64,000 nucleotides of DNA from positions 1,602,262 to 1,666,261 of the forward strand of contig CAWCIU010000018.1 in NCBI GenBank assembly GCA_963795735.1, in the 5' to 3' direction. How positions within the stretch are numbered: position 1 is the stretch's first letter; every line of letters starts with the position of its first letter. Shown here piece after piece: positions 1-64,000 of the stretch. Source of the stretch: an uncultured Acidobacteriota bacterium (lineage in GTDB: Bacteria > Acidobacteriota > Thermoanaerobaculia > Multivoradales > UBA5704). A program made the position numbers and the translations under genes. The notes under the pieces were generated by a model. That model was given only the letters and a program-made list of their open reading frames with translations, was not told the origin of the DNA and ran no database searches.

Positions 1-729
1 GGATCAGCTCGAGGCCCTCGTCGCGCTGCGCCGCCGGGTCCTGCCGGATCCGCTCCTGGAGGCGCAGGTACTCCTGCTCGCTGAGCGGGTAGACGACGCG
101 GATCGGGTCGCACTGGGAGACGATGGCGAGCACCGTCGTGGGGCTCACCAGGTTGCCCACCTGCGCCTGGGCGGTGCCGGCGATGCCGGCGATCGGCGAG
201 GTCACGCGCGCCCAGCCGAGATTGAGCCGCGCCTGGTGCACGGCGGCGGCCTTGGCGTCCACCACCGCCCTGGCGGCGGCGGCGGACGACAGCGCGTTGT
301 CGAGCTCCTGCTGGCTGACCGCCTTCTGCGCCGCCAGCGGCCGGAAGCGGTTGACGTCCTGCTGGGCCTTCGAGAGCTGCGCCTGCGCCTGCGCCAGGTC
401 CCCTTGCGACTGCTGGAGCTGCGACTGCACCTGCCGGGCGTCGATCTCGAACAACAGGTCGCCCTGGCGCACGAAGCTCCCCTCGGCGTACACCCGCCGC
501 AGGAGATAACCGTCCACCTTCGGCCGGATCTCGGCGTTGATGTTTCCCGCGGTGGTGCCGATCCACTCCCTGTAGACCGGCACGTCCCGCTGCACGACCG
601 GGGTGACCACCACCGCCGGGGGCGGCTGCTGCGCCTGCGCAGGCGGCGTGGCGTCCTTGCCGTGACAGCCGGCCATCGTCGCGAAGGCGGCAAAGACGAC
701 CCCCGGCCCGACAATCGATAAAATCTTCA
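1..729 (-). CDS. RND/efflux periplasmic adaptor (membrane fusion protein, HlyD/AcrA family). The N-terminal 243 codons are in the window and the C-terminus lies beyond the edge.
   Basis: The reverse complement of 1-729 is an open frame (729 = 243 x 3) starting with ATG at 727-729. It translates as MKILSIVGPGVVFAAFATMAGCHGKD..., with a lipobox (AGC), then an MFP-like lipoyl half (VYREWIGTTAGNINAEIRPKVDGYLLRRVYAEGSFVRQGDLLFEID), then a long coiled coil (ARQVQSQLQQSQGDLAQAQAQLSKAQQDVNRFRPL), then ARLNLGWARVTSPIAGIAG. The ORF track does not list it because it runs off the edge. Confidence 0.75.
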
Positions 730-1072
730 TCCTTCGTCTCCTAAAGCATCGCCAGCCCAAAGGGTGAGCGCGGCCGGGTAAACCGGCCAGAAACCCTGGA
801 TCGCTGAATCCTTGGATCGAGCTCGAGGACGCTTCCCACTCACCCGGTTCAGGAGGAGCAAACGAACCGCCCCGGCTTGGGAGGCGATTCCTTCATATAT
901 GGACAATAAGCCTGGCGAGGAGATCTGTCAAGGGGCTTGGGCGGTGGAATCTCGCCAAGCGGCCCTTGACGCTGCGGGAAGACTGGCATACAAAGCAATG
1001 TGGGGAGATGGCCGGCGGTATGCCGGCTGAATCTCCGCCCTGGTTCAACCCTTTCGAGCCCAGAGGTGACCG

Positions 1073-1279
1073 ATGAAACGTATGAGACTGGCCTTCCTGA
1101 TGTTCTCGTTGCTCGTCGCGTTCGGTGTTCTCCCTTCCTGGACGGAGACCAAAGCCACGCCAGCCTGCGTCAAGGGCTGCAAGGACGCCAATCAGCAATG
1201 CGTGAAGGATACGGGCGACCACCCGCTCTGGGAAGCAGGTCACGCGTTCTGCATCGAGTGTTGCGTCGGCGGCTGTTGA
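1073..1279 (+). CDS. Small secreted cysteine-rich peptide (68 aa: signal peptide plus a mature region of about 40 aa with 7 Cys and a C-terminal CC-x3-C).
   Basis: The ORF track gives MKRMRLAFLMFSLLVAFGVLPSWTETKATPACVKGCKDANQQCVKDTGDHPLWEAGHAFCIECCVGGC. A GAGGTG Shine-Dalgarno lies 6 nt upstream of the ATG. The region sits between otherwise non-coding flanks. Confidence 0.6.
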   Translation: MKRMRLAFLMFSLLVAFGVLPSWTETKATPACVKGCKDANQQCVKDTGDHPLWEAGHAFCIECCVGGC

Positions 1280-1460
1280 GCGATGAGCTGAGGCTTCCCG
1301 CCCCCGTTGCCGTTCGTCAGCGGATAAGCGGCTGGTCGTCGTCACGACCTGAAGACTCCCCGAATTCAGCAGCACCGGCGAGGTCCGACCGTTTCGCCAT
1401 TAGGGCGGCACGTCTTCTGGGCCACGTCTTCTCCGGGGACCATGATTCAGGAAAGCTCCT

Positions 1461-1940
1461 CTATAGCTTCCTGATCAGGTCGGGCAGGGCCTCGTCTCTG
1501 CCTTTCGCAAAGAGAACGCTGTCGAGCGCCGCCCTTACATAGTTGCTTCTTTCTTTCCGTCGTTGCTCCTGGAGATAAAGGATCGCCGCCTTTCCCACAA
1601 TGTCGGCGACAGCCATCAGCGAGTAGCTTCTGACCAGGGGAGAGGGATGCCTCTCGGCCAGATCGCGAAGCCGTGGCACGCTCTGCTGGTCGCTCAAGCC
1701 GGCCAGAGATTCCGTGATCTCGGTGATGACAATCGGGTTGGGCTCTCTTGCCAGCCTGACCCGCAATTCCTCTGCGCCAAGGCGAGCCCGCCCAAGGGCC
1801 TGCGCTGCCGCCCATCGGACGATGACGGCCCTGTGATGCAGGAGAGACTTGACCTAGTCTGCCTGCCTCCGCAATGCGGCGGGCCCCATGCCTTCCAACA
1901 ACTTTGCCAGCGCATCAGGGTTTACCGGTCGTCTTGCCAT
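1461..1940 (-). pseudogene. HEAT/PBS-lyase-like repeat protein interrupted by an in-frame TAG.
   Basis: ATG at 1938-1940 (minus strand) opens MARRPVNPDALAKLLEGMGPAALRRQAD, then a TAG stop at about 1854-1856. The same frame then continues into the 101-aa ORF 1461-1766 (VKSLLHHRAVIVRWAAAQALGRARLGAEELRVRLAREPNPIVITE...SPLVRSYSLMAVADIVGK), which has HEAT-like repeats. This is either a point or assembly error, or a true pseudogene. Confidence 0.4.
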
Positions 1941-2097
1941 GCCGAGTCCTAACCTTCTCCACTATATAGAATCCAGCCCATGCTGCAATCCCGTCTGCGA
2001 CAGCCACCATAACAGCCTGTAGAACCCGACTAGAATTGCCTGGGATTGTGCCAATGCTTTAAGCGTAACGCCGATCTCGAAGCGAAGGTCCGAATTC

Positions 2098-2811
2098 TCA
2101 AGGCAAGGGAGTTCCGAGGACGTCGGCAAGGTACAGATAAGGACCGTGGTAATCCCGCCGGACCTCGCCGTACCAATGCGCGGCGGGTCGCTTCTCGCAC
2201 AGGAAGGCTCGTTGCTCTGGTGGCAAGCTCTTCAGTTGCACCCGGAATCGGCCATCACGGGCTCTGGCGGCGACAATAGTTCCGCTGGCTGAGCTCGAGC
2301 GCGCTCGACAAGAGCTCGGATGAAGAGAGCCAAAGATTGTCACTTTGGTCCCCAAGTATAAATCTTCATGCACTTTTACATACCACGGGTCGGTGAAGTC
2401 GTACCGGATGAATCGCCGCTCGTCCGTACAGGACCCCAGCCGACCCAGGAATGCGATCCGCTCGCGCAGCTTCCTGATGACGCAGTCACGGACGGCGGCG
2501 ACGTTCTGGCAGTTGTTCCGATCCCGGAGCCAGAACCGCTCCTCCGCACGAAATTCGGTCTGGGCCGCGCCAGAGCAGCTCAGATGTTTCCATTCTGTGT
2601 TGAGCTTATAGTCCAGCCGCCCCACCTCGGCATCGGCGCACACCAGGCCTTCGACCACTCCCTCTCCGCATCCAGGACGCCAAGGGATTTCCCTGTCGGT
2701 TACGGTGGTGCTCGCGCCGGACCCGCCGCCGTCTTGCGGCTTGGCGGTCGGAACGGCGACCAGGGCGGCGACGAGAGCCATCACGGCTATGGGAAGGAAT
2801 CGTTTCATCAT
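2098..2811 (-). CDS. Secreted DUF1311 (LprI lysozyme-inhibitor-like) domain protein, 237 aa.
   Basis: This is an internal start of track ORF 2098-3054. MMKRFLPIAVMALVAALVAVPTA is a signal peptide, preceded by a GAGGAGG Shine-Dalgarno. The DUF1311-like pattern is C..A...LD..LN..W....C.....FRAEERFWLRDRNNC. Confidence 0.55.
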   Translation of the reverse strand: MMKRFLPIAVMALVAALVAVPTAKPQDGGGSGASTTVTDREIPWRPGCGEGVVEGLVCADAEVGRLDYKLNTEWKHLSCSGAAQTEFRAEERFWLRDRNNCQNVAAVRDCVIRKLRERIAFLGRLGSCTDERRFIRYDFTDPWYVKVHEDLYLGTKVTIFGSLHPSSCRARSSSASGTIVAARARDGRFRVQLKSLPPEQRAFLCEKRPAAHWYGEVRRDYHGPYLYLADVLGTPLP

Positions 2812-3005
2812 GGCCTCCTCGGCGGGAAATCGCCTTTCATGGGAGCCATCATGACGTTCATAGAAGGAGAGAGTGTGAACGGGAAGTGAGCTGCCCGGAG
2901 GAAGCGGGAGATCCATGCACGAAGCACAACGCGGCCTGCGAGGGCGGGAGCAATATCCATTCGTATGGCACCTCGTTCGGCAGTCCTCTGTATTGGAGCT
3001 GCTGC

Positions 3006-3293
3006 TTAAGGTTCTGACGCAGATAGATACTCGGCATGCTTCCTGACAGCCCAATCCTTATATTCTTCGTAGCTAATCCAACCCCATAGTCGATCTTCGC
3101 TCGAGGGATTCAAATCCGTCCAATCAAGTTTCTCCTGTAGCTGACCAAAGAACTCGTAGTCGCTGTCAGACATTGCATCCTCGGGAATGCTTTCCAAATA
3201 GAAAGTGTAATATTGGGCATGGAACTGCGCGACAGACAAACCACCTGATACGAGATCGTCTATCATCTTCATCAAAGCGTCTCTATAATCCAT
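3006..3293 (-). CDS. Small acidic cytoplasmic protein (95 aa), possibly an orphan immunity protein.
   Basis: The ORF track gives MDYRDALMKMIDDLVSGGLSVAQFHAQYYTFYLESIPEDAMSDSDYEFFGQLQEKLDWTDLNP... It lies in a low-GC islet downstream of the Rhs CT/immunity array. It has no signal peptide and a very acidic composition, which is typical of immunity proteins. This is an inference. Confidence 0.45.
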   Translation of the reverse strand: MDYRDALMKMIDDLVSGGLSVAQFHAQYYTFYLESIPEDAMSDSDYEFFGQLQEKLDWTDLNPSSEDRLWGWISYEEYKDWAVRKHAEYLSASEP

Positions 3294-3548
3294 ATAGTCT
3301 CACTTTAAAGGAATAAGGCCTCCAGATTTATCCGCATTCTATTCCCGAAGTAATGAGCGTTCTTTCGAACTTCCCAGTCCGACGTATAATAGTGGACACC
3401 CCGATCACACCCCAAGAGGGGAAGAATAGAAATAAGGATGAGAGACATCCATGTCCTACTAAGACGTCCCAAAAGCCATCTCACTTGGCCACGAAATCGT
3501 GACGATGGTGCCCTTCTTCAGATTCCGGCAGATGAGACGGCGGCCATG

Positions 3549-4013
3549 TCAAATGCCCTCTCCAAGATAGGGAAACGCAAACCAGAACAGCCATGTTGCT
3601 AAGGTGAGTGCCAGCCAGAGTACCCTCCGAAGTGGAAGTGGCCACGGTGAAGCCCACCATTGCCACCAGAAATAGCCAAGAACGAGAACGTTCACACTAA
3701 TCATTGTAACTACATGCAAAGGACCCTGGAAAGTCAAACCTCTCGAACAATCAACCGTGAAATAAACCGCGCTCAGAGCAGTAATGGCGCCCAGAAACAA
3801 CCCTAAGCAAGCTCTTCCTATACGCGGACGACTGATCACAACTCCTACAAGTACAAGAGAGGCCAACGCCGCCACCACACATGTCCATTGTGGCCAGCCA
3901 CTCGAACGCAGGAAAAACTGCGTCATAGGATATGGCGACCATAGAGTTGGAACTCTGGCCGAAACTGCCAGCAGTGACGTTACAAAGAGCACGCCCATAC
4001 TGATAACCATGGG
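3549..4013 (-). CDS. Small polytopic membrane protein with 4-5 TM segments; start uncertain.
   Basis: Track ORF 3549-4091. The hydrophobic segments include VISMGVLFVTSLLAVSA, CVVAALASLVLVGVVI, ACLGLFLGAITALSAVYF, VVTMISVNVLVLGYFWWQWW and VLWLALTLATWLFWFAF. The start is probably an internal Met (MVISMG...). It is low-GC. Confidence 0.35.
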   Translation of the reverse strand, partial: PMVISMGVLFVTSLLAVSARVPTLWSPYPMTQFFLRSSGWPQWTCVVAALASLVLVGVVISRPRIGRACLGLFLGAITALSAVYFTVDCSRGLTFQGPLHVVTMISVNVLVLGYFWWQWWASPWPLPLRRVLWLALTLATWLFWFAFPYLGEGI

Positions 4014-4094
4014 CAAGGCTGTGGTGCTAGGTGAACCTTCGACAGGATTATGATTCTTGTTATAAGTCGTTATGGGGGTGGCACCACTCACCTG

Positions 4095-4517
4095 TCACTT
4101 CGTTCCAGCTCCGAGGTCGAGGCTGGAATGGTTTTGGTCCCTCTCCTGCGAGAGCAGACGATGGTTCCGTTTTACCCCGGCAACTTTCACGGATTGAGAC
4201 TCCTCATCCCAATACAGATACCTACAGTTTTTTTTACACCAACTTTTTACCTGCATAAAATCATACGCCGTATATTCATTTGGCAACAGCCCGAACGTAC
4301 TGGTATTCCCCCGTATTTCCAGGCCGGTGACTTTTCCAAAGAAGATAACCGCCCGCAAGTATTCGTCAGAATCAGACCGACCTTCTTTAACGGCATTATC
4401 GATTATTCTCTCATTTCGCCTCCACTCTGAAAATGCTTTATCATGGGATCTACTTGCGCTACAAGCCGCTATGGCAAGCGCGACAGCAAAGAGTGCGGAA
4501 AATTTCTTTAACAACAT
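4095..4517 (-). CDS. Lipoprotein (140 aa), the predicted immunity protein for the orphan Rhs C-terminal toxin. It is a paralog of the protein encoded at 5601-5993.
   Basis: MLLKKFSALFAVALAIAACSAS contains a lipobox. It shares motifs with the 5601-5993 product (TG.EIRGN.S.FG.L.N..TA.DF..V..W....R.YWDE.S.SVKV). It lies immediately downstream of the orphan CT (4531-5493), 14 nt away. Confidence 0.6.
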   Translation of the reverse strand: MLLKKFSALFAVALAIAACSASRSHDKAFSEWRRNERIIDNAVKEGRSDSDEYLRAVIFFGKVTGLEIRGNTSTFGLLPNEYTAYDFMQVKSWCKKNCRYLYWDEESQSVKVAGVKRNHRLLSQERDQNHSSLDLGAGTK

Positions 4518-4530
4518 GGGCGACTCCTTC

Positions 4531-5493
4531 CTATTGCCGCATTATCCTTACGATGTTCCCATTATTCCAGAATATCGTCACCGTGACCGTCTGGCTTCCC
4601 CTTGCGTGTGGCGTAACCGTAGTTCCGGTTCCGTTCACCAGATTACGTTGCGTTGGCCCCCTTTGAAATCCCGAGACGGCAGATTGGGCCCCACAAGCGA
4701 TTGCATGCGCAACGGCAAACTGCCGCCCTAAATCCACGTTTATGTTTACAAGTCCCATAGTTTGTTTAACCGTCTGCTCTGCAACTTCATGCGCAAGCAA
4801 CGAAAAACTGCTTGCCACAGGCCCCTTGCCCGCCGCGGCCAGATCTTGAGTATCAATCTTCTGAGCATCATAGCTTCCGACCAAAACGCCGGAATCTCCC
4901 GTCACGAGCCCAATTGCGATTGTCTGCTTACTACCAATTGCCTGCCCAAGAATACCCGCAAACGCTTCTTGCTCCGGAGTAGCACGACCTGCTTCTCCTG
5001 TCGCAACCAGACTTGCCTTCCCGGAATCATCGATTACAAGACGTACACCATGGAGCCCCTGATTAGCTATCTTCTCAATTTCCCTGAACTGTTGAGGGCT
5101 GCCGGTAAAAACAAGGATTTCTCCACTCGGATCAATGTCAACAGATGGTGAGTTCCGAACGTAGGAATATCTATTCCAGGATTGCGGCGAGCTAGGGTCA
5201 AAGCTCATTCCTGCTGGATCCACACTCAAAAACCGCCCCGTCACCGGGCTCTCATGCCGGGCATGCATGTAATCCAGATCATCCCCCGCTCCGGCCGGGC
5301 TTGCCAGGTCTCTTTCGTGCCCGGTGAACTTCATCCGTTCGGTGTCCTGGTTGAAGGCGGTGGCTTCTTCTCCGAAGGGGTAGTAGACGTGGTAGGCGAC
5401 GCGGTCTCCCGAGGCTCTTGTGATCAGGCGCAGGGTTCCCAGGTGGTCGAGGCGGAAGTGACGCTGGCCGGTCTGCGTCTCGGCGCACGACAA
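4531..5493 (-). CDS. Orphan Rhs C-terminal cassette: the RHS repeat-associated core tail (…DPSGE) plus a variable toxin domain, with no Rhs body and no credible start codon.
   Basis: Residues 5-125 (ETQTGQRHFRLDHLGT...YHVYYPFGEEATAFNQDTERMKFTGHERDLASPAGAGDDLDYMHARHESPVTGRFLSVDP...NRYSYVRNSPSVDIDPSGE) are nearly identical to Rhs residues 1524-1644. The CT domain (about 4531-5118) is a diverged homolog of the main Rhs CT, and both carry LAHEVAEQ. Nucleotide identity of about 93% to 6665-6955 ends abruptly at about 5486. Confidence 0.7.
   Translation of the reverse strand: MSCAETQTGQRHFRLDHLGTLRLITRASGDRVAYHVYYPFGEEATAFNQDTERMKFTGHERDLASPAGAGDDLDYMHARHESPVTGRFLSVDPAGMSFDPSSPQSWNRYSYVRNSPSVDIDPSGEILVFTGSPQQFREIEKIANQGLHGVRLVIDDSGKASLVATGEAGRATPEQEAFAGILGQAIGSKQTIAIGLVTGDSGVLVGSYDAQKIDTQDLAAAGKGPVASSFSLLAHEVAEQTVKQTMGLVNINVDLGRQFAVAHAIACGAQSAVSGFQRGPTQRNLVNGTGTTVTPHARGSQTVTVTIFWNNGNIVRIMRQ
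5200..5486. repeat. Direct repeat, about 93% nucleotide identity to 6665-6955, which is the DNA encoding the conserved RHS core.
   Basis: Manual alignment of 5218-5486 against 6680-6952 gave this identity. It is reflected in the near-identical shadow ORFs 5182-5589 and 6575-9106 on the plus strand (both read ...HTQKPPRH.ALMP.MHVIQI...). The similarity falls away toward the CT-encoding side. Confidence 0.7.
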
Positions 5494-5600
5494 TTTTACC
5501 GCAATCCGAGGCTTTTCAGCTGCCTGTTAGATCCTTTCGTCTATGGCCTGTACCTTATCACCTCTTGTTGTCCGGCTCTCACACCTTAACGTTCTCTGCA

Positions 5601-5993
5601 CTACCCTCTATCGCGAACCTTCACCGATTTAGACGCCTCATCCCAGTACAATCGATCGTGATTGACAGAGTACCATGCTTGTACCTTCTTAAAATCAACT
5701 GCGGTTTCTCTATTGGCCAGCCAGCCGAAGAAACTTCCATTGCCCCTAATTTCAATACCAGTTGTTTTTTCAAAAAACTTACACGCCCGACCGAATTCCT
5801 CGACAGAATAGCCTCGACCATTAAGAGCATTGGTCACGATTTTTTCGTTCTTGCGCCAGATTTCGTCAACGTTTACTGCGGGAGTTCTCTCATGCTGGAG
5901 AGAAGGATCCGAACGATTATTGGCTTTATCGCAACCGGGCAGCAAGAACAATCCGCCAACCAAGGTAACCTTAAAAAAACAACTAATTCTCAT
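5601..5993 (-). CDS. Lipoprotein (about 130 aa), the predicted cognate immunity protein of the Rhs toxin.
   Basis: This is the internal start MRISCFFKVTLVGGLFLLPGCDK of track ORF 5601-6029, with a lipobox. Its ATG overlaps the Rhs TGA stop (ATGA), indicating translational coupling. It is paralogous to the 4095-4517 product. Confidence 0.6.
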   Translation of the reverse strand: MRISCFFKVTLVGGLFLLPGCDKANNRSDPSLQHERTPAVNVDEIWRKNEKIVTNALNGRGYSVEEFGRACKFFEKTTGIEIRGNGSFFGWLANRETAVDFKKVQAWYSVNHDRLYWDEASKSVKVRDRG

Positions 5994-8900
5994 TGGCGAA
6001 GCACTCCCGTCAAGTTTCCGTTCTGCCAAAACGTGATCACTACGATCGTATGACCGCCTTGCTCCTGTCGCGTTACAATGACTCCATTCAAGGGTCCACT
6101 TGGCGGCAAACCATTGTGGGAAGCTCCTCGATGATAGCCGGAAACTGCACTTTGAGCCGCATTTCCATAGCTATGTGCCCTGTCAAAGTCACTCCTGGTA
6201 TTAGCCAAGTGATTAAATTGCTTGAAGCTCTGCTCTGCCACCTCATGAGCTAACACAGATTGGCTACTCAATCCTGGACCTGGATTTATAGCAGTAAGAT
6301 CCTTGACATCGAGTTTGCCAGATCTATATTCGCCAAATAAGACTCCCCTATCGCCATCAACAAGCTGGATCCCAACCGTGCGCGTGTCGTTGATAGCGTG
6401 TTCCAAAACGGACTTAAGCGCAGCTTGCGCCGGAGTAGCAGCACCACCCTCTCCAGTCGTCTGCAGAGTGGCCTTACCCGAGGCATCGATCACAAGCCTG
6501 ACGCCATGGAGTCCAGAATTTGCAATGCTTTCTAGCTGACGATATTCGGCCTCTGTACCCGTAAAAACAAGCACTTGGCCAGTGGGGTCAACAGAATTCA
6601 GCGAACGATTTTGTACATACGAGTAGCGGTTGATAGATTGTGGAGACTTCGAATCGAAACTCTCTTTTGCTGTGTCCACACTCAAAAACCGCCCCGTCAC
6701 TGGGCTCTCATGCCGAGCATGCATGTAATCCAGATCGTCCCCCGCCCCTGCCGGGCTGGCAAGATCTCTCTCATGCCCGGTGAACTTCATCCGCTCGGTG
6801 TCCTGGTTGAAGGCGGTGGCTTCTTCTCCGAAGGGGTAATAGACGTGATAGGCGACGCGGTCTCCCGAGCCCCGGGTGATCAGGCGCGGGGTTCCCAGGT
6901 GGTCGAGGTGGAAGTGGCGCTGGCCGGTCTGCGTCTCGGCGGCGAGGAGAAGGCCGTCGCGGTAGAGGTAGTCCGTGCCTACGCTCCAGGTGCCGGCGTT
7001 GTTCAGGTAGTCCCGGAGAACCTTGCCGCCGAGATCCCGCACGGTCCAGTGGGAGAGGTTCCGCGCCGTGTCGTAGGACCAGATCCGCTCGTCATCAGCG
7101 GTGTAGAGATAGGCCCAGTTCTCGGCGCCGGAGACCATCTGGGTCATCTGGTTGAAATGGTCGTAGGTGTAGGACGCGCCGTTCCAGTTGGTCAGGTTGC
7201 CCGCGGCGTCGTAGACCGCGGCTCCGCTCAGGCGGTTCGTCTGCGAGCTGGTGGGCGTCGCGCGACCGCTGGTGCCGCCGATGCTCTGGAGGTTGCCGAA
7301 GGCGTCGAAGGCGTAGCTCTGCTGTTTCTGGTTGCCCGCTCCCGTAGGACCGTCGAAGAGGGTGGACGAGACCAGGCGGCTCACCGCGTCGTAGGTGAAC
7401 CAGGAGGTGCCGATCGCCTTGACGTTGCCCGCACCGTCGTAGGAATAGCTGCCCGAGTTCCAGCTCGCCCAGGGACCCGAGGCGGCGAGCGAGGAGGGGC
7501 GGCGCATCTCGTTCGGATCGTTGCCCTGGGTTTCGGTCACGCCGTTGCCGTGCGCGATCTGGCTCACCAGCAGGTTCGGATAATAAGCGATCGTCCCGTA
7601 GGTCGTCGCGCCGCTGGCGACGCCGGTCAGCAATCCTTGCGTGTAGGCGAGTTGGACGCTGCGCGCGGTATTCGGATCGGTGGCGACCGGGATGTCGAAG
7701 GTCCGGGCGAGATAGCCCGCCATCTGCGCCCGGGTGAGCGGATTTCCAGGACAGAAGTTCCCGCCGCCGCAACCGGTCATGATTCCCCGCCGCGAGACCT
7801 CGGCGATCTGCGCCGCGTCCCAGTAGGCGCAGTTGACGTCCAGGAAAGGTCCGGCGCCGGTGCAGGCCGGCGGCACGTAGCTCGTGCCCTCCTTGCTGCG
7901 CAGCAGGAAGGCCGCCATCTCCGCGTTGATCACCTGGTTGTCCGGGCAATAGCGCAGCGGGTTGGCGGCGCAGCCGGTGGTGATCCCCCGCCGGTAGATC
8001 TCTTCGATCCAGGCCGCGGCCCATTGAGTGCAGGGCACGTCGGCGAAAATGGGCGCCTGGCAGTTCGGCGCCGGCGGCGTGTAGCCGGGAGCGGAGGATG
8101 CGCGGATCAGAAACGCCGCCATTTCGGACCGAGTAATCGTGTTGTCCGGGCAGAAGCGCAACGGATTGGTGTTGCAGCCGGTAGTGACTCCAGCCGCGTA
8201 GATACCCTCGATCTCGCGCTGCGCCCAGTAGCCGACCGGCGCGTCCGCGAAGACGGCCGGCGCCGGCTGGGTGCAGCCCGCGTGGGTGCAGCGCGGGTAA
8301 TCCAGATTGCTCACCAATCCCAGGTCGTTATAGGTGAAGCCTTGAGTGAACGACTCCCCCGGCACGGTATCGGTCGTCGCCTGCGTGTCACGTTGGGAAA
8401 CCCGGCCGTCCCGGCCACCATAGGTGTAAGTCTCGGTGATCTGAACGGTGTGCGCTGCTCCGCTGAGCGCCACGTAGTTGTAGCGGCTCGCCTGCCGCAG
8501 CTTGCCCTGGCTCCAGTCGTTGGAGCCGTTGGCGCTGGCGTAGGTGAACGCCTTGAGGAGCCGGCTGGAGCCGCCTGTCTCCTGGACCTGGAAGAGCCGC
8601 TCGGCCGGGTCATAGCTGAACGTCAGATCGTTCGGACCATCGACTTTCCGCAGAGCGTGCCCGTGAGAATCGTAGCGCGGATAGCTCACCGCTCCATTCC
8701 CGGACGCTCCCTTCTCCGGATGGGTCTCCGACTGGAGCAGGCCCGCCCGGTCGTAGCTGAAGTTGCGCGTCTGGGTAACGGAAGCGGCGGTCGTCGAGAC
8801 GGAGGCGAGCCGGTTGCCCACGTCGTAGCCGTAGAAGGTGGTCACGTTCGCCCCGCCACTGCCGGAGGGCTCGGCGACCGAGGCGAGCCGGCCGTGGCGG

Positions 8901-11506
8901 TCATAGATCTCGGTCGCGGTCGCCGAGGTCTCGGACCCTTGAGCGGTCGCGATCTTCACGGTGCGGTCCACCTGCCGGACGCCGCGATAGGTCATGGCGA
9001 CGTCGTGCGCCGCGCCGTCCGGCGGCCGGATCGTTCCCGGGCGGCCGAACGCGTCGTAATTGAGAAACGTGGTCTGGTTCGAGGGCGAGCCGGCCGTCCA
9101 CTCTGAGACGGTGCTCTTGTTGCCCGCGATGTCGTAGGCCGTCTGGCGCTTCGCCGAAGTACCGTTCGGGAGAGTCTTGAACTCCTGGTAGACCCGGCCG
9201 AAAGCGTCGAAGACGATCTGGTGCACGGCGAGGATCGGCGCGGTCACGCTGCCGTTGGCCCGTTGCCGCACGATCGCGTTGGCCTGCACGCTCCCGCCGG
9301 CCGGCGTATAGACATATTCCGTCCAGCCGCCCTGGGGCGGCTTCGACCAGAGCAGCCGGCCCAGGGCGTCGTACTCGTAGTTGGTCGTCAGACCTGCGGT
9401 GTCGGCGCTCGACGAGGGCAGGCCGGTGGTCGAATCGATCCCCTGGTTGAGGACGAAGAAGTTGATCCCCGCGTACTTCGAGGTCGCCCGTACGCCGAAG
9501 GAGTAGCCATGATCGATCTCGTATTCCGGATTGGCCGGCAGGGCCACCGTGCAGAGATTGCCGGCGCCGATCCCACCCTGGGCGTCGCCGCCGTAAGACT
9601 TCTCGTTCATGACGTTTCCCGTATTCTCAAGGACGTAGACCGAGACGAGGTCCTGCGCCCCTTGTGCCGCTCCGTCCAGGCGGTGGACCCGCTTGCGCGT
9701 CACCGTCGTCGAGCCCGGCGCGTAGCAGAGCTCTGTCTGGGCCGTGGCCGCACCCTCCGAATCCGACACCGAAACCGGGGCCTCGAGCACCCAGGCCGAG
9801 CTCGACGGGAAGAGCGAGTAACCCGAGCCGGTGTTGCCCGCCGCGTTCACCGTGTACGTGCCCTGGCCGGGATTGTAATTCCCGAAATGGGTGCGGACGT
9901 TCGAGCCCGGGAAGCTTCCTTCGGTCTGCTGCGTGCGGTAGTGCCCCAGGCCGTCGAAGCCGGAGCTCACCGCGCCGCTGAAGTTGCCGCCGTCGTCGTT
10001 GTAGACCGTACGGCTGCGCAAGGGCCGGCGGTTGAGGTTGTAGATGTCCGGCGGCGAGACCGCATAGACGGGATCCCGCTCGTAGAGCACGTACTCCGAG
10101 CGCAGCAGCGCCGCCGAGGGCGAGGGGCCGTCGTAGACCTGCCGTGAGAGGTTGAGGTCCACGCCGGGAGCCACGTTCAAGGTCGTGTTGCGCGTGAACG
10201 GCAGGCTGTAGTCGTAGGTGCTCCACCCGGTGTAGCTGAGATCGATGGCGGTCGAGAAGTAGCTCACTGTCCGGTTGCCGAGCGGATCGATCACTGTCGT
10301 GGAGTGCTCGCGGCTGGTCAGGGCGTCGGGAAATCCCGGAGCGGACGTGTAGGTCCAGATTCCCAGCACGGTGCCGTTCGGATTGCGCATCGTCCGCGTC
10401 GCCACGCCGGGGTTGGTCTGCAGGTGCTTCTTGGTCGTCGAGCCCGTCGGGAAATAAACCTTTTGCCAGGTCCATTCCATCCGCCCCAGGGTCGGCAGGT
10501 TCCACGCCGTGATCTCGCCCGCGTTCTCCGTGCAGGCGTTGTCGGGCCAGCTCGGTCCCGAAGGCAAGGTGATCACATAATCGCTCGCCGTGTTCGACCA
10601 GGAGGAGCCGTCCGGCAGGCTGACGCTCGTCAGCAGCGGCACCGATACCATGCTCCCCACGCTATTCTTCTGATCCGTGTCGTTGTGCGGGCAGGCCCGG
10701 CCGATCGTCTGCACGGCATAGTTGAACTGATAGGTCGCCTTGGCGCCGGCGAAGGCCGTGAGCTCGATGCGATCCACCACCTGACCGTAGGGAGAAAGAT
10801 CGGTGCGAAAGAAGATGCGCTGCTGCCGGCCGTGAACGTCGGACAGAATCCACTGATTCGCCGTCGTTATGGAATCGATCGTCAGGCGGTTGCCGAACGG
10901 GTCCTGGATGCTCGTCGGCATGCCGTCGGCGCCGAAGGAGCGCGTCGAGCCGTCCGGAAACTCCACCAACCAGCCTCCCGACACCAGGACCTTCAGCCGC
11001 AGGTAGCTGCCGTCCCGCGTGTACTGGATGTCCGAGACCCCGGAGACCGGCGCGTCCTCGGCATCGCCGGGGTGGAGCGTCGGATAGAAGACGTGGTCGG
11101 TGCCGTTCTCGTCCTGATAGACCGGCCCCAGCGGGTAGGTGTCGTTGGCGTCGGGCACCTGGCAGGGTGGGTTCATCCGGCCCAGCGACACCCGCCAGCC
11201 CAGACCCGCGTTCGAGCATGGCGTCGGGTAGGCCTGCGTGCGGGAGAGATCGTTGGCGGGGTCCAACGGATTCGGATACTTGACCGTCTTGAACAGCCAG
11301 GGGTTCGAGTTGTAGACCAGCTTCAGGCCGTAGGAGAAGCCGCCGTTGACCGGATAGGAGCCGCCGATCGGGATGGTCAGCGTCAGGCCGTTGTTGAACA
11401 GGTTGACGCTGTCGATGTCTCCGACGTGGAAGGACTGCTCGACCGGAAACCCCGGCGCCGTGTTCGGATGGACGTCCGCCATGGCCGGAGCGGCCATGGC
11501 GCCCAC
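5990..11506 (-). CDS. Rhs/YD-repeat polymorphic toxin (1838 aa) with three internal SLH domains and a C-terminal variable toxin domain.
   Basis: Many YD repeats are present (YDALGRL, FDAFGRV, YDIAGN, NYDAFGR, YDRHGRL, YGYDVGNRL, FSYDRAGLL, YDSHGHAL, YSYDGAGN, TYDAVSRL, FDAFGNL, YDAAGN, YTYDHFNQ). The RHS core runs about 6575-6937 (HLDHLGTPRLITRGSGDRVAYHVYYPFGEE...DPTGQ). The CT toxin runs 5990-6574. The start is ambiguous: GTG at 11506 in the track, but a signal-peptide-like segment (SSRKILAAILLVGAMAAPAMA) is encoded in-frame upstream with no start codon. Confidence 0.9.
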   Translation of the reverse strand: MGAMAAPAMADVHPNTAPGFPVEQSFHVGDIDSVNLFNNGLTLTIPIGGSYPVNGGFSYGLKLVYNSNPWLFKTVKYPNPLDPANDLSRTQAYPTPCSNAGLGWRVSLGRMNPPCQVPDANDTYPLGPVYQDENGTDHVFYPTLHPGDAEDAPVSGVSDIQYTRDGSYLRLKVLVSGGWLVEFPDGSTRSFGADGMPTSIQDPFGNRLTIDSITTANQWILSDVHGRQQRIFFRTDLSPYGQVVDRIELTAFAGAKATYQFNYAVQTIGRACPHNDTDQKNSVGSMVSVPLLTSVSLPDGSSWSNTASDYVITLPSGPSWPDNACTENAGEITAWNLPTLGRMEWTWQKVYFPTGSTTKKHLQTNPGVATRTMRNPNGTVLGIWTYTSAPGFPDALTSREHSTTVIDPLGNRTVSYFSTAIDLSYTGWSTYDYSLPFTRNTTLNVAPGVDLNLSRQVYDGPSPSAALLRSEYVLYERDPVYAVSPPDIYNLNRRPLRSRTVYNDDGGNFSGAVSSGFDGLGHYRTQQTEGSFPGSNVRTHFGNYNPGQGTYTVNAAGNTGSGYSLFPSSSAWVLEAPVSVSDSEGAATAQTELCYAPGSTTVTRKRVHRLDGAAQGAQDLVSVYVLENTGNVMNEKSYGGDAQGGIGAGNLCTVALPANPEYEIDHGYSFGVRATSKYAGINFFVLNQGIDSTTGLPSSSADTAGLTTNYEYDALGRLLWSKPPQGGWTEYVYTPAGGSVQANAIVRQRANGSVTAPILAVHQIVFDAFGRVYQEFKTLPNGTSAKRQTAYDIAGNKSTVSEWTAGSPSNQTTFLNYDAFGRPGTIRPPDGAAHDVAMTYRGVRQVDRTVKIATAQGSETSATATEIYDRHGRLASVAEPSGSGGANVTTFYGYDVGNRLASVSTTAASVTQTRNFSYDRAGLLQSETHPEKGASGNGAVSYPRYDSHGHALRKVDGPNDLTFSYDPAERLFQVQETGGSSRLLKAFTYASANGSNDWSQGKLRQASRYNYVALSGAAHTVQITETYTYGGRDGRVSQRDTQATTDTVPGESFTQGFTYNDLGLVSNLDYPRCTHAGCTQPAPAVFADAPVGYWAQREIEGIYAAGVTTGCNTNPLRFCPDNTITRSEMAAFLIRASSAPGYTPPAPNCQAPIFADVPCTQWAAAWIEEIYRRGITTGCAANPLRYCPDNQVINAEMAAFLLRSKEGTSYVPPACTGAGPFLDVNCAYWDAAQIAEVSRRGIMTGCGGGNFCPGNPLTRAQMAGYLARTFDIPVATDPNTARSVQLAYTQGLLTGVASGATTYGTIAYYPNLLVSQIAHGNGVTETQGNDPNEMRRPSSLAASGPWASWNSGSYSYDGAGNVKAIGTSWFTYDAVSRLVSSTLFDGPTGAGNQKQQSYAFDAFGNLQSIGGTSGRATPTSSQTNRLSGAAVYDAAGNLTNWNGASYTYDHFNQMTQMVSGAENWAYLYTADDERIWSYDTARNLSHWTVRDLGGKVLRDYLNNAGTWSVGTDYLYRDGLLLAAETQTGQRHFHLDHLGTPRLITRGSGDRVAYHVYYPFGEEATAFNQDTERMKFTGHERDLASPAGAGDDLDYMHARHESPVTGRFLSVDTAKESFDSKSPQSINRYSYVQNRSLNSVDPTGQVLVFTGTEAEYRQLESIANSGLHGVRLVIDASGKATLQTTGEGGAATPAQAALKSVLEHAINDTRTVGIQLVDGDRGVLFGEYRSGKLDVKDLTAINPGPGLSSQSVLAHEVAEQSFKQFNHLANTRSDFDRAHSYGNAAQSAVSGYHRGASHNGLPPSGPLNGVIVTRQEQGGHTIVVITFWQNGNLTGVLRQ
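7697..8254 (-). other. Three tandem S-layer-homology (SLH)-like domains embedded in the Rhs protein at about residues 1085-1270.
   Basis: Each repeat shows FADAPVGYWAQREIEGIYAAGVTTGC...FCPDNTITRSEMAAFLIRA, then FADVPCTQWAAAWIEEIYRRGITTGC...YCPDNQVINAEMAAFLLRS, then FLDVNCAYWDAAQIAEVSRRGIMTGC...FCPGNPLTRAQMAGYLARTFDIP. These match the SLH consensus (F.DV...W....I..L...GI..G....F.P...ITRAE.A..L). Each repeat also carries extra Cys pairs. Confidence 0.6.
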
Positions 11507-12216
11507 CAGCAGGATCGCAGCGAGGATCTTGCGCGAGCTGATTGCGCCACCCCGCCCTTGTGCACCGAGATCTCCATGGTCAGCGGATCGACGACGAACC
11601 AGAGGTCGTTCCCCTTGAGCTTGGCCGGCGCGGCCGGGCTCCCCGGGAGCGGATCGAATTTGTCCAGCGCGAAGCGCAGGTGACCGTCGTTCTTGCCGTC
11701 CTCGTCCCGCGGGCCGCCGTCGCCGCCGGCGAAAGCCCAGGCACCCTCCTTGGGGCGCACCATCAGACCCATGAGATAGGGACGCTCGTCGAGGATCTCG
11801 TCAGACTTCGACCCCTCCCCCAGTCCCAGGTGCGAGGGCTTCTGCGGCTTCGCCAGCCGGTAGCCGTTCGGCGCCGCCACCACGAAATCGCCGCCGTCGA
11901 GGTCCACCGCCACCCAGAAGGAGCGCGGCGTCACGGCATGGCCGAGATCGAGGCGCGCCGTGCCATCCGCGGCGACCGTCCCGGTCTCGTAGCGCTGCGC
12001 CATCTCCCCTGAGTACTCGGCGTCGATCCGGTGCTCGACCCCGAACCAGACCACCCGATCCCCCGGCGTCAGGCCGCTCGCCACCAGTGCCGAATCCTCG
12101 AAGGCAACCTGCGGCGCCGGCTTGGCGGGTTTGCCAGGACTCCCCTGGGCAAAAGCTACGCCCGCGACGAGCAGGCCCAGCAGGAGCGTCAAAGACAGCG
12201 AACGGTCTCTTCTCAT
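11383..12216 (-). CDS. Secreted hypothetical protein. Its 3' end is uncertain and overlaps the Rhs 5' region in another frame.
   Basis: MRRDRSLSLTLLLGLLVAGVAFAQGSP is a signal peptide. The mature part is charged and Gly-rich (…PKEGAWAFAGGDGGPRDEDGKNDGHLRF…). The last 50 or so residues (ARARSSLRSCWWAPWP...) look like out-of-frame read-through of the Rhs N-terminus. Confidence 0.45.
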   Translation of the reverse strand: MRRDRSLSLTLLLGLLVAGVAFAQGSPGKPAKPAPQVAFEDSALVASGLTPGDRVVWFGVEHRIDAEYSGEMAQRYETGTVAADGTARLDLGHAVTPRSFWVAVDLDGGDFVVAAPNGYRLAKPQKPSHLGLGEGSKSDEILDERPYLMGLMVRPKEGAWAFAGGDGGPRDEDGKNDGHLRFALDKFDPLPGSPAAPAKLKGNDLWFVVDPLTMEISVHKGGVAQSARARSSLRSCWWAPWPLRPWRTSIRTRRRGFRSSSPSTSETSTASTCSTTA

Positions 12217-12507
12217 GGCATCGCCTCACCAAGTCGGACGGCAGTTGTCCGCCATTCTATAGGAATGAACCCGTCTTACCTTCAGCTCGACAGAGTAGGA
12301 AGCGCCCCAGGTGTCTAAGAGCGTCGCTAAGTCGCGATCCAGGGCGCCATCCTGGAAACGGCTTTCAGGGCGCTTCCTGAGCCGCCGCCTCGCTCTATAA
12401 CGATTCGGCACCTCGCCGGGGCGGCACCTCTTCCCCGGGCAGCGCGCTCCCGGGCGAGCTCCGGGCGGCCGCTCGACGCCAGGCACACCGCTTTTCGGAG
12501 TCTCTGT

Positions 12508-12936
12508 TCAAACCACCACAAGGTGCTCTGGAGTAGCTCCTGGGGCTGCCGACAGCGGGATGGAGTGATCGAAGGCGACGAGCCTTCCCCGATGCTCCAC
12601 GGCAAGCGCCAGAAGATAGACGTCGGTCACCTGGCGCGGCCCGTGGACATGGCTGGAGTTGATTCGGCGGTCATCGAGAAAGCTGGTGGAACAGGGCCAG
12701 AATTCGTGGTGCTCGGTGCTGGTCGCCCGGCGCAGCCGCTCGACAGCCTCGAAAGGCGAAACGGGACTTGGGTACTTGGGCTGGCTGATAATGCGGACGA
12801 ACCCGTTTTGAGTCAGAGCGCAGGATGCCCAGCCATGCTGGATTTCCCCTGAGATCCACTCTTGGGCTCGTCGATGGTCGACGTGATCGGCATCCAGCAG
12901 CGCGAGGAGCACGCTGATGTCGAGGAGCGCTCGCAT
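12508..12936 (-). CDS. vapC: Type II toxin VapC (PIN-domain ribonuclease).
   Basis: MRALLDISVLLALLDADHVDHRRAQEW... is a PIN N-terminal motif. The protein is 142 aa. Its ATG overlaps the stop of the upstream antitoxin gene (ATGA). Confidence 0.8.
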   Translation of the reverse strand: MRALLDISVLLALLDADHVDHRRAQEWISGEIQHGWASCALTQNGFVRIISQPKYPSPVSPFEAVERLRRATSTEHHEFWPCSTSFLDDRRINSSHVHGPRQVTDVYLLALAVEHRGRLVAFDHSIPLSAAPGATPEHLVVV

Positions 12937-13181
12937 CAGTCCAAGTCTTCTTCCCGCAGCTTGTTGATGAGCTCATTGGAGATCGCGCCACCACGGGGGG
13001 GCAACGGTTCGAAGCCAAAGAAGCTCTTCGGCTTCTCGACCTTGGGATCCTCCTTGTACCGATGGGTCAGCGCCTCCCGAGCGAGCTCAGACAGGAGATC
13101 TCCGGCGCTGCGCTTCTGCCGCCGCGCCCTCTCCTTGACCGCCAGCAGAACATCCTCCGCGATATCGAGCGTGGTGCGCAT
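12936..13181 (-). CDS. vapB: Type II antitoxin VapB (81 aa).
   Basis: MRTTLDIAEDVLLAVKERARRQKRSAGDLLSELAREAL is a typical VapB N-terminus. It lies directly upstream of vapC and overlaps it. Confidence 0.7.
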   Translation of the reverse strand: MRTTLDIAEDVLLAVKERARRQKRSAGDLLSELAREALTHRYKEDPKVEKPKSFFGFEPLPPRGGAISNELINKLREEDLD

Positions 13182-13439
13182 GCATCAGATGCTAGCACAG
13201 CCGGGTAGAGTTACTATGGCGAGAAGCACCTGCACCTCGTCCTGGGGTACTCCGGGCGCCGGAGCCCTCTCCGAGTCGGTCGGGAACGGCGCACCCTGCG
13301 GGGAAACAACCGTCGTGGGGAACGTCTCTCCCTGGAAGGGGAATCGCGTTTCCGGCGGACGGCTCACCCAGTACCGGGGGGATAGTCCCAGCGAATCATC
13401 TGGCACCTCGCCCGGGGGGCTCCAATTTTATCCGGAACC

Positions 13440-14171
13440 TCAGCCGTCTGCTGCAGGGGTCTCGTTAGCCGCTTCTAGGTCGCTCACGAGGCCATAGCCC
13501 CACTGCCTCCCCACCAACTCATGCTCGGCACGGCATTTCTCGCATGTGAACCGTGTGCCGATCTTAAGCTTCCGGTTCTCTAACAGAGTTTCATGTTCAC
13601 ACTTCATGCAACGGAAGTTAGAAGCGATTAGGCGAAATAAAATCTTACCCTCTTCGCTTTCAATGGCATAAAATTCTGCACCGCAAGACGGATTCAGATA
13701 CACAGCCTTATGACTCTTCTGTACTCCCTCTAGGTTCGCCGCTACGGGTTCGCCACACACGGAACATTGAAACTCAACCAAGCTTGCGAGTGAGCTATCA
13801 ATGCGACTCGCTACCACAGGTTCTAATTCCGCTACAACGCTATCAAGGTACTTCCGAAGTTCCTTTGGATCTCGTTGAAGCGGCGAAGACTCGGCCGGAG
13901 GCGACAGTACGTGAAGAAGGTTCCCAATTTTATTGTAACGCTTCCGAAGCCAAGACACCTTGAGACCTTTATGGTTACCTAAGCTCATCCACTTTCCCGT
14001 AGGTACTCCTGGCTCGGATTCAAACGCCACCATCATCTGGAAGTCTTGATCTGCTCCAGGCTCAAGCTCAAGGAGGGCTTTAACCGCTTGCGGAGGCTGC
14101 CAGATGGCAAGAACGCCCTTAGGCAGTCGCTTAGCATAGGTCTCCAGTTTCTGGTAAGTTACCGCCTCCAT
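13440..14171 (-). CDS. Hypothetical protein with two C-terminal zinc-ribbon-like motifs; the first gene found at the 3' end of the low-GC cassette.
   Basis: Probable start MEAVTYQKLETYAKRLPKG. The motifs are CSVCG-x20-C(GAEF) and CMKCEH-x16-CEKC. No family was recognised. The gene is low-GC. Confidence 0.5.
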   Translation of the reverse strand: MEAVTYQKLETYAKRLPKGVLAIWQPPQAVKALLELEPGADQDFQMMVAFESEPGVPTGKWMSLGNHKGLKVSWLRKRYNKIGNLLHVLSPPAESSPLQRDPKELRKYLDSVVAELEPVVASRIDSSLASLVEFQCSVCGEPVAANLEGVQKSHKAVYLNPSCGAEFYAIESEEGKILFRLIASNFRCMKCEHETLLENRKLKIGTRFTCEKCRAEHELVGRQWGYGLVSDLEAANETPAADG

Positions 14172-14372
14172 GCAAAATCGAAGTTCTAGGCAGACATAGC
14201 GCAAGACGGAATCGCTCCTCTTTCTAGGAGTTCCTTTGCGCGCTTAAGGCAACTTCTCTTATCGAAGCTCATTCAGAAGTCTCTCCTCGAGCATCTACGG
14301 CAGCAACGTTCTAGGCCTCCGCTGCGGACTATAGGGTTGGGTGCGCCGCCACATTTGCGAGGACCAGGGATT

Positions 14373-15527
14373 TCAGCGGTCAACTCGGATCCATGCTATA
14401 GGATGTTCTGAATCGGCTGAAGCATATGCTCCCTTTTTGACTATCCGTTCAACTTTCCCACTGACTGGCGCTTGTATATTGCATCCCTTCCGTAAGTTCT
14501 CCAGGAAAGCAAGCCACTGCTCCAATACACTACCGGAGAATGATCTTTCCTCTTTTCTACGATTCCAATCCGCTACTGCCAGAAGTTTTCTTTCTTTGGC
14601 GATCTTGGCCTCAGTTTCAGCCTCTTCAACAGAATCTGGAGGTACTACTCCTGCCTCCTTGAGCCTCTGATATCGGGATAAATGCTGATCGGCTCGCAAA
14701 GCCTGCAAACTCTCCACTGACTTCGCGCTCTCCGGGCTAACATCGCTTGCTCCTGGAACTTGCAAATGACGCAACTCGCCACGGGTCCTCAGAATCTCAC
14801 GATCCAGTGCCTCGCAATCCTGCTGTACAATAACCTGTCCTTGCTTGATCTGAGCGCCCTGTTTCCATGTCTCTAAAACCGTACCCCCATAGCGTGCAAA
14901 GACAGGGTACAAATCGTTACTAAGTGGGGGATAGGGAGGATTTGGAGGAGTCGGAGTAGTAATGGATGTTGATTCTGAACGGGCAACCCAGAGGACTTGG
15001 AGTCGGTCGAGAGAATTGTTCACCTGCTCCCAGCGTCGAATTTCATCCTTGCTGACACGAGTCAATGAGACCAAGGACGTACTTACCGAGAACACAGCAC
15101 CAGCGAGAAGACCCGCCCCGACAATCGGCGCGAACAGCCTAACTGCGAATTCCACTGGCGCGCCAGATCCTTTTGAGTGCTCAAGTGTGCCAAAAATCTT
15201 CTCTGCTACATTTTCAAAAAATTTTCGCTCTGGGTCTAGACCACCCAGAACATTCGTGATTACAAAGGCTAATCCCCAGACGAAGCCAATCATAATGAGG
15301 ACAGCCATACTAAAATGGGCAACGTTATAGAGGATTGCAAAGGGACCATCATCTCCGGCGAGAACTCCAAGCAGATACCTGCGAAGGCCCTGCGAGCGAG
15401 CAACTTCTTTATCCATACCTCTCGCCCATTGATGATACACCTCGAAAAAAAGGAGCCCGAAGCAGCCAACAACAACGAGGGTGATCGAACCACGCAAGCT
15501 GGACCAAAACATAGATGACTTCATCAT
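14373..15527 (-). CDS. Membrane protein with 3-4 N-terminal TM segments plus a coiled coil and a split lipoyl-like (HlyD/membrane-fusion-like) domain.
   Basis: TM segments are ITLVVVGCFGLLFFEVY, FSMAVLIMIGFVWGLAFVITNVLGG and LFAPIVGAGLLAGAVFSVSTSLVSL. The C-terminal half has YGGTVLETWKQGAQIKQGQVIVQQD, then a coiled coil, then IQAPVSGKVERIVKKGAYASADSEHPIAWI. This is the barrel-sandwich hybrid signature of HlyD-type adaptors. The gene is low-GC. Confidence 0.5.
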   Translation of the reverse strand: MMKSSMFWSSLRGSITLVVVGCFGLLFFEVYHQWARGMDKEVARSQGLRRYLLGVLAGDDGPFAILYNVAHFSMAVLIMIGFVWGLAFVITNVLGGLDPERKFFENVAEKIFGTLEHSKGSGAPVEFAVRLFAPIVGAGLLAGAVFSVSTSLVSLTRVSKDEIRRWEQVNNSLDRLQVLWVARSESTSITTPTPPNPPYPPLSNDLYPVFARYGGTVLETWKQGAQIKQGQVIVQQDCEALDREILRTRGELRHLQVPGASDVSPESAKSVESLQALRADQHLSRYQRLKEAGVVPPDSVEEAETEAKIAKERKLLAVADWNRRKEERSFSGSVLEQWLAFLENLRKGCNIQAPVSGKVERIVKKGAYASADSEHPIAWIRVDR

Positions 15528-15747
15528 CTTCTCCTTGAATTACTCCTGGACAAGTGCATAAGTAAGAAGTTGAAAGATAAAGCCGAAAAATTTGACCTGC
15601 CCAACGGGAGTGTGGCTGAGTGGCGGCGCCAGCCGTCCGCTCGAGCCTCCGGCCGCACTGGTTCTCCATGCATGCGATTGAAGCGCGATAAATGATTGTC
15701 GTCTTGATGCGAGTCCATTTCAATGGTTGCCCATGCGCAGCATATCA

Positions 15748-16344
15748 CTACTTACCAATAATCATCTTCACTATCATCGCCACGAACGAGATGCAATACG
15801 TGAAAGTGTTTAAATAATTTGGCCGCTCAGGAGTAAGCTTCAAACGTATCCATTCGGCAAGACGTAGAGGTGAGAGAGCTAATGCCATCCCGATTAGAAA
15901 TAGAAGGACCACAAGATACCCAAGCAACACGATGGGCCAAATAATGAAAAGAAGGAAAGCATCGCGAGAGCGAAAATCCTGCTCGAACCAATTGAATGGC
16001 CATGGCGGAAGGCGATGCGGGAAATCTTCTCTCCACCAGCGGCAAAATTTTCTGCCAACGCGCTGGGTCGGCAAGTATTGCAGTCTAAGCAGCGGCACAA
16101 TAAAAACGAGGCTAAGGAGGGTACCTGCTTCTCCAAGAGCGCGCAAGAAAAGGGATAATGATAGAAACATTACGATCAAACTTGTAAAAGTTAGGGTGAT
16201 TAACGCCAATACCTTCGAAGCCTTCCAAGTGGCCGCCCCTACTCTCAATAGCCATTCTTCTATTTTTCGGGCACGCTTCTCCCCTATAATCGTACTGATT
16301 CCGAAGATGGGGCCCAGCGTAAGGAGAACGTCCAGGATAGCCAT
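15748..16344 (-). CDS. Polytopic membrane protein (198 aa, about 5 TM segments) of unknown function; the first gene of the low-GC cassette in transcription order.
   Basis: The track gives MAILDVLLTLGPIFGISTIIGEKRARKIEEWLL…, followed by four more hydrophobic helices. An AT-rich putative promoter region lies at 16345-16500. Confidence 0.5.
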   Translation of the reverse strand: MAILDVLLTLGPIFGISTIIGEKRARKIEEWLLRVGAATWKASKVLALITLTFTSLIVMFLSLSLFLRALGEAGTLLSLVFIVPLLRLQYLPTQRVGRKFCRWWREDFPHRLPPWPFNWFEQDFRSRDAFLLFIIWPIVLLGYLVVLLFLIGMALALSPLRLAEWIRLKLTPERPNYLNTFTYCISFVAMIVKMIIGK

Positions 16345-16519
16345 AATTCTATGCTAGAACGTTGCTGGCCAACCTAGCTTATCCGCTTCGTCCCACGCTG
16401 CCTTACCAATATCCTGCATCTACCTGGCCGGGAAAGTCATAACGGATAGCTATGAGTCGATCTCATTCTAATTATAGACTTAGCTTTATCGTAAACCACT
16501 CCATCCTCTGCGTCAATAC

Positions 16520-16790
16520 GCCTCCGGTTGTCGTATAAGCGGCCGATCGACTCGCCGAGGCAGCTGCTGCTTATCCGACAACCTGCAATGAGGCCTCTCG
16601 AGGGAAGGGCGCTTAAATTGTCGTGTAAGCGTCTCCCGTCGAGGGCTGGTGGTGCTTATGCGCAGGCCGTCCGTCGGCATGGATTCTTGCGACGAACGGC
16701 GGGGGCTTGGAAGTCTCACGACTGCAAGAATTGGGGCGTGGAGCGGAGAGATCTCCCGGTTGCTTATGCGACAGAGAGTCGTCGGATCGG
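16520..16790. repeat. Array of five copies of the 12-mer TGTCG(T/C)(A/G)TAAGC in alternating orientation, forming two inverted-repeat pairs.
   Basis: Copies read tgtcgtataagc (about 16529), gcttatccgaca (about 16567), tgtcgtgtaagc (about 16622), gcttatgcgca (about 16654) and gcttatgcgaca (about 16762). The first pair extends to a 15-bp inverted repeat, GGTTGTCGtATAAGC…GCTTATcCGACAACC. No coding potential is present. Confidence 0.5.
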
Positions 16791-17139
16791 CGTCAGACGG
16801 AGTCGACAGGGCTTGGACGCCCCGGCATCCTCGGTGCCCGTATCCCAACGTAACCAAAAACCCTCCGTAACACGCCGCCCCTCAGCGGGAGGCCCCCTCC
16901 TCCCACCCGGCGGCCTGCGGTCGGCGGGTGCCTGGTCCTTCGATTGTCAATGAGCTCTCGCGACGGGCCGTTGCCGGCTCTCGCGGCTTCGCCCAGGACG
17001 GATGCGTCCGGGGCGAAGCTCCCTGTCCTTCCGATCCCCCTTGAAGGATCAGGAATACTTCTGTAATGTGCATATAGTTGACGATCTAGAACGGCGTGTC
17101 AAGCCCTGAGGGTGAAGAAAGGGCGCGACGCGCTCGCCT

Positions 17140-17480
17140 TCCCCAGGGGGAAGATCGCTCGATCGACGGGGAATGGCCCGTTCCCCAGAGTCCTTGAGGC
17201 GTTCCCCGCGGGGAATACCTCCCGAAGCGGAATGCGCATGGCTAAAGCTGGCTTGAAGATCCCGTTCCCCGGCTTTCCGGCTGCATTCCCTAGGCGGAAC
17301 GGCCCGTTCCCCGGGCGGAGCGGGAGCCGGCGGGCGGGGAATGGGGCGCGGCGCTGCCGATGCGGCCCTTTCCCCGGAGATCGCGGCGTGTTCCCCGCGG
17401 AAAATGCCTTTCGCGGGACAGGGAACGCGATGCGTTGGACAGGGAACGGCCCGCGGCGGGCAGGGAATGCCGCCCGCGGG
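17140..17480. repeat. Cluster of about 9 GC-rich palindromes built on TTCCCC/GGGGAA half-sites, for example ggggaatggcccgttcccc and the perfect palindrome ttccccgcggggaa.
   Basis: Copies lie at about 17146 (cttccccagggggaag), 17168, 17200, 17262, 17294 (ggcggaacggcccgttccccgg), 17355, 17389 and 17410-17470 (gacagggaacg x2, cccgcggcggg/cccgcccgcggg). Track ORF 17112-17501 over this region is low-complexity (GNGPFP repeats) and not credible as coding. Confidence 0.45.
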
Positions 17481-17654
17481 CCGGGTTGCAGGGTTCATTG
17501 ACAACTGACACACACGGGCAGGGGGTGATGCGGGGCGTCCCCTGCCGTTGCCATGCCGCGCGGCCTTTCGATCGGCCGGACGCGCCGCGCGGCGTCTTTT
17601 CCCGGCCGTCCCGAGATCCGAGATCCACGATGGGGCCCGGCCGGTCTTCACCAC

Positions 17655-18085
17655 GCCGGCGAGGAAATCCCCCTTACGGCTTTCCCAGCAGATCCATCAA
17701 CACGGCCACCTCCGCCTCCACGCCGGTCGCGATCGTCGGGTCGCGGTCGGGGGCGAAGAGGCTGGAGTGGAGGGAGGGGGGGCTGCTTGCCGGCCGCCGC
17801 GAGCTCCTTGAGCTTCGCGGGATCGCCGGCGCCCAGGCTCCACTGGACCGCCGGGACTCCCGCCAGCCCGTACTCGCTGAAGTCCTCGGAGGCCATCTGC
17901 GACGGCACGTCGACGACGTTGCCGTCGCCGAAGGTCCGGCGCAGGGCCGCCGCGATCCGGGCGGTCAGCTTGGGGTCGTTGTAGGTCGCGGGGCAGCTCT
18001 CGATGACCGCGAAGGCCGGCTCCTTCGGCGCTCCCGCCGCCACCGCCTCGGCCCTGGCGATGCGCTCGATGGCGGCGGATGGCGG
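17655..18085 (-). pseudogene. Duplicated 3' fragment (C-terminal about 145 codons) of the M20 amidohydrolase gene at 20894-22192.
   Basis: About 97% nucleotide identity to 20868-21300. It encodes AAIERIARAEAVAAGAPKEPAFAVIESCPATYNDPKLTARIAAALRRTFGDGNVVDVPSQMASEDFSEYGLAG...AAAGKQPP. No 5' part is present. Confidence 0.7.
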
Positions 18086-18087
18086 CG

Positions 18088-18135
18088 AGTGCCAGCCGAT
18101 CCTCGAGACTCTCTGCTCCGGATCGGCTGGCACTT
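18088..18135. repeat. Palindromic element of about 45 bp (14-bp perfect arms, gtgccagccgatcc…ggatcggctggcac), with a second copy at 22320-22368.
   Basis: The sequence is agtgccagccgatcctcgagactctctgctccggatcggctggcac. The second copy differs by 1 nt. Both copies sit at the 5' side (minus-strand sense) of an M20 gene copy. Confidence 0.55.
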
Positions 18136-18198
18136 GGCACTTGGTGCTGCCTGGAACTGCGCCGGCACCTCGAGCTCGGGGATCTGGGGTAGACTGCT

Positions 18199-19296
18199 GT
18201 GGTTTCATGGAAGGTCCTTACCGTAGTGCTCTCTAACCCCCAGCGCCTTGCCCTGGCAACGAAGCTCTCCCACCTGCGCCAGCCGGTGGCGGAGGCGGTG
18301 ACGGAGCAGTTCTTCCAGCGCCATCCGGACTGGGGGGACCGCTACGGCCCGCGGGGGCGCGAGCGGGGGATCGAGGACGCCCGCTACCACCTCGACTTCC
18401 TCGGCGGCGCCCTGACCGCGGGAGAGCCCCAGGCGTTCGCGGACTACGTGCGCTGGGCGCGGCGAGTGCTCGCGGCGCGCGGCCTCGAGTCCCGCTTCCT
18501 GCGCGAGAACCTGGAGCAGATCGCCGGCGCTCTCGCCGCCCGGCTCGACAGCGACTCGAGGCCCGCCATCGAGGAATTGATGGAGGCCGGCCTCGCGGCT
18601 TGCGACGAGCCGGCCGGCGGCGCCCCCGCAGACGAGGCCGAGGAAGGGGCGCTGGCCGCGGAGCGGCGGCTCTACCTGCAGGCCGTCCTGCGCGGGCAGC
18701 GCGAAGCCGCCATGGGAATCGTGAGCGCGAGCCTCAAAGCCGGCCACCCGGTGCTGGACCTCTATCTCAAGATCCTGCAGCCCGTCCAATACGAGATCGG
18801 CCGCCTCTGGGAGCGCAACGCGATCTCCGTGGCCGAGGAGCACATGGCCACCGCCATCACGCAGTCGGTCATGGCGCGCCTCTACCCCCTGGTGCCCCAG
18901 GAGCGGCAATCCTGCCGCGGCCGGATGGTCCTCACCGGCGTCGAGGGCGAGATGCACCAGGTGGGCGCCAACATGGTCGCCGACGTGGTGGAGATCCACG
19001 GCTGGGAGGTCCGCTTCCTCGGCACCAACCTCCCCCAGGAGGGCATCCTGCGCGTCGTCGAGGAGCAGCGGCCGGACGTCGTGGGAGTCTCGGCGACGAT
19101 GCTGTTCAATCTTACGCGGGTGCGGAGCCTGATCGAGGCGGTCCACGCCCTGCCGATCCCGCGGCCCCGGGTCCTCGTCGGCGGCGCGGCGTTCCGGACG
19201 GCGGCCGGCGCCTGGAAGGAGGTCGGCGCGGACGCCTGCGCCCTCGACCTCGAGCAGGCGATCGAGCTCTTGTGCGGCGACGGCGTTGCCGCCTGA
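18199..19296 (+). CDS. Cobalamin (B12)-binding domain protein with an N-terminal helical domain; a putative B12-dependent sensor or regulator.
   Basis: The C-terminal B12-binding Rossmann motif is RMVLTGVEGEMHQVGANMVADVVEIHGWEVRFLGTNLPQEGILRVVEEQRPDVVGVSATMLFNL. The start may be a non-ATG codon. Confidence 0.7.
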   Translation: MVSWKVLTVVLSNPQRLALATKLSHLRQPVAEAVTEQFFQRHPDWGDRYGPRGRERGIEDARYHLDFLGGALTAGEPQAFADYVRWARRVLAARGLESRFLRENLEQIAGALAARLDSDSRPAIEELMEAGLAACDEPAGGAPADEAEEGALAAERRLYLQAVLRGQREAAMGIVSASLKAGHPVLDLYLKILQPVQYEIGRLWERNAISVAEEHMATAITQSVMARLYPLVPQERQSCRGRMVLTGVEGEMHQVGANMVADVVEIHGWEVRFLGTNLPQEGILRVVEEQRPDVVGVSATMLFNLTRVRSLIEAVHALPIPRPRVLVGGAAFRTAAGAWKEVGADACALDLEQAIELLCGDGVAA

Positions 19297-19311
19297 CCCG
19301 AAAGGAAGTGC

Positions 19312-20838
19312 ATGGTCCTCGCGCTCTCACGCTTTCGGGTCGTCAACGGTATGGAAGAGCAGGTCGCGGAGGCCTTCCTCAACCGCCCGCACCTGGTGGA
19401 GGAGGCCGCCGGCTTCCTCGGAATGGAGGTCTTCCGTGACCGCCGCGACTCCAAAGCCTTCTATCTGGCCACCCGCTGGAGTGACGAGAGGTGCTTCCGG
19501 GAGTGGCACCGCAGTGAGGCGCACCACAGATCGCACCTGGGGATCCCCGGCGGCCTGAAGCTCGATCCCTCCTTCACCGAGGTCCGGGAGCTCGAGCGGA
19601 TCGAGGAGCCGGGCGAGGCCTCCTTCGAGATCGCCGACGCCAGCTTGCTGTTCGGCCATTTTGTCGGCCAGACCTCCTGCACGCTGTTCCTGCGCTGCAC
19701 GACCGACGGCACCCTCCTGGCCTGCAATCCGGCGATGGCGGAGCTCTTCGGCACGCCCGCTCCAGCCCTTGTGGGCCAGCCGCTCTGGAGCCACCTGACC
19801 GATTCCAACGCGGAGCTCCTGCGGGCGCGCATCGCGACCGCGGCGCGCCGGCCGGGGGAGCGGTTCAGGCTCAACGTCTGCGACTCCGCGCACGCGCCTC
19901 ACACTCTCGAATGTCACCTGGACCTGCGTCCCGACGGCTTCTTGCTGATCGGCGAGCGGGACTATTCCGGAGCCGAGCGGCTGCAGAGCGAGCTGCTCGT
20001 GCTCAACCAGGAGCTGGCGGTGATGGCGCGCGAGCGCGGCCAGGCGCTGGCCCGGCTCCAGCGAGTCGAGCAGGAGCTCGAGCGGCTGCTCGCCAGCGAG
20101 CGGCTGGCGCGCGCCGAGGCGGAAAAAGCGAACCGCCGCAAGGACGAGATCCTGGCCATGGTCTCCCACGACCTGCGCGCGCCGCTCGGCGCGATCTCGG
20201 GCTGGGCCCAGCTCCTGGCCGCCGGCCAGCTCGGCGCCGAAGGCATCGCCCGCGCCATCGCCGCCATCCAGCGCAACGCCGGTCTCCAGGCGCAGTTGAT
20301 CGAAGACCTGCTGGACGTGGCCCGCGCCCAGGCCGGCACGCTGCGGTTCGCCCCCCGGCCGATGGATCCGGCGGCGGTGGTCGAGACCGTCCTCGAGATG
20401 GAAAGGCCCACCGCCACGGCGAAGGGGGTTTCGCTGGAGCACGCGGTGACGGGCGGCGCGGCGATCCTGGTGCTGGCCGATCCGGCGCGGCTGGGGCAAG
20501 CGCTCGGCAACCTGGTGGTCAACGCCGTCAACTTCACGCCGGCGGGGGGGCTCATCGAGGTGCGGCTCGAGCCGGAGGGAGACGCGCTGGCGATCCGTAT
20601 CCAGGACTCCGGAGTGGGGATCGACGCCGCGTTTCTCCCTCACATCTTCGACCGCTTCCGCCAGAGCCGGACGGAACCGGGCGTCAAGGAGTCCGGCCTG
20701 GGGCTGGGGCTCGCCATCGCCCGCGACCTGATCGAGCTCCAGGGCGGCACGATCGAGGCCACGAGCGGCGGCCCCGGCCAGGGGGCGACCTTCACGGTGA
20801 GGCTGCCCCGCCATCCCGTCCCGGCGTCGAGCGCGTGA
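19312..20838 (+). CDS. Sensor histidine kinase with an N-terminal ABM (antibiotic-biosynthesis-monooxygenase/IsdG-like) domain, then PAS, then HisKA, then HATPase_c.
   Basis: The ABM-like N-terminus is MVLALSRFRVVNGMEEQVAEAFLNRPHLVEEAAGFLGMEVFRDRRDSKAFYLATRWSDERCFREWHRSEAHH. The H-box is ILAMVSHDLRAPLGAISGWAQLL. The G-boxes include GLGLGLAIARDLIELQGGTIEA. The gene starts 16 nt after the B12-protein gene. Confidence 0.8.
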   Translation: MVLALSRFRVVNGMEEQVAEAFLNRPHLVEEAAGFLGMEVFRDRRDSKAFYLATRWSDERCFREWHRSEAHHRSHLGIPGGLKLDPSFTEVRELERIEEPGEASFEIADASLLFGHFVGQTSCTLFLRCTTDGTLLACNPAMAELFGTPAPALVGQPLWSHLTDSNAELLRARIATAARRPGERFRLNVCDSAHAPHTLECHLDLRPDGFLLIGERDYSGAERLQSELLVLNQELAVMARERGQALARLQRVEQELERLLASERLARAEAEKANRRKDEILAMVSHDLRAPLGAISGWAQLLAAGQLGAEGIARAIAAIQRNAGLQAQLIEDLLDVARAQAGTLRFAPRPMDPAAVVETVLEMERPTATAKGVSLEHAVTGGAAILVLADPARLGQALGNLVVNAVNFTPAGGLIEVRLEPEGDALAIRIQDSGVGIDAAFLPHIFDRFRQSRTEPGVKESGLGLGLAIARDLIELQGGTIEATSGGPGQGATFTVRLPRHPVPASSA

Positions 20839-20893
20839 TCTTCTACGCGTGATCTTCTAAGGGACTCCAAGGACGCCGGCGAGGAAATCTCCC

Positions 20894-22192
20894 TTACGGC
20901 TTTCCCAGCAGGTCCATCAACACGGCCACCTCCGCCTCCACGCCGGTCGCGATCGTCGGGTCGCGGTCGGGGGCGAAAAGGCTGGAGTGGAGGGAGGGGG
21001 GCTGCTTGCCGGCCGCCGCGAGCTCCTTGAGCTTCGCGGGATCGCCGGCGCCCAGGCTCCACTGGACCGCCGGGGCTCCCGCCAGCCCGTACTCGCTGAA
21101 GTCCTCGGAGGCCATCTGCGACGGCACGTCGACGACGTTGCCCTCCCCGAAGGTCCGGCGGAGGGCCGCCGCGATCCGGGCGGTCAGCTTGGGGTCGTTG
21201 TAGGTCGCGGGGCAGCTCTCGATGACCGCGAAGGCCGGCTCCTTGGGCGCTCCCGCCGCCGTCGCCTCGGCCCTGGCAATGCGCTCGATGGCGGCGAGGA
21301 TGTGCTTCCGGACCTCCTCCTTGTAGGCGCGGACGGTGATCTGCAGCTTCACCTCGTCGGGGATGATGTTGTGCTTGTTGCCGCCATGGATCGAGCCCAC
21401 GGTGACAACCGCCGGGTCCTGCGGGTCCTTCTCGCGGGCGATGATCGTCTGCAGCGCCAGGACCGTGCGGGCGGCGATCACGATGGGATCGACGGTCGTC
21501 TGCGGCGAGGCGCCGTGGCCCCCCTTGCCGTAGATCGTCAGGTCGACCGAGTCGGAAGTTCGCGAGGGCATAGCCCGAGGTGACGCCGAGCTGGCCGGCC
21601 GGCAGGTTCGGGCTATCGTGGAGGGCCACCACGAAATCGGGCTTGGGAAAACGGGTGAAGAGCCCGTCCTTGAGCATCGCCCGGGCGCCCCGGATCCTCT
21701 CCTCGGCGGGCTGGCCGATGAAGACGAGGGTGCCGTGCCAGTCGGCCTTGCGGCGCGCCATCTCGGCCGCCGTCCCCACCAGGGCCGTCATGTGGACGTC
21801 GTGCCCGCAGGCGTGCATCACCGGCACCTCGGCACCCGAGTCGTCCTTGACCCGCACCGTGCTGGCATAGGAAGGCCGGTCTTCTCCTCAACCGGCAGGG
21901 CGTCGAGCTCGGTCCGCAGCATCACGGTGGGGCCGGAGCCGTTCTTGAGCACCCCCACCACCCCGGTGCCGCCGACCCCGGTCGTCACCTCGAAGCCCGC
22001 CTGGCAGAGCCGGGCGGCGACCTTGGCGGCCGTCTTCTCCTCGTGCAGCGAAAGCTCCGGGTGTTGGTGGAGGTCGACGTAGAAATCCCGGAGATCCGGC
22101 GACAGGGCTTTGGGAGCCGGGGCCGCCGGCCCAGGTATGGCGCGGAGCAGGGAGAGGAGAGCGAGTGAAGCCACGACGGGGAAGCGAGGCAT
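20894..22192 (-). pseudogene. M20/M25/M40 family amidohydrolase (hippurate-hydrolase/aminoacylase-like) with a signal peptide, split over three frames by two single-nucleotide frameshifts.
   Basis: Frame a (21818-22192) reads MPRFPVVASLALLSLLRAIPG...LRTELDALPVEEKTGLP. Frame b then reads YASTVRVKDDSGAEVPVMHACGHDVHMTALVG...GYALANF. Frame c then reads DSVDLTIYGKGGHGASPQTTVDP... to the end. Junction 1, at about 21855, has one T missing from a TT run (ccttcct|atgcc instead of ccttccttatgcc). Junction 2, at about 21570, has an extra C in ttcc. Confidence 0.7.
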
Positions 22193-22475
22193 AGGGTCTC
22201 CGTGAAGAGGGAATCCTGCGGGTGAGCCTACCAGGAGCCTTCCCGGGCGTCCATGCAGGAGCCCTCGCGCCGGCCACCCGAGGCCTACGGCACCCTGTTG
22301 ACGGGTGACCGTGACGTCCGCGCCACGACGAGTGCCAGCCGATCCTCGAGACTCTCTGCTCCCGATCGGCTGGCACCTGGTGCCGCCGGTTAGTGCGTTG
22401 ATCGCAAGAGTCGGCGGTGTTCCTCTGACAGAGGTCCGGTTCTTTGACCCAGGGATTCTCTTTCCTCACCCACAG

Positions 22476-22730
22476 GTCACGTTCTCTGACCTCCAGGTCA
22501 CGTTCTCTGACCTCCAGGTCACGTTCTCTGACCTCCAGGTCACGTTCTCTGACCCACAGGTCACGCTCTCCGACCTCCAGGTCACGCTCTCTGACCCAAA
22601 GGTCACGCTCTCTGACCCACAGGTCACGCTCTCCGACCTCCAGGTCACGGTCTCTGACCTCCAGGTCACGCTCTCCGACCCACAGGTCACGCTCTTCGAC
22701 CCAACCGGCCCGAGACTCACCATGGTCCGC
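22476..22730. repeat. Tandem array of 12 copies of a 21-bp unit, ctccaggtcacg(t/c)tctctgac, with no spacers.
   Basis: Units differ by 1-3 nt (ccacag/ctccag/ccaaag; gttctct/gctctcc/ggtctct). Each unit junction forms the palindrome TGACCtccaGGTCA, so GGTCA/TGACC half-sites recur every 21 bp. In-frame translation gives QVTFSDL or SRSLTSR heptads, but no credible start or ribosome-binding site is present. Confidence 0.65.
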
Positions 22731-22818
22731 CGGTCATCACCAGGAGGGCGCGGCTCGCCGGTGGGACCTTGGCGCACCTTCCTCTTTGAACGCAGGTCTT
22801 TTCAAGGAGGTCGGCACG

Positions 22819-23046
22819 ATGAGATCACGTCGGATGTGGAGCCGGTTGGCGTTGCTGGGATGTCTCGGGGTGTCCGTCCTGCTGGGCTCCGGACACGGCA
22901 AGGCCGCCCTGGCCACGACCTGCCCGATGGGCGGTCCCTACTGCACCTCGGATCCGGTTTGCGTGACGTACTGTCAGGGAGTGACCGGCTTCACGGACGG
23001 GCACCACTGCATCGTCAGCACGCATTGCTGCCGCTGCGCCCTGTAG
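22819..23046 (+). CDS. Small secreted cysteine-rich peptide (75 aa; 9 Cys in a mature region of about 50 aa, C-terminal HCCRC).
   Basis: MRSRRMWSRLALLGCLGVSVLLGSGHGKAALATTCPMGGPYCTSDPVCVTYCQGVTGFTDGHHCIVSTHCCRCAL. An AGGAGG ribosome-binding site lies 8 nt upstream. This is an internal start of track ORF 22444-23046. Confidence 0.6.
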   Translation: MRSRRMWSRLALLGCLGVSVLLGSGHGKAALATTCPMGGPYCTSDPVCVTYCQGVTGFTDGHHCIVSTHCCRCAL

Positions 23047-23072
23047 CGGTCCGGCGGCACCGCTTTTGGAGC
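23047..23072 (+). terminator. Putative rho-independent terminator after the Cys-rich peptide gene.
   Basis: A GC-rich hairpin, gcggtccggcggcaccgc, is followed by TTTTGG directly after the TAG stop. Confidence 0.45.
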
Positions 23073-23240
23073 TGCATGCCGGCAATGCATGCTTGTTCTT
23101 GCATATCCGCAACTCGCTTGATCTGCGCCATGCTGGCCTGTACAGTAGGGCGGTCCGGCGGCGCCCGGGGCCGTCCCGGGAGACGCCGGACCGCTTAGCC
23201 CTCCGCCTCTGGGGGGCCCAACTGGAAAGGGGAATACTCC

Positions 23241-23435
23241 ATGATCCGTAAGATCGTCCTTGGACTCGTGCTCACCGGCGCTCTGGCCGCCACCTCGTAC
23301 GCCGACAAGTGCGTCCCGAACCCGAACCCGATCTGCTATCAGATCTACGCGCCGGTCACCTGCAGCAACGGCGTGACCTACACCAACCAGTGCTACGCGA
23401 CCGCCGCCTGCGCGGTGGGCTGCCACCCCGCCTAG
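23241..23435 (+). CDS. Small secreted Kazal-like domain peptide (64 aa), a putative serine-protease inhibitor.
   Basis: [21 protein letters not shown] signal peptide, then [38 protein letters not shown]. This has six Cys in Kazal spacing (C-x7-C-x7-YAPVxC-x-NGVTYxNxC-x6-C-x3-C). A GAAAGGGGAA ribosome-binding-site region lies upstream. Confidence 0.6.
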
Positions 23436-23483
23436 CCCCTCCCCGAGTCCGGTCCCGCGAAGGCGCGGGGCCGGACCGGACCT

Positions 23484-26122
23484 TCAGCGCGCGTCCCGGG
23501 CCGCCGCGGTGAGCGCGGAGAGCACCCGCCGGTACTCCTCTTCGAGCGCCGCCAGGGGGACGGCGCAGGCTTCGACCTCGGTGTTGGGCGCCAGCCGCTC
23601 GAGCTCGCCACAGAGCATCGACAGGCCCATCGCCCCCAGCACCCCGCTGGTGCCCCGCAGCGCGTGCGCCCTCCGCCGGAGCAGCGGCCAGTCGCCGCGG
23701 GTGACCGCCGAGCGGATCTCGGTCACGTGCGCCTGCGCCTGGAACGTTTCCGCGATCTCGCCCAGCACGTCCCGCCCCACCGCCCGCCCCAGCGCCCGCA
23801 GCTCCGTGAGCCGGTCGCCGTCGAGCGGCGGCAGGGGCTCGGGCGGAGCGGCGAGGCCGTCCGGCACGGCCGCGAAGCACTCCGGCTCCGGGAGGCCGGC
23901 GCCGGCGTCCTCCAGCCAGCGCTCCAGCTTGCGCCGCAGGACCTCCTCCAGGAAGGGCTTGGTGACGTAGTCGTTCATGCCCACGGCGAGGCAGCGCTCC
24001 AGCTCCTCCCGCATGGCATGGGCGGTCAGCGCCACGATGGGGATCTGCCGGGTCTTCTCCGGACCTTCGCGGATGCGGCGCGAGGCCTCGTAGCCGTCGA
24101 GCTCCGGCATCTGGCAGTCCATCAGGACGAGGTCGAAGCCGCCGCTCTCCAGCGCCTCCAGGGCCTCCCGCCCGTTGTTGACGGCCACCACGTCGTAGCC
24201 CATCACCGTGAGCTGCTCGACGACGACGAGCTGATTGATCACGTTGTCCTCCGCCACCAGGATGCGCCGCCGCCGGCCTCCCGGCCGCGCGGCCGCCTCG
24301 CTCCCCGGCGGGCAGCCGTCCGGCGCCGAAGCGGCCTCGAGCTCGAGGACGAACCAGAAGGTCGAGCCCTCCCCGGGCCGGCTCTCGAAGCCGATCTCGC
24401 CGCCCATCCGCTCGACGATCCGCCGGCTGATCGCAAGCCCCAGCCCGGTGCCGCCGAAGCGCCGCGAGGTCGAGCTGTCGGCCTGGGAGAAGAGCCCGAA
24501 GAGCCGCCCCTGGGACTCCAGGGGAATGCCGATCCCGGTGTCGCGGACGGCGAACCGCAGCCGGCCGCCGGCGAGCCGCCGCGCCTCGACGTCGACCGTC
24601 CCGGCGGTGGTGAACTTCACCGCGTTGCCCACCAGGTTGGTGAGCACCTGGCGCAGGCGCCCGGGATCCCCCCAGGCCCACTCCGGCACCCCCTCGCCGA
24701 AGGTGAGGTTGAGCTCGGTGTCGTGGCTGCCGGCGGTGAACCGCAGCAGCTCGACGATCTCGCGCAGCGTGCCCGTCAGATCGAAGCACACCCGCTCGAG
24801 CACCAGCTCGCCGGCCTCGATCTTGGAGAAATCCAGAATGTCGTCGATCAGCCGCAGCAGCGAGGCCGCCGAGCTTCTGGATCAGCTCGGCGTAGTCGTT
24901 CTGCTGCGCCGACAGACCCGTCTTGCGCAGCAGCCCGATCAGGCCCAGGACCCCTGCCATCGGCGTCCGGATCTCGTGGCTCATGTTGGCCAGGAACCGC
25001 CCCTTGGCCTGGTCGGCCTGCTCGGCCGCCTCCTTGGCCAGCCGCAGCTCCTCGGTCCGGCGGCGCTCCGTGACGTCCCGGTTGATGCTGAGGATCGCCG
25101 GCCGGCCCTCGTATTCGATGAACGAAGCGTTGATCTCGAGGAACATCCGGCTGCCGTCCTTGCGGAGCTGGGTCGACTCGAAGTTGTAGAAGACCCCCCG
25201 CTCCATGGTCTCGGCGACCTGCTGGCGGCCGCGCTCGACGTTCTCGGAGATGTCCTCCAGCGACAGGCCGATGAACTCTTCGCGGCTCATGCCGTAGATC
25301 TCGCAGGCCCGGCGGTTGACGTTGAGGACGATCTCCCGCTCGGGCGAGAAGATGAGGATGGGATCGTGAGCGCTCTCGAAGATCCGGCGGTAGTCGAGGC
25401 TCGCCTTGCGCAGCTCCTCGGCGCGCTGGTCGGCCCGCCGCTCGAGCTCGTCGCGGTCCTGGCGGAGCTTCTGCTTGAGCGGCCTCCAGCTCCGCGGTCC
25501 GGACGGCGAGCTGGTGGGACCGCAGGAGCCCTGTCCAGCGGTCGCGGTAAAGCTGGCCGCCCAGCAGGAGGAGATAGAGGAAGAAGGTGGCCAGGCAGAG
25601 GTACTCCCAGCGCCCCAGGTGCCACCGGGTCGAGCCGAAGACGCCGGCGAGGGAGAGGAGCACCGGCAGGACCAGCAGGGCGACGAAGGCGCAGACGACG
25701 CGGGGCGCGTGGGGATAGAGGATGACGCTCAGGCTCGCGGCCACCGCGACGAGGATGAGGACGAAGAACGATTGGATGCCGGGGCCGAGGCTCGTCAACA
25801 CGGCGCCGGCCAGCCCACCGAGAAGCAGGCCCTTCAGGACGACCGCGGAGTAAAAGGCGATCCGCCACCGCCGGGGGCTGGCCTGGAAGAGCGGCTCGAA
25901 CCGCTGGATCAGATAGACGCGCAGGGCGGCGAGAGCGAGGACGGCGATCGCGGAGACGTCGAAAAACAGAGGGGCCCGCTTCGGCAGGTCCGCCGTCAGC
26001 CCGAGGACCAGCAGCGCGAACGGATAGCTCAGCGCCCCCGCGAGGGAGCGCCGGGCGGACAGCCGATCCGCGGCTTCCCTGACCGCGGGCGGAATCGGAC
26101 GCGGACTCTCCGATCGTGACAA
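23484..26122 (-). pseudogene. Hybrid sensor histidine kinase (N-terminal 5-6 TM sensor, PAS, HisKA, HATPase_c, REC, Hpt) interrupted by two single-nucleotide frameshifts.
   Basis: Track ORF 24848-26122 carries the membrane domain. ORF 23356-25290 carries PAS and the HisKA start ([23 protein letters not shown]). ORF 23484-24803 carries the rest (…[29 protein letters not shown]…[24 protein letters not shown]…[11 protein letters not shown]…[22 protein letters not shown]…Hpt). The frame junctions are at about 25465 (…AELEAAQ | [12 protein letters not shown]…) and about 24862 (…ELIQK | [11 protein letters not shown]…). Confidence 0.65.
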
Positions 26123-26254
26123 AGCAGAGGGCCTCTCGACGCCAAGTTGAAGATGTGCCCCTAGTCTATCCGATATGTCGGAGAGAGATGCAAGCCAATT
26201 CGGCAGAACAACCTTGCCAAATCGCCATTCCTACATTTTTGTAAGTGTTCCGCC

Positions 26255-26275
26255 AGGTTCACACAATTTTCTTTT
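26255..26275 (+). promoter_or_regulatory. Possible cre-tag-like direct repeat (TTCAC-N6-TTCtt) in the creB upstream region.
   Basis: ggTTCACacaattTTCTTttatg lies about 110 nt upstream of the creB start in an AT-richer stretch. The match to the TTCACnnnnnnTTCAC consensus is recalled from memory and has one mismatch. Confidence 0.2.
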
Positions 26276-26378
26276 ATGAACGGCACAGTGGCTTCCGGCG
26301 GCGGGACGCGCGGTAGACCGGGCGTGCCATGATGGTGATGACAGGAACGGTGATCGTGGCGGTGACAGCAGGAGAACC

Positions 26379-27071
26379 ATGGACAAACCGACGATCCTGG
26401 TGGTCGAGGACGAGCCGGCGATCGCCGACACCCTCCAGTACGCCCTCGAATCGGAAGGGTTCCAGTGCCTCCGCCTGGAGGTGGGCGCGGGGGTGGCCGA
26501 GGTGCTCGACCGGCAGCCGGTGGCGCTGGTGGTGCTCGACATCGGCCTGCCGGACATGAGCGGCATCGAGGTCTGCCGGAGAATCCGCCAGCGGCACGAC
26601 GTCCCGATCATCTTTCTCACCGCGCGCGGCGGCGAGCTGGACCGCGTCGTGGGCCTGGAGATCGGGGCGGACGATTACGTGAGCAAGCCGTTCAGCCCGC
26701 GGGAGCTGGCGGCCCGGGTCAAGGCGGTGCTGCGGCGGACCCGGCCCGGCAACGCCGCCCCTCCGCCTCCCCCTCCGGCCGCCGCCTTCGCGCTCGACGA
26801 GGAGCGGCTCCAGATCACCTATTTCGGCAAGCCCCTCGAGCTCTCGCGCTACGAGTACCGGCTGCTCGCCGTCCTGCTCAAGCGGCCCGGCCGCGTCTAC
26901 AGCCGCGAGCAGCTCCTGGAGCTCGCCTGGGACGAGCCCGAGGCCAGCCTGGACCGCACGGTCGACGCGCACGTCAAGAACCTGCGGGCGAAGCTCCGCG
27001 ACGTCCGCCCCGAGATCGATCCGATCGCGACCCACCGCGGTGCGGGCTACTCGCTGAAGGAAGGGTTATAA
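26379..27071 (+). CDS. creB: OmpR-family response regulator, CreB-like.
   Basis: MDKPTILVVEDEPAIADTLQYALESEGFQC…LDIGLPDMSGIEVCRRIRQRHDVPIIFLTARGGELDRVVGLEIGADDYVSKPFSPRELAARVKAVLRR closely resembles E. coli CreB, recalled from memory. The symbol is tentative. Confidence 0.8.
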   Translation: MDKPTILVVEDEPAIADTLQYALESEGFQCLRLEVGAGVAEVLDRQPVALVVLDIGLPDMSGIEVCRRIRQRHDVPIIFLTARGGELDRVVGLEIGADDYVSKPFSPRELAARVKAVLRRTRPGNAAPPPPPPAAAFALDEERLQITYFGKPLELSRYEYRLLAVLLKRPGRVYSREQLLELAWDEPEASLDRTVDAHVKNLRAKLRDVRPEIDPIATHRGAGYSLKEGL

Positions 27072-27117
27072 AGGTCATGAAGAGGGGAATCACCGAAGGG
27101 ATCACCGGGGAAAGATC

Positions 27118-28548
27118 ATGAAGCTCGGTCTCCGGATGTTTCTGTTCTATCTGGCGATCTTCGCCGCCTGCCTCTACTTCACCACCGACTGGATCTGGAC
27201 GACGCTGCGCACCCATTACATGGAGAGCGTCGAGGAGCCGCTCGTCGACTCCGCCAACCTCCTCGCCGCCCTGGCCGAGCGGGAGATGGCCCGGCCGGAT
27301 TTCACCTTCGCCGATCTGGAAGCCTCGCTCTCCCGGGCGCACTCCCGCCCGCTGTCCGCCCGGATCTACAATCTCGACAAGTCGGCCGTGGACCTGCAGA
27401 TCTACATCACCGACGCCGCCGGGAAAGTGGTGCTCGACACGCGGCGGCCGAAGGCGGTGGGCGAGGACTACAGCCGGTTCCACGACGTGAAATTCACCCT
27501 GGAAGGGCGGTACGGAGCCCGGGCCACGCGCGGGAATCCGAACGATCCGTTCTCGACCGCGCTCTACATCGGCGCGCCGATCTACGGGAACGGACGGGTG
27601 AACGGCGTGCTGACCGTGGTCGAGCCGACCGCCAGCATCGAGGCCTTCCTCCAACTCGCCCGGCCGGCCTTCGTCCGCGCCGGGCTGCTCACCACCGGCA
27701 TCGCGGCGCTGCTCAGCCTCGCCCTGTCCTATCTGCTGACCCGCCCCATCGATCGCCTGGCGCGCTACGCGGACGGCATCCGCCTGGGCAAGCGCCCGCC
27801 CTTTCCCAAGCTCGGGCGCACCGAGATCGCCGATCTCGGCCTGGCGCTGCGCCGCATGCAGGAGGCGCTGGAAGGAAAGAATTACGCGGAGGAGTACGTG
27901 CAGACGCTCACCCACGAGCTGAAGAGCCCGCTCTCCGCGATCCGCGGAGCGGCGGAGCTGCTGCAGGAGGAGATGCCTGTCCAGCAGCAGGCCCGTTTCA
28001 TCGCCAACATCCGCACCGAGGCCGAGCGGATCGCCCGCATCGTGGACCGCATGCTGGAGCTGGCCCGGCTGGAGAACCGCCGCGAGAAGCCGGATATGGA
28101 GCCGGTGGAGCTGGACGCCATGGTGCGCACCGTGGCCGAGAGTCACGAACCTTTGCTGGCCGGCAAGGATCTCGAGCTGGAGATCGCCGTGCCGGAGCGG
28201 CTGACCCTCAATGGCAACGCCTTCCTCCTCCACCAGGCGCTCGACAACCTGGTGCAGAACGCGATCGATTTCAGCCCCCGGGGCGGCACGGTGAAAGTGG
28301 AAGTGATCCCCACGGACGATCGGATCACGCTCGCGGTCACCGACCAGGGGCCGGGCATCCCCGACTACGCGCTCGACCGGATCTTCGAACGCTTTTACTC
28401 GCTGGGCCGTCCCGACACCGGCAGGAAGAGCACCGGGCTGGGGCTGAACCTGGTGCGGGAGGTGGCGGCGTCGCACGGTGGCGCGATCCGCGTCGTCAAC
28501 CGCCCCGAGGGGGGAACGCTCGCCGAGCTCACTCTGCCGCGGGGGTGA
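27118..28548 (+). CDS. creC: Sensor histidine kinase, CreC-like.
   Basis: DYSRFHDVKFTLEGRYGARATRGNPNDPFSTALYIGAPIYGNGRVNGVLTVVEP, LEGKNYAEEYVQTLTHELKSPLSAIRGAAELL and RIFERFYSLGRPDTGRKSTGLGLNLVREVAASHGGAIRV align motif by motif with E. coli CreC, recalled from memory. Confidence 0.8.
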   Translation: MKLGLRMFLFYLAIFAACLYFTTDWIWTTLRTHYMESVEEPLVDSANLLAALAEREMARPDFTFADLEASLSRAHSRPLSARIYNLDKSAVDLQIYITDAAGKVVLDTRRPKAVGEDYSRFHDVKFTLEGRYGARATRGNPNDPFSTALYIGAPIYGNGRVNGVLTVVEPTASIEAFLQLARPAFVRAGLLTTGIAALLSLALSYLLTRPIDRLARYADGIRLGKRPPFPKLGRTEIADLGLALRRMQEALEGKNYAEEYVQTLTHELKSPLSAIRGAAELLQEEMPVQQQARFIANIRTEAERIARIVDRMLELARLENRREKPDMEPVELDAMVRTVAESHEPLLAGKDLELEIAVPERLTLNGNAFLLHQALDNLVQNAIDFSPRGGTVKVEVIPTDDRITLAVTDQGPGIPDYALDRIFERFYSLGRPDTGRKSTGLGLNLVREVAASHGGAIRVVNRPEGGTLAELTLPRG

Positions 28549-28680
28549 GGCGGGTCGCGCGCGCCTGCGATTTGACCCGCCGGGTTGTCTCCGTCTCTTC
28601 ATTCCCGGTTCATAAGGTCTCCTTATAGGAACGGCAGAGTCACTCCATGGCATGATCCTGGCCATCGAAAGGAATTGAAC

Positions 28681-29295
28681 ATGAAAACCACGTGTCATCA
28701 ACGCCTGCGCCGGGTCCTGGCGGTCACCGCGCTCGCGCTTACGTTTCTCGCCCGGGCCAGCGGAGCCGCCTCTCCCGATCTGCATGCGAGGCTCGCGGAG
28801 CTGAGCCAGGGATTCACGTTCGACGGCAAGCCGGTGCCGCCGCGTCTGATTGAACAGTTTAACGGCTGGCTCTCCGATGGGACCGAGCCGATCATCATCA
28901 CGGTCGACCTCGCCCAAGCCATCGGGAGCAATCAGTTCGATACCGAGCCGGTGACGCACCGAAACGGCGAATTCTCGGTCGCAGGTCCCGGGGAGGGCGC
29001 GTCCTTCTCGTATGAGTGGTTCGGAACCGTGCGCCCCAACGTTCACGTCCTCGTTATTTCAGACTACACCGGCGGAACCGGAATTTTCGAGACGCTCCTG
29101 ATCCTCAAAGCCGAGGTGCGCCGAGCGACGGCATGGGACGGCAAACCCTACGATCAACTGCTGCTGACCATTGTCCGAAATTACGTTCTCGGCGACCGTG
29201 ACACCGGCAAGATCAAGGTGCATCCCGGACGTATCGTCATCGGCAGATCGGAGTACCGGAAGAGACCCGTGACGCTGAAGGTACCCGCTCTGTGA
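28681..29295 (+). CDS. Secreted hypothetical protein (about 205 aa); not CreD-like.
   Basis: MKTTCHQRLRRVLAVTALALTFLARASGAA is a signal peptide. No family was recognised. Confidence 0.5.
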   Translation: MKTTCHQRLRRVLAVTALALTFLARASGAASPDLHARLAELSQGFTFDGKPVPPRLIEQFNGWLSDGTEPIIITVDLAQAIGSNQFDTEPVTHRNGEFSVAGPGEGASFSYEWFGTVRPNVHVLVISDYTGGTGIFETLLILKAEVRRATAWDGKPYDQLLLTIVRNYVLGDRDTGKIKVHPGRIVIGRSEYRKRPVTLKVPAL

Positions 29296-29451
29296 CTCGC
29301 GCGCACCTTGCAGGGCGAGATTCCTCCAGGCATTTTCGGCTCCTTGTCCCGGGGCACCTTCATTAATGTGGACATATTAGTATGATTCAAGAAGCTTCGG
29401 ACAATGCTGCTGGCCGCAACCGGATGAGGCAAAAACCCGTATATTAATGGC

Positions 29452-32400
29452 ATGCCGACCCGACGTCCGTCCGTCCTGGGCCGCGGCCTCTGGGGGCTGG
29501 CGGTCAGCCTCCTCGTCCTGCTGCTCGGCGCGGCGGCGCCGGTCCCGGTCACTCAACCCGAGGAGGTCGTGCCGCTCGGGGAATCCCGCGAGCGGCCGAT
29601 CGCCGCTGGAGAGACGCAGGCCTGGCGGGTCGTGGTGCCCCCGGACACGTCCGTGCTGGTGACGGTCGAGCAGCACAGCATCGATCTCGTGGTAGAGGCT
29701 CGGCGGCCCGGAGGCAAGGAACCGCTGGCGGTCACCGCGAGCCGGGATAGTTGGGCCACCGAGGTCCTGCTGCTCGACAGCGCGGGAGAAACCCGGATCG
29801 AAGTCCGGTCACGAGAGAAGGGCGTGTGGCCCGGCCGTTACACCCTTCACGTCGAAGCCTTGCCGGAGCGAACGGGGGCGAGGCGTGACGCCCTGGCCTT
29901 GATGAGCCGGGCCGGCCGCGAGACCTTGCCGGATACCCCGGATTCCCGGCGACAGGCCGAAGCTACCTATCGCGAGGCCCTGGCGGCGTGGCGCTCGCTC
30001 GGCGACCGCGCCTGGGAGGCGGAGGCTCTCACCTCGCTCGCGATCCTGGAGGATGAAGCGAGCGAGCTCTTAGCCTCGACCGCGGACTTTCTGGCAGTGC
30101 TGCCGATCTGGAGGGAGCTGCAACAAGCTTCAGCGCGAGGCCAACACCTTCGCTTGGCTGGCCTCCATCTACTCCAACACGCAAGGAGCAAAAAAGGCCC
30201 GCGAGGCGTTGGAAACCTCTCGCTCCCAATGGCGCGCCCTCGGGGAGCCCTTCGAGGAGGCGCAGGTCCATAGCAATCTGTGCAATCTAGAGCTCAAGAG
30301 TGGGAATCTGCCGGCAGCCCTCGCCTGCAATCAGGAAACCTTCGAGTTTTTTCATCAAAATAAAGTCGCCACAATGGAGGCTGAGATCCTCAACCGTATG
30401 GGTGGCGTCTATGACCTCCAGGGTGAACCCGACGACGCGTTGAAAACCTATCGGCAAGTCCTCGCCTTGTGGCAAGCCCTCGGCGACCGCAAAAAAGAGG
30501 CGGCCACCCTCAACAATATGGCGGTGGTCTATCGTCTCCTGGGAGATTGGCAGGAGGCCTTGCGCCTCTATGCGCAGGCGCGGGAGATTCTGAAAACCCT
30601 CGACGACCCGAAGACCGAAGCCTCCGTGCTCAACAACGTCGGATTCCTTTACAACGGTACTGGACAGCCGGGGCAGGCTCTGAAGTTCCTGACAGAGGCT
30701 CTCGAGTTGCGCAAGAAGGCGGAAGACCGCGCGGGGGAGATCACGACGCTGAACAATCTCGGCGCCGCTTGGCGCAAGCTGGGGAACCTTGAGAAGGCGC
30801 TCGACCGGCACCAGCAAGCCCTCGCCGTAGCCCAGGACCAAGGCGACGATCCGCAAAAGGCGACGACTCTGGTGCAGATGGCCGAGGTCCACCTGGAAGG
30901 TCGCGATCCTGCCGCGGCACTCCGCGATCTGGATGCGGCCCTCTTGGCACTGGGAAAAAGGGTGAACCGCACCGAAATGGACGCTCGCCATTTGCAAGGG
31001 CGAGCCCTGGCGATGGCAGGCCGGGCTGAGGAGGCCCTGCCGTTACTGCAAGAGAATCTGAGAAGACGGCGAAGCCTGCGCGACCGGATGGCCGAAGCCG
31101 AAGCGCTCCACGATCTGGCCCTGGCGGAGCGGTCTCTCGGTCATCCCGCGAAAGCGATCTCCGATGCGAAAGAGGCCGTCAATCGCCTCGAGGAGCTGCG
31201 GACCGGCTTTGTCAGCGCGGATCTGCGAGCATCCTTCCTGGCCACACGGCGGAGGTCCTTCTCGCTACTGATCGATCTGTTGATGGATCAGGACGCCACC
31301 GAGCCCGGAAAAGACCACGACCGGGAAGCTTTCGCGATCAGCGAACGCGCCCGCGCCCGCGCCCGCAGCCTGCTCGACGTTCTTCGCGCCGGGACCGTCG
31401 GCCACAACGCCGGCGCCGCTCCTCCCGGATTGTTGACGCAACGAAGCTCCCTTCTCCGCCGCGTGAGCGCCAAGGTCAACCAGCGGTTGAAACAGAGTGG
31501 CAAGCAGGCGGAGGCCCTGGATAACGAGGTCGCTGACCTCCGGGCCGAGCTCGACTTGGTTGAAGCGAAGATCCGCCAGCTCGATCCGAGCTTCGCCGTC
31601 TCAAGCGCGCCACAACTCGTCACTCCGCAAGACATCTCCGGCTGGCTCGAGCCCGGAACGGTTCTCCTCGAGTACTCCCTTGGGGAGGAGAGGAGCTTCC
31701 TCTGGGCGATCGAGCCCGGACAGGTTCGTTCTTTCATCCTGCCCAGCCAGGAGAAGATCGAAACCCTGACGAGCCGGGTCTACACGGAGATGAGCACCGT
31801 CGAGGCCGGGAGCGCGCCTCGGCGTTCGGCGGAGGACTTGAGCCGAATTCTGCTCGGCCCGATCTGGAGCGGTGGCAGCCCGGCGGCGCCGATCCACCGG
31901 CTGATCGTGGTGCCCGATGGAGCGCTCGCCATCGTTCCCTTCGCCGCTCTGCCGGTCCCCGATCCGGGCAAGACCTGGCAGGCTCCTGGATCTCTGCTGC
32001 CTCTGGTCGAACGCCTGGAGGTGGTCTCCCTTCCTTCCGCCACCACCCTCGCCGCGCAAAGGCAACGCCCCCGCGTCCAAGCCCCCAAGCTGGCGGCGAT
32101 CTTCGCCGATCCGGTGTTTTCCGCCGGCGACGAGCGCCTGGCTCTTCATGTCTCCACTCATCCCGCGAGGCCCGGGAGGTCGCCCGGTAAGAAACCGGAC
32201 GTGGAAGCGGCGTTGCGAGGCGGGGACACCCGCGGTCTGCCGCTGACGCTCGAATCCCTGCCCGCGACCCGCAAGGAGGCGGAGGCCGTGGCCGCCCTGG
32301 CGCCCGGCCAGGTGACGCTCCATCTCGGCCTGGCCGCCACCCGCGAAGCCGCGCTCGCCGCCGATCTCCGCGACTACCGCATCCTCCATTTCGCGACCCA

Positions 32401-32824
32401 CGCCCTGGCCGACACCCAGAATCCCGAGCTGTCCGGCCTGGTGCTCTCCCAGGTGGATGCCGGGGGCCGGCCTCGCGAGGGCTTCCTGGGGCTTTCGGAC
32501 ATCTACGACCTCGACCTCGACGCCGACCTAGTGGTCCTCTCCGGCTGCCGGACCGCGCTCGGCAAGGAGGTCCGCGGCGAGGGGTTAATGGGCCTGACCC
32601 GCGGCTTCCAATATGCCGGCGTACCCCGGGTGGTGGCGAGCCTCTGGCGGGTGCAGGACCGGGCCACAGCGGAGCTGATGACCCGCTTCTACCGCGCGAT
32701 GTGGCACGAAAAACTCTCGCCGGCAGCGGCCCTGCGCGAGGCCCAGAGATCGCTCCGCCGCGAGCCTCGCTATAGAAATCCCTATTTATGGGCCGGCTTC
32801 ATGCTCCAGGGCGACTGGCGTTGA
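29452..32824 (+). CDS. TPR-repeat plus CHAT (caspase-like peptidase) domain protein; one gene with an apparent frameshift at about 30130.
   Basis: Track ORFs 29452-30273 (signal-peptide-like N-terminus, then the TPR start) and 30209-32824 (many TPRs such as LNNMAVVYRLLGDWQEALRLY, then the CHAT region with the His/Cys dyad context …ILHFATHA… and …VVLSGCRTALG…). The second frame is open upstream back to about 30125 (…NKLQREANTFAWLASIYSNTQGAKKAREALETSRSQW). Confidence 0.7.
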
Positions 32825-32948
32825 GAGTTCTATCACCAACCCTTTTTCCGCAATCCTTGAGGAGGGGTGAGACAACCGGCGCCCTCGCGACAGTCCAATG
32901 GATGAACACTGACTCGGGCCCGAAGAGCCCGCTTGAAAGGAGCCTGAA

Positions 32949-33392
32949 ATGGCCAGTATCGCAGCGGAAAGACTCGCCGTGCCGTCACCCGTGGTCATCA
33001 CCCCTCCCAGCCCGGGTTGGATGAGCAATCCCTGGGTCATCAGAACGTCCCACCACTCCGGAGTGGAATACCAAGACACCCTGCGCCTCCGAGCGAACGG
33101 AACGATCGAGATCCAAAAGAGCAACTCGACCCAGTCCACCCCCTGGGCCACCTCCTGCACGCTCACCTGCGCGGGGCTTTCAGGTGTCACGGTGGACGGC
33201 AGACACTTCCTCATCCAATTTAACTCCGCTTCGGGCCAATTAACCTGCACATTCGGGCCTGCCTCGAGCCAGGGAATTCACTCTCTCGGGGACAGAGGCC
33301 CGAACGACACCTGGGTGGCGCAGGAAGGAGGTCCCAGCACCGTTGAGCCTCCGCCGCCGGGCTCGCAGGATTCCGGCCCCTCTCACGGCTGA
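32949..33392 (+). CDS. Hypothetical protein (147 aa).
   Basis: An AAAGGAG ribosome-binding site lies 7 nt upstream of the ATG. The protein is MASIAAERLAVPSPVVITPPSPGWMSNPWVIRTSHHSGVEYQDTLRLRANGTIEIQK… No family was recognised. Confidence 0.45.
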   Translation: MASIAAERLAVPSPVVITPPSPGWMSNPWVIRTSHHSGVEYQDTLRLRANGTIEIQKSNSTQSTPWATSCTLTCAGLSGVTVDGRHFLIQFNSASGQLTCTFGPASSQGIHSLGDRGPNDTWVAQEGGPSTVEPPPPGSQDSGPSHG

Positions 33393-33521
33393 GCCGACGC
33401 TCCGGAGCCGCCCCGCGCGCCCGGCCCTGTCGGCGAGCCCCGATTCCCGAGATATAATGTTCGCCGTTCTCGGAAAATCTGGGGCATAGCCGGCCGGGCC
33501 GGGCGCCCGGGTGGAGGCGCG

Positions 33522-34166
33522 GTGAGCGTCAGGAGCACCGATGCGGGACCAGAGCCGGAGGAGGAGGCGATCGCCGCCGACCTCGTCCGGAGGATCGCGG
33601 CGGGCGAGGAGACCGCCGAAGGGGAGCTCGTCTCGCGCTACCGGCGGGGTCTCCTCTACCTGCTGAGCCGCCTCGGGGCGCTGCCGGACCTCGCCGACGA
33701 TCTGCAGCAGGAGACCTTCCGCATTGTGATCGAACGGCTGCGTCACGAGGGTCTCGCGGACCCGGCCGGTCTCGCGCCCTTCCTCCGCGGCACCGCCCGC
33801 AACCTGCTGATCGCCGAACGGCGCAAGGCGGCCCGCCGGCGGACCTGGGGAGATACGGGCGAGTTGGAGCAGGCGGTGGCGCCCGCGCCGAGCCCGCTCC
33901 AGTCCGTCCTGGTCGACGAGGAGGCCGAGATGGTGCGGCGGCTGATCGGCGAGCTCCCCACCGACCGCGACCGGCAGCTCCTGATGCGGTTCTACGTCGG
34001 AGAGGAGGACAAGGAGAGCATCTGCGCCGACCTCGGGCTCGACAGCCTCCACTTCAACCGTGTCCTCTTCCGCGCCCGCCAGCGCTTCAAGGAGCTCCTG
34101 GAGCGCTCCCAGCAGCGGCAGACGCCGCCACGGCCGGTTGAAAGACGCGACGGAATCTCAGGGTGA
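33522..34166 (+). CDS. ECF (sigma-70 family) RNA polymerase sigma factor.
   Basis: Region 2 is DLQQETFRIVIERLRHEGLADPAGLAPFLRGTARNLLIAERRK. Region 4 is ELPTDRDRQLLMRFYVGEEDKESICADLGLDSLHFNRVLFRARQRFKELL. The start is GTG. Confidence 0.85.
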   Translation: MSVRSTDAGPEPEEEAIAADLVRRIAAGEETAEGELVSRYRRGLLYLLSRLGALPDLADDLQQETFRIVIERLRHEGLADPAGLAPFLRGTARNLLIAERRKAARRRTWGDTGELEQAVAPAPSPLQSVLVDEEAEMVRRLIGELPTDRDRQLLMRFYVGEEDKESICADLGLDSLHFNRVLFRARQRFKELLERSQQRQTPPRPVERRDGISG

Positions 34167-35030
34167 CCATGGACCACGCCTACATCGAAGAGCACCAGAT
34201 CGTCGACCGCTACGTAGCCGGAACCCTGCCGGCGGCGGAGATGGAGCTGTTCGAGGATCACTATCTCTCCTGCCCGGAGTGCCTCGACCGTCTGGAGCTC
34301 GCCGAGTCCCTCCAGCGGGGCTTCAAACGGATGGCCGGTCAGGAAGCCGCGACGCTCGCCGCCGCCCGGCAGCTCGCCGTCGTGGCCTGGCTCGCCCGCC
34401 TCGGCCGCTCGCGCCAGATGGCGGTCCTCCTCGCGGCCGTGCTCGTTCTGGCGATCCTGCCCTCGGGCCTGGTCCTGAGCGGGACGGCCGGGAGCTCCGG
34501 GCGCGATCAAAAGCTGGCGCAGACCCGCTCGGCCCTGGAACAAGAGCGGCAGCGCTCCGCCGCGGTGGCCCGGAGCGCGGCGGAAGCGGAAAAGCGGCTG
34601 CAGGTGAGTCAGCGCGATCTCGCCGCCGAGCGCGAGGCCAGAACGCGAACGCAAGAGCAGCTCGCCAAGGCCTTTCAGCCCGAGGCCAACGTCCCCACCC
34701 TCAACCTCGACGTGGAGCGTGGCGCCGGAGCCTCCGGGAGACAAGCCGACGAATCACCTGCGTCTGCCGGCATCCGCGAGATGGATCGTCCTCAACTCAC
34801 CGGTCGATCCTCCCTTCCACGCCTCGTACCGCGCCATCCTGCGGGACGCCCACCGCCGCGAGATTCAGCGCATCGAGGGTTTGCAGCCGAACGAGCGCGA
34901 GACGCTGAGCCTCAGCCTCCCCGCCAGCCTCCTGCCGCCCGGCGACTACTCCCTCGAGATCGAAGGCCTCACGTCTGGCGGCAAGCCCACCGCCGCCGGA
35001 CGGTTCACCTTCCACGTCACGCCCGGCTGA
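34163..35030 (+). CDS. zf-HC2 anti-sigma factor (single TM), with an apparent frameshift at about 34730.
   Basis: It overlaps the sigma gene stop. The N-terminus MTMDHAYIEEHQIVDRYVAGTLPAAEMELFEDHYLSCPECLDRLELAESLQRGF carries the H…C..C zinc motif. The TM segment is MAVLLAAVLVLAILPSGLVL. The protein-like C-terminus lies in another frame (ORF 34719-35030: …SLSLPASLLPPGDYSLEIEGLTSGGKPTAAGRFTFHVTPG). Confidence 0.65.
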
Positions 35031-35133
35031 TCCAGAAACCTTTTCGAATCGTCTCACTTCAGGTGAGATAGAACGCCGACTGGCGGCAGTCTCCGATCGA
35101 GCCGATGGCTCACCGACTCGAAAGGAGAACGAG

Positions 35134-35760
35134 ATGAAAAAGATTGCTGTTTTCGCCCTGCTTCTTGCCGCGCCCCTCCTCACCGCCGGTTCCGTTCTGG
35201 CGCAGGGAAGAGCCTTCAATCCGACCGCGGTCGAGTCGGCGGAGGTGGACGTCAAGCCGCCCGCCTGCGCCTGCCCGGCGCCGATCAACCTGACTTTCAA
35301 CGCGAACGCGGCGAGCGTGTTCCCTGGCGACTTCCTTCCCGGCCAGCTCAGCGCCTCCCAGACGGCGCTCAACTATTCGGGAACGGACCGGCACTACGTG
35401 CACACCTTCCAATGGAAACGGGAGCATCGCAATTGCCAGATCACCGATGCCTGGCTGACCGTCCAGATGCAGGCCAACCAGGGCGGCACGACGCCGACCA
35501 GCTCCGATGCCGGCAACGACAACATCACCGTGATGGCTTTGGGGGGAGTGGTGCTGCCCTATAACGAGAGGGTCTATACGAGCCCCTCCGTGACGTTCCC
35601 CTTTTCCGCGGGACAGACGGCTACCAAGACCTGGCATCTGAACAGCGCTTTCGTTCTGGCATTGATCAACGCCAACAACCGCCTGAGCTTCGACGTGGAG
35701 GACGACACCATGGTGAAGTCGGCCACGCTGCGGCTGACGGGCTGCTGCCTGACCAACTGA
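35134..35760 (+). CDS. Secreted hypothetical protein (208 aa), possibly in the ECF sigma regulon.
   Basis: MKKIAVFALLLAAPLLTAGSVLAQG is a signal peptide. A GAAAGGAGAA ribosome-binding site is present. It has Cys pairs (CAC near the N-terminus, GCC at the C-terminus). Confidence 0.55.
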   Translation: MKKIAVFALLLAAPLLTAGSVLAQGRAFNPTAVESAEVDVKPPACACPAPINLTFNANAASVFPGDFLPGQLSASQTALNYSGTDRHYVHTFQWKREHRNCQITDAWLTVQMQANQGGTTPTSSDAGNDNITVMALGGVVLPYNERVYTSPSVTFPFSAGQTATKTWHLNSAFVLALINANNRLSFDVEDDTMVKSATLRLTGCCLTN

Positions 35761-35890
35761 CGGGGGAGCTCGGCTCTGGCGGATGGGCCGTTCCGCCAGA
35801 GCCGCTCGCCAGGTTCCGATCATCGAGGCTCGGCGCGAACTGAGGCGTGTAAAATCCAGCCTCTGAACGGACGGGGTTCCAGGAGGTGAG

Positions 35891-36421
35891 ATGCCGTCAG
35901 CCTTTTCCCATGCCGCCGCCGGATTGGGGATCGCCGCCTGCTTCTGCGGGCCGGAGACGCCGAGGAGCGTATGGGCGCTCGGCGCCCTCTGCGCCGCGCT
36001 GCCGGACGCCGACGTGCTCGGCTTCCGGTTCGGGATCCCCTACGGCTCCCTCTGGGGGCACCGGGGGTTCACCCACTCGATCGTGTTCGCGGCGCTCCTC
36101 GCCGGGGTGATCGTGGCCCTCGGATTCCGCCAGGGGACGCCCGGGTTGCCGCCGGGCCGGATGTGGGTCTTCCTGTTTCTCGCCACCGTCTCCCACGGCC
36201 TGCTGGACATGCTGACCGATGGCGGCCTGGGGGTGGCCCTCTTCGCCCCCTTCGACAATCAGCGCCTCTTCTTTCCCTTCCAGCCGATCGAGGTCGCCTC
36301 GTTCGGAGTGGGCTGGCTGTTCACCCGGCGCGGCGCGGTCGTCCTCGCCAGCGAGCTGCGCTGGGTCTGGCTCCCCTCGGCGCTGCTCGGGGCACTCGCC
36401 TGGGTGGTACGGCGGGCTTAA
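35891..36421 (+). CDS. Membrane-bound metal-dependent hydrolase, YdjM/DUF457 family.
   Basis: MPSAFSHAAAGLGIA…GHRGFTHSIVFAALL…SHGLLDMLTDGGLGVALFAPF are characteristic His motifs and TM segments. Confidence 0.65.
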   Translation: MPSAFSHAAAGLGIAACFCGPETPRSVWALGALCAALPDADVLGFRFGIPYGSLWGHRGFTHSIVFAALLAGVIVALGFRQGTPGLPPGRMWVFLFLATVSHGLLDMLTDGGLGVALFAPFDNQRLFFPFQPIEVASFGVGWLFTRRGAVVLASELRWVWLPSALLGALAWVVRRA

Positions 36422-37344
36422 GAAGCCATCGCCACCGCCAGCTTGTCGATCTCCGCCAAATCGGCCGGAGTGAGGTGCCAGCCGGCGGCGTGGACGTTGG
36501 CGCGGACCTGCTCGGGCGTGGTGGCGCCGGCGATTACCGAGGCGACGGCGGGATGCCTCAGCAGCCAGGAGAAGGCGAGCTCGAGCAGGGAGTGGCCGCG
36601 GAAAGCCGCGAAGTTGATCAGCTCCTCCACGACGTCGAGGTTGCGGTCGGTCAGGAAGCGCGAGGTGCCTCCTCCCTTCGACAGGCGCGTGTTCTCGGGC
36701 GGCGGCTGGCCGCGCCGGTACTTGCCCGAGAGCATCCCGCTGGCCAGCGGGAAGAAGGGCAGGAAGGCGAGCCCTTCCTTCTCGCATTCGGGGAGGACCT
36801 CCCCCTCCGGCTCCCGGTGCAGCAGGCTGTATTCGTTCTGCACGCTGACGAACTTCGCCCCCTGCCCCGCCGCCGCCTTCGCCTCCTGGATCTGCCGGGC
36901 GGAGAAGTTCGAGCAGCCGATCTCGCGCACCTTGCCGCCGCGCACCAGCTCGTCGAGCGCGGCGAGGGTGTCCGCGATGGGGGTCTCCGGGTCGGGCTGG
37001 TGGAGCTGGTAGAGGTCGATCCGGTCGGTGCGCAGCCGGCGCAGGCTGTCCTCGCAGGCCCGGCGGACGTAATCGGGCTTCGCCCCCTGCCGCCGGTCGT
37101 CCACCTTCATGCCGAACTTGGTGGCGAGGACCACGCGGTCCCGGCGGCCTGCGAGGGCGCGGCCGAGGAACTCCTCGCTCTCCGTGGCGCCGTAGATGTC
37201 CGCGGTATCGAGGAAATTGATGCCGGCGTCCAGGGCGGCGTCGACGACGGCCACGGTGCGGTCGTAGTCCAGCCGCCAGCCGAAGTTGTTGCAGCCGAGC
37301 CCGACGGTCGAGACTTCCAGGGAGCCGATTCTGCGGGTTTCCAT
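36418..37344 (-). CDS. Aldo/keto reductase family oxidoreductase.
   Basis: METRRIGSLEVSTVGLGCNNFGWRLDYDRTVAVVDAALDAGINFLDTADIYGATESEEFLGRAL…VLATKFG. This is an internal start of track ORF 36418-37380. Confidence 0.85.
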   Translation of the reverse strand: METRRIGSLEVSTVGLGCNNFGWRLDYDRTVAVVDAALDAGINFLDTADIYGATESEEFLGRALAGRRDRVVLATKFGMKVDDRRQGAKPDYVRRACEDSLRRLRTDRIDLYQLHQPDPETPIADTLAALDELVRGGKVREIGCSNFSARQIQEAKAAAGQGAKFVSVQNEYSLLHREPEGEVLPECEKEGLAFLPFFPLASGMLSGKYRRGQPPPENTRLSKGGGTSRFLTDRNLDVVEELINFAAFRGHSLLELAFSWLLRHPAVASVIAGATTPEQVRANVHAAGWHLTPADLAEIDKLAVAMAS

Positions 37345-37387
37345 GTGGGTTCCTCCATTCATCGCCATCTTCATCCTCACTTTATTC

Positions 37388-39774
37388 TCACCGCCGGGTC
37401 TTTGACAGCACCTCGGAATCCGGATTGAACGTCAGGCTCTTCGGTTTGGCCGCGAGCTCCAAAGGAAAGCTCTGCTCGGATCGATCCACCATCACCCGGC
37501 GGCGCTCGGTGTGGCCGTCGGCATATTCGATGGCGACCGGGACGGACATCCTGAAGCCGGCGGGGACCTCCGTCTGCTGGACCTTCAGGGTGGCCACGTA
37601 CTTCCCCCCGGCGCCGGGCGAGCCGGCGAGGTCGTAACTCCAGCGATAGGCGGGGATGCCCATGCCGTTCACCCACTCGTCGAAGAACCAGGACCAGTCG
37701 CCGGGGGCGTGGCGGGCGAGGACGGCCTCGAAGTCGCCGGTGGAGGGGGCTTTCCCCTGGTAGGTGTGGAGGAAATCGCGCAGGACGTCGAGGAAGACCT
37801 GATCGCTCCCGGTCTGGTCGCGCAGCAGGCCGCGCAGCATGTGGAGCACGAGGGGCCCCTTGCCGTAGACCTGCGAGCCGTAGGCGGTCGGCACCTCGCC
37901 GGTGTCCGCCCGCCAGCCGTGACCGATCGGACCGGTGCGGTCGCCATGGTGGAAATTCGCCTTGTTCACGGCCATGCGGGTGAACTTGCTGAAGCCGGAC
38001 TTGATCGAGCCGTTCTGCTCGTCGTTGTAGGCGCGAACGATCTCCTGGAGGAGCTGCGGGCCGTTCTTCACCGTCGCCTCGACGAACATCATCCCCGAGT
38101 ACTCGGCGAAGGCCTCTCCCAGCCAGGCGTCGCGGTAGCTCGCCGCGCCCACCATCACCCCCCAGAACTGGTGCGCCGCCTCGTGCGCCCGGAAAGCTCC
38201 CCCACCCCGGGTCCCAGGAGGTCGAAGCTCTTGTGGGCCAGTTGGATGAAGCCGTCGAACGCCTGGCCGTGGGTGCCGTTGATGCTGGAGACGTAGATGG
38301 GCGTGTCGGGGAGCCTGGCGTCGAAGAGCTTCTGGTAGAAGGCCAGGCTGTTGCTGACGTCCTGCCCCACCTCGCGGAAGCGGGTGCCGCTGGTCAGCGG
38401 GGCCTTCGAGCCGAAGCAGATGACGTCCGGCACCCCTTCCTGGGTGACCCGCTCCTCGTGGAGGTAGTCGGCGTAGGTGAAGGTCAGCATCTTGACCGGA
38501 TGGTCGACGACCCAGACGGTGGTCACGGTCTTGCCGTCGTCCCTGCCGCTCCCCTCCTCGCGGCGGCCGCTGGCGCGCACCTCGAACTTCTTGCGCGAGG
38601 TCAGCTCGAGGCGGGCGGTGTGGGTGTCGAGCAGGAAGACCTCGTCAGGCTCGGGCCGCGGGTACCAGTCGCGGCCCGGGGCGTAGTTGAGGACGTCCAT
38701 CTCGTACTCGAGGTCGAGCCGCCGCTCGGCGCCCTTGGCGAGGGGCGGATCGAGCAGCACGAGGAGCGAGGCGTCGTACAGCCGGTCGTCGAGGTTGGCG
38801 CGGCGGGCGCCGACGTGATCGCGCAGGAACGGCAGGGGCTTTCCCCCCTCGCTCACCGCGGTCACCTTGGCGAAGTTGTCGAGGTAGAGCTGCACCGCCC
38901 GGGCGCCGTCGCGCTGCGGCAGCAGGCGGACGCCGACCTTGAAGCGCCCCTTCATCCAGTCCTTGTCGCGGCCGCCCTCGGTGAGGTCGGCGGCGATGTC
39001 GAAGTGCTGGATGTCGATCGCCGGCCGGTAGCGGCTGGTGGGCCGGCCGCGCTCGTCGCGCTCCTCCGGCCGGTCGAGGCTCACCCAGACCTCGATGGCG
39101 GGGTGCGCGGTGTTGAAGGTCTCGAGGTGGATCTCCTCCAGGCGCTGGGCGTCGTAGTCGAAGGTCAGCCAGCCGAAGTCGCCGGTCTTCATGTCGGCCC
39201 GGAGGTAGCGGTCGCCAGGGGAGGCGAGGGCCTCGACCACGCGGGCGTCGGCGTCGTAGAACCGCTGGGTGAGCCAATGCTCGTGCCGGTCGCGGGCGAG
39301 CTTGTTGACCGCGAAGCCGCCGGAGTACGGGAACCGGGCCGGATCGAGCGGCATGTCGCCGGCGGTTCCAGGCGAACCGGCGGCGCGGAGGACCAGCGCG
39401 GTGAAGGGCTCGTCGATCCCGGCGAGGTCGGGCCGCCGGGCGAAGCGCCGGAGCTGGGCGAGCTCGCTGGCGTCCGGCACGTCCATCCGGAACCGTCCCT
39501 TGCCTTCGAAGACCAGCCCGGTGACCGCGCCGGCCGCTCCCGCATCTCCGGGCAGGGGTTCCTCGAACCAGATGCGCCCGGACTCGAAGCTCCACGTCCC
39601 CCCCTCGACCGTCCAGCGCAAGCCCCCGGCCGGCACCGCCACGGGCTCGGTGCGGAACCGCCAGCGCTGGAGGCGGTCGTAATCGTCGCGCAGGGACTGG
39701 GCGGTCTGGGCGGCGACCGGAAGCGCGGGAAGGAGGAGGGCAAGGAGGGACAAAAGAAAGCGTTTGGGAAGCAT
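37388..39774 (-). CDS. Secreted M1-family aminopeptidase; a single gene with a homopolymer frameshift at about 38178.
   Basis: ORF 38155-39774 gives the N-terminal part with a signal peptide (MLPKRFLLSLLALLLPALPVAAQ). The HEAAHQFWG zinc motif is encoded out of frame at the junction (gagctttccggg lacks one T of TTTT). ORF 37388-38158 continues with …YRDAWLGEAFAEYSGMMF (the third zinc-ligand Glu region). Confidence 0.8.
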
Positions 39775-39908
39775 CGCGGGAAAGTGTAGCGGATCGGGCG
39801 CGCCGCGGCGTTCGGATCGGCGTCCCGGCCCCTGCTACACTCCCGGCCTCATGAACGGTCCCAAGGCGCGCTCCTCCGAGAACCTCCGCGGCCCGCCCCC
39901 GCTCCGCG

Positions 39909-42233
39909 TTGCTGCTGCTCACCGTCTTCTTCACCAACCTGCTGGGGCTCGCCTGCCAGGTGATCTGGCTGCGCAAGCTCTCGTACCTGTTCGGCTCGAC
40001 CGCCGTCGTCTTCAGCACGGTGCTGGCGGTCTTCCTGCTCGGCCTCGCCCTGGGCTCCCTGCTGGCGGGCCGGGCGGTGGACCGCAGCGCGCGGCCCTGG
40101 CGGCTGCTCGGCCGGCTCGAGATCGGGCTCGGAGTCTACTGCCTGCTCTCGATGCCGATCTTCGATCTGGGGAGACGGCTGTACCTGGCGGTCTTCCCGG
40201 GAGACCTGGCGCCGCTGCCCGCCGCCCTGGCCAAGCTCCTGGTGGTGCTGGTCGCGATGATCGGCCCGACGATGGCCATCGGCGCCGTTTTCCCGCTCGC
40301 CGTGCGCCTCCGCGGAAGAGACCTGGGGTCGCTCGGCCATGATCTCTCACGGGTCTATGGGCTGGACACCCTCGGGGCGGCCCTGGGAGCGCTGCTCGCC
40401 GGGTTCTTCCTGGTGCCCGAGCTGGGACTCTCGGCCTCGACCTGGCTGCTGGGGCTGGCGGCGGTGGGTCTCGGGCTGGTGATTCTCAGCGCCAAGGGGC
40501 GCGAGGGCCGGCAGGGACAGACGGCGCGGCGGCCGGCGGAGATCCCGCCGGTGTCTGCGTCGGCGTCCGGTTCCGCTCCCATCATGGAGGAGGGCACGCT
40601 CGCCGCCCTCTTCGTGACTTTCTTTCTGTCCGGTGCCGCGGCGCTGCTGCTCGAGACCGGCTGGAACCGCTTCTTCTCGCTGCTCAACGGCACCCACGTC
40701 TACTCCACCAGCACGGTGCTCGCCGGCTTCCTGACCGGGATCGGCGCCGGCAGCCTGCTGATGGGGCGCTGGATCGACCGCCTCCGCAATCCCTTCGCCG
40801 CCGTCGCCTACCTCTATGCCGTGATCGCCCTCTGCGGCATGCTGGTGTTCCGCTCGGAGGGGCTGTTCACCCGCGCCTACTTCGCGATCTTCCAAGCGAC
40901 GAGCGGCTACTACGCCTTCCAGCTCGGCGTCGGCCTGGTCGTCATCCTGATCGTCTTCCTGGCCACGCTTGCCATGGGGGCCAACTTCCCGCTGGTCGCC
41001 CGGCTGGCGGCTCGGGGCGCGGCCGAGCGGGGAACCTCGGCGGGGCGGGTCTTCTTCGCCAACACGCTGGGGGCGGTGGTCGGCGCGCTGCTGGCCGAGC
41101 TCGTTCTGCTGCCGGCCTGGGGATTCTCCGGCCTGATGGTGACGACGCTCGCCGTTTACGTGGTGGCCACGATCGTCTTCCTCGCCCTCTCGCCGGGCGA
41201 GCGGCGCTGGATCCACCTGGCGGCCTGCGCCGCCCTGCTCGGCGCGGCCGTGCTGCTGTCGCCGGCGATGCTGCCGTTCCAGATGCCCTACGAGGCGCTC
41301 TACTACCACGGCGTGCGCGCCGGCAGTCTGCGGCAGTACGAAAAGGAGCAGCGGGATCTGCGGCTCGTCGACCAGAGGCAGGGGTTCTACGGGCAGGTGG
41401 CGGTCGCCCGGCTCGGCCCGGACCTGCTGCTCAAGCACAACGGCAAGACGGACGCGAGCACGTCCATGCGGGACAACCGCACCCAGCTCCTGCTCGGCCA
41501 CCTCCCCCTGCTCTTCCACCCCAACCCGCGGCGGGTGCTGGCGATCGGCCTTGGCGGCGGCTTCACCCTGCGCGCCATCGTCCATCATCCGGAGCCCCAG
41601 AGCATCACGGTCGCCGAGATCGATCCGCTGGTGGTAGAGGCGGCGCGCCGCTGGTTCGCCCCCTACAACGACCGCGCGCTCGAGGATCCCCGCGTGCGCG
41701 TGGTGACCAACGACGGCCGCAACTTCATCGACGGCACCAGCGAGCGCTTCGACGTCATCACCTCGGAGCCGCCGAACATCTGGGTCTCCGGAGCGTCGGG
41801 GCTGTTCACCCAGGAGTTCTACCGCTCGGCCGCCGCCCACCTGACGGCGAGCGGCATCCTCTGCCAGTGGGTGCCGCTCTACGAGATGCAGCGGGAGGAT
41901 TTCCGGACCATGCTGCACACGATCACCACCGTCTTCCCCGAGGTCACCTTCTGGCAGGTGGGGACGGACGTGATCCTGCTCGCCTCGAAATCTCCGTTCC
42001 AGATCGAGCTCGAGCCGACCAAGGCGCGGCTGCGCAGCTCCGCCCTCGCCCGCGACTTCACCTCGATGGGCCTCACCGGCCGCGGGGTGCTCGAGCTGCT
42101 GAACTCTCCCGCCGTGCGGCCCGACCAGGTGCCCGCCTTCCTCGGCCGCGTGGACGCCGTGAACGTGGACGACCAGCCGGTGCTGGAGTTCTCGACGGCG
42201 CGGAACCTGTTCGAGCTGGCAAAGAAGAAATAG
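39909..42233 (+). CDS. Fused polytopic membrane domain plus spermidine-synthase-like (PABS) aminopropyltransferase.
   Basis: An N-terminal domain of 10 or more TM helices precedes the C-terminal PABS fold (RVLAIGLGGGFTLRAIVHHPEPQSITVAEIDPLVVEAARRWF…RVRVVTNDGRNFID…FDVITSEPPNIWVSGASGLFTQEFY). The true start is probably ATG at about 39851 (MNGPKARSSENLRGPPP…), with a frameshift in the C5 run near 39895. Confidence 0.7.
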   Translation: MLLLTVFFTNLLGLACQVIWLRKLSYLFGSTAVVFSTVLAVFLLGLALGSLLAGRAVDRSARPWRLLGRLEIGLGVYCLLSMPIFDLGRRLYLAVFPGDLAPLPAALAKLLVVLVAMIGPTMAIGAVFPLAVRLRGRDLGSLGHDLSRVYGLDTLGAALGALLAGFFLVPELGLSASTWLLGLAAVGLGLVILSAKGREGRQGQTARRPAEIPPVSASASGSAPIMEEGTLAALFVTFFLSGAAALLLETGWNRFFSLLNGTHVYSTSTVLAGFLTGIGAGSLLMGRWIDRLRNPFAAVAYLYAVIALCGMLVFRSEGLFTRAYFAIFQATSGYYAFQLGVGLVVILIVFLATLAMGANFPLVARLAARGAAERGTSAGRVFFANTLGAVVGALLAELVLLPAWGFSGLMVTTLAVYVVATIVFLALSPGERRWIHLAACAALLGAAVLLSPAMLPFQMPYEALYYHGVRAGSLRQYEKEQRDLRLVDQRQGFYGQVAVARLGPDLLLKHNGKTDASTSMRDNRTQLLLGHLPLLFHPNPRRVLAIGLGGGFTLRAIVHHPEPQSITVAEIDPLVVEAARRWFAPYNDRALEDPRVRVVTNDGRNFIDGTSERFDVITSEPPNIWVSGASGLFTQEFYRSAAAHLTASGILCQWVPLYEMQREDFRTMLHTITTVFPEVTFWQVGTDVILLASKSPFQIELEPTKARLRSSALARDFTSMGLTGRGVLELLNSPAVRPDQVPAFLGRVDAVNVDDQPVLEFSTARNLFELAKKK

Positions 42234-42236
42234 CCG

Positions 42237-44207
42237 CTACTCGAACCGGCCCACGTACAGCCCGCCCGCGTAGGAGGTGCTGTAGAGGACCCCGGGATGG
42301 GCACGGTCGATCCAGAGCCGGTCCGCCGTCTTCCCGGCTGCCAGAGGGGCGTCGATCGATTTGAAGGTGACGCCGCCGTCGTGGCTGATCACGAGCGGGT
42401 CCCCCGCGAAGTAGAGGGTGTCCGGATCGGCGGGATCCACGGCCATCCCGCCGTCGAAGCTCCCTCCCGCGCCGGGGGGCAGGTCGCCGTTGACGGTCTT
42501 CCAGCTCCCTCCGCCGTCGACGCTCCGGAGCAGGAGGCCGTCATTGAACGCATAGAGGATGCGGGAGTCGGTCGGCGCCACGGCGAAGAGGTACGGGCTT
42601 CTCAGCGCCAGCACCGTCCAGGTGGCGCCGCCATCCTGGGTCCCGAAGACTTCGTTGCGGAAGGGGTGGGTATCCCCATTCACCAGGAATTGCGCGTAGG
42701 CGGTGCGGGGGGCTCTGGGATCGGCCCAGATGGCGATCGGGACCCGGTAGCCGCTGCCGCCGTCCGGGGTGTCGCAAGGGATCTTCTTCCGCCAGGTCCG
42801 GCCCTCGTCCGTGCTCTGCGCGAGCCCGCAATCGAGAGCGATCAGCGTCTGGTGGCCGAGGGCGGCGAGCCGGCCCCCCTGGGGGGAGAGCCACGTCCAG
42901 CTCTCCCCGCCGTCGGCGCTCTTCCAGGTCCCCGCCTGATCGGTCCCGTACAGGAGGTCGGGGTCCGTGGGATCGAAAGCCAGGAAGTTCAGCCCGTTGC
43001 GGGCGTTCGCGCGAGCGAAGGGCTGCCAGGTCCGGCCATCATCGACGCTGCGGAAGCTGCGGCCGTCGTTCTGGAAGAGGTAGAGGGTCCCGGGGCGCAG
43101 CGGATGGGACTGCAGATTGAGGATATAGGCGGCGGTGAGGCCCGCCTCGAAACCGGTCCGCCATCCCGCCCCGGAGCTCTCGCTCCGGGCGACTCCCCAG
43201 CCCGTCGTCCCGGCAAAGAGGGTCTCCGGCCGCGAGGGCGCCAGGGCGAGCGAGAGAACCGGCAGCGGCTTGTTGTCGGGCCGGCGAGGCAGGCCGGCGC
43301 CGATCGTCCGCCAGGACCTTCCCCCGTCCGCGCTGGTCGCGATGCCTCTATCGCCCGCCACATAGAGCGTATCCGGCGAGCGCGGGTCGACGAGCAGGCT
43401 CCATGGGGCGTTGGTAGGCGGCATCTTGCCCACCCTGTGCCAGGTCGCGGCTCCGTCGTTGCTGCGGAAAACGCTCTTTTCGTTGTTCAGCAGCACGTAG
43501 AGCGTCTTGGGAGCGGAGGGAGCGAGGGCTAAGGCGGCGCCGGAGAAATCAGCTCCGGTGCTCCCCGGAGGCTTCGGGAGCGTCCAGTGCATCCCCTTGT
43601 CGTCACTCCTGAAGAGCGCGTCGTCGTTCAGGCTATAGACGCGTCTCGGATCGGCCGGGTCCACCAGGATCGACCGGACGTAGAACTGGTCTTCTTCGAC
43701 GATCGACCAGGTCCGGCCGCCGTCCGCGCTTCGCAGCAGCCGCGAAAAGTCCGCCGCGAGCAGGACGCCTCCCGGCACCACCGCCAGAACCGTGAGGTAG
43801 GGGGGCTCGTTCTCCAAGTGAGGGTAGATGTCGGTCCACGTGCTGCCCCCGTCGGTGCTGCGCAGGAGGTTGGAACCGCCGGCGTAGATCGTCGAGGGGT
43901 GCTCCGGATCGATCGCCAGGATCTCCGCCGGGATGAGACTCTTCCAGGTCTCGCCGCCGTCCGTGCTCTTGAAGAGCGAGTTCCTAAGGTCGTAATCATC
44001 GCCGGTGCCGATCGCGTAGACCACCGCGGGATTTCGTGGATCGACCGCCAAGGCCTTGAAGGTGCCGCCGCCTGGGCCGAAGGGGCTCCAGCGGCCCACT
44101 TCGACCTGCGGCGGCTGCCCGAACGCGGTCGACCGCGGAACCAGGAGAACGGCCGCCGCCAGGAGAACGAAGCTCGACAGCGATCGCGTACGCCTGGCTC
44201 GGCCCAT
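42237..44207 (-). CDS. Secreted BNR/Asp-box repeat beta-propeller protein (sortilin/VPS10- or GH74-like), 656 aa.
   Basis: About 10 repeats of the S.DGG.TW motif (STDGGETW, STDGGSTW, SADGGRTW, SDDKGMHW, SNDGAATW, SADGGRSW, SVDDGRTW, SADGGESW, STDEGRTW, TQDGGATW, SVDGGGSW). Signal peptide MGRARRTRSLSSFVLLAAAVLLVP. Confidence 0.75.
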   Translation of the reverse strand: MGRARRTRSLSSFVLLAAAVLLVPRSTAFGQPPQVEVGRWSPFGPGGGTFKALAVDPRNPAVVYAIGTGDDYDLRNSLFKSTDGGETWKSLIPAEILAIDPEHPSTIYAGGSNLLRSTDGGSTWTDIYPHLENEPPYLTVLAVVPGGVLLAADFSRLLRSADGGRTWSIVEEDQFYVRSILVDPADPRRVYSLNDDALFRSDDKGMHWTLPKPPGSTGADFSGAALALAPSAPKTLYVLLNNEKSVFRSNDGAATWHRVGKMPPTNAPWSLLVDPRSPDTLYVAGDRGIATSADGGRSWRTIGAGLPRRPDNKPLPVLSLALAPSRPETLFAGTTGWGVARSESSGAGWRTGFEAGLTAAYILNLQSHPLRPGTLYLFQNDGRSFRSVDDGRTWQPFARANARNGLNFLAFDPTDPDLLYGTDQAGTWKSADGGESWTWLSPQGGRLAALGHQTLIALDCGLAQSTDEGRTWRKKIPCDTPDGGSGYRVPIAIWADPRAPRTAYAQFLVNGDTHPFRNEVFGTQDGGATWTVLALRSPYLFAVAPTDSRILYAFNDGLLLRSVDGGGSWKTVNGDLPPGAGGSFDGGMAVDPADPDTLYFAGDPLVISHDGGVTFKSIDAPLAAGKTADRLWIDRAHPGVLYSTSYAGGLYVGRFE

Positions 44208-44233
44208 GAAGTTTCCTCCCTCGACCTCGAACG

Positions 44234-46201
44234 TTATTCGAACCGGCCCGCGTACAGGCCGCCGTAGGCCGCGCGGGCGAAGACGAGCCCCGGTTGGGTG
44301 CGATCGGTCCAGAGTTGGAGCAACCCCTTCTTCCCGGCCTCCAGTGGGGCGCCGTTCAGCCGAAGGGTCCTGCCACCGTCGTGGCTGATCAGCAGGCCGT
44401 CGCCGGCGGCGAGGTAGAGCTTGTAGGGATTCACCGCATCCACCGCCAGGACGCCGTAGAGGATGTCGGCGTCGGCCGGCAGGTGCGCGTCGACCACCTT
44501 CCAGCTCGCGCCCCCGTCGTCGCTGCGAAGCAGGTGGTACACCGTGGGGATGGTGAGAGTGCTGTCCATGGCATAGAGAACCCGGGAATCGCTGGGCGCC
44601 ACGGCGAAGGCGGTCGGCAGGTGCGGGAAGCGCAGGCTCGTCCAGGTGGCGCCGCCGTCCCCGGTCTTGAAGACCTCGAAGAGGAAGTCGTGGGTGCCCC
44701 CGATCAGGTAGTAGTGGACGTAGGCGGTGCGGGAGTCCTGTGGATCGACCCAGAGGGAGATCGGATAGCGCCGGTCACCGTTGTCGTTCTCGCAGGCGAT
44801 CACCTGCGTCCAGGTCCGGCCGCCGTCCGGGCTCCGGCTCAGGCCGCAATTGGCGGCCAGGAGGGTCTGGCGGCCAAGCAGGGCGAGGCGGTCCGCCGCC
44901 GGGCCGGCGAGGCGCTCCCAGACCTCCCCGCCGTCGGTGCTCTTCCAGATCCCCACGGTGGTAGCCGCGTAGAGGGTGTCCGGGGCGAGGGGGTCGAAGG
45001 CGAGGTCGTTCAGCCCGTTCTGGGCGATGTCGCGGGCGAAGGGTAGCCAGCTCCGGCCGCCGTCCGTGCTGCGGAAGGAGCGCGTCCCGCCGGCCTGAAC
45101 GACGTAGACGGTGCCCGGCCGCGAGGGGTGGAACTTCAGCATCGTGATCAAGCCGGCATTCAGGCCGGTCTCGACGCCGATCCGCCACCGGGCTCCGGCG
45201 CTCGCGCTGCGGGCGACGCCCCATCCGGAAGAGCCGGCATAGAGAGTCGCCGGCTGGGAGGGGGCCAGCGCGAGCGCGAGGAAGGCCAGCGGCTTGCCCA
45301 GCGGCATGGGGAGGCCGGTCTGGAGCCGGGCCCAGCTCTGCCCGCCGTCCCCGCTGGTGAAGATCCCGCCACCCCCGGCCGCGTAGAGCCTCGACGCCGA
45401 CCCCGGATCGACCAGCAGCGCCCGCTCGGCAAGGGACGGGATCTCTCCGACCCGGAGCCAGGTCGCGGCCCCGTCGTCGCTGCGGAAGATCGACGTGACC
45501 CCGAGGTTGGTCAGCGAGGCATAGATGGTGGCCGGCGAGGCAGGAGCGAGGGCGAGACGGGCGATCTGGAAGTCCACGAGGCCCTGGTTCGGCGGGTTGC
45601 CCGCCTTCGTCCAGGTGGCTCCCCCGTCGACGCTCCGCCAGAGCTCGAATTCGTTGGCTACGTAGAGCCGGCTCGGATCGGCGGGGTCCACCTGGAGGGA
45701 GTGGAAGCCGGTCGAGTGAAAGATCACGTCGATCGGGGTGGCCGTCCAGGTCCGGCCGCCGTCAACGCTCCGCAGCAGCCGGTCGGTAGTGACGGCGAAG
45801 ACGGTCCCGCCTGCGAAGGTCAGGTCCCCGATCTGCGAATCGATGAGGTGGGAATCCGCCAGCACCGTTCTCCAGGTCTGGCCGCCGTCCCGGCTGCGCG
45901 CGATATTGGCGCCGGCGGCGTAGACCGTCGTGGGGTGGGACGGATCGACCGCCACGTCCGAGAAGCCCGGGCCCACCCGCGCCTTCCAGGTCAGGCCGCC
46001 ATCGGCACTCTGGTAGACCACCCCGGCCGCCGCCGCGTAGACCACCCTGGGGTCCACGGGATCGACCGCCTCGGACGAGACGTCGCCGCCCCCGGGGCCG
46101 AAGCCGGTCCAGGCGCCGGTCACCGGCTGCGCGAAGGCGGCGACGCACAGGAACAGAAAAAGGGACATCGTCCCCAGCAAGAGGGAGAACGCTTCGGACA
46201 T
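44234..46201 (-). CDS. Secreted BNR/Asp-box repeat beta-propeller protein, a paralog of the 42237-44207 product.
   Basis: It has the same repeat architecture and a similar C-terminus (…GGLYAGRFE versus …GGLYVGRFE). The probable start is MSEAFSLLLGTMSLFLFLCVAAFAQP (signal peptide), an internal start of ORF 44234-46252. Confidence 0.75.
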   Translation of the reverse strand: MSEAFSLLLGTMSLFLFLCVAAFAQPVTGAWTGFGPGGGDVSSEAVDPVDPRVVYAAAAGVVYQSADGGLTWKARVGPGFSDVAVDPSHPTTVYAAGANIARSRDGGQTWRTVLADSHLIDSQIGDLTFAGGTVFAVTTDRLLRSVDGGRTWTATPIDVIFHSTGFHSLQVDPADPSRLYVANEFELWRSVDGGATWTKAGNPPNQGLVDFQIARLALAPASPATIYASLTNLGVTSIFRSDDGAATWLRVGEIPSLAERALLVDPGSASRLYAAGGGGIFTSGDGGQSWARLQTGLPMPLGKPLAFLALALAPSQPATLYAGSSGWGVARSASAGARWRIGVETGLNAGLITMLKFHPSRPGTVYVVQAGGTRSFRSTDGGRSWLPFARDIAQNGLNDLAFDPLAPDTLYAATTVGIWKSTDGGEVWERLAGPAADRLALLGRQTLLAANCGLSRSPDGGRTWTQVIACENDNGDRRYPISLWVDPQDSRTAYVHYYLIGGTHDFLFEVFKTGDGGATWTSLRFPHLPTAFAVAPSDSRVLYAMDSTLTIPTVYHLLRSDDGGASWKVVDAHLPADADILYGVLAVDAVNPYKLYLAAGDGLLISHDGGRTLRLNGAPLEAGKKGLLQLWTDRTQPGLVFARAAYGGLYAGRFE

Positions 46202-46303
46202 CGTCGACGGCTTCCCGTTCATTGAAAGGCTCCTTAAAGGCTGCCTGCTCATCTTATGCTATATCCGCTTATTTTTGTGGAGTATCATCCGGTCCGCCTC
46301 CCG

Positions 46304-47404
46304 ATGAGCACGCTCTCCCACCCCAGCGTCGAGATCCAGGACGTCACCAAACGCTTCGGTCTCTCCAGCGAAGTGACGGCGGTCGACGGAGTGTCGCTCG
46401 CCATCGGCCGCGGCGAGTTCTTCGCCCTGCTGGGGCCGAGCGGCTGCGGCAAGACGACGCTGCTGCGGATGATCGCCGGCCTGGAGACGCCGGACGCCGG
46501 GGCGATCCGCATCCAGGGGAAGGACGTGACCCGCGTGCCGCCGCACCGGCGGCCGGTCAACATGGTCTTCCAGCAGTACGCCCTCTTCCCCCATCTGACC
46601 GTCGCGGAGAACGTCGGCTTCGGCCTGCGCTACAAGTCGCTACCCGCCTCCAAGGTGGCCGAGGCGCTGGCGCTGGTGCGGCTCGAGGGGCTCGAGCGTC
46701 GCCGGCCGGACCAACTGAGCGGCGGTCAGCGGCAGCGGGTGGCGCTCGCCCGCGCCCTGGTGCTCGAGCCCGAGGTGCTGCTGCTCGACGAGCCGCTCGC
46801 CGCGCTGGATCCCAACCTGCGCCGGGAGGTGCAGTTGGAGCTCAAGGGACTCCAGCGCGAGCTCGGGATCACCTTCGTCTTCGTCACCCACGACCGCGAG
46901 GAGGCGCTGGCGATGAGCGACCGGATCGCGGTGATGAACCGGGGGCGGGTCGAACAGGTGGGGAGCCCGGCCGGAGTCTTCGAGGCCCCCGAGACGGAGT
47001 TCGTGGCCCGCTTCCTGGGCGCCACCAACGTCTTCACCGCCGAGGTGCGGCGGCTGGAGGACGGCCTCCTCTTCCTCCAGCTTCCGGACGGCACCGGGCT
47101 CGCCGTGCCCGCCGCAGGCGCCTCCCGGCTGCGGCGCGAGCCGGTGCGCTTCGTGGTCCGTCCGGAAAAGCTCGCCCTGCGCGCCGTCCCCTCCCCCACC
47201 GAGGTGTCGCTGGCGGTGACGGTCGAGGACCGCGTTTACCACGGCGCCAGCACCGAGTGGATCGTCCGCGGTCGCGGCGGCGAGCGCTTCACCGTCCTCG
47301 CCCAGAACGCCGGACCGGCCGGCGAGGCGCCGCTGTTCTCCCCAGGAAGTCCTGCCTTCCTGGGGTGGGACGCGCGGCACAGCGTGGTTTTGCGGGAGCC
47401 CTGA
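46304..47404 (+). CDS. potA: Spermidine/putrescine ABC transporter ATP-binding protein.
   Basis: Walker [10 protein letters not shown], signature [15 protein letters not shown], Walker B LLLDEP, and a TOBE-like C-terminal domain. Start [14 protein letters not shown]. Confidence 0.85.
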
Positions 47405-47405
47405 G

Positions 47406-48308
47406 ATGGTGGAATCTCTCCGCAAGGCCCGCCATTCCCGGTCTTGGCCCCTGCTTCTGCCGGCCTGGCTGGCACTGGGGGTCTTCTTCCTGGCGCCGCT
47501 CTTCCTCATGCTCGCGGTCAGCTTCGCGACGCGGGGGACCTACGGCGGCATCCAGCCGGTCGGCGATCCCTGGGCGTACCTGCGCTCCGGCGCGTTCCTC
47601 GCCAACTATGCCCGTTCCTTCGCGGCGATCTATCTCGGGATCGGCTGGCGGTCGCTCTGGATGGCGGCGCTGACCACCGCTCTCGCCGTCGCCGTCAGCT
47701 TTCCCATCGCCTACTACCTGGCGATCCTGGCGCCGCCGCGGTGGAAGGGGCTGCTGCTGGGGCTCGTGGTGGTGCCGTTCTGGACCAGCTTCCTGATCCG
47801 CACCTACGCCTGGATGTTCATCCTGCGCACCGAGGGGCTGCTCAACCTCGCGCTGATGGGAACGGGACTGGTCCGCCATCCCGTGGAACTGCTCTACACA
47901 CAGACGGCGGTGCTGATCGGCCTCGTCTACGGCGAGTTGCCGTTCATGATCCTGCCGCTCTATGCCTCGCTGGAGAAGCTCGACCGCTCTCTGCTCGAGG
48001 CCGCGGCGGACCTCGGCGCCGGCGGCGCGCAGTCGTTCCGGCGGGTGACGCTGCCGCTCAGCCTGCCGGGGCTCGCCGCCGGGGTGGTGCTGGTCTTCGT
48101 GCCGAGCCTCGGACAGTTCGTCGTCTCCGACCTTTTGGGCGGCGCCCGCAGCATGCTGCTCGGCAACCTGATCCAGAACCAGTTCGCCGTCGCCCGCGAC
48201 AAACCGTTCGGCTCGGCGCTCGCCTTCGAGCTGATGGCGGCCGTGCTCGTCCTGCTGCTCGCCTACGCGGTCTACGCGAAGCGCCGGGGCGGCGAGGAGC
48301 TTTTGTGA
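47406..48308 (+). CDS. potB: Spermidine/putrescine ABC transporter permease.
   Basis: Six TM segments and the EAA-like loop EAAADLGAGGAQSFRRVTLPLSLPG. Confidence 0.8.
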   Translation: MVESLRKARHSRSWPLLLPAWLALGVFFLAPLFLMLAVSFATRGTYGGIQPVGDPWAYLRSGAFLANYARSFAAIYLGIGWRSLWMAALTTALAVAVSFPIAYYLAILAPPRWKGLLLGLVVVPFWTSFLIRTYAWMFILRTEGLLNLALMGTGLVRHPVELLYTQTAVLIGLVYGELPFMILPLYASLEKLDRSLLEAAADLGAGGAQSFRRVTLPLSLPGLAAGVVLVFVPSLGQFVVSDLLGGARSMLLGNLIQNQFAVARDKPFGSALAFELMAAVLVLLLAYAVYAKRRGGEELL

Positions 48309-49102
48309 AGGGAAACTGGAGCCGGCGGCTGCTCGCGGCGCACGCGGCGCTCGTCTATTTCTTCCTCTACGCGCCGATCGCCATCCTGGTGGTCTTCTCA
48401 TTCAACGCCTCGCGGCAGACGGCGTTCTGGACGGGTTTCACGTTCGACTGGTACCGCCGGCTCCTCGGCAACGCGGCGCTCTTCCATGCCGTCCGCAACA
48501 GCCTGCTGGTGGCATCGGCGGCGACCGTCCTCGCTGTCCTTCTCGGCACGCCAGCGGCGCTGGCGCTGGCGAGGCACTCTTTCCGCGAAAGATGGTTCCC
48601 AGGCCGGCGGGCCACCCAGGCGCTGCTCTACCTGCCGGTGATCATCCCCGAGGTGGTGCTCGGCGCGGCGCTGGTGACTTTCTTCGGCGCCGCCGGTCTG
48701 CGGCTGTCGATCGCGACGGTGGTGATCGCCCACGTCGTGTTCAGCGTCTCCTACGTGGCGATCGTGGTGCGGGCCCGCCTCGCCGGGCTCGATCCGGCGC
48801 TGGAAGAGGCGGCCCGCGACCTCGGCGCCGGCTCGTTCGAGACCTTCCGGCGGGTGACGCTGCCGCTCGCCGCCCCCGGCATCCTCGCCGGCGCGCTGCT
48901 CGTCTTCACCCTGTCGATCGACGACTACGTCATCACTTCCTTCGTCGCCGGAGTGGGGGCCACGACGCTGCCGCTCCACATCTACTCGATGCTCAAGGTC
49001 GGCGTCACCCCCGAGGTCAACGCCGTCTCGACGCTGCTGCTGGCCGGGACGATCGGGCTGATCGTCGCCGCCCATCGCCTATTGGGAAAACGATCGTCAT
49101 GA
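48305..49102 (+). CDS. potC: Spermidine/putrescine ABC transporter permease.
   Basis: GTG start overlapping the potB stop (GTGA). EAA loop EEAARDLGAGSFETFRRVTLPLAAPG. The track merges it into ORF 47444-49102. Confidence 0.8.
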   Translation: MKGNWSRRLLAAHAALVYFFLYAPIAILVVFSFNASRQTAFWTGFTFDWYRRLLGNAALFHAVRNSLLVASAATVLAVLLGTPAALALARHSFRERWFPGRRATQALLYLPVIIPEVVLGAALVTFFGAAGLRLSIATVVIAHVVFSVSYVAIVVRARLAGLDPALEEAARDLGAGSFETFRRVTLPLAAPGILAGALLVFTLSIDDYVITSFVAGVGATTLPLHIYSMLKVGVTPEVNAVSTLLLAGTIGLIVAAHRLLGKRSS

Positions 49103-50154
49103 AGAGATACCGTGGAACCCTCATCCTCCTCATCGGCGGTCTCCTCCTGACGTCCTGCGGCGGCAAGGGCGGTCAAAATGGTCAGGACGGCAAAGTGGTC
49201 AACGTCTACATCTGGACCAACTACCTGCCGAAGGGGGTGATCGACGATTTCCAGCGGCGGACGGGGATCTCCGTCAACGTCGACACCTACGACTCGAACG
49301 AGGCGGTGCTCGAGAAGCTGCAGTCCGGGGTGGCCGGCTACGACGTCGTGGTGCCGTCGGACTACATGCTGAAGATCCTGATCCCGCAGGGGCTGGTGCG
49401 GCCGCTCGACCGCTCACGGCTCCCCCACTTCGGGAACCTCGATCCGCGCTTCCTCAATCAGAAGTTCGATCCCGGCAACGGCCACTCGGTCCCCTATCTC
49501 TGGGGGACGACCGGCATCGGCTACGACAAGCGGAAGGTCCAGGGGCCGGTCGACAGTTGGGCCGCGCTGTTCGATCCGCAGCACGCCGGGCGCATCCTGA
49601 TGCTCGACGATCCGCGCGAGGCGTTCGGCGCCGCCCTGAAGCTGATGGGCCGGTCGATCAACGAGCGGGACCCGGGCGTGCTGCGGCAGGCGGCGGAGAG
49701 GCTGAAGGAGCAGAAGCGGCTGGTGCGTACCTACAACAGCTCGGACTTCGCCAATCTCCTGGCGGCCGGGGACGTCGATCTCGCCCAGGGGTGGAACGGA
49801 GAGATCGCCGAGGTGGTCTCCCACGCGCCGGACCGGCTGGCCTACGTGGTGCCCAAGGAGGGCGGGACGCTATGGATCGACAACCTCGCCATCCCCAAGG
49901 GGGCGCGCAATGTGGACGCCGCCTATGCCCTCCTCGACTACCTGATGGAGCCCGGGGTCGCGGCGAAGGTCGTCAACGGCGTCCACTACGCCGGAGCGAA
50001 CCGGGCCGCCCTGCCGCTGATCGACGCGAAGATCCGCCAGAACCCCGTGATCTATCCCCCGCAGGAAGTCCTCGACCGCTGCGAGCTGATCGAGGACCTC
50101 GGCAGGACCACGCAGCTCATCGACCAGATGTGGACGGAGGTGAAGGCCCGGTGA
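49099..50154 (+). CDS. potD: Spermidine/putrescine-binding periplasmic lipoprotein.
   Basis: MKRYRGTLILLIGGLLLTSCGG contains a lipobox. The ATG overlaps the potC stop (ATGA). PotD-like motifs include VNVYIWTNYLPKGVIDDFQRRTGI and YDVVVPSDYM. Confidence 0.8.
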   Translation: MKRYRGTLILLIGGLLLTSCGGKGGQNGQDGKVVNVYIWTNYLPKGVIDDFQRRTGISVNVDTYDSNEAVLEKLQSGVAGYDVVVPSDYMLKILIPQGLVRPLDRSRLPHFGNLDPRFLNQKFDPGNGHSVPYLWGTTGIGYDKRKVQGPVDSWAALFDPQHAGRILMLDDPREAFGAALKLMGRSINERDPGVLRQAAERLKEQKRLVRTYNSSDFANLLAAGDVDLAQGWNGEIAEVVSHAPDRLAYVVPKEGGTLWIDNLAIPKGARNVDAAYALLDYLMEPGVAAKVVNGVHYAGANRAALPLIDAKIRQNPVIYPPQEVLDRCELIEDLGRTTQLIDQMWTEVKAR

Positions 50155-50237
50155 ACGCCAATGCGGATCTATTTTCGCCAAGCGGGCGACATCCACCGGT
50201 GATTCGGTTACAATCCCGGCGGCAAGAAAAATCCCCG

Positions 50238-50732
50238 ATGAAGAAGTATCTGCAGCTCCTCCTGGTCCTCCTGGTTCTCTCGTGCTGCGTCGGCTGCGAT
50301 CAGGCCGTGAAGGCCTACGCGAAGGGCGCCCTCGCCTTCTCGCCGCCGGTGCTGCTGCTCGACGGCGCCGTGCGGCTCCAGTACGCCGAAAACCCCGGCG
50401 CGTTCCTCAGCCTGGGAGCGGAGCTGCCGGCCGCGGTCCGCTTCCTGCTGGGCGTGGTCCTGGTGGGAGCGACGCAGCTCGCCCTCCTGGCCTTCCTGAT
50501 GCGCACCCGGCGCCTCGGCACCTGGCAGCGGCTCGGCTTCTCTCTCTTCCTGGCCGGCGGCCTCGGCAACTGGATCGACCGCATCGCCCACGATGGCCGG
50601 GTGATCGACTTCGTCAGTCTGGGGGTCGGCCCGCTCCACACCGGCATCTTCAACGTCGCCGACGTGGCGATCACGGCCGGGATCGTGATCGTGCTGCTCG
50701 CCGGCGGCGAGCGGCTGAGCCCGGCCGTTTAG
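50238..50732 (+). CDS. lspA: Lipoprotein signal peptidase II.
   Basis: 164 aa. Motifs YAENPGAFLSLG, GGLGNWIDRIAHDGRVIDF and FNVADVAITAGIVIVLL are characteristic LspA boxes. Confidence 0.8.
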   Translation: MKKYLQLLLVLLVLSCCVGCDQAVKAYAKGALAFSPPVLLLDGAVRLQYAENPGAFLSLGAELPAAVRFLLGVVLVGATQLALLAFLMRTRRLGTWQRLGFSLFLAGGLGNWIDRIAHDGRVIDFVSLGVGPLHTGIFNVADVAITAGIVIVLLAGGERLSPAV

Positions 50733-50829
50733 TCCTCTCGGCTTCCCTTCGATCCATTCAGCCGGAACATCCGGCCGGAACATCCGGCGCGTAGGTTCAG
50801 TTGGAAGGAACCTACGGAGGATCGACGAC

Positions 50830-51444
50830 ATGAAAACAATTTCCCATCGCATCGGGCTGGCGCTGGCCGGCCTGCTGATCGCCGGATTGCCGGCCTTCGC
50901 CGCCACGTCACCAACTCCCCCGACCGCCCACGCCACCTTCGCCGGCGGCTGCTTCTGGTGCATGGTGCACCCGTTCCAGGTGCTTCCCGGCGTCTCCTCG
51001 GTCACCTCGGGCTACACCGGCGGTACGACCGGCAAGCCTACCTACGAGGAGGTCTCCTCGGGCGCCACCGGCCACGCCGAGTCGGTGGACGTCGTCTACG
51101 ACCCGGCGAAGGTCAGCTACGAGAAGCTGCTCGACGTGTTCTGGCACAACGTCGATCCGCTGGCGAAGAACTTCCAGTTCTGCGACCACGGAACGCAGTA
51201 CCGCTCGGCGATCTTCTTCCATGACGAGACGCAGAAGCGGCTCGCCGAGGCGTCGAGGGCCGAGGTGCAGAAGCGCTTCAAGCAGCCGGTGGTGACCGAG
51301 ATCACGCCGGCCTCGACGTTCTGGCGCGCCGAGGAGTACCACCAGGACTACTACAAGAAAAACCCCCTCCGCTATAACTTCTACCGATCGAGCTGCGGCC
51401 GCGACCACCGCCTCGAAGAGCTCTGGGGCAAGAGCGGCGAGTAG
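50830..51444 (+). CDS. msrA: Peptide methionine sulfoxide reductase MsrA, periplasmic.
   Basis: A signal peptide precedes the active-site motif GGCFWCMVHPF…AEEYHQDYYKKNP. Confidence 0.85.
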   Translation: MKTISHRIGLALAGLLIAGLPAFAATSPTPPTAHATFAGGCFWCMVHPFQVLPGVSSVTSGYTGGTTGKPTYEEVSSGATGHAESVDVVYDPAKVSYEKLLDVFWHNVDPLAKNFQFCDHGTQYRSAIFFHDETQKRLAEASRAEVQKRFKQPVVTEITPASTFWRAEEYHQDYYKKNPLRYNFYRSSCGRDHRLEELWGKSGE

Positions 51445-51492
51445 CCGGCCGGCTGCGGAGACCGGCGGCCGGGGTACAATCTGCGTTGACGC

Positions 51493-52918
51493 ATGAAAGT
51501 CCGGCCGCTTCTGCTCCTCCTGGCGTCTACCTTCTTCCTCCCTCTGCCGGGCCGGGGAGCGTCGCCGTTCGGCCCGGATCCCCCCCTCGTCCAGCCCGGT
51601 CCGCCACGGATCCCCGTGGATCCCGACCGCCGGCTCCCCTGGCGCGTGTTCACCTGGCGCGACGGCATCCGGTCCGGCACTCCCCCCTTCGCCGAGGACA
51701 CGCAAGGCTACGTCTGGGCAGACGGGCCGGCCCGCTATGACGGGCGGACCTGGCAGCGGTTCGAGATCCCGGGCGAGACCGTGCCGGAGCAGATCTGGTC
51801 GCTGCTGGCGGCGAGCGACGGCAGCCTCTGGTTCGGCCGCACGGCCGGCGGCGTCCGCCGCCTGCACGAGGGTGCCTGGACGTGGTACGCCCCCGGCGCC
51901 GGCGTTCCGTCCGGGGCGGTCAACACGATCGTGGAGGAGGACCGGCGCACGGTCTGGGTGGGGACCGAGGCCCGCGCCGTCTACAACCGCCTCCCGCGGG
52001 GGGAGTACACCTTCCACGTCTGGGGGCTCGACGGCGAGGGGGTCGTCTCCGGGCCGGCCGCGGTCCACTTCCGCATCCGGCCGGCGCCCTGGCTGAGCGC
52101 CTGGGCGATCGCCCTCTATGCCCTCGCCCTCATCGGGATCGGCTATGGCGGCAACCACGTCCACACGCTCTCCCGCCGGGCCACCACGCTGGAGGCCCAG
52201 GTGGCCGAACGCACCCGGGAGCTGGCCGAGGCCAACCGCCAGCTCGAAGCTCGCCACGCTGACCGATCCGCTCACCGGCCTTCACAACCGCCGCTTCCTG
52301 TCGCTCGGCATCGAGCCCGACGTGCGGCAGGCCGTGCGCAACGCCCAGGGGGGACAGGGGAACGGCGAGCTGATCTTCTACTTCCTCGACATCGACCACT
52401 TCAAGCAGCTCAACGACCGTGCCGGCCACGCCGCCGGCGACAAGGTGCTGGTGGAGCTGGCCACCCGCCTGCGCGAAGCGGCCCGCACCACCGACGCGGT
52501 GCTGCGCCTGGGGGGCGAGGAGTTCCTGGTCGTCAGCCGGTGGGCGGAGCGCGAGGCCGGCGAGGTGCTGGCGCGGCGCCTCCTCGAGTCGGTGGGCGGA
52601 GCGCCGTTCGCCATCGCGCCCGGCGAGGAGGTCGCGGTGACCTGCTCGGTCGGCTGGGCGCCCTACCCCTGGCGCCGGGAGCGCCCCGAGGCCGTCCACT
52701 ACGAGACCGTGATGAGTCTGGCCGACCGCGCCCTGTACCTGGCGAAGCGGGAGGGGCGCAACCGCGCCGTGGGCGCGCTGCCCGGCCCGGACGGCGCCCT
52801 CGTCCCCGAAGGCCCTCCCGAAGCGCACGAAGGAGGGCCGCTCACGCTGGTGCGCTCCACCGGCCCGGCGCCCGCCCCGCCCGCGCCGGCCGTGGCCTCC
52901 ATGGTAGGCTTGCCGTAA
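51493..52918 (+). CDS. Diguanylate cyclase (GGDEF) with a periplasmic propeller/Y_Y_Y-like sensor and one TM segment; a frameshift lies at about 52245.
   Basis: ORF 51493-53049 gives the signal peptide and sensor (…YTFHVWGLDGEGVVSGPAAVHFRIRPAPWLSAWAIALYALALIGIG…). The GGDEF domain is in ORF 52118-52918 (DPLTGLHNRRFL…FLDIDHFKQLNDRAGHAAGDKVL…RLGGEEFLVV). Confidence 0.7.
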
Positions 52919-52933
52919 GGACCCGCCCTTCCC

Positions 52934-53665
52934 GTGGAATCGCTGATCCAGCTCGAAAACCTGTCGCGCAGCTACAACGGCCGCCCCGCCGTGCAGGGGA
53001 TCTCGCTCTCCATTCCGGGCGGCGAGGTGTTCGGCCTGCTCGGCCCTAACGGCGCCGGCAAGTCGACCACGATCAAGATGCTGGCGACCCTGCTGCGGCC
53101 GAGCGGCGGCACCGCCCGGGTCGCCGGTCACGACCTGGTCGCCGAGGCCAACGAGGTGCGCCGGATCATCGGCTACGTCCCCGAAGGGGCCGATCTCTAC
53201 GAGGTGCTGAGCGGCCGCGAGTTCCTCGACCTGACGCGCGACCTCCACCGGGTCGCCCCGGATCTCGCCGAGGAGCGCCGGGCGCCCCTGGTCCGCGCCT
53301 TCGACCTCGCCGGCGATCTCGACCGCGCCATGGGCGAGTACTCGAAGGGGATGAAGCAGAAGCTGCTGCTGATCGCCGCCCTGCAGCACGACCCACGAGT
53401 GCTCCTCCTCGACGAGCCGCTGGACGGCCTGGACGTGCCGGCCCAGGAGTACCTCAAGGAGCTGATCCGGGAGCGCGCGGCGCGCGGCGACTGCGTCCTC
53501 TACTCCTCGCACATCCTGGAGGTGGTCGAGAAGGTCTGCGACCGGGTGGCCATCCTCTACAAGGGGGTGATCGCGGCGCTCGGCAGCCCCCGGGAGCTGA
53601 TGGAGAGCAGCGGCGAGGAATCCCTGTCGCGTTTCTTCCTCCATCTCACCGAGGGTCCGCGTTGA
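52934..53665 (+). CDS. ABC transporter ATP-binding protein (ABC-2/DrrA-like).
   Basis: GPNGAGKSTT, YSKGMKQKLLLIAAL and LLLDEPLDGLD motifs. Confidence 0.8.
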   Translation: MESLIQLENLSRSYNGRPAVQGISLSIPGGEVFGLLGPNGAGKSTTIKMLATLLRPSGGTARVAGHDLVAEANEVRRIIGYVPEGADLYEVLSGREFLDLTRDLHRVAPDLAEERRAPLVRAFDLAGDLDRAMGEYSKGMKQKLLLIAALQHDPRVLLLDEPLDGLDVPAQEYLKELIRERAARGDCVLYSSHILEVVEKVCDRVAILYKGVIAALGSPRELMESSGEESLSRFFLHLTEGPR

Positions 53666-55263
53666 GCCGGCCCGGCGGCGCCCTGCTGCGGCTGCTGGGC
53701 GCCGATCCCGAGACCTTCCGCCCGCTCTACCGGGCGCAGAGGCTGCTGATCGACCGCGGCGCCCGCATCGTCCAGGGGCGGCGGCGCGGGGTCCTCGCCA
53801 AGTCCTCCCCCTTTGGGCTGCTCTGCCTCTTCTCTCTCCTCTACGGCCTGATCTTCACCGTCATGCTGTCGGGCGCGAAGTCGCCGTTGCTGGGCGCGGC
53901 GGTGGTGCTCACGGTGGGAGGATTCTTCCTGCTCATGGTGGTGATCACCGATCACGCCGACGCGCTGGTGAACCCGCGCGAGGCGCTCGTCCTGGGGGCC
54001 TACCCGCATGACGGCCGGTCGTTCCTGCTCGCCAAGGTCGCCGCCCTCGGCTGGATGCTGGCGATCGTCGGGAGTCTGCTCTTCATCCCTTCGGCGATCG
54101 CCTCCGGCCTGGTCTGGCGGTCCTGGCCCGCTTTGCTCGCCTTCCTGGCCGGGGCCGCCGGGGTGGGGCTCGCGGCGCCACTCTTCGGTCTGCTGCTCGG
54201 CGCCGCCATCTTCCGGGCCGGCGGACGGGGGGCGATCGACCGGTTGCTCCCCTGGCTCCAGGGGATCTTCCAGATCGGCTACCTCTTCGTGGTCGGCGGG
54301 CAGCGCCTGCTCAATCTGGCGCAGCTTTCCCCCACCGATCTGGGGCTTCTGCCGTGGCTCTTGCCGGCCTTCTGGTTCCTGGCGCCGCTCCAGATGCTGG
54401 AGCAGGGATTCGGAGTCTCCCCCCTCGGCCGGCTGGCGCTGGCGCTCGGGACGGTCGTCTTCCTGGTGGCGGGGGCCACCCGCTGGCTGGGCACGGGCCT
54501 CGGCGAGCGGCTGCTGGAGCCGCCTCCGGCGGCGCGCCGGCCCGCGAAGCGCCGGCGTCCGCTCGGCGGCGGCGGGAGCGAGCGGGCGCGGCTCTTCTCC
54601 ATCCTGCGGGTGCACCTGCGCTCCGACTGGCGGACCCGCTCGGAGTTCCTGCTGATCCCGCTGATGGGAGCGTTCATGATCCTGTTCTACTTCCGGGGCC
54701 TGGCCGGCCCGGCCGCCTTCCACGGGGTCACGACCTTCATCTACAGCTTCATGCTCGTGCTCTCGGGGGACGTGCTCACCCGCAGCACGCGGCCGGAGAG
54801 CCTCTGGTGGATCCTGACCGCGCCGATCGACCGGGCGCGCTTCTCCTACGGGACCCTCCTGCTGGTCCGCGTCTTCCAGCTCCTGCCGCTGTTCCTGGCC
54901 AGCGCCATCGTCGAGATCCGGATGGGAGGCTCCTGGCCGGCCCGGCTATCCGTGCTCGCCGAGCTGCTCGCGCTCGGCGATCTGCTGGTGATCCTCGGCA
55001 AGGGGCTCTTCCCCGACTTCCCCTTCTCCCGTCCCCGCGGGGAAACCGGAATGGCGAGCGCCCGCCTCGCGCTGAACCTCATCGGTGGACTGGTCAGTGG
55101 CTTCGCGACCCTGCTGGTCTTCGGGATCGGATGGTTCGGGACCCGGGGCATCCTGGCCGGGACCGCCGTCTTTTTCCTGCTGCGCTTCCCCGCCATCCTC
55201 TGGACCCGCCGGCGGACGGCGGTGGCGGCCCAGGACCTCGAGCTGATGGCGGCCGTGGGATGA
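53662..55263 (+). CDS. ABC-2-type transporter permease, polytopic membrane protein.
   Basis: It overlaps the ATPase gene stop and has 10 or more hydrophobic helices. No specific family motif was recognised. Confidence 0.55.
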   Translation: MSRPGGALLRLLGADPETFRPLYRAQRLLIDRGARIVQGRRRGVLAKSSPFGLLCLFSLLYGLIFTVMLSGAKSPLLGAAVVLTVGGFFLLMVVITDHADALVNPREALVLGAYPHDGRSFLLAKVAALGWMLAIVGSLLFIPSAIASGLVWRSWPALLAFLAGAAGVGLAAPLFGLLLGAAIFRAGGRGAIDRLLPWLQGIFQIGYLFVVGGQRLLNLAQLSPTDLGLLPWLLPAFWFLAPLQMLEQGFGVSPLGRLALALGTVVFLVAGATRWLGTGLGERLLEPPPAARRPAKRRRPLGGGGSERARLFSILRVHLRSDWRTRSEFLLIPLMGAFMILFYFRGLAGPAAFHGVTTFIYSFMLVLSGDVLTRSTRPESLWWILTAPIDRARFSYGTLLLVRVFQLLPLFLASAIVEIRMGGSWPARLSVLAELLALGDLLVILGKGLFPDFPFSRPRGETGMASARLALNLIGGLVSGFATLLVFGIGWFGTRGILAGTAVFFLLRFPAILWTRRRTAVAAQDLELMAAVG

Positions 55264-55317
55264 AATGGAAGAAAAACCGGCGCGAGAGGTTGTCTCGCGC
55301 CGGCCGGAGGGCAAGCT

Positions 55318-57144
55318 TTACAGGTTGCGCAGGAGGGCGCGGAAGCGCGGGCTGACGGACAGGCGGTCCATCAGGTACTCGAGGCGCTCCGGAACCACCG
55401 TCGTCGTCGTGGCCGCCGAGCCCGTAGCGGTGAAGTTGTCGGGCTGGCCGTTGGGGAACGGGATCGTCGGCAGGTAGGTCGGCGGACGCCGCTCGTGGGT
55501 CTTCTGCTCGTAGGCGTAGGCGTACTTGATCAGCGTCGGCTCGCTCCACGCCGTACCGATGAAGCTCAGGCCCACCGGCAGGATGCCGTCGACGAAGCCC
55601 ATCGGGACGTTGACGATCGGATAGCCGGCCACCGCCGACGGGTAGGTGCTCGAGCCCCCGAAGTGATCGCCGTTGACGAGGTCGGTCGTCCAGGCCGGAC
55701 CGCCGCTGGGGGCCACCAGGGCGGACACGTTGTTGTTGGCGAGCGCCGCGTCGATCCCCTCCGCGCCGGCCAGCCGGTGGCCGCGCTCCAGGGCGGCCTG
55801 ATACTGGGCGGTGGTGTAGGGGTCCGACTGGGCGAGCAGGAACTCCTCCTGGCCGAAGTACTGCAGCTCCTGGGCGGCGTGGGCGTTGTTGAAGGCGATG
55901 GCGTCGGCCAGCGTGTGGATCGGCACCCCCGTGCGGGTCGCTAGGTAGGCGTTGAGGTCCCGCTTGAACTCATAGAACAGCACGATGGTCTCGGAGTCGT
56001 CGGTGAGGAGGTCGTTGATCGTCGGCAGGTCCGCCGGATCGACCAGGGTCGCGCCGGCGTCCTGCAGGGCCTTGAGCGCCTGCGCGAAGATGGCGTCGGT
56101 CTTCGCGCTGTAGCCGGTGTAGAAGGTGCGGAGCACGCCGATGCGCGCCCCGTGCAGGCCGTTGGGATCGAGGAACCGGGTGTAGTCGGTCGAGAACTTG
56201 CCGGCGCTCGCCGCGGTCTGCGGGTCGCGGGGGTCGACCCCGACCAGGGCGCTGAGGACCGCCGCCGCGTCGGCCACCGTACGGGCGTGCGGGCCGACGG
56301 TGTCCTGGGTGTGGGAGATCGGGATGACGCCGGCGCGGCTGGTCAATCCCACGGTGGGCTTGATGGCGGCGACGTCGCAGTTGTTCGCCGGGCTGATGAT
56401 CGAGCCGTCGGTCTCGGTGCCGAGGCCGGCGGCGGCGAGGTTGGCCGCGGTGGACGCGGCCGAGCCCGAGCTCGAGCCGCTGGTGTTGCGGTCGAGCACG
56501 TAGGGGTTGCGGGTGAGCCCCCCCTGGCCGCTCCAGCCGCTGGTGGAGTTGAGGCCGCGGAAGTTGGCCCACTCCGAGAGGTTGGTCTTGGCCAGGATCA
56601 CCGCGCCCGCAGCCCGCAGCCGGGCGGCCACGGTGGCGTCCTGGTGCGCCGGGGCACCCGCCAGGGCGAGCGAGCCGGCCGTGGTCTCCATCTTGTCGCC
56701 GGTGTCGATGTTCCCCTTGAGCGTGATCGGGATGCCGTGCAGCGGCCCCCGCACGTGCCCCTGCTTGCGCTCGCGATCGAGCTGCCGGGCGATCCGCCGC
56801 GCGTCGGGGTTGAGCTCCAGGATGGAGTTGACGTGCGGGCCGCTCTCGTCGATCGACGCGATCCGCTCCAGGTAGGTGTTGACCAGGTCGAGCGAGGTGG
56901 TGCCGCCCCGGGTCATTGCCGCCTGCATCTGGGCGATGGTGGCCTCCACGATCTGCAGCGCCTTGTCGCTCAGCGCCGGCGATACCGGCGCCTCCTGCGC
57001 CCCGGCGGCCTCGCCGCCGCCGATCATCCCCGCCAGCGGGAGCCCGGCGCCGGCCAGGGCGCCCAGGCGCAGGAGGTCGCGGCGGCTCACCTCCCCGGAA
57101 TTCTTTGCTTCCCCTCTCTTCGATTCATCACGATCTTCGGGCAT
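55318..57144 (-). CDS. Tat-secreted amidase (amidase-signature family).
   Basis: The twin-arginine signal is SRRDLLRLGALAGAGLPLAG. The AS-family motif is GGSSGGSAAS… (here SGSSSGSAASTAANLAAAGLGTETDGSIISPA). The Ser-cisSer-Lys context is KGNIDT. Confidence 0.8.
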   Translation of the reverse strand: MPEDRDESKRGEAKNSGEVSRRDLLRLGALAGAGLPLAGMIGGGEAAGAQEAPVSPALSDKALQIVEATIAQMQAAMTRGGTTSLDLVNTYLERIASIDESGPHVNSILELNPDARRIARQLDRERKQGHVRGPLHGIPITLKGNIDTGDKMETTAGSLALAGAPAHQDATVAARLRAAGAVILAKTNLSEWANFRGLNSTSGWSGQGGLTRNPYVLDRNTSGSSSGSAASTAANLAAAGLGTETDGSIISPANNCDVAAIKPTVGLTSRAGVIPISHTQDTVGPHARTVADAAAVLSALVGVDPRDPQTAASAGKFSTDYTRFLDPNGLHGARIGVLRTFYTGYSAKTDAIFAQALKALQDAGATLVDPADLPTINDLLTDDSETIVLFYEFKRDLNAYLATRTGVPIHTLADAIAFNNAHAAQELQYFGQEEFLLAQSDPYTTAQYQAALERGHRLAGAEGIDAALANNNVSALVAPSGGPAWTTDLVNGDHFGGSSTYPSAVAGYPIVNVPMGFVDGILPVGLSFIGTAWSEPTLIKYAYAYEQKTHERRPPTYLPTIPFPNGQPDNFTATGSAATTTTVVPERLEYLMDRLSVSPRFRALLRNL

Positions 57145-57224
57145 GACGCTCTCCTTTGAGTCACGGATGAAGGACTATGGCTGGACACGACGGCATAAAG
57201 CCTGGTGACGAGAAGATGATCAAC

Positions 57225-57578
57225 TCACTCATCATATAAGGAGTCGTTGCGCGATGGAATCGGGACGAGACCGGGCGCCGTGGCCCGCTCCAGGGCGGCG
57301 AGGTAGGCCAGGGCGTGCCCGGCCGTCTCGCCGCACATCTCCGCGGAGGGCCGCAGGCGGGCGCAGACCGCCGGGCGCTCGGGGCTGCCGAACAGCCGGC
57401 ACCGGCTGCCGCCGTCGAGCTGGACGCACCGCACGCCGGCCGGCTTGCCGGCCGGCATCCCGGGGATGGGCGAGGAGATCGAGAGGGCGATACAGCAGGC
57501 TCCGCAGCCGGCACGGCAGTTCACGGGAGGTAGGATACCCCGCCCCAAGCCGTTGTATACTCCCGCCACCACGTTCAA
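57225..57578 (-). CDS. YkgJ-family (UPF0153) cysteine-cluster protein.
   Basis: CRAGCGACC…C…C…C pattern. Confidence 0.45.
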
Positions 57579-57627
57579 TTTCAGTTTCTTGAGTTCCCGC
57601 GGAGTCTTTCTACCTGGAGGTTTTTAC

Positions 57628-59532
57628 ATGTCGGAGCGGAGTGCAGGTGTATCGAGGCAGCAGCGGCGGGCGGAGGAGAGGAAGGGGCGCAAGGCGTCGC
57701 GGCGGGCGGCGTTCGCCTCGGGCGCCGCGCTGAGCCTGGGGGCGGCGCTCGCGGGACAGCCCGCGCAGGCCGCTACGTTCCTGGTCAGCAATCTCAACGA
57801 CGCCGGGCCGGGGAGCCTGCGCCAGGCGGTCGCCGACGCCGAGGCGGCCACAGGGCCGGACGTCGTCCAGTTCCAGGCCGGCCTGACCGGCACGATCACC
57901 CTGACGACAGGGGAGATCGGCATCAAGGACTCCGTCGACATCCAGGGTCCGGGCACCTCGGTGATCTCGGTCAGCGGCAACGATGCCTCCCGCATCTTCT
58001 ATCTCTACAACTCCTCCAACCCGGCGCCCAGCGTCAGCATCTCCGGGCTGACGCTGACCCACGGCAAGGCCGGCAAGGGAAATGGCGGCGCCGTCAGCGA
58101 CCGCGGCGAAAGCTTGACGCTCGACAACGTGGCAGTCACCAGCAGCATGGCGAACGATGGCGGCGGCGTCTTCCTGGCCGCCGCGGACGGCGGCGGCCCC
58201 TTCTCGCTGACGATCCAGAACTCCGTGCTGTCGGGCAACACCGCTGTCAGCGGAGGCGCCATCTATGCTTATTACACCACTGGACCGGTGCTCATCCAGC
58301 ACACCCAGATCACCGGCAACAACGCGACGAACAAGGGCGGCGGAGTCGCTTTCGACAGAATCAATGGCGACGTCACGATCGACCAGTCCACGATCTCCGG
58401 CAATACGGCGGGGAAAGGTGGCGGCGGCATCTATCTGTATGACACCAACGCCGGGACCTTCACCGTCCAGAATTCGACGGTGTCCGGCAACAATGCCAAG
58501 AACGGGGCCGGTATCTATCTCTATAGCCCGGACAATCCGGTGGTAATCGAGAATTCGACGATCTCGGGCAACACCGCTTCGAACCAGGGTGGTGGGCTGA
58601 ACGTGCATTACGTCAGTGCCACAGTGGACGTGCGCCACTCGACGATCGCCGCCAACTCCGCGGCCAACGCGGGCGGCGGCATCTACCTGTACCAGGACTC
58701 GATCAACCTCGACCAGACGATCGTGGCGGACAACACGGTCGGCGGCTCCGCCGGCGATCTGGACGGCGGCGGCACCTTCAACGCCCGCTACAGCCTGATC
58801 GAAGCCCCAAGCACCGCAAATATCACCGACAATGGCGGCAACGTCTTCAACAAGGACCCGCAGCTCGGCCCCCTGGCGGACAACGGCGGCCCCACCCAGA
58901 CGCAGCTCCCGGCGGCGACGAGCCCGGCGGTCAATGCCGGCGATCCCGCCTTCACCCCGCCGCCCGCCACCGACCAGCGCGGAGTCGACTTCCCGCGCGT
59001 GGCCGATGTCCGGATCGACATCGGCGCCGTCGAGCGGCAGCCGGAGATCGCCGCCGTGCCGACGCTCGGCGACGCCGGCAAGGTGCTCTTCGCGGGTCTC
59101 TGCGCGCTCGCCGCCGTGGCCCTGCTGCGCCGCCGCAAGCTCGTCGTTCCGGCCGTGCTGCTCAGCCTGGCGGTCGGCGGCGCCGGAGCGGCCCAGGCGG
59201 CTCCCCTGCGGCCCCACCACTCCGCGGGCACCCGGGAGGTCCGCGCCGCGGTCCTGGCCGAGGTGAAGACCTCCGGCGGGCAGGTGACCCTCCGGCTGGC
59301 GGACGGCACGACGGTCGCCGTCTCCGGCGCGCTGGTCCAACTGACCGACCACCGCCGCCACGTCAATCATCACGCGCCCGCTCCGCTCCCCGGCCTCGCC
59401 GCCCTGCCCGCCGGCCAGCCGGTCGTCCTCAAGGTCAAGCAGGCGGCCGACGGATCGGTGAAGAAGGTCCGGGTGGTGGTCTGCGACACCACGGAGCAGG
59501 CCCAGGCCCTGGCGTCGCGCGCTTCGCAGTAA
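57628..59532 (+). CDS. Secreted right-handed beta-helix (PMP/choice-of-anchor-Q-like GGxIY repeat) protein with an internal PEP/IPTL-CTERM-like segment and a C-terminal extension.
   Basis: Start MSERSAGVSRQQRRAEERKGRKASRRAAFASGAALSLGAALAGQPAQA, with GGAGG 8 nt upstream. Repeats include GGAIYAY, GGGVAFD, GGGGIYLY, GAGIYLY, GGGLNVH and GGGIYLY. A sorting-signal-like segment follows (VPTLGDAGKVLFAGLCALAAVALLRRRK), then about 130 more residues. Confidence 0.6.
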   Translation: MSERSAGVSRQQRRAEERKGRKASRRAAFASGAALSLGAALAGQPAQAATFLVSNLNDAGPGSLRQAVADAEAATGPDVVQFQAGLTGTITLTTGEIGIKDSVDIQGPGTSVISVSGNDASRIFYLYNSSNPAPSVSISGLTLTHGKAGKGNGGAVSDRGESLTLDNVAVTSSMANDGGGVFLAAADGGGPFSLTIQNSVLSGNTAVSGGAIYAYYTTGPVLIQHTQITGNNATNKGGGVAFDRINGDVTIDQSTISGNTAGKGGGGIYLYDTNAGTFTVQNSTVSGNNAKNGAGIYLYSPDNPVVIENSTISGNTASNQGGGLNVHYVSATVDVRHSTIAANSAANAGGGIYLYQDSINLDQTIVADNTVGGSAGDLDGGGTFNARYSLIEAPSTANITDNGGNVFNKDPQLGPLADNGGPTQTQLPAATSPAVNAGDPAFTPPPATDQRGVDFPRVADVRIDIGAVERQPEIAAVPTLGDAGKVLFAGLCALAAVALLRRRKLVVPAVLLSLAVGGAGAAQAAPLRPHHSAGTREVRAAVLAEVKTSGGQVTLRLADGTTVAVSGALVQLTDHRRHVNHHAPAPLPGLAALPAGQPVVLKVKQAADGSVKKVRVVVCDTTEQAQALASRASQ

Positions 59533-59569
59533 AGAGTGTTCTTCGAGGGCGGCCCCCCGCAGGGCCGCC

Positions 59570-60304
59570 CTACGTTTCTCCTCCCCTGAACGTCTCCTCA
59601 CCCCTGAACATCCGGGCCGCCTCAACCGCTCCCAGCTCCAGCTCCCACGGCCCCCGCCGGGTCGGCTCCCGCAGGGCCCGCTTCAGGGCGGCGAGGAAGC
59701 GGGAGCGCCGCCACTCCACCGCGCCGAAGCTCGCCAGGTGGTCGGTGTAGGCCTGGCAGTCGACCATCGTGAAACCCCAGCGGATCAGGTTGGCCAGCAG
59801 GGTGGCAAAGGCCACCTTGGAGGCATTCGGCGCCTCGGCGTACATCGACTCGCCGAAGAAGACGCCCCCCAGCGAGATCCCGTAGAGGCCGCCGGCGAGC
59901 CGTCCATCCCGCCAGGCCTCGATCGAGTGGGCGAGGCCCTCCGCGTGCAGCGCGGTGTAGCCGGCGATCATCTCCTCGCTGATCCAGGTGCCGTCCTGGC
60001 CCGGCCGCGGCCGCGCCGCGCAGCCGCGGATCACCGCCTCGAACGCCGTATCGGCCCGGATCCCGAAGACGCCGCGCCGCATCTCCTTGCGCAGCGAGCG
60101 CGAGACGTGCGCCTCGCCCGGCGCCAGCACGAAGCGGGGATCGGGAGAGAACCAGAGGAGCGGCAGATCCTGGTGCGGCCAGGGGAAGATCCCCCGCGAG
60201 TAGGCGGACTTGAGGGTCTCCGCGTCGGGCTTCCCGCCCACCGCGACGACGCCCTCGGGGGAGGCCCAGCTCACGGGGGGGAACAAAAGGGGCCGGCGGA
60301 AGGG
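59570..60304 (-). CDS. aat: Leucyl/phenylalanyl-tRNA--protein transferase.
   Basis: MPFRRPLLFPPVSWASPEGVVAVGGKPDAETLKSAYSRGIFPWPHQDLPLLWFSPDPRFVL…AHSIEAWRDGRLAGGLYGISLGGVFFGESMYAEAPNASKVAFATL aligns with E. coli Aat, recalled from memory. This is an internal start of ORF 59570-60769. Confidence 0.8.
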   Translation of the reverse strand, partial: PFRRPLLFPPVSWASPEGVVAVGGKPDAETLKSAYSRGIFPWPHQDLPLLWFSPDPRFVLAPGEAHVSRSLRKEMRRGVFGIRADTAFEAVIRGCAARPRPGQDGTWISEEMIAGYTALHAEGLAHSIEAWRDGRLAGGLYGISLGGVFFGESMYAEAPNASKVAFATLLANLIRWGFTMVDCQAYTDHLASFGAVEWRRSRFLAALKRALREPTRRGPWELELGAVEAARMFRGEETFRGGET

Positions 60305-60466
60305 CATTTCCGCAGGGTATGCGGTTTTTCGGTTTTTCTCCATCAGGACAATCGGGAGCCACCGGGATCCATCGCGGGCCGCATGGCAGCGGCCTTGCTT
60401 CCCTGACACCGGCATGAAGGCGTGAGGCTCTCTCGCGTCTCTCCCGGAAGCGACAGGAGGTGCACC

Positions 60467-61141
60467 TTGGCTCTGATCGATACGATCCAGCAACAGCTCG
60501 ACGACAGAACGGTCTCCCAGCTCAGCCAGCAGCTCGGAGCGGACCCGGAAACCACGCGGCAGGCCGTGCCCGCCGCGCTCACCGCCATCCTGGGCGGGCT
60601 CTCCCAGAACGCCCAGCAGCCCGGCGGCGCGCAGCAGCTCGAGAACGTCCTGACGGACCATGCCGGCGGCGGCCTCATGGACAGCCTCGGGGGTCTCGGC
60701 GGGCTCCTGGGGGGCGGCTCCGCCAGCTCTCAGGGCGGCGGCATCCTCAGCCACATCTTCGGCAACCACCAGCCGGCGGTGGCCTCCCAGGTCGGCCAGT
60801 CCACGGGGCTCAACTCGGGGCAGGCGGGGCGTCTCCTGATCCTGCTCGCGCCGTTCGTCCTCAGCTACCTCGCCAAGCAGCGCCAGCAGCAGCAGGTGCC
60901 GGTCAACACCGGAGCCGGCGCGGGCTACGCCCCGGCGGGCGGTGGGGCGATGGATGGTGGAATGACGGGGGGTGGAATGGGGGGTGGAATGACCGGCGGC
61001 GGCTCAGGGGGCGGAGTGATGGGGAGCATCACCGACATCCTCAACGGCGAGCGCCAGCGGATCGACCAGACCCACCCGCAGCACTCCGGCCTGTTCGACA
61101 TCCTCGGCAACCTGGCCGGCGGACTCCTCGGCGGCCGCTAG
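60467..61141 (+). CDS. DUF937 (YidB-like) domain protein with a Gly/Met-rich low-complexity C-terminal tail.
   Basis: Probable TTG start with GGAGG upstream. LIDTIQQQLDDRTVSQLSQQLGADPETTRQAVPAALTAILGGLSQNA is a DUF937-like N-terminus. Confidence 0.5.
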   Translation: MALIDTIQQQLDDRTVSQLSQQLGADPETTRQAVPAALTAILGGLSQNAQQPGGAQQLENVLTDHAGGGLMDSLGGLGGLLGGGSASSQGGGILSHIFGNHQPAVASQVGQSTGLNSGQAGRLLILLAPFVLSYLAKQRQQQQVPVNTGAGAGYAPAGGGAMDGGMTGGGMGGGMTGGGSGGGVMGSITDILNGERQRIDQTHPQHSGLFDILGNLAGGLLGGR

Positions 61142-61304
61142 CCCCCTCCCCAGCCGGTGGGTTCCCCGGGCGGTGGCTTCCCCGGACGGAATCCGCCGGC
61201 TCCGATCGGATACACTGGTCCCGCGGCAAACCAGAAGCATCCCAAGCATCGTAGATGAAAGCGTGGCCTCGCTGCGGGGCCGCCCATCCCTCTGGAGCCC
61301 CGGC

Positions 61305-63422
61305 ATGCCCTTTCCTCCGCCAAGCCCCACCCCGACGTTCCCCTACCAGGTCGAGGCCCGCGTCGGCGAGGGGGCGATGGGCGTCGTCTACCGCGCCGTC
61401 GAGCCGGTGCTGGAGCGGCGGGTGGCGATCAAGTCGCTCCGCCTCCAGTTGCTGGCCGGCCAGGAGCCCGAGGTGGTCCGCGAGTACCGGCTGCGCTTCC
61501 TGCAGGAGGCGCGGGCGGTGGCCACCCTGTCGCATCCGGGCGCCACCACCCTCTATCGCATCGGCGAGGAGGAGGGCACGCCGTACATCGCCATGGAGTG
61601 GCTGGAGGGGAGGACCCTGGAGGCGGTGCTCGAGGAGGAGGGAAAGCTGCCGCCGGAGCGGGCGGCGCGCCTGATCCTCGACCTCCTGGGCACGCTCGAC
61701 GCCGCCCACCGGTGCGGCATCGTGCACCGGGACGTCAAGCCCGCGAACCTGGTGCTGCTGGACGACGGCCGGCTCAAGGTGACCGACTTCGGCATCGCCC
61801 GCCTCCAGGGCTCGGACCTGGTGAAGACCCAGGCCGGCTTCGTCTTCGCCACCCCCCGCTTCGCCTCGCCCGAGCAGCTCCGCGGCGAGGACGTGGACGG
61901 CCGCGCCGACCTCTTCGCGGTCGGCATCCTCCTCTTCCACCTGCTGACCGGCCGCTTCCCCTTCTCCGGCACCGACTTCCTCCAGGTGGCGAGCGCGGTG
62001 TTCCGCGATCCGCCGGTGCCCCTGCGGTCGATCGACCCCGCGATCTCCCCCGCCCTCGCCACCGTGGTCGAGAAGGCGCTGGCCAAGGACCGCGAGGGGC
62101 GCTACCGCACCGCCGCCGAGATGGCCACGGCGCTGGAGGCGGCGATCCGCTCTGCGGCGGCGACCGCCGCCTCCTCTACCGATGCCACGCGGGCCTTCCG
62201 GCAGGCTCCCCCGCTCCCCATGGAAGCTCCCGCCGCCTCCCTGCGCGACCTCCCCACCGAGATCTTCCGCGCCGCCGTGGCCGCCTTCCGGAGCTGGCCG
62301 GCGCGGGACCTCGGCGAGCAGCCCTCCCGCGGCCTGCTCGACCGCCTGCTCGACCGCCCCCTCCACGCCCCCGCCTTCGCCGGCGCCGCCCTGCTCGACG
62401 CCTCCTGGCTGCTGCTGGCCGACGGCCGGGTGCTGGGAGCGGTCGATGGCCGCACGGGGGAGATCGGGGACGGCGTCGTCGAGGCGCTCCCCGAGCGCGC
62501 GCCGGCGGTGCTCTACCCGGTTCCGGCGGAGCTCGGGGCGGGCTGCGTGCGCGGCCTCGCCTCCCTGCTCCACCCGCCGCGCCTGCGCCACGAGGGGCTC
62601 GACTCCTCGTTCGTCAACCTCCCCGCCCTGGCCGGCAAGCTGCTCGAGGAGCGCTTCGACGGGGCGATGCGGCTGCGGCGCAGCGACGCGCTGGGGACGG
62701 TGATCTTCGACCAGGGCCGCCCCGTCCTCTCTCTCTACTCCAAGGGGTGGGACGGGGTGCCGGTCGAGCGCCCGTGGGACGAGTGGGTGTCGGGCCTGGC
62801 GCTGCGGGCCGATGTCGAGGAGCGGCGCGAGGTCCCCGGCTTCGTCTCCTTCCAGCGCGAGCTGCGCAACGTGGAGATGGACGTCTCGCGCGGCGTGCCC
62901 GCCGCCTCCGGCCTGCTGGCGGAGGACCCGGTCTACCGCTTCCTGCGCTGGAGCCTGGCGGACCTGCCCTCCTTCTTCCGCGACCGCGAGCGCACGGCGC
63001 GCTGGAAGTACCTCGCCGAGTGGCTGGGCGACGTGCGCCGGGCGGCCTTCCACCACGACCTGCCGCGCACCGGCGCCCCCACCACCGACTTCTTCGATCT
63101 CGCCACCTTCGGCGAGGTCTTCGGCGAGACCGGCCGCGTGCTCCACCTCGCCCGGCGGGTGGTCCATGCCACCCCCGAGGTCCTGGCCCGCTTCCGCGAC
63201 GACGTGGTCCAGGCGAAGACCGCGCGCCTCAAGACGGGGGACATCGGCGGCGCCTTCCTGATCGCCCGCCGCTTCGATCCGGAGACGATCGAAGCCTGGC
63301 GCGGCGAGAAGCCCGAGTCCTTCACCGGCTACGAGGGCTTCGTGCGCGTGGGTCCCCGCCGCGGCTTCCACCTCCTGCTGGTCGAGGAGACGGAGAGTGG
63401 GTTTTTGCCGGTGTTGAGTTAG
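61305..63422 (+). CDS. Ser/Thr protein kinase with a C-terminal uncharacterised domain of about 450 aa.
   Basis: YQVEARVGEGAMGVVYRAVEPVLERRVAIKSL (Gly loop and VAIK), HRDVKPANLVLL, VTDFGIA and SPEQL motifs. Confidence 0.8.
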   Translation: MPFPPPSPTPTFPYQVEARVGEGAMGVVYRAVEPVLERRVAIKSLRLQLLAGQEPEVVREYRLRFLQEARAVATLSHPGATTLYRIGEEEGTPYIAMEWLEGRTLEAVLEEEGKLPPERAARLILDLLGTLDAAHRCGIVHRDVKPANLVLLDDGRLKVTDFGIARLQGSDLVKTQAGFVFATPRFASPEQLRGEDVDGRADLFAVGILLFHLLTGRFPFSGTDFLQVASAVFRDPPVPLRSIDPAISPALATVVEKALAKDREGRYRTAAEMATALEAAIRSAAATAASSTDATRAFRQAPPLPMEAPAASLRDLPTEIFRAAVAAFRSWPARDLGEQPSRGLLDRLLDRPLHAPAFAGAALLDASWLLLADGRVLGAVDGRTGEIGDGVVEALPERAPAVLYPVPAELGAGCVRGLASLLHPPRLRHEGLDSSFVNLPALAGKLLEERFDGAMRLRRSDALGTVIFDQGRPVLSLYSKGWDGVPVERPWDEWVSGLALRADVEERREVPGFVSFQRELRNVEMDVSRGVPAASGLLAEDPVYRFLRWSLADLPSFFRDRERTARWKYLAEWLGDVRRAAFHHDLPRTGAPTTDFFDLATFGEVFGETGRVLHLARRVVHATPEVLARFRDDVVQAKTARLKTGDIGGAFLIARRFDPETIEAWRGEKPESFTGYEGFVRVGPRRGFHLLLVEETESGFLPVLS

Positions 63423-63435
63423 AAGGGAAAAAGGG

Positions 63436-63537
63436 ACCCAAGGGACTGCAGGGACAGCAGGGACAGCAGGGACCAAAAACGAAAGATCCCCCACTGGAGA
63501 GTTTCTCTGTCTCTCCCTGATGTCCCTTTCGTCCCTT
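63436..63537. terminator. Long imperfect inverted repeat between convergent genes (putative bidirectional terminator or structured element), with an internal cagggacag x3 tandem.
   Basis: The left arm aagggaaaaagggacccaagggac pairs with the right arm gtcccttgggtccctttgtccc, which share a 14-bp perfect core gggacccaagggac/gtcccttgggtccc. The loop is about 64 nt and contains a ggagag…ctctcc mini-hairpin. Confidence 0.4.
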
Positions 63538-63567
63538 GGGTCCCTTTGTCCCTTCCCGCCCCAGCTC

Positions 63568-63942
63568 CTACAGCTTCTCCGCCACGCCGCGCTCGATCTC
63601 CATCAGGTCGAGCTGCGCCCGCGCCAGGTTGGCGCGGTGGCGGTCGAGGGCGAGGAGGAGGAAGTGGCCGCCGGCGCCGGCCGGGCGGGCCAGCCAGTAG
63701 CGGTCCGGGGTGGTGACCAGCAGCTCCTGGAGGGGCTCGCCGAGCCCGCGGTCGCGCAGCAGGCGGGCCGCCGCCTCCGCCATCGCCGGACCGTGGTCCT
63801 CTCCCGCGGCGGCGATGACGCCGCCGGCGGCGTCGACCAGCAGGATCGCCTCCGCCCCCTTCATCCCCTTGCCCCGCTTCAGGCTCTCGCCGAGCCGGCG
63901 GCTCAGCTCCGCGGACGCCTCCGGCGCGGGGGGGACCTTCAC
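63568..63942 (-). CDS. Roadblock/LC7 (MglB-like) domain protein; the 5' end may extend beyond the window.
   Basis: MKGAEAILLVDAAGGVIAAAGEDHGPAMAEAAARLL…GHFLLLALDRHRANLARAQLDLMEIE is a roadblock fold signature. The frame is open from the window edge to the GTG at 63942. Confidence 0.55.
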   Translation of the reverse strand: MKVPPAPEASAELSRRLGESLKRGKGMKGAEAILLVDAAGGVIAAAGEDHGPAMAEAAARLLRDRGLGEPLQELLVTTPDRYWLARPAGAGGHFLLLALDRHRANLARAQLDLMEIERGVAEKL

Positions 63943-64000
63943 CGCCCTGTCCTCCAGGAGCTCGTCGAGGTCCGGATCGGCCGCCGCCGGCTCGCGCTCC

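Follow-up and report, generated by a model that had tools for sequence, protein, structure and literature searches.

An Rhs locus of an uncultured Acidobacteriota bacterium with a lipoprotein-paired C-terminal domain and a 5′-truncated orphan cassette

In a 64,000-nt stretch of DNA from an uncultured Acidobacteriota bacterium (the window), an Rhs gene is followed by a lipoprotein gene, a second cassette that restarts in the Rhs core and a second lipoprotein gene. This arrangement raises the question of whether the locus encodes a polymorphic toxin together with its immunity gene, and where the second cassette came from. Our analysis confirmed that all the elements described in a previous sequence-only reading are real and lie close to where that reading had placed them (Table 1). 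The architecture is an ordinary, classic one: a putative toxin/immunity pair in the active position, then a spare pair, probably displaced.

Table 1. Features of the Rhs locus, in positions of the window
Feature	Position	Strand	Description
Upstream gene	11383..12216	-	Secreted protein without Pfam family; conserved 5′ of Rhs orthologues
True Rhs 5′ end	11507..11542	-	Start of Sec signal peptide, (M/I)SSRKILAAILLVGAMAAPAMA/DVHPN; from in-frame translation
Main Rhs gene	5990..11506	-	1838-aa ORF as listed; YD/RHS repeats and Rhs-associated core, DPTGQ at aa 1640-1644
SLH block	7697..8251	-	Three tandem S-layer-homology repeats, aa 1086-1270, within Rhs repeat region; PF00395 E = 1.3e-9
Rhs core 3′ end repeated in orphan	6590..6941	-	aa 1523-1639; from identity and GC3 profiles
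DPTGQ + CT1	5993..6589	-	Toxin-position domain of main Rhs, aa 1640-1838; AlphaFold2 model
Imm1	5601..5993	-	130-aa predicted lipoprotein (LLPGC); putative cognate immunity of CT1
Orphan ORF	4531-5493	-	320 aa; holds core fragment and CT2
Orphan Rhs core fragment	5119..5485	-	AETQTGQRHF...DPSGE, 122 codons
CT2	4531..5118	-	Orphan toxin-position domain, 195 aa and stop; conserved residues as in CT1
Imm2	4095..4517	-	140-aa predicted lipoprotein, lipobox LAIAAC; putative immunity of CT2

The Rhs carrier and its 5′ end

The assignment of the large gene to the Rhs family was borne out by profile searches, with a match to RHS_repeat (PF05593, E = 4e-18) and a match to the Rhs-associated core model TIGR03696 (aa 1556-1644, E = 2.8e-12) that ends at DPTGQ. 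The C-terminus reads ...NSVDPTGQ and continues for 194 aa, the domain here called CT1. Orthologues were found in Acidobacteriota metagenome-assembled genomes, at loci L007 (55% identity) and L009 (66%). The SLH repeats are a block inserted inside the Rhs repeat region, which is kept in L007 and exactly missing from L009, where its flanks abut at 4899/4900. Both orthologues carry a Sec signal peptide at the N-terminus, and neither PAAR nor VgrG nor any further T6SS gene was found in the window; together these results argue for a T6SS-independent export route.

Comparison with the orthologues also exposed a feature of the 5′ end that the sequence-only reading had not spotted. The L007 protein begins MIRRGLLLLPFLLSALAAPLAADDHPNT, and L009 reads CAATGAGC where the window reads CAATCAGC. 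The ancestral Rhs ATG is ATC in the window (11542-11540) and the upstream gene, whose TGA stop overlapped this ATG, has TCA instead, so that one substitution removes both the start and the stop. Because its TGA has mutated, the upstream gene (76% identical in L009, 38% in L007 and 34% in L002) is ~52 codons longer here. The main Rhs gene here seems to be without its original ATG and, with ATC in that position, may be poorly translated or untranslated. We regard it as possible, if somewhat unlikely, that the locus is decaying, with an unexpressed Rhs gene and selection mainly keeping the two immunity genes against the toxins of neighbours. Such a state would fit the substitution itself and the make-up of two related loci, L002, where Imm genes stand in tandem behind an N-terminal Rhs remnant, and L001, which holds three Imm copies without a matching CT. 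However, the 1838-codon Rhs frame is intact and has a host-like third-position GC content (GC3 0.82), ATC is able to initiate translation at low efficiency, and the ATC could be a single-base consensus error.

The toxin-position domains and their lipoprotein partners

CT1 and CT2 had been described as diverged but homologous; in agreement with this, they are 49-51% identical, share the LAHEVAEQ and FW.NGN motifs and match a common family HMM far beyond chance (E = 1e-66 to 1e-71). The family comprises 462 representative clusters at E <= 1e-3. In 69/69 full-length matches the domain forms the very C-terminus; of 107 proteins, 81 have D[P..]xG ahead of it and ~9 the QRK of eCIS_core. Its scaffolds are mostly Rhs proteins, where it follows DPxG, and at times eCIS_core/DUF4157 proteins; among 64 longer members the architectures included RHS_repeat (25), eCIS_core (8), DUF6443 (2) and SpvB/TcdB_mid (1). 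The first reading had not recognised the CT domain, and current libraries give it no identity either: no model was found in Pfam, NCBIfam or PHROG, neither the CT nor its lipoprotein partner matched a Pfam Tox or Imm family, and a Foldseek search of PDB with the AlphaFold2 model of CT1 (pLDDT 96.6), the structure prediction suggested in that reading, returned no zincin or any other fold. The CT and lipoprotein-immunity domains are widespread families without a database name.

Several residues are conserved within the CT family (numbered from the D of DPTGQ). In 55 sequences that are 25-51% identical to CT1, D94, D97, E119 and H139 do not vary, and conservation is 93% or more at H115, E116, Q120 and Q124. 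In the CT1 model H115 and E119 share one helix and H139 lies on the next. The pattern D94, D97, H115-E116-x-x-E119-Q120 and H139 suggests, as a motif, a metal-dependent hydrolase. The CT carries HExxE; the canonical HExxH is not present, and hhalign of the CT against the DUF4157 zincin-like domain aligned the motif at a probability of 3.6%.

The lipoprotein gene next to the Rhs gene had been proposed as its cognate immunity gene, with a start codon overlapping the Rhs stop. The overlap was seen as CAATGA (ATG 5993-5991, TGA 5992-5990), and the encoded Imm1 begins MRISCFFKVTLVGGLFLLPGC. Imm2, the paralogue reported after the orphan, has its own Shine-Dalgarno sequence (GAAGGAG, 7 nt upstream). 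Both proteins carry lipoboxes, are 46% identical (52% over 81 aa in another comparison) and match the family HMM far beyond chance (E ~1e-79 to 1e-81); the family search retrieved 16 homologues. Besides its two occurrences in the window, an Imm-family gene lies directly 3′ of the CT in six other loci (L003, L004, L007, L008, L009 and L010), and two loci (L001 and L002) hold Imm-only arrays without CT. Since immunity genes behave in this way, being kept immediately 3′ of the toxin domain and also occurring in CT-less arrays, the comparison supports the view that the downstream lipoproteins are cognate immunity genes, which would neutralise the CT.

In polymorphic toxin systems, localisation of the immunity protein tracks the site of action of the toxin, and lipoprotein immunities are rare (Zhang et al. 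2012, PMC3482391). Of 18 Imm homologues, 15 combine a signal peptide with a Cys, and the L007 homologue has a membrane anchor. In two other lineages (L014 and L015) the CT is followed by lipoproteins that are unrelated or barely related to Imm. These findings favour the periplasmic or envelope action proposed at first, and the target of the CT is probably extracytoplasmic, in the cell envelope. An alternative places the action of the CT in the cytoplasm, with nucleic acid or a nucleotide as an example of its target; the lipoproteins would then give protection only while the Rhs is exported by Sec, or would not be immunity proteins. This would account for members of the family on eCIS_core and SpvB/TcdB-type (Tc-like) scaffolds, whose cargo usually ends up in a cytoplasm, and for a distant CT relative (L005/L006) whose next gene encodes a 239-aa protein without signal peptide. 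We nevertheless consider it improbable, because at least ten loci of three lineages conserve export signals on the downstream gene, also where that gene is unrelated in sequence, and no nuclease or other Pfam match was found in 55 CT members at E <= 1. Weak profile hits (E ~0.3) pointed to Rhs deaminase toxins (BaDTF3 / YD repeat protein), but a deaminase identity was rejected since the CT has neither the HxE nor the PCxxC motif and PDB hits were not significant.

Origin of the orphan cassette

The second cassette had been read as an orphan displaced by recombination in the Rhs core, and the identity profile is consistent with that history. Local DNA alignment of the cassettes begins at 6941/5485, so that homology starts abruptly at position 5485, and the orphan core is 90-95% identical to 6702-6941. 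The abrupt stop at about 5486 given in the first reading was therefore correct, whereas its range of 6665-6955 for the repeat overshot by ~15 nt on the upstream side. Identities in successive 60-nt windows were 95, 90, 93, 90, 75, 55, 58, 73 and 71%, that is, ~92% over ~240 nt of core and then a decay inside the tip. The composition breaks in the same region: in a host of ~70% GC with GC3 of ~0.9, GC3 drops from ~0.9 to ~0.6 across the 3′ end of the Rhs core and falls to 0.3-0.57 in both tips. The closest relatives of Imm1 (81%, to P0156) and Imm2 (86%, to P0157) are found elsewhere, and the two belong to different subfamilies, which by these identities would have diverged before reaching the locus.

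These comparisons support a 5′-truncated orphan, and they favour cassette replacement over local duplication because homology starts abruptly inside the core and both immunity proteins have closer relatives elsewhere than each other. An in-place tandem duplication of a ~1.45-kb unit (core end, CT and immunity gene), in which no foreign cassette displaced anything, the CT and immunity gene diversified later and selection or gene conversion kept the core similar, has rather little probability in our judgement. It would explain why the units are colinear, with a constant offset of 1456 nt for core and CT and 1434 nt for the immunity gene, why CT1 and CT2 are mutual best matches among 50%-identity representatives (49% versus 47% for the next best) and why both tips are equally low in GC. 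What it leaves unexplained is the relatedness of Imm1 and Imm2 to outside proteins, and the step from ~92% to 55-73% identity within a single reading frame is the classic signature of core recombination. An origin of the orphan in the assembly, from a repeat that was collapsed or duplicated, is scarcely credible, since apart from a repeat of ~250 nt nothing speaks for it and the two copies differ by at least 5-10% everywhere and at ~50% of CT amino acids. This reading is already refuted by two independent short-read Logan contigs of run ERR11523670, which match the window at 100% and contain both copies as well as the junction between Imm1 and the orphan (L013, window 5339-6794, spanning CT1, Imm1, spacer and orphan core; L012, window 2934-5251, spanning CT2, Imm2 and downstream sequence).

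Proposed mechanism and relation to known systems

Taken as a whole, the locus is likely to encode a Sec-exported, T6SS-independent Rhs polymorphic toxin with an envelope-acting CT, followed by a displaced orphan. The enzyme-like CT1 of ~195 aa would be enclosed in the Rhs shell and freed behind the DPxG motif of the core, and Imm1, through its translational coupling made together with the toxin, would shield the producing cell and its kin at the periplasmic face of the membrane. The conserved CT residues, in the patterns D-x-x-D, H-E-x-x-E-Q and A-H, would most likely form a metal-dependent hydrolase site directed at a cell-envelope target. The orphan, made up of 122 core codons, CT2 and Imm2, most likely once formed the tip and lost that place to a related low-GC cassette, which would have recombined into the core at its 3′ end. 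The orphan would keep its immunity gene useful and could be redeployed by recombination via the ~250-nt, ~92%-identical core segment. Enterobacterial orphan rhs cassettes are redeployed by recombination.

The locus resembles the enterobacterial Rhs and orphan rhs-CT/rhsI arrays of E. coli, Salmonella and Serratia in its YD-repeat shell with a DPxG core end, its low-GC polymorphic tip, an immunity gene that overlaps the toxin stop codon, a 5′-truncated core fragment further downstream that leads into an alternative CT/immunity pair, and CT-less immunity arrays at related loci (PMC3482391, PMC10539506). It differs in the Acidobacteriota host, the N-terminal Sec signal peptide and internal triple SLH block in place of PAAR/VgrG/T6SS, immunity proteins that are lipoproteins and not cytoplasmic, and unnamed CT and immunity families. 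WapA of B. subtilis is likewise a T6SS-independent YD/Rhs protein that bears a signal peptide and wall-binding repeats and has a polymorphic CT accompanied by an immunity gene; it is Sec-exported and anchored to the cell wall. WapA has these repeats at the N-terminus, and its CTs are tRNases of the cytoplasm, whereas here SLH repeats lie within the repeat region and the target appears extracytoplasmic.

VgrG2b of P. aeruginosa carries a C-terminal metallopeptidase, a canonical HEXXH zincin, on a T6SS spike and is paired with the lipoprotein immunity PA0261 (PMC6899460). The likeness would lie in a putative metal-dependent hydrolase acting in the periplasm and neutralised by a lipoprotein; the CT differs in its HExxE...H motif and its Rhs carrier, and neither sequence comparison nor Foldseek detected a resemblance to a solved zincin. 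The only lipoprotein immunity in one survey, Imm65, accompanies the Tox-JAB-1 RHS toxins of Bacteroidetes (Zhang et al. 2012, PMC3482391), which share with our locus a Sec-type ('T2SS' class) RHS toxin. A JAB identity of the CT was rejected, as the NxxxE, HxH, S and D motifs are absent, and neither partner has a Pfam Tox/Imm match. PT6, an unannotated 85-aa Rhs/DUF4157-associated toxin, is toxic only in the periplasm and causes filamentation (Nachmias et al., bioRxiv 10.1101/2021.10.19.465003). Compared by description, it is a lead, alike in its Rhs and DUF4157/eCIS scaffolds, lack of annotation and, as proposed for the CT, periplasmic action, and differing in size from the ~195-aa CT. What is new at this locus is an uncharacterised family of putative toxins and immunity proteins carried on a Sec-signal, SLH-bearing, non-T6SS Rhs protein of Acidobacteriota.

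A tandem of two putative toxin-immunity cassettes

The locus lies on the minus strand and comprises a main Rhs gene with a C-terminal tip (CT1), its lipoprotein gene (Imm1), and a second cassette, hereafter the orphan, in which an Rhs-core fragment carries a second tip (CT2) and is followed by its own lipoprotein gene (Imm2). YD/RHS shell repeats were recognised in the main Rhs protein (PF05593, RHS_repeat, E = 4e-18; TIGR01643, E = 6e-6), and its Rhs-associated core closes at DPTGQ, which bears out the gene identity proposed by a sequence-only reading of this DNA. The TGA of the main gene (5992-5990) overlaps the ATG of Imm1 (5993-5991), and a spacer of ~110 nt leads from Imm1 to the orphan. 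The same reading had described this stop/start overlap and an orphan module with a truncated core homologous to the main gene, a distinct tip and a lipoprotein of its own; both descriptions held, with coordinates correct to within ~15 nt. Judged by the sequence features tested, the locus has the traits that define an orphan-bearing Rhs polymorphic toxin locus. The mechanical TTG start of the orphan at 5493 lacks a Shine-Dalgarno sequence and precedes the homology boundary by only 8 nt, and a promoter and terminator scan of 2800-6200 returned nothing exceeding shuffled expectation.

Features of the Rhs locus and of neighbouring genes in the window
Feature	Position (nt unless stated)	Strand	Description
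Secreted protein	2098-3054	minus	Weak LprI (lysozyme inhibitor, PF07007) match, E = 2e-4; adjoins the toxin island
ORF, 95 aa	3006-3293	minus	Acidic protein, after the 180-aa ORF
ORF, 180 aa	3549-4091	minus	At least 3 hydrophobic (predicted transmembrane) segments; 3 nt after the Imm2 stop
Imm2	4095-4517	minus	140-aa ORF with MLLKKFSALFAVALAIAAC; starts 13 nt past the orphan, GAAGGAG Shine-Dalgarno
Orphan ORF	4531-5493	minus	320 codons; begins AETQTGQRHF, includes DPSGE
Imm1	5601-5993	minus	130-aa ORF, N-terminus MRISCFFKVTLVGGLFLLPGC
Main Rhs ORF	5990-11506	minus	1838 codons; ends ...NSVDPTGQ plus 194 residues
SLH repeats x3	7697-8251 (Rhs aa 1086-1270)	minus	Single block set within the Rhs repeats
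Rhs-associated core, TIGR03696	Rhs aa 1556-1644		E = 2.8e-12; ends ...NSVDPTGQ, with the predicted cleavage motif DPxG(L)
Upstream gene	11383-12216	minus	Secreted protein, ~225-277 aa, without Pfam family
PIN-domain gene	12508-12936		VapBC-like pair, adjoins the second low-GC island
Small upstream gene	12936-13181		VapBC-like pair
Second low-GC island	13440-16344	minus	ORFs of 254, 384 and 198 aa
TPR-CHAT protein	30209-32824	plus	Large; CHAT E = 9e-70

Third-position GC (GC3) is ~0.9 in host genes and 0.87-0.97 in the Rhs core, and it drops to 0.3-0.57 at 6710-6800 in the main gene and at 5224-5313 in the orphan, remaining low past both immunity genes down to ~3000. Both tips are compositionally foreign. 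The low-GC island runs on past Imm2 (3006-4091, minus strand); the two ORFs found there, which may represent additional orphan immunity genes, have no family and no counterpart in the related loci. Elsewhere in the window, a second low-GC island (~47-51% GC vs ~70% in the host) encodes three ORFs without convincing family and is adjoined by a VapBC-like pair. The TPR-CHAT protein is unrelated to the Rhs locus.

Aligned locally as DNA, the two cassettes match from 6941/5485 onward, with 90-95% identity for ~240 nt; in successive 60-nt windows identity is 95, 90, 93, 90, 75, 55, 58, 73 and 71%. Core and CT are repeated at a constant offset of 1456 nt; for the small gene the offset is 1434 nt. 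CT1 and CT2 are 49-51% identical and Imm1 and Imm2 46% identical. We favour a history in which an incoming related cassette would have recombined in the core and displaced the old tip downstream, because homology sets in abruptly, identity drops stepwise from ~92% to 55-73% within one frame, and the immunity proteins have closer relatives elsewhere: Imm1 is 81% identical to P0156 and Imm2 86% identical to P0157, both proteins matched in homologue searches, vs 52% over 81 aa between Imm1 and Imm2. Duplication in place would account for the shared core and constant offset and appears less likely than cassette replacement. An assembly duplication, the outcome that the sequence-only reading had set against itself, was rejected, as an independent Logan assembly (run ERR11523670) reproduces both cassettes at 100%: contig L013 equals window 5339-6794 (CT1, Imm1, the spacer and into the orphan core) and contig L012 equals 2934-5251 (CT2, Imm2 and sequence downstream). 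Both contigs break within the repeated core segment; short-read graphs break at repeats.

Orphan fragments or second modules are also present in four related loci (L003, L007, L011 and L014). On L014, a low-GC Bacteroidota-like contig, 881-3850 holds a CT-family toxin and a lipoprotein, then a second, orphan Rhs-core fragment whose CT is a different one and which has a lipoprotein of its own. The arrangement of main Rhs, immunity gene and orphan cassette is already known and indeed textbook, and therefore adds little by itself. What is new, within this known kind of system, is the toxin family and the immunity family.

The CT domain family and its predicted site

A word-indexed homologue search with CT1 alone gave no match. 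Exhaustive HMMER searching with a CT1/CT2 profile recovered 462 representative clusters at E <= 1e-3, 184 of them at <= 1e-10 and 26 at <= 1e-30. In all 69 full-length matches but one, the domain reaches to within a few residues of the protein C-terminus, and among 107 proteins having an N-terminal extension the Rhs motif D-P-x-G precedes it in 81 and a QRK linker, typical of eCIS_core/DUF4157 proteins, in ~9. Pfam domains on 64 longer members were RHS_repeat (25), eCIS_core (8), DUF6443 (2, as DUF6443-RHS), SpvB/TcdB_mid (1) and SLH (1); PAAR scored 0, and VgrG was likewise absent among the 64. The position of the domain at the protein end, after Rhs core, eCIS_core and other scaffolds, argues from sequence that CT is a genuine polymorphic-toxin C-terminal domain shuffled between delivery scaffolds.

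The earlier reader had not recognised the CT domain, and Pfam, NCBIfam and PHROGs hold no family for it either: neither Pfam nor NCBIfam assigned a family to CT1, CT2, Imm1, Imm2 or the ORFs downstream, and 55 aligned CT members gave no recurrent match to Pfam (E <= 1) or PHROGs (E <= 0.1). One NCBI member, from Haliangium, is annotated solely as 'eCIS core domain-containing protein'.

Profile searching and structure prediction, two of the checks proposed with the sequence-only reading, yielded a confident model and insignificant PDB profile matches. With the 55-sequence CT alignment as input, AlphaFold2 returned a model of pLDDT 96.6 and pTM 0.92, whereas a two-sequence alignment reached only pLDDT 39. 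The model runs beta-alpha-beta-beta-alpha-beta from the N-terminus, then a short strand and a helix bearing I-D94-x-x-D97 (numbered from D of DPTGQ), two long helices bearing H115-E116-x-x-E119-Q120-x-x-K-Q124 and A-H139, and a C-terminal four-stranded meander. Although members are just 25-51% identical to CT1, D94, D97, E119 and H139 are invariant in the family, and conservation is at least 93% at H115, E116, Q120 and Q124. Foldseek comparison of the model with PDB and BFVD found nothing better than E = 0.2 and TM ~0.2.

The H-E-x-x-E helix followed by a histidine on the next helix is like a zincin active site in which Glu takes the place of the second His. Because of this resemblance, the motif and its modelled geometry make a metal-dependent hydrolase the leading candidate for CT chemistry, one we put forward tentatively. 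The zincin motif HExxH itself is absent, the second-His position being Glu119 in 55/55 CT sequences. The zincin-like DUF4157/eCIS_core domain, on whose HExxH hhalign places HExxE, was not counted as a homologue, at 3.6% probability. The 'HEXXE' of CLCA1 papers was likewise set aside, as it reads as a slip for HEXXH, with zinc assigned there to His156 and His160. A deaminase-fold Rhs toxin of the BaDTF3 type, suggested by matches to 9pw1, 9pw2, 9k3e and 9pw0 over 58 residues (E = 0.29-0.56), was rejected because the CT family has no HxE, PCxxC or conserved Cys at the aligned positions.

Putative immunity lipoproteins and the probable site of action

A profile of Imm1 and Imm2 matched 16 proteins, all without name and without Pfam domain, and an alignment of 18 Imm members likewise had no match in Pfam or PDB profile searches. 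An HMM scan of the fetched loci placed an Imm-family gene directly after a CT-family member in L003, L004, L007, L008, L009 and L010. In L001 three tandem Imm copies lie downstream of an Rhs 3′ end bearing a different CT, and in L002 (6790-8534) an N-terminal Rhs remnant is followed by tandem Imm-family domains, which looks like a deletion in which the toxin was lost and immunity retained. By synteny, then, the Imm genes behave as would be expected of immunity genes, and the cognate placement first read from the stop/start overlap in the window recurs in six other loci.

By inspection, Imm1 carries the lipobox ...LFLLPGC and Imm2 ...LAIAAC, so that a signal peptide and Cys are present in both, as had been read. 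The Pro at position -2 of the Imm1 lipobox is atypical. On inspection, 15 of the 18 Imm homologues showed a hydrophobic signal sequence with a Cys at its end, the exceptions including that of L007, with a membrane anchor, and that of L009, with a signal but without Cys. In L014 (low GC) and L015 the CT stop codon again overlaps a lipoprotein gene (FLCASC and CLAGC, respectively), whose product is barely related or unrelated in sequence to the Imm family. At L005/L006, which hold a distant CT relative, the product of the next gene has no signal peptide. According to Zhang et al. 2012 (PMC3482391), an immunity protein is located at the site of action of its toxin. We consider it probable that the CT target is extracytoplasmic; the periplasmic or envelope site proposed by the sequence-only reading is favoured by the export signals in the Imm family and by the lipoproteins of L014 and L015.

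The sole lipoprotein immunity in the survey of Zhang et al. 2012 is Imm65 of Tox-JAB-1 (PMC3482391), and VgrG2b/PA0261 is a periplasmic metallopeptidase with lipoprotein immunity (PMC6899460). These two pairs are the closest functional analogues of CT/Imm, and homology of CT/Imm to either was not found. PT6 of Nachmias et al. (WP_078255899.1), which rides on Rhs and DUF4157 scaffolds and shows toxicity solely in the periplasm, was weighed as a candidate for the identity of CT; the two differ in length, and PT6 stands as a lead. P0131, an 85-aa CT-family fragment, was rejected as PT6, being a JGI metagenome protein and not the Moraxella protein.

The Rhs carrier and its delivery

A profile search of contigs with 10 closer CT sequences as query identified five related loci in GTDB genomes, all MAGs of Acidobacteriota or Thermoanaerobaculia. 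Orthologues of the main Rhs in L007 (55% identical) and L009 (66%) have a clear N-terminal Sec signal peptide, in L007 MIRRGLLLLPFLLSALAAPLA followed by ADDHPNT, and in-frame translation of the window yields a matching one, SSRKILAAILLVGAMAAPAMA followed by DVHPNT. No PAAR, VgrG or other T6SS part was found in the main Rhs protein or in 20 further window ORFs. The main Rhs thus lacks the T6SS-effector features looked for, and on this ground the locus is placed in the Sec-type class. A wall-anchoring SLH module within an Rhs shell is unusual; the three-repeat block is present in L007 (59% identical) and exactly missing from L009, where the flanks abut at 4899/4900.

At the Rhs start L009 reads CAATGAGC, the TGA of the upstream gene overlapping the Rhs ATG (CAATGA). 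The window counterpart is CAATCAGC, with CAATCA at 11539-11544 on the minus strand: a single substitution turns the Rhs ATG into ATC (11542-11540) and removes the stop of the upstream gene, whose ORF extends through the lost codon to 11383. The ATC may reflect pseudogenisation, serve as a weak non-canonical start, or be an error in the consensus. L009, L007 and L002 also carry the upstream gene directly 5′ of their Rhs orthologues (76%, 38% and 34% identity, respectively), and its secreted product may serve this Rhs lineage as a dedicated export partner or accessory.

A fuller reading would make CT the first known case of a new-fold, envelope-targeting metalloenzyme toxin family (HExxE...H plus DxxD), neutralised by lipoproteins and delivered via a Sec-exported Rhs with three SLH repeats; taken with all its parts it is speculative and rather unlikely. 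Under it, the HExxE...H plus DxxD site would stand in for the zincin HExxH in the CT family, and the Sec-exported Rhs with the SLH block in its shell would allow T6SS-independent deployment of CT in Acidobacteriota. Contact-dependent delivery by such an Rhs would, to our knowledge, be a new route for diderm bacteria.

Acidobacteriota are a poorly studied soil phylum, and a Sec-signal, SLH-bearing Rhs in this group raises the question of Rhs delivery without a T6SS. Lipoprotein immunity is rare among polymorphic toxins and points to a periplasmic or cell-envelope target. The CT family spans its 462 clusters without a Pfam, NCBIfam or PHROG model or a Foldseek neighbour in PDB, yet has a near-perfect AlphaFold model, and its invariant acidic and His residues form a directly testable set. 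Working out the enzymology of CT could uncover a new target in the envelope or a new catalytic solution.

Follow-up and report, generated by a model that had tools for sequence, protein, structure and literature searches.

A complete S-layer homology trimer in the YD-repeat shell of an acidobacterial Rhs toxin

Described Rhs toxins and SLH anchors

Rhs toxins are major weapons of bacterial competition. The T6SS Rhs effectors RhsA, Tse5, Tse15 and Rhs1, like TcB/TcC, are built on a YD capsule fold with an Rhs core, and are marked by PAAR, VgrG, prePAAR or TcA. WapA of the monoderm Bacillus subtilis is an Rhs toxin exported by Sec; its anchor, three repeats of the CWB2 type at the N-terminus, binds a wall polymer, and the WapA gene is followed by an immunity gene. 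S-layer homology (SLH) domains (Pfam PF00395, PROSITE PS51272) are typically found at the termini of proteins, although this position does not define them, and their anchoring to pyruvylated glycans is known chiefly from Firmicutes and other Terrabacteria. Among the solved examples are Sap of B. anthracis (PDB 3PYW/6BT4) and SpaA of P. alvei (PDB 6CWC/7SV3), both from Gram-positive hosts. In SpaA, the residues Arg43, Gly29 and Trp13 bind pyruvylated ManNAc, and a scheme of the binding grooves is available (PMC6081394). Lastly, some Rhs toxins harbor RicinB, discoidin or bulb lectin domains among their RHS repeats, which were proposed to enhance contact with the target cell (Zhang et al., 2012; PMC3482391); neither SLH nor S-layer is among the domains listed in that paper.

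Here, we describe an Rhs protein with an SLH trimer inside its shell. It is encoded in a stretch of 64,000 nucleotides from an uncultured Acidobacteriota bacterium, which we refer to as the window in the following; all features discussed lie on its minus strand. Like the lectin-bearing toxins, the protein is a polymorphic toxin with a domain of a carbohydrate-binding type inserted in its repeat region. The original prediction, made from this DNA without database searches, did not recognise the architecture as a described family; literature searches for SLH together with Rhs, YD or polymorphic toxins yielded no paper describing it, and searches for Thermoanaerobaculia together with S-layer yielded nothing relevant. 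The combination itself is present in public databases, where Rhs-SLH proteins already carry SLH annotations; complete MAG chromosomes such as OY970373.1 are among the carriers.

The SLH trimer and its insertion site

The Rhs gene, as listed, spans 5990..11506 and encodes 1838 residues. The protein matches RHS_repeat (PF05593) at 4e-18 and is predicted to form a β-hairpin YD shell with a cocoon fold (model pLDDT 82.7), which resembles Rhs, Tc and teneurin structures; matches to the T6SS effectors and TcB/TcC reach Foldseek E-values of 1e-29 to 1e-21. The Rhs-associated core at residues 1556-1644 (6575..6841) ends in ...NSVDPTGQ and matches TIGR03696 (Rhs_assc_core) with 47 bits at a cutoff of 32.5. 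It is followed by a variable toxin domain (residues 1645-1838; 5990..6574), which matches nothing in Pfam or among PDB sequences and is unlike that of the nearest homolog by shell, in locus L080 (nucleotide identity 0.3-0.4). In most homologs, the alignment reaches 89% of the query length, beyond which the sequences part and different Pfam toxin domains follow. The N-terminal 469 residues have no match in Pfam or among PDB sequences. The protein has the marks of an Rhs/YD polymorphic toxin, namely a capsule, a variable toxin and an adjacent immunity gene, the last of these by position and homology alone. It contains an even number of cysteines (18), ten of them within the SLH insert.

Residues of about 1084-1278 (7673..8257) are a genuine, complete SLH trimer, as judged by comparison with insert-less homologs, Pfam SLH, and AF2 with Foldseek. 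Three tandem SLH modules had been predicted at residues 1085-1270, between two YD blocks and upstream of the RHS core. The modules and their location are borne out, with segments of the β-hairpin YD shell on both sides and the core further downstream; only the borders are slightly wider than predicted. Module 1 (residues 1086-1140; 8087..8251) contains W1094, GVTTG with G1110, the cysteines C1111-C1119, and TRSE with R1126. Module 2 (residues 1154-1208; 7883..8047) contains W1162, GITTG with G1178, C1179-C1187, and INAE, where N1194 replaces Arg43, as well as a linker Cys pair (1149/1159). Module 3 (residues 1221-1272; 7691..7846) contains W1229, GIMTG with G1245, C1246-C1252, and TRAQ with R1259, and again a linker Cys pair (1215/1226). 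The triplet thus shows the Trp13, GIIxG and TRAE-type motifs of SLH domains, which it has in common with Sap and SpaA.

Pfam SLH (PF00395; cutoff 20.8 bits), the check proposed with the original prediction, gave significant matches of 38.3 bits on the full protein and of 49 bits, in two stretches, on residues 1085-1270. Scanned singly, module 3 scored 31.9 bits and module 1 18.2 bits (E 0.0024), which is below the cutoff, and module 2 had no Pfam SLH match. All three are clearly repeats of one another, with identities of 52%, 44% and 36% and z-scores of 10-19 relative to shuffled sequences, and a profile of the triplet family matches the SLH regions of Sap at 5e-18 and of SbsB at 7e-13 among PDB sequences. 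The AF2 model of the isolated triplet is very confident (pLDDT 96.6, pTM 0.90). It has six helices and, by predicted structure, the three-pronged spindle of SLH trimers, a pseudo-threefold three-helix bundle. Foldseek matches it to 3PYW, 6CWC and 7SV3 with a probability of 1.0 and TM scores of 0.74-0.84, and recovers the SLH-trimer match within a 1196-aa model as well. Like Sap and SpaA, the Rhs triplet consists of three modules of ~55 residues; its identity to solved SLH trimers is only 15-23%, and a shared ligand is putative. It differs from them in being internal to a β-sheet capsule, in the Cys pair that each module has around the loop after Gly29, in its two linker Cys pairs and in its host, a diderm acidobacterium.

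In an alignment of 56 sequences, all from Thermoanaerobaculia/Holophagales MAGs, the insert is present in 26, including the window copy, and absent in 29, which read ...CTQTPAP-RTVQNTY... straight through the site; the remaining one (P0037) keeps a 25-aa stub. It is a single clean cassette of about 190 residues in one shell loop between two YD hairpins. Since 25 independent homologs from other assemblies carry it at the same site, a chimeric assembly is excluded; independent assemblies from NCBI, ENA, JGI and Logan all show this insertion. The HMM, profile and fold matches, all significant, likewise speak against chance resemblance, so that either artifact is vanishingly improbable. In the tree, SLH-minus clades are nested inside SLH-plus clades; several losses of the insert have thus occurred, and it is dispensable.

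While the Rhs triplet is internal (1084-1278 of 1838), nearly all of its best 150 relatives are C-terminal. Closest are the Cys-containing triplets of Chloroflexota and Thermoanaerobaculia exoproteins annotated as ‘S-layer homology domain-containing protein’, which are 40-57% identical over the entire triplet, share the G-C...C-P pattern and follow PKD, TIG, GSDH or peptidase domains. The Rhs cassette probably derives from such triplets.

Ligand grooves, envelope glycan and proposed role

In the window copy, modules 1 and 3 have the Trp, Gly and Arg of the SpaA triad, whereas module 2 has Trp and Gly but Asn for Arg. The series TRSE/INAE/TRAQ parallels TRAE/TVEE/TRAQ of SpaA, whose trimer likewise leaves two candidate grooves, and on the SpaA scheme all three contact residues are present for grooves G1 and G2. 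Across the 26 Rhs triplets, G2 keeps Arg and Gly throughout and Trp or Phe in 20; G1 also has Arg (26/26) and Gly (26/26), with Trp in 9/26. In G3, Arg is found in 2, Gly in 20 and Trp in 5 of the 26. Groove G3 is thus degenerate at its three contact positions together, while G1 and G2 are retained; in the Rhs clade as a whole, Trp13 of modules 1 and 2 is poorly kept. Both Arg43 residues and all but one of the three Gly29 residues are invariant, and the remaining Gly29 occurs in 20/26. The free-standing exoprotein triplets, by contrast, have Arg43, Gly29 and Trp13 in all three modules and retain all three grooves.

The two extra Cys per module (G-C...C-P) that the original prediction pointed out turn out to be invariant or near-invariant among the homologs; with the linker pairs included, each of the ten cysteines of the insert is present in 25 or 26 of the 26 Rhs triplets. 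The linker pairs, invariant here, occur in only ~10% of the free-standing triplets.

Like the hosts of Sap and SpaA, the lineage also has a CsaB-like enzyme and an epimerase that supplies ManNAc. On the related contig L082, both share a stretch of 20 kb with an Rhs-SLH gene (P0004) and with five proteins with C-terminal triplets, all of these no more than 15 kb from the Rhs-SLH gene. The former is a fusion of PS_pyruv_trans and a glycosyltransferase, whose N-terminus best matches TIGR03609 CsaB (5.8e-17), and the latter is a WecB/MnaA-type UDP-GlcNAc 2-epimerase (437 bits). Pfam found no csaB or SCWP genes among the about 45 ORFs of the window, and csaB is absent from 77 related loci in the genome collection, so that of the sequences covered L082 alone has one; of six short fragments recovered with a CsaB fragment as the query, none lies on the 1.98-Mb contig that contains the window. 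C-terminal SLH triplets are also found on exoenzymes of the same lineage, and SLH-pyruvyl-glycan anchoring is indicated for many exoproteins in soil Acidobacteriota.

On balance, we lean towards a role for the trimer in tethering the loaded Rhs capsule to a pyruvylated envelope glycan on the producer, in the manner of WapA. In this model, the disulfide-stabilised trimer, placed in a loop that two YD hairpins flank, would project from the exterior of the Sec-exported capsule and bind a negatively charged envelope glycan through those two grooves in which Arg43, Gly29 and Trp13 are all retained. This glycan would most likely be pyruvylated, contain ManNAc and be made with CsaB and MnaA-type enzymes. 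The loaded capsule could then be retained on the cell envelope until delivery, as with the CWB2 anchor of WapA. We infer the outward orientation, the binding to a glycan, the identity of that glycan and the tether to the producer's own envelope. Because the organism is diderm, ‘cell surface’ could mean either a periplasmic, peptidoglycan-linked polymer or a glycan on the outer surface. The original prediction of a surface-tethered effector, perhaps analogous to WapA, is supported in part: the SLH match and the shared internal placement in homologs speak for it, as do the CsaB-like and epimerase genes, these on a related contig. WapA is likely a functional analogy: the Rhs-SLH protein would resemble it in the way it works but is not a WapA-type member. 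Pfam finds no CWB2 in the window protein, and WapA has its non-SLH anchor at the N-terminus instead of embedded, a monoderm host, and no counterpart of the conserved 220-aa upstream partner described below.

The trimer may instead be a receptor-binding module, which reads the glycan on the victim's envelope and sets the target range; the protein would then have two polymorphic modules, this one and the toxin. Exchangeable receptor-binding domains in mid-protein are known from CdiA. Nucleotide identity between the window gene and its closest relative (L080/P0002) is 0.90-0.97 in the shell (about 92% for the flanks) and 0.68-0.70 across the SLH cassette. At the amino-acid level, the SLH regions are about 55-60% identical regardless of how far the shells have diverged (47 to 91%). 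The cassette is thus polymorphic between near-identical shells, and because it is also repeatedly lost, target recognition fits the evidence about as well as WapA-like self-retention. The pattern of presence and absence, with its remnant, points in the same direction, as do the linker Cys pairs, which suggest a specialised sub-type, and the proposal for lectin domains embedded among RHS repeats (Zhang et al., 2012). However, the specificity of the alleles may not differ, since the Arg and Gly that contact the ligand are invariant; a peptidoglycan-linked polymer of a diderm target would be hidden beneath the outer membrane; and the similar triplets on the lineage's own exoproteins argue for a self ligand. 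We consider this alternative possible but tentative. It overlaps with tethering if the victims are kin with the same polymer.

The protein is a capsule graft of a well-understood binding module, with contact residues that can be read from sequence and a matching CsaB-like/ManNAc-epimerase cluster beside a homologous gene. The question of what these toxins stick to thereby becomes directly testable by binding, and the natural variants with and without the insert, together with the divergent cassette alleles, form a comparison set for whether an anchor sets the target range.

Export, neighboring genes and the state of the window copy

The Rhs homologs have cleavable Sec signal peptides of the AxA-D type. 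In the window, a remnant of the corresponding coding sequence, (M>I)SSRKILAAILLVGAMAAPAMA with DVHPN after the cleavage site, is found at 11477..11542. The ancestral start codon, at 11540-11542 and 36 nt 5' of the listed ORF, has changed from ATG to ATC, so that the window copy is without its canonical start; in a sister copy that is >90% identical (P0241), the signal peptide is intact. Delivery by a T6SS was considered and rejected: Pfam finds no PAAR, prePAAR, VgrG or T6SS genes in the Rhs protein or elsewhere in the window, and the protein is also without TcA, with the Sec signal of its homologs and paired Cys in place of these marks. Genes for outer-membrane proteins are close to the Rhs locus, in keeping with a diderm lineage. 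We know of no route by which a Sec-exported Rhs protein would cross the outer membrane.

Directly upstream, and overlapping the Rhs ORF, lies the gene for a signal-peptide protein of about 225 residues (11383..12216), 60% identical to the product of the gene upstream of P0008. It is lengthened by 52 codons in the window through a mutated stop codon (TGA>TCA). Among 77 related loci, more than 65 have this partner directly 5' of their Rhs gene; its about 220 residues match nothing in Pfam or among PDB sequences.

The lost start and the lost upstream stop, together with the degenerate third groove, the stub in P0037 and the nesting of SLH-minus clades, might mean that the insert is a tolerated passenger that now does little or nothing, an accident of domain shuffling, or that the locus is a decaying pseudogene. 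We regard this as improbable: the cassette is in-frame and full-length in 26 sequences with shell identities down to 43%, its ten cysteines and contact Arg and Gly residues are conserved as described, the AF2 model is very confident, the degeneration is specific to one groove instead of random, and the sister copy has an intact signal peptide.

The Rhs stop overlaps the ATG (CAATGA) of a putative immunity gene (5601..5993), whose product begins with MRISCFFKVTLVGGLFLLPGC, like a lipoprotein or signal anchor, and is 33% identical to that of the gene downstream of P0008. We also entertain, with considerable doubt, a more specific reading, in which secreted 220-aa partner, capsule and immunity gene constitute a Sec-dependent Rhs delivery system of Thermoanaerobaculia, with the SLH trimer as its exchangeable targeting module for a pyruvylated glycan. 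If so, the embedded trimer would decide which neighbors are hit, and a diderm phylum that does not belong to the Terrabacteria would be using CsaB/SLH wall anchoring.

There is no clear association between SLH-plus shells and envelope-acting toxins: hydrophobic or lipobox N-termini of the downstream gene occur in 7/10 SLH-plus and ~20/45 SLH-minus loci, a crude, approximate count in which two SLH-plus loci were mislabelled in the per-locus table. One 195-aa toxin type is present on both kinds of shell. Further downstream in the window follow an orphan Rhs C-terminal fragment with core and related toxin (4531..5493; phmmer 5.9e-124 to residues 1520-1838) and an orphan immunity gene with the lipobox AIAAC (4095..4517), which on visual comparison is homologous to the immunity gene 5601-5993; the immunity proteins have no match in Pfam or among PDB sequences. 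Within its first 16 kb, the window varies in GC content.

SLH modules inserted into an Rhs capsule protein

The Rhs protein of the window (1838 aa, encoded at 5990–11506 on the minus strand) contains RHS repeats (Pfam, 4e-18), an Rhs-associated core at residues 1556–1644 (NCBIfam) and a region matching the Pfam SLH family PF00395, which scores 38.3 bits in the whole protein and 49 bits in residues 1085–1270, against a gathering cutoff of 20.8 bits. Scanned individually against Pfam, module 3 exceeds this threshold (31.9 bits), module 1 falls slightly below it (18.2 bits, E 0.0024) and module 2 has no match. The modules are mutually 52%, 44% and 36% identical (z 10–19 vs shuffled controls) and, judged by sequence, are unmistakably repeats of one another. 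Among PDB sequences, a profile of 110 related triplets picked out the SLH segments of Sap (5e-18), SbsB (7e-13), OmpM (2e-6) and Deinococcus SlpA. Likewise, the AlphaFold model of the triplet (pLDDT 96.6, pTM 0.90) consists of six helices, and among PDB folds only the Sap and SpaA SLH trimers match it significantly (probability 1.0, TM 0.74–0.84). Given the agreement of Pfam scores, inter-module repeats, profile matches and fold matches, the three tandem SLH modules proposed in the original prediction are confirmed, and by every sequence and fold criterion testable, the region belongs to both the SLH and Rhs families.

The closest relatives are Rhs proteins from Thermoanaerobaculia and Holophagales (Acidobacteriota) MAGs, which come in two sizes, about 1820–1860 aa vs about 1600–1670 aa. 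In an alignment of 56 sequences, the difference is a single clean indel, always at the same site: 26 sequences, including the window protein, have 197–215 residues there, 29 lack the insert and read across the site (e.g. ...CTQTPAP-RTVQNTYTQGLL...), and one (P0037) retains just a stub of module 1, its initial ~25 residues. The unusual internal placement thus recurs in homologs, and an artefact of assembly or chance as the source of the SLH stretch can, for practical purposes, be considered excluded. The stub in P0037 looks to be the relic of a secondary deletion; its 3.48-Mb contig also encodes an SLH-bearing copy (P0051). In a crude neighbor-joining distance tree of the capsule portion (shell), computed without the insert columns, clades lacking the triplet are nested within clades carrying it, and the simplest history would be a single old gain followed by several losses.

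In a model of residues 470–1665 (1196 aa, pLDDT 82.7), continuous β-hairpins are broken solely by the six-helix SLH unit; the model matches the shells of Rhs proteins, TcB/TcC and teneurins, with 3PYW once more a match for the insert (TMt 0.83). Because the SLH unit alone interrupts the hairpins, the triplet is a whole-domain cassette in a loop joining two YD hairpins, and we infer that it faces outward from the shell.

Outside Rhs proteins, related triplets are widespread. A search with the triplet alone returned hundreds of proteins with 40–57% identity over its full length, and an exhaustive search returned 2,822 clusters at E<=1e-30, the named carriers being Anaerolineales, Dehalococcoidia and Thermoanaerobaculia. 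In almost all of these relatives the triplet lies at the extreme C-terminus, behind PKD, TIG, Big, peptidase or dehydrogenase domains; the Rhs proteins are rare in using this widespread C-terminal anchor internally. The extra cysteine pair noticed in each module is indeed present, as a G-C...(F/Y)-C-P signature common to all related triplets, while two further linker cysteine pairs are invariant in 26/26 Rhs triplets and occur in only about 10% of free-standing ones. Carbohydrate-binding domains embedded among RHS repeats, namely RicinB, discoidin and bulb lectins, have been noted earlier, but SLH is not mentioned among them (PMC3482391). Our literature search found no paper describing SLH embedded in Rhs, in line with the view that this architecture is undescribed; public databases do hold the proteins, with the annotation 'S-layer homology domain-containing protein' on at least one (P0011).

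Candidate ligand grooves and the putative ligand

In SpaA, each groove takes Arg43 (TRAE) from one module, Gly29 (GIIxG) from the next and Trp13 from the remaining one; in module 2 the motif is TVEE, without the arginine, and groove G3 is non-functional (PMC6081394). The corresponding series in modules 1–3 of the window protein are TRSE/INAE/TRAQ and GVTTG/GITTG/GIMTG, with the tryptophan present in all three, so that G1 and G2 are complete and G3 lacks its arginine, matching the SpaA pattern. Across the 26 Rhs triplets, Arg43 and Gly29 are invariant in both G2 and G1, with Trp13 retained in 20 (W/F) and 9 (W) of them, respectively; in G3, Arg43 remains in 2, Gly29 in 20 and Trp13 (W) in 5, all three contributors being lost together. 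Free-standing triplets retain all three grooves at 73–99%. Since the G3 residues come from three modules but meet in one groove, their joint decay argues that the SpaA-type geometry holds for Rhs triplets and that at least one groove is selected for binding. That the insert is a passenger, or the locus a pseudogene, is improbable in view of this strong residue conservation.

The 64-kb window has neither a pyruvyl transferase gene nor any obvious wall-polymer gene. On a related contig (L082), however, 20 kb of sequence hold an Rhs-SLH gene (P0004, 69% identical), together with its partner and immunity genes, and five genes whose products end in complete Cys-SLH triplets. The same 20 kb also encode a PS_pyruv_trans-glycosyltransferase fusion of 934 aa, with TIGR03609 CsaB as the best match of its N-terminus (5.8e-17, 106 residues available), and a WecB/MnaA-type UDP-GlcNAc 2-epimerase (437 bits). 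PMC10435577 and PMC11464976 describe the SLH ligand of Paenibacillus and Bacillus as the product of CsaB and a ManNAc-supplying epimerase; the equivalent pair at L082 therefore supports a pyruvylated glycan as the SLH ligand of the lineage, though not of the window's genome specifically. The SLH island (L082 1–20926) further encodes a reprolysin-like peptidase, and one of its triplet proteins is a GSDH dehydrogenase; similar clusters of SLH proteins occur at L083 and L071.

Export, proposed role and cassette polymorphism

Homologs start with a cleavable Sec signal peptide (...AxA|DVHPNT), and the window protein has 18 cysteines, apparently paired. Nothing similar to PAAR, VgrG, T6SS or TcA was found at the Rhs protein or in the window, and we reject a T6SS effector identity on the lack of PAAR, VgrG and T6SS marks and the Sec signal of the homologs. 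Directly upstream, a ~220-aa signal-peptide protein is encoded in >65/77 related loci, with or without the SLH triplet, and is a probable obligate partner. Its gene (11383–12216, minus strand, in the window; counterpart at 2768–3424 of locus L001) overlaps the Rhs gene in nearly all family members; the protein has no Pfam or PDB-sequence match. Downstream, an immunity-like gene with a lipoprotein-like signal at its start overlaps the Rhs stop (CAATGA). Further on, the segment 4095–5493 (minus strand) has the make-up typical of a displaced toxin/immunity array: an orphan Rhs C-terminus whose toxin is related to that of the full-length protein, then a second lipoprotein gene, a homolog of the immunity-like gene above. 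The lipoprotein-like signals of these extracytoplasmic immunity proteins imply an envelope site of action for the toxin. Nuclease-type toxins occur in other members of the family, and among related loci the presence of the SLH triplet showed no clear association with the compartment in which the toxin acts.

CWB2 repeats keep WapA on the envelope. By analogy, we slightly favor a role for the SLH trimer in retaining the loaded capsule: once exported by Sec and disulfide-bonded, the capsule would bind a pyruvylated envelope glycan via G2 and G1 of the trimer on its surface and would stay at the envelope in the manner of WapA, of which the SLH-bearing protein is nevertheless not a homolog.

Relative to the closest gene (P0002 at locus L080), nucleotide identity is 0.90–0.97 in most of the shell, 0.68–0.70 over residues 1069–1248 and 0.3–0.4 in the toxin; a sister gene (P0241 at L081) has the same SLH allele and toxin as the window protein. 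Across all SLH-bearing proteins compared with the window protein, identity in the SLH region stays at 50–63% while shell identity ranges from 47% to 91%. Given this flat profile and the drop against P0002, the cassette seems to behave as a semi-independent module, fast-diverging or exchanged. A receptor-binding part should show such polymorphism, which speaks for the main alternative, a trimer that recognizes the victim's glycan and determines the target range. We deem this possible but less likely than envelope tethering, with which it merges if the victims are kin. Two further patches, residues 169–348 (~10463–11002) and 949–1008 (~8483–8662), show nucleotide identities of 0.71–0.84 to L080 and L081 against a shell background of 0.90–0.97, so that the gene may be a mosaic in which further parts of the surface vary. 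A second Rhs-SLH copy on the same 1,979,381-bp contig (P0242, >90% identical, called from an internal Met) carries a different toxin, whose HELTHVLQ motif resembles a DUF4157-type zincin by eye.

The window copy and its surroundings

At 11539–11542 (minus strand), the conserved junction CAATGAGC reads CAATCAGC in the window. This single G>C change at position 11540, relative to five related loci, abolishes both the TGA stop of the partner gene and the overlapping Rhs ATG. The Rhs signal-peptide codons are still in frame without a canonical start, and there is no in-frame ATG, GTG or TTG from 11800 to 11506. Consequently, this copy may be poorly expressed, lack the signal peptide or contain a sequence error.

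Elsewhere, a TPR-CHAT protein (CHAT 9e-70; 30209–32824, plus strand) and two adjacent Sortilin/BNR-repeat proteins (42237–46252, minus strand) have no evident connection to the Rhs locus. A 142-aa ORF at 12508–12936 (minus strand), starting MRALLDISVLLALLDADHVDH..., is PIN/VapC toxin-like by eye. GC content falls to 0.50–0.54 at 2001–6000 and 14001–16000, vs about 0.70 elsewhere in the window; these stretches contain toxin/immunity modules and several ORFs that match no family, as would fit cassettes gained by horizontal transfer.

What the first reader, a model, noticed from the sequence alone, without database searches (positions are those of the whole stretch)
17655..21310. Direct repeat of about 440 bp (a duplicated 3' end of an M20 amidohydrolase gene) brackets a B12-binding-protein/ABM-PAS histidine-kinase module
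17655-18110 is about 97% identical to 20868-21300, the 3' end of the M20 amidohydrolase gene 20894-22192. In both copies the same 45-bp palindromic element follows on the minus-strand 5' side, at 18088-18135 and 22320-22368. The upstream copy is therefore a deletion derivative, pal plus the 3' third of M20, of a duplicated pal-M20 unit, and the B12/histidine-kinase gene pair sits between the two copies. This suggests the signalling module was captured or mobilised by recombination between the repeats, or by a pal-associated mechanism.
Basis: seen in the sequence. Interest (0 to 1): 0.6.

Follow-up and report, generated by a model that had tools for sequence, protein, structure and literature searches.

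The report
Recombination scar beside a sensor-kinase operon
A 425-bp leftover of a peptidase gene plus a small DNA hairpin sits upstream of a B12-sensor/kinase gene pair and repeats the end of the full peptidase gene downstream; it is a real but ordinary scar of sloppy recombination in a highly variable genome region, not evidence of a new gene-mobilising mechanism.

Summary
Window 17653-18077 repeats 20873-21297 (425 bp, 97%), the 3' end of an M20 amidohydrolase gene. A roughly 52-nt hairpin element, "pal", occurs at 18089-18133 and 22332-22376.

The upstream copy is a deletion derivative of an M20-pal unit. Its junctions carry only short microhomologies: CGAG at M20'|pal and GCC at pal|B12-upstream.

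Three independent short-read contigs from other samples contain these junctions and break inside the repeats, so this is not an assembly artefact. A 98.6%-identical contig, L001, has B12-HK-M20 without the upstream copy, and its flank diverges exactly at 18148/18149.

Close M20 orthologues (89-93% aa) sit in different contexts on both sides. Window ~900-17650 is compositionally foreign (RHS toxin, low-GC genes). The region is therefore an island hot spot.

pal is low-copy, and in four related contigs or genomes it lies just 3' of another kinase operon. No recombinase was found. The full M20 carries two frameshifts.

Best reading: one illegitimate join placed a second M20-pal unit upstream of B12-HK, and an internal deletion followed. 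That the repeats or pal mobilised the module is not shown, but it is not fully excluded, because B12-HK is ten times less diverged than M20. Interest is low.

The parts
17653..18077 (-). Copy A (M20'). It holds 21 nt of M20 3' flank plus the last ~134 codons of an M20 amidohydrolase gene (stop codon at 17674-17676). It is truncated at its 5' side and has a +1 G in the G run at ~17773-17779. It is non-functional because the catalytic N-terminal part is missing.
18068..18087 (.). Junction J2 (M20 internal point | pal), with a perfect 10-bp tandem duplication GATGGCGGCG x2 specific to this assembly. Sibling contig L064 has the simple join GATGGCGGCGAG|TGCCAGCC. The microhomology CGAG is shared by 21294-21297 and 22327-22330.
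18083..18148 (.). pal unit A. The hairpin is at 18089-18133 (14-bp GC-rich stem, 17-nt loop) with conserved flanks (A)CGAG and CACYTGG. It contains a 7-bp tandem duplication TGGCACT/TTGGCAC at 18128-18144. That duplication is absent from L064, present in L066, and replaced by a 13-bp duplication in L065.
18148..18149 (.). Junction J3 (right end of pal unit | upstream region of the B12 gene), with 3-nt microhomology GCC. The 98.6%-identical contig L001 diverges from the window exactly here.
18226..19296 (+). Gene for a stand-alone B12-binding protein (B12-binding_2 + B12-binding). It carries CarH-type Wx9EH and ExHxxG motifs and has no DNA-binding domain. The longest ORF starts at 18199; gene callers use 18226.
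19312..20838 (+). ABM-PAS-HisKA-HATPase_c sensor histidine kinase, the conserved partner of the B12-binding gene.
20832..20859 (.). Perfect 14-bp tandem duplication (CGCGTGATCTTCTA x2) overlapping the HK stop codon. It is absent from L001, L064 and L065.
20873..21297 (-). Copy B of the repeat: the 3' flank and 3' third of the full-length M20 gene.
20894..22192 (-). Full-length M20 amidohydrolase gene (conceptually 432 aa). In this assembly it is interrupted by a 1-nt deletion at ~21873 and a 1-nt insertion at ~21557, giving a stop codon 19 codons after the first shift. It is a probable pseudogene. Intact 432-aa orthologues at 89-93% identity exist in relatives.
22326..22389 (.). pal unit B (hairpin 22332-22376, 13-bp stem), 134-197 nt upstream of the M20 start codon.

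Best explanation
The repeat is a genuine structural scar that is present in natural populations. It lies in a hypervariable island hot spot next to the M20 gene of an uncultured Thermoanaerobaculia-like acidobacterium.

The starting arrangement was the one seen in contig L001: B12-HK, then a convergent M20, then (inferred) pal. One illegitimate, microhomology-mediated join (J3, at GCC) connected the right end of an M20-pal unit to the region upstream of the B12 gene. This gave M20-pal | B12-HK-M20-pal.

That join could have arisen in two ways, and the data do not separate them:
(a) A head-to-tail duplication of the 4.24-kb unit 18149-22389, with later loss of the left B12-HK.
(b) A join between two haplotypes, one carrying island-M20-pal and the other carrying B12-HK-M20-pal. 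This would work through homology-facilitated illegitimate recombination, or through Campbell-type insertion of a circularised unit.

A second illegitimate deletion (J2, at CGAG) then removed about 1,030 bp of the left M20, leaving its 3' 404 nt fused to pal. Replication slippage next to the hairpin later added small tandem duplications.

No dedicated mobility machinery is involved. pal acts at most as a fragile or slippage-prone hairpin.

Shown: the anatomy, the junction sequences, the presence of the junctions in other samples, the haplotype that lacks copy A, and the variable context of M20.

Inferred: the order of events, which copy is resident, and that the 425-bp repeats now make B12-HK deletable by RecA-type recombination. 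Identical blocks between the copies reach about 80 nt.
For: 1. Repeat and pal are real.

2. Independent confirmation. Logan short-read contigs from three other sequencing runs are 98.8-99.7% identical to the window. L064 (SRR24887401) covers window 18050-20906, L065 (SRR35985686) covers 18111-20921 and L066 (ERR11523670) covers 18090-20078. L064 contains J2, pal and J3. L065 starts inside pal and contains J3. L066 starts at the hairpin and contains pal and J3. L064 and L065 end 33-48 nt inside copy B and L064 begins 28 nt inside copy A, which is what assemblers do at true repeats.

3. Haplotype without copy A. L001 aligns to 18149-21468 at 98.55%, but its first 239 nt (the end of a TonB-C-like gene) match nothing in the window. 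It also assembles straight through the M20 3' end, as expected for a single copy.

4. Junction microhomologies are CGAG at J2 and GCC at J3. Illegitimate joins at 3-10 bp are the documented signature of homology-facilitated illegitimate recombination (PMC6382021).

5. Head-to-tail logic. J3 joins the end of the unit (22389) to its start (18149/18150).

6. Hot spot.
- M20 orthologues at 92-93% aa identity (L061, L062, L063) share only the gene, about 70 nt upstream and at most 10-20 nt downstream with the window.
- In L063 the M20 3' end lies about 1 kb from the homologue of window 20-936. In the window, 17-20 kb intervene.
- L006 keeps only an M20 5' remnant plus pal between low-GC foreign DNA.
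- Window ~900-17650 has atypical GC/GC3 and carries an RHS toxin and a VapC.

7. No recombinase was found among the ORFs tested.

8. A and B differ like alleles. Of 10 coding differences, 7 are at third codon positions. This favours variant (b), or later import by homologous recombination.
Against: - The copies differ by 3.1%, while B12-HK differs by only 0.37% between the window and L001. A simple recent in-situ tandem duplication with L001 as ancestor does not fit without extra events.
- In variant (b), copy B should resemble L001's M20, but it is the most divergent pair (16 of 416). Only the first ~50 nt of copy B in L064 and L065 look L001-like.
- Four or five independent breakpoints lie within about 20 nt of the pal stem. 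That is more than a passive bystander would suggest.
- No read-level data and no complete L001-type haplotype were available. It is not shown that L001's M20 has pal upstream.
- L001 is a 3.5-kb metagenomic contig and could itself be chimeric at its left end.
Confidence: 0.6

Rival explanations
1. The module is mobilised through the repeats. RecA-type recombination between the two M20 3' ends excises a 3.2-kb circle (pal-B12-HK plus one M20 fragment). After transfer, the circle re-inserts by single-crossover homologous recombination into the M20 gene of other strains and recreates the same structure. B12-HK would then be a homology-driven 'hitchhiking cassette'.
For: B12-HK is about ten times less diverged between haplotypes than M20 (10 of 2690 nt against 23 of 575 nt), and the switch is sharp at the HK|M20 boundary. 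Copies A and B differ like alleles from different strains. Blocks of perfect identity up to about 80 nt are enough for homologous recombination. M20 is conserved in many related genomes and could serve as a landing pad.
Against: L001 has B12-HK-M20 with no upstream copy, and its flank diverges at J3, not inside the repeat. The circle model does not predict that. The circle would already have to contain the illegitimate junctions J2 and J3. None of the M20 orthologue loci examined (L061-L063) carries the module. B12-HK relatives at 74-79% aa identity lie in unrelated contexts without M20.
Confidence: 0.15
2. pal is a functional recombination site or a tiny mobile element (attC-, REP/REPIN- or MITE-like). 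A dedicated enzyme would cut and join at its borders, shuffling adjacent genes including B12-HK.
For: - A discrete, conserved core of about 52 nt, including the loop, with sharp borders and different flanks in different genomes.
- pal sits next to M20 in the window and L006 but 3' of an RR-HK operon in L004, L005, L022 and L039. The window's copy of that operon (26379-28548) lacks it.
- Several independent breakpoints lie within about 20 nt of the stem.
- The hairpin is stable, -34 to -41 kcal/mol with z of -4 to -5.7.
Against: - Very low copy number. There are 2 in 64 kb, 3 contigs in the metagenome collection and 2 of 185,579 species genomes, with one copy per stretch.
- No target-site duplication and no GTTRRRY attC core.
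- No integrase or transposase nearby.
- The junction positions differ (0-4, 2, 4 and 9-16 nt from the stem) and use microhomology.
- In L004, L005, L022 and L039 the flanks of pal are mutually conserved, so it is stable there.
- No Rfam family matched.
Confidence: 0.08
3. The repeats are attL/attR-type duplications left by a genomic island that integrates site-specifically into the 3' end of M20 and carries a replacement 3' end.
For: The flank immediately 3' of M20 is a hot spot that is filled differently in every related genome. Copy A borders 16.7 kb of compositionally foreign DNA. Direct repeats of a gene's 3' end are typical of such integrations (established knowledge of integrative elements).
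Against: The DNA between the repeats is only pal-B12-HK, with no integrase. The foreign island lies outside the repeats, to the left of copy A. Copy A is joined to pal by an internal M20 deletion, not by an att core. A 425-bp repeat is far longer than usual att duplications. No tyrosine or serine recombinase was detected among the island ORFs tested.
Confidence: 0.05
4. Assembly artefact: a falsely expanded or chimeric repeat in a metagenome-assembled contig.
For: The window appears to be metagenomic, with only metagenome relatives. Two genes in this stretch carry frameshifts. No read data were available.
Against: The copies differ at 13 of 417 positions, whereas artefactual duplicates are identical. 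J2 and J3 are present in short-read contigs from other sequencing runs (J2 in L064; J3 in L064, L065 and L066), and L064 and L065 break at the repeat edges. The junction microhomologies (3-4 nt) are far shorter than assembler k-mers.
Confidence: 0.02

Closest known systems
Bacterial segmental or tandem duplication join points formed by RecA-independent illegitimate recombination at short homologies, as in gene-amplification studies in Salmonella, E. coli and Acinetobacter baylyi (e.g. PMC1428787 and PMC9997567, listed; mechanism from general knowledge)
   Same: The copies are direct and head-to-tail. The novel junction joins the end of a unit to its start at a 3-nt microhomology. Internal deletions and slippage duplications followed. 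The duplicate has decayed into a remnant.
   Different: The copies are 3% diverged with an allele-like, third-position pattern, and only a remnant of the left copy survives. The event is old, or it involved two haplotypes rather than sister chromosomes.
Homology-facilitated illegitimate recombination (de Vries & Wackernagel 2002; Prudhomme et al. 2002; Meier & Wackernagel 2003, as summarised in PMC6382021)
   Same: One end could be anchored by homology (M20-pal or conserved flanks), and the other is joined at a 3-10-bp GC-rich microhomology. Strain-specific DNA is inserted next to a conserved gene. A haplotype lacking the insertion exists (L001).
   Different: Donor and recipient are not identified. 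Natural competence of this lineage is unknown. The result is a duplication of the anchor rather than a simple replacement.
Palindrome- or hairpin-stimulated deletion and slipped-strand mispairing at the base of hairpins (classical E. coli work on palindrome instability and SbcCD; from general knowledge)
   Same: Breakpoints and 7-, 10- and 13-bp tandem duplications cluster within about 20 nt of a stable 13-14-bp GC-rich hairpin. They vary between near-identical strains.
   Different: The stem is short, with a 17-19-nt loop. It is far from the long perfect palindromes that are strongly unstable. The causal role is inferred only.
REP/REPIN elements, MITEs and integron attC sites
   Same: A small, conserved, imperfect palindrome in intergenic DNA that is found in different genomic contexts.
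   Different: Copy number is 1-2 per genome rather than tens to hundreds. There is no target-site duplication, no attC core, no cassette array, and no RAYT, IntI or transposase in reach.
CarH/LitR and AerR-type B12-dependent light sensors (for the cargo gene 18226-19296; from general knowledge of CarH structure and function, plus NCBIfam CarH partial match)
   Same: A B12-binding_2 four-helix bundle plus a Rossmann B12-binding domain, with Wx9EH and ExHxxG motifs.
   Different: There is no MerR DNA-binding domain. There is an N-terminal extension of about 150 aa of unknown function. The gene is paired with an ABM-PAS histidine kinase, and in P0030 fused to the kinase, instead of acting as a repressor.

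Membership tests
Segmental (tandem-type) duplication scar from illegitimate recombination | Two copies in direct orientation sharing extended nucleotide identity | tested here: met
   425 bp at 97% plus the pal unit at 95%, both direct
Segmental (tandem-type) duplication scar from illegitimate recombination | Novel join point linking the end of the unit to its start, with only a few nt of homology | tested here: met
   J3 joins 22389-equivalent to 18149 at GCC, and L001 diverges exactly there
Segmental (tandem-type) duplication scar from illegitimate recombination | Copies derive from one another within the same genome, so they are each other's closest relatives | tested here: inconclusive
   A-B differ at 13 of 417, A-L001 at 11 of 417 and B-L001 at 16 of 416. 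There is one shared derived A+B site against two ambiguous A+L001 sites. The A-B differences are biased to third positions.
Homology-facilitated illegitimate recombination product | Illegitimate joint at a 3-10-bp microhomology next to a homologous anchor | tested here: met
   GCC at J3. M20-pal and the right flank are available as an anchor (definition in PMC6382021).
Homology-facilitated illegitimate recombination product | Identifiable donor and recipient haplotypes, and uptake of foreign DNA | not testable with these tools
   Only L001 (lacking copy A) was found. No island-M20(intact A allele)-pal haplotype appeared among M20 homologues.
Integrative island with att duplication at a gene's 3' end | Integrase or recombinase gene inside the element bounded by the repeats | tested here: not met
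   Only the B12-binding and HK genes lie between the repeats. No recombinase domain was found in the flanking ORFs tested.
Integron cassette / attC | attC with RYYYAAC...GTTRRRY cores, an array of cassettes and IntI | tested here: not met
   The pal sequence lacks these cores. There are two copies 4.2 kb apart and no IntI.
REP/REPIN | Tens to hundreds of copies per genome | tested here: not met
   There are 2 copies in 64 kb. One copy was found per stretch of the related 282-kb and 180-kb contigs. Only 2 of 54 genome-collection hits are true homologues.
MITE | Terminal inverted repeats plus a target-site duplication, in multiple copies | tested here: not met
   Inverted arms are present, but the flanks (ACGAG / CCTGG) are not a duplication, and copy number is low.
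Intrinsic (Rho-independent) terminator, considered for pal | GC-rich hairpin followed by a U tract at the 3' end of a transcription unit | tested here: inconclusive
   The hairpin is stable, and pal lies 10-60 nt after the HK stop codon in L004, L005, L022 and L039. However, there is no T tract, the scan did not call it, and in the window it lies in a divergent intergenic region.
M20 amidohydrolase (Peptidase_M20/M20_dimer), for copy B | Intact reading frame covering the catalytic and dimerisation domains | tested here: not met
   Both domains are detected, but they are split over three frames by indels at ~21873 and ~21557. Orthologues are intact at 432 aa. The frameshifts could not be verified independently.

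The most novel reading that the evidence does not exclude
pal is more than a passive hairpin. It would be a roughly 52-nt conserved stem-loop that natively ends an RR-HK operon in this acidobacterial lineage, and that acts as a preferred break-and-join point. The breakage could come from hairpin cleavage, replication-fork template switching, or an unidentified structure-specific enzyme. On this reading pal repeatedly relocates together with neighbouring genes and seeds the structural variation seen at M20, including the placement of an M20-pal unit in front of the B12-sensor/kinase operon.
Probability: 0.12. Interest if true: 0.5.

Novelty: new member of a known kind. Interest (0 to 1): 0.2.

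Why it matters
The value is mainly in annotation and quality control. The locus shows that a repeat bracketing a signalling module need not mean the module is mobile. It also gives a worked example of how short-read contig breakpoints and a sister haplotype can validate a repeat without reads.

Biologically, it documents an island-insertion hot spot beside a conserved M20 gene in uncultured Thermoanaerobaculia. Gene remnants, pseudogenes and strain-variable slippage duplications accumulate there. The 425-bp repeats predict that the B12-sensor/kinase pair can be lost by recombination in this population.

The cargo is arguably the more interesting object: a CarH-like B12 sensor without a DNA-binding domain, paired with an ABM-PAS kinase.

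Tried and rejected
- Rfam scan of the whole window gave no family, so pal is not a known RNA and no cobalamin riboswitch lies upstream of the B12 gene.
- sigma-54 promoter reading of TGGCAC...TGC in pal's right arm: I checked the spacing by eye, and the GG-GC distance is 8 or 11 nt rather than 10, so I rejected it.
- First pal pattern search used the wrong loop length and returned nothing. It was corrected.
- The relaxed pal search of 185,579 species genomes returned 54 stretches, of which 52 are unrelated chance palindromes with different loops.
- An unfiltered tblastx synteny comparison was swamped by high-GC noise. It was redone with filters.
- Exact-protein look-ups for the HK, the RR at 26379-27071 and the 5' M20 fragment found nothing. 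The source contig, and independent confirmation of the frameshifts, were therefore not obtained.
- A contig of more than 1 Mb carrying an identical B12 protein was indicated but not returned.
- Apparent homology between the left flank of pal B and the HK-pal spacer of L004 was not borne out by alignment.
- A search for an intact 'A-type' M20 allele among the closest homologues found none. All have IAKAEA where A, B and L001 have IARAEA.
- PADLOC and NCBIfam scans of the island ORFs found no defence system or recombinase, only a VapC toxin at 12508-12936.
- The island gene 15748-16344 was found in sample ERR11523670 (L067), but that contig stops about 170 nt short of junction J1.

Full report
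**Observation**

A self-comparison of window 16-24 kb, and of the whole 64-kb window, finds one long direct repeat. It comprises 17653-17781 against 20873-21001 (98%) and 17777-18076 against 20996-21295 (97%), offset by a 1-nt indel in a G run. Aligned together, 17653-18077 and 20873-21297 differ at 13 of 417 positions.

A second, shorter repeat, 18083-18137 against 22326-22380 (95%), contains a hairpin. Its arms are GTGCCAGCCGATC(C), 13-14 nt long, around a 17-19-nt loop. The arm pattern occurs exactly twice in the window, where none is expected by chance. The hairpin folds at -34 to -41 kcal/mol, with z-scores of -4 to -5.7.

Pfam confirms the gene identities:
- 18199/18226-19296 (+): B12-binding_2 plus B12-binding.
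- 19312-20838 (+): ABM-PAS-HisKA-HATPase_c.
- 20894-22192 (-): Peptidase_M20/M20_dimer.

The first repeat interval overshoots into pal, and the second pal is about 10 nt further right. The observation nevertheless stands.

**Anatomy of the junctions**

Copy A starts 21 nt beyond the M20 stop codon (J1, at 17652/17653) and runs to an internal point of M20. It then jumps about 1,030 bp to the pal unit (J2). The pal unit is joined to the upstream region of the B12 gene (J3, at 18148/18149).

J2 lies in a CGAG shared by M20 (…GATGGCGGCGAGGATG…) and the left border of pal (…CACGACGAGTGCC…). J3 lies in a GCC shared by the right border of pal and the B12 upstream region.

The window also carries perfect small tandem duplications: 10 bp at J2, 7 bp right of pal A, 14 bp over the HK stop codon, and 7 bp at 17611-17626.

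**Is it an assembly artefact?**

No. The exact B12-binding protein is encoded on short-read (Logan) contigs from three other sequencing runs. They are 98.8-99.7% identical to the window and cover 18050-20906 (L064), 18111-20921 (L065) and 18090-20078 (L066).

L064 contains J2 in its simple form, GATGGCGGCGAG|TGCCAGCC, plus pal and J3. L065 starts inside pal and contains J3. L066 starts at the hairpin and contains pal and J3. L064 and L065 stop 33-48 nt inside copy B, and L064 starts 28 nt inside copy A. A k-mer assembler is expected to break at exactly these points at a true repeat.

The small duplications vary between these contigs. To the right of pal there is none in L064, 7 bp in the window and L066, and 13 bp in L065. 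The 14-bp duplication is missing from L001, L064 and L065. The 3% divergence between the copies also argues against an artefactual duplicate.

**A haplotype without the upstream copy**

The closest HK homologue (P0001, 99%) lies on JGI contig L001. L001 aligns to window 18149-21468 at 98.55%. Its first 239 nt, the end of a TonB-C-like gene plus 30 nt, match nothing in the window or in any fetched locus.

The divergence point is exactly J3. L001 also assembles through the M20 3' end and 170 nt beyond the repeat, as expected if that sequence is single-copy there.

So the B12-HK/M20 adjacency exists independently of copy A. The module was therefore not captured between two M20 copies.

**Context: an island hot spot**

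After correcting two 1-nt indels, a deletion at ~21873 and an insertion at ~21557, the M20 gene translates to 432 aa. It has intact 432-aa orthologues at 89-93% identity.

Three of these orthologues on long contigs (L061, L062, L063) sit in three different neighbourhoods. Homology to the window is confined to the gene, about 70 nt upstream and at most 10-20 nt downstream. None has pal or B12-HK.

In L063 the M20 3' end is about 1 kb from the homologue of window 20-936. In the window, 17-20 kb intervene. That interval has atypical composition: GC falls to about 50% at 13.4-16.6 kb, and GC3 is 0.5-0.8 against more than 0.9 in core genes. It encodes an 1838-aa RHS-repeat protein and a VapC toxin.

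L006 keeps only the first ~87 nt of M20, with the start codon mutated to ATA, plus pal. These lie between low-GC foreign segments that include an AIPR-like gene as judged by eye, while the left end of L006 matches window 36-908.

Relatives of the B12-HK pair at 74-79% aa identity (L002, L003) lie in unrelated contexts. No integrase or transposase was found in any ORF tested around the locus.

**What pal is**

An exact-arm scan of the metagenome collection found three contigs. A relaxed scan of 185,579 species genomes found 54 stretches, of which only two have the pal loop: L022, a Thermoanaerobaculia MAG, and L039, an Acidobacteriota MAG.

In L004, L005, L022 and L039, pal lies 10-60 nt after the stop codon of an RR-HK operon. 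That operon is 85-90% identical to window 26379-28548, but the window's copy has no pal after it. The right flank of pal is conserved among those four.

The conserved core is about 52 nt, ACGAG-stem-loop-stem-CCTGG, with unrelated flanks in the window lineage. Rfam has no match, there is no T tract, and the terminator scan does not call it.

pal is therefore a low-copy hairpin. It is probably a 3'-end element of that operon. It is not a REP, MITE or attC-type repeat.

What is notable is that four or five independent breakpoints, and all the strain-variable slippage duplications, lie within about 20 nt of its stem. This fits the known tendency of hairpins to provoke slippage and illegitimate joins, although that role is inferred.

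**Divergence pattern**

Between the window and L001, B12-HK differs at 10 of 2,690 nt (0.37%). M20 differs at 23 of 575 nt (4.0%; codon positions 7/2/14). The switch is sharp at the HK|M20 boundary.

Within the repeat, A-B differ at 13 positions, A-L001 at 11 and B-L001 at 16. Polarised with three outgroups, 7 changes are specific to B, 2-3 are specific to A and one is shared by A+B. Of the 10 coding A-B differences, 7 are third-position.

The copies thus differ like alleles that evolved under selection. They do not look like a fresh duplicate decaying neutrally. M20 is also far more diverse than the strain-specific B12-HK.

One plausible cause is that homologous recombination with other strains can only operate inside the conserved M20, because its flanks are unique. 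The alternative is that the two M20-pal units came from different haplotypes.

**Best explanation**

One illegitimate join at GCC (J3) put an M20-pal unit directly upstream of B12-HK. It could have arisen as a head-to-tail duplication of the 4.24-kb unit 18149-22389, followed by loss of the left B12-HK. Or it could have joined an island-M20-pal haplotype to a B12-HK-M20-pal haplotype, through homology-facilitated illegitimate recombination or Campbell-type insertion of a circularised unit. Illegitimate joints at 3-10 bp are documented for that process (PMC6382021).

A second deletion, between the CGAG microhomologies, then trimmed the left M20 to its 3' 404 nt. Slippage next to the hairpin added the small duplications. 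I put this at about 0.6, and I cannot decide between the two sub-variants.

**Rivals**

- Homology-driven mobilisation of the module through the repeats: about 0.15.
- A pal-specific recombination system: about 0.08.
- An att duplication of an integrating island: about 0.05.
- An assembly artefact: about 0.02.

**Pseudogenes**

A GC3 frame track shows frame switches only in M20 and in the hybrid histidine kinase at 23484-26122 (-). The remaining ~36 kb of core genes have long uninterrupted frames. This favours real local gene decay over general indel error. The frameshifts could not be confirmed in another assembly.

**Verdict**

The finding is real, reproducible across samples, and explained by ordinary illegitimate recombination in a plastic region. 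It is a new instance of a known kind of event. Interest is low, about 0.2. The residual interest lies in the breakpoint clustering at pal and in the CarH-like B12 sensor/kinase cargo.

Noticed in passing
window 22423-22722: About 14 tandem copies of a 21-bp unit (consensus CAGGTCACGCTCTCTGACCTC, ~90% matches). Each unit boundary forms the palindrome TGACCTCCAGGTCA, so operator-like sites are spaced two helical turns apart. The array lies between pal B and a 75-aa Cys-rich secreted-peptide gene (ATG 22819 to 23046). A second Cys-rich 64-aa peptide gene follows at 23241-23435.
   Followed up: partly
window 17120-17490: A non-coding stretch directly left of copy A is packed with GGGAA-N-TTCCC type palindromes, for example GGGAATGGCCCGTTCCC at 17169-17185 and CGGAACGGCCCGTTCCC at 17295-17311. 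There are 4 pattern hits against 0.14 expected. A short-read contig from ERR11523670 (L067) breaks inside it at ~17484.
   Followed up: partly
window 18226-19296 and 19312-20838; P0030: The B12-binding protein has CarH-type motifs (LWERNAISVAEEH = Wx9EH; GEMHQVG = ExHxxG) but no DNA-binding domain. It is always followed by the ABM-PAS histidine kinase in L001-L003 and L064-L065. In P0030 the B12 domain is fused directly to the kinase core. This looks like a B12- or light-sensing two-gene module with no cognate response regulator adjacent.
   Followed up: partly
window 23484-26122 (-): A large hybrid histidine kinase (sensor, PAS, HisKA, HATPase, receiver) appears split over three reading frames, with shifts near 24830 and 25530. 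It is a second probable pseudogene within 2 kb of the frameshifted M20.
   Followed up: partly
window ~900-17650: A compositionally foreign island. It holds an 1838-aa RHS-repeat/SLH protein (5990-11506, -) and a 300-bp 85% repeat (5159-5458 against 6615-6914), which may mark orphan RHS C-terminal or immunity cassettes. It also holds a VapC PIN toxin (12508-12936, -) and three genes with ~50% GC and no family match (13440-16344, -).
   Followed up: partly
window 17611-17626, 18068-18087, 18128-18144, 20832-20859: Four perfect short tandem duplications (7, 10, 7 and 14 bp) lie within 3.3 kb. Three of them are absent or different in 98.6-99.7%-identical sibling contigs, which suggests an active slippage or duplication process in this lineage.
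   Followed up: yes
L004 ~3925-4083 (-) and L005, right of pal: A small gene converges on pal. It encodes MVKKTMRKLELHKESIRQLD..., which resembles a RiPP or bacteriocin-type leader peptide, judged by eye only.
   Followed up: no
window 45344-45438 (-): ARAGORN calls a 95-nt tRNA-Pro(CGG) inside a long, repeat-rich coding frame (44315-46175). It is probably a false positive.
   Followed up: no
L006 8113-9813 (+): A low-GC gene right of the M20 remnant/pal begins MSELHVRQIRAALEKEL... and looks like an AIPR-type abortive-infection protein, judged by eye. This suggests the hot spot also collects defence genes. L062 carries TIR and NACHT genes next to its M20.
   Followed up: no
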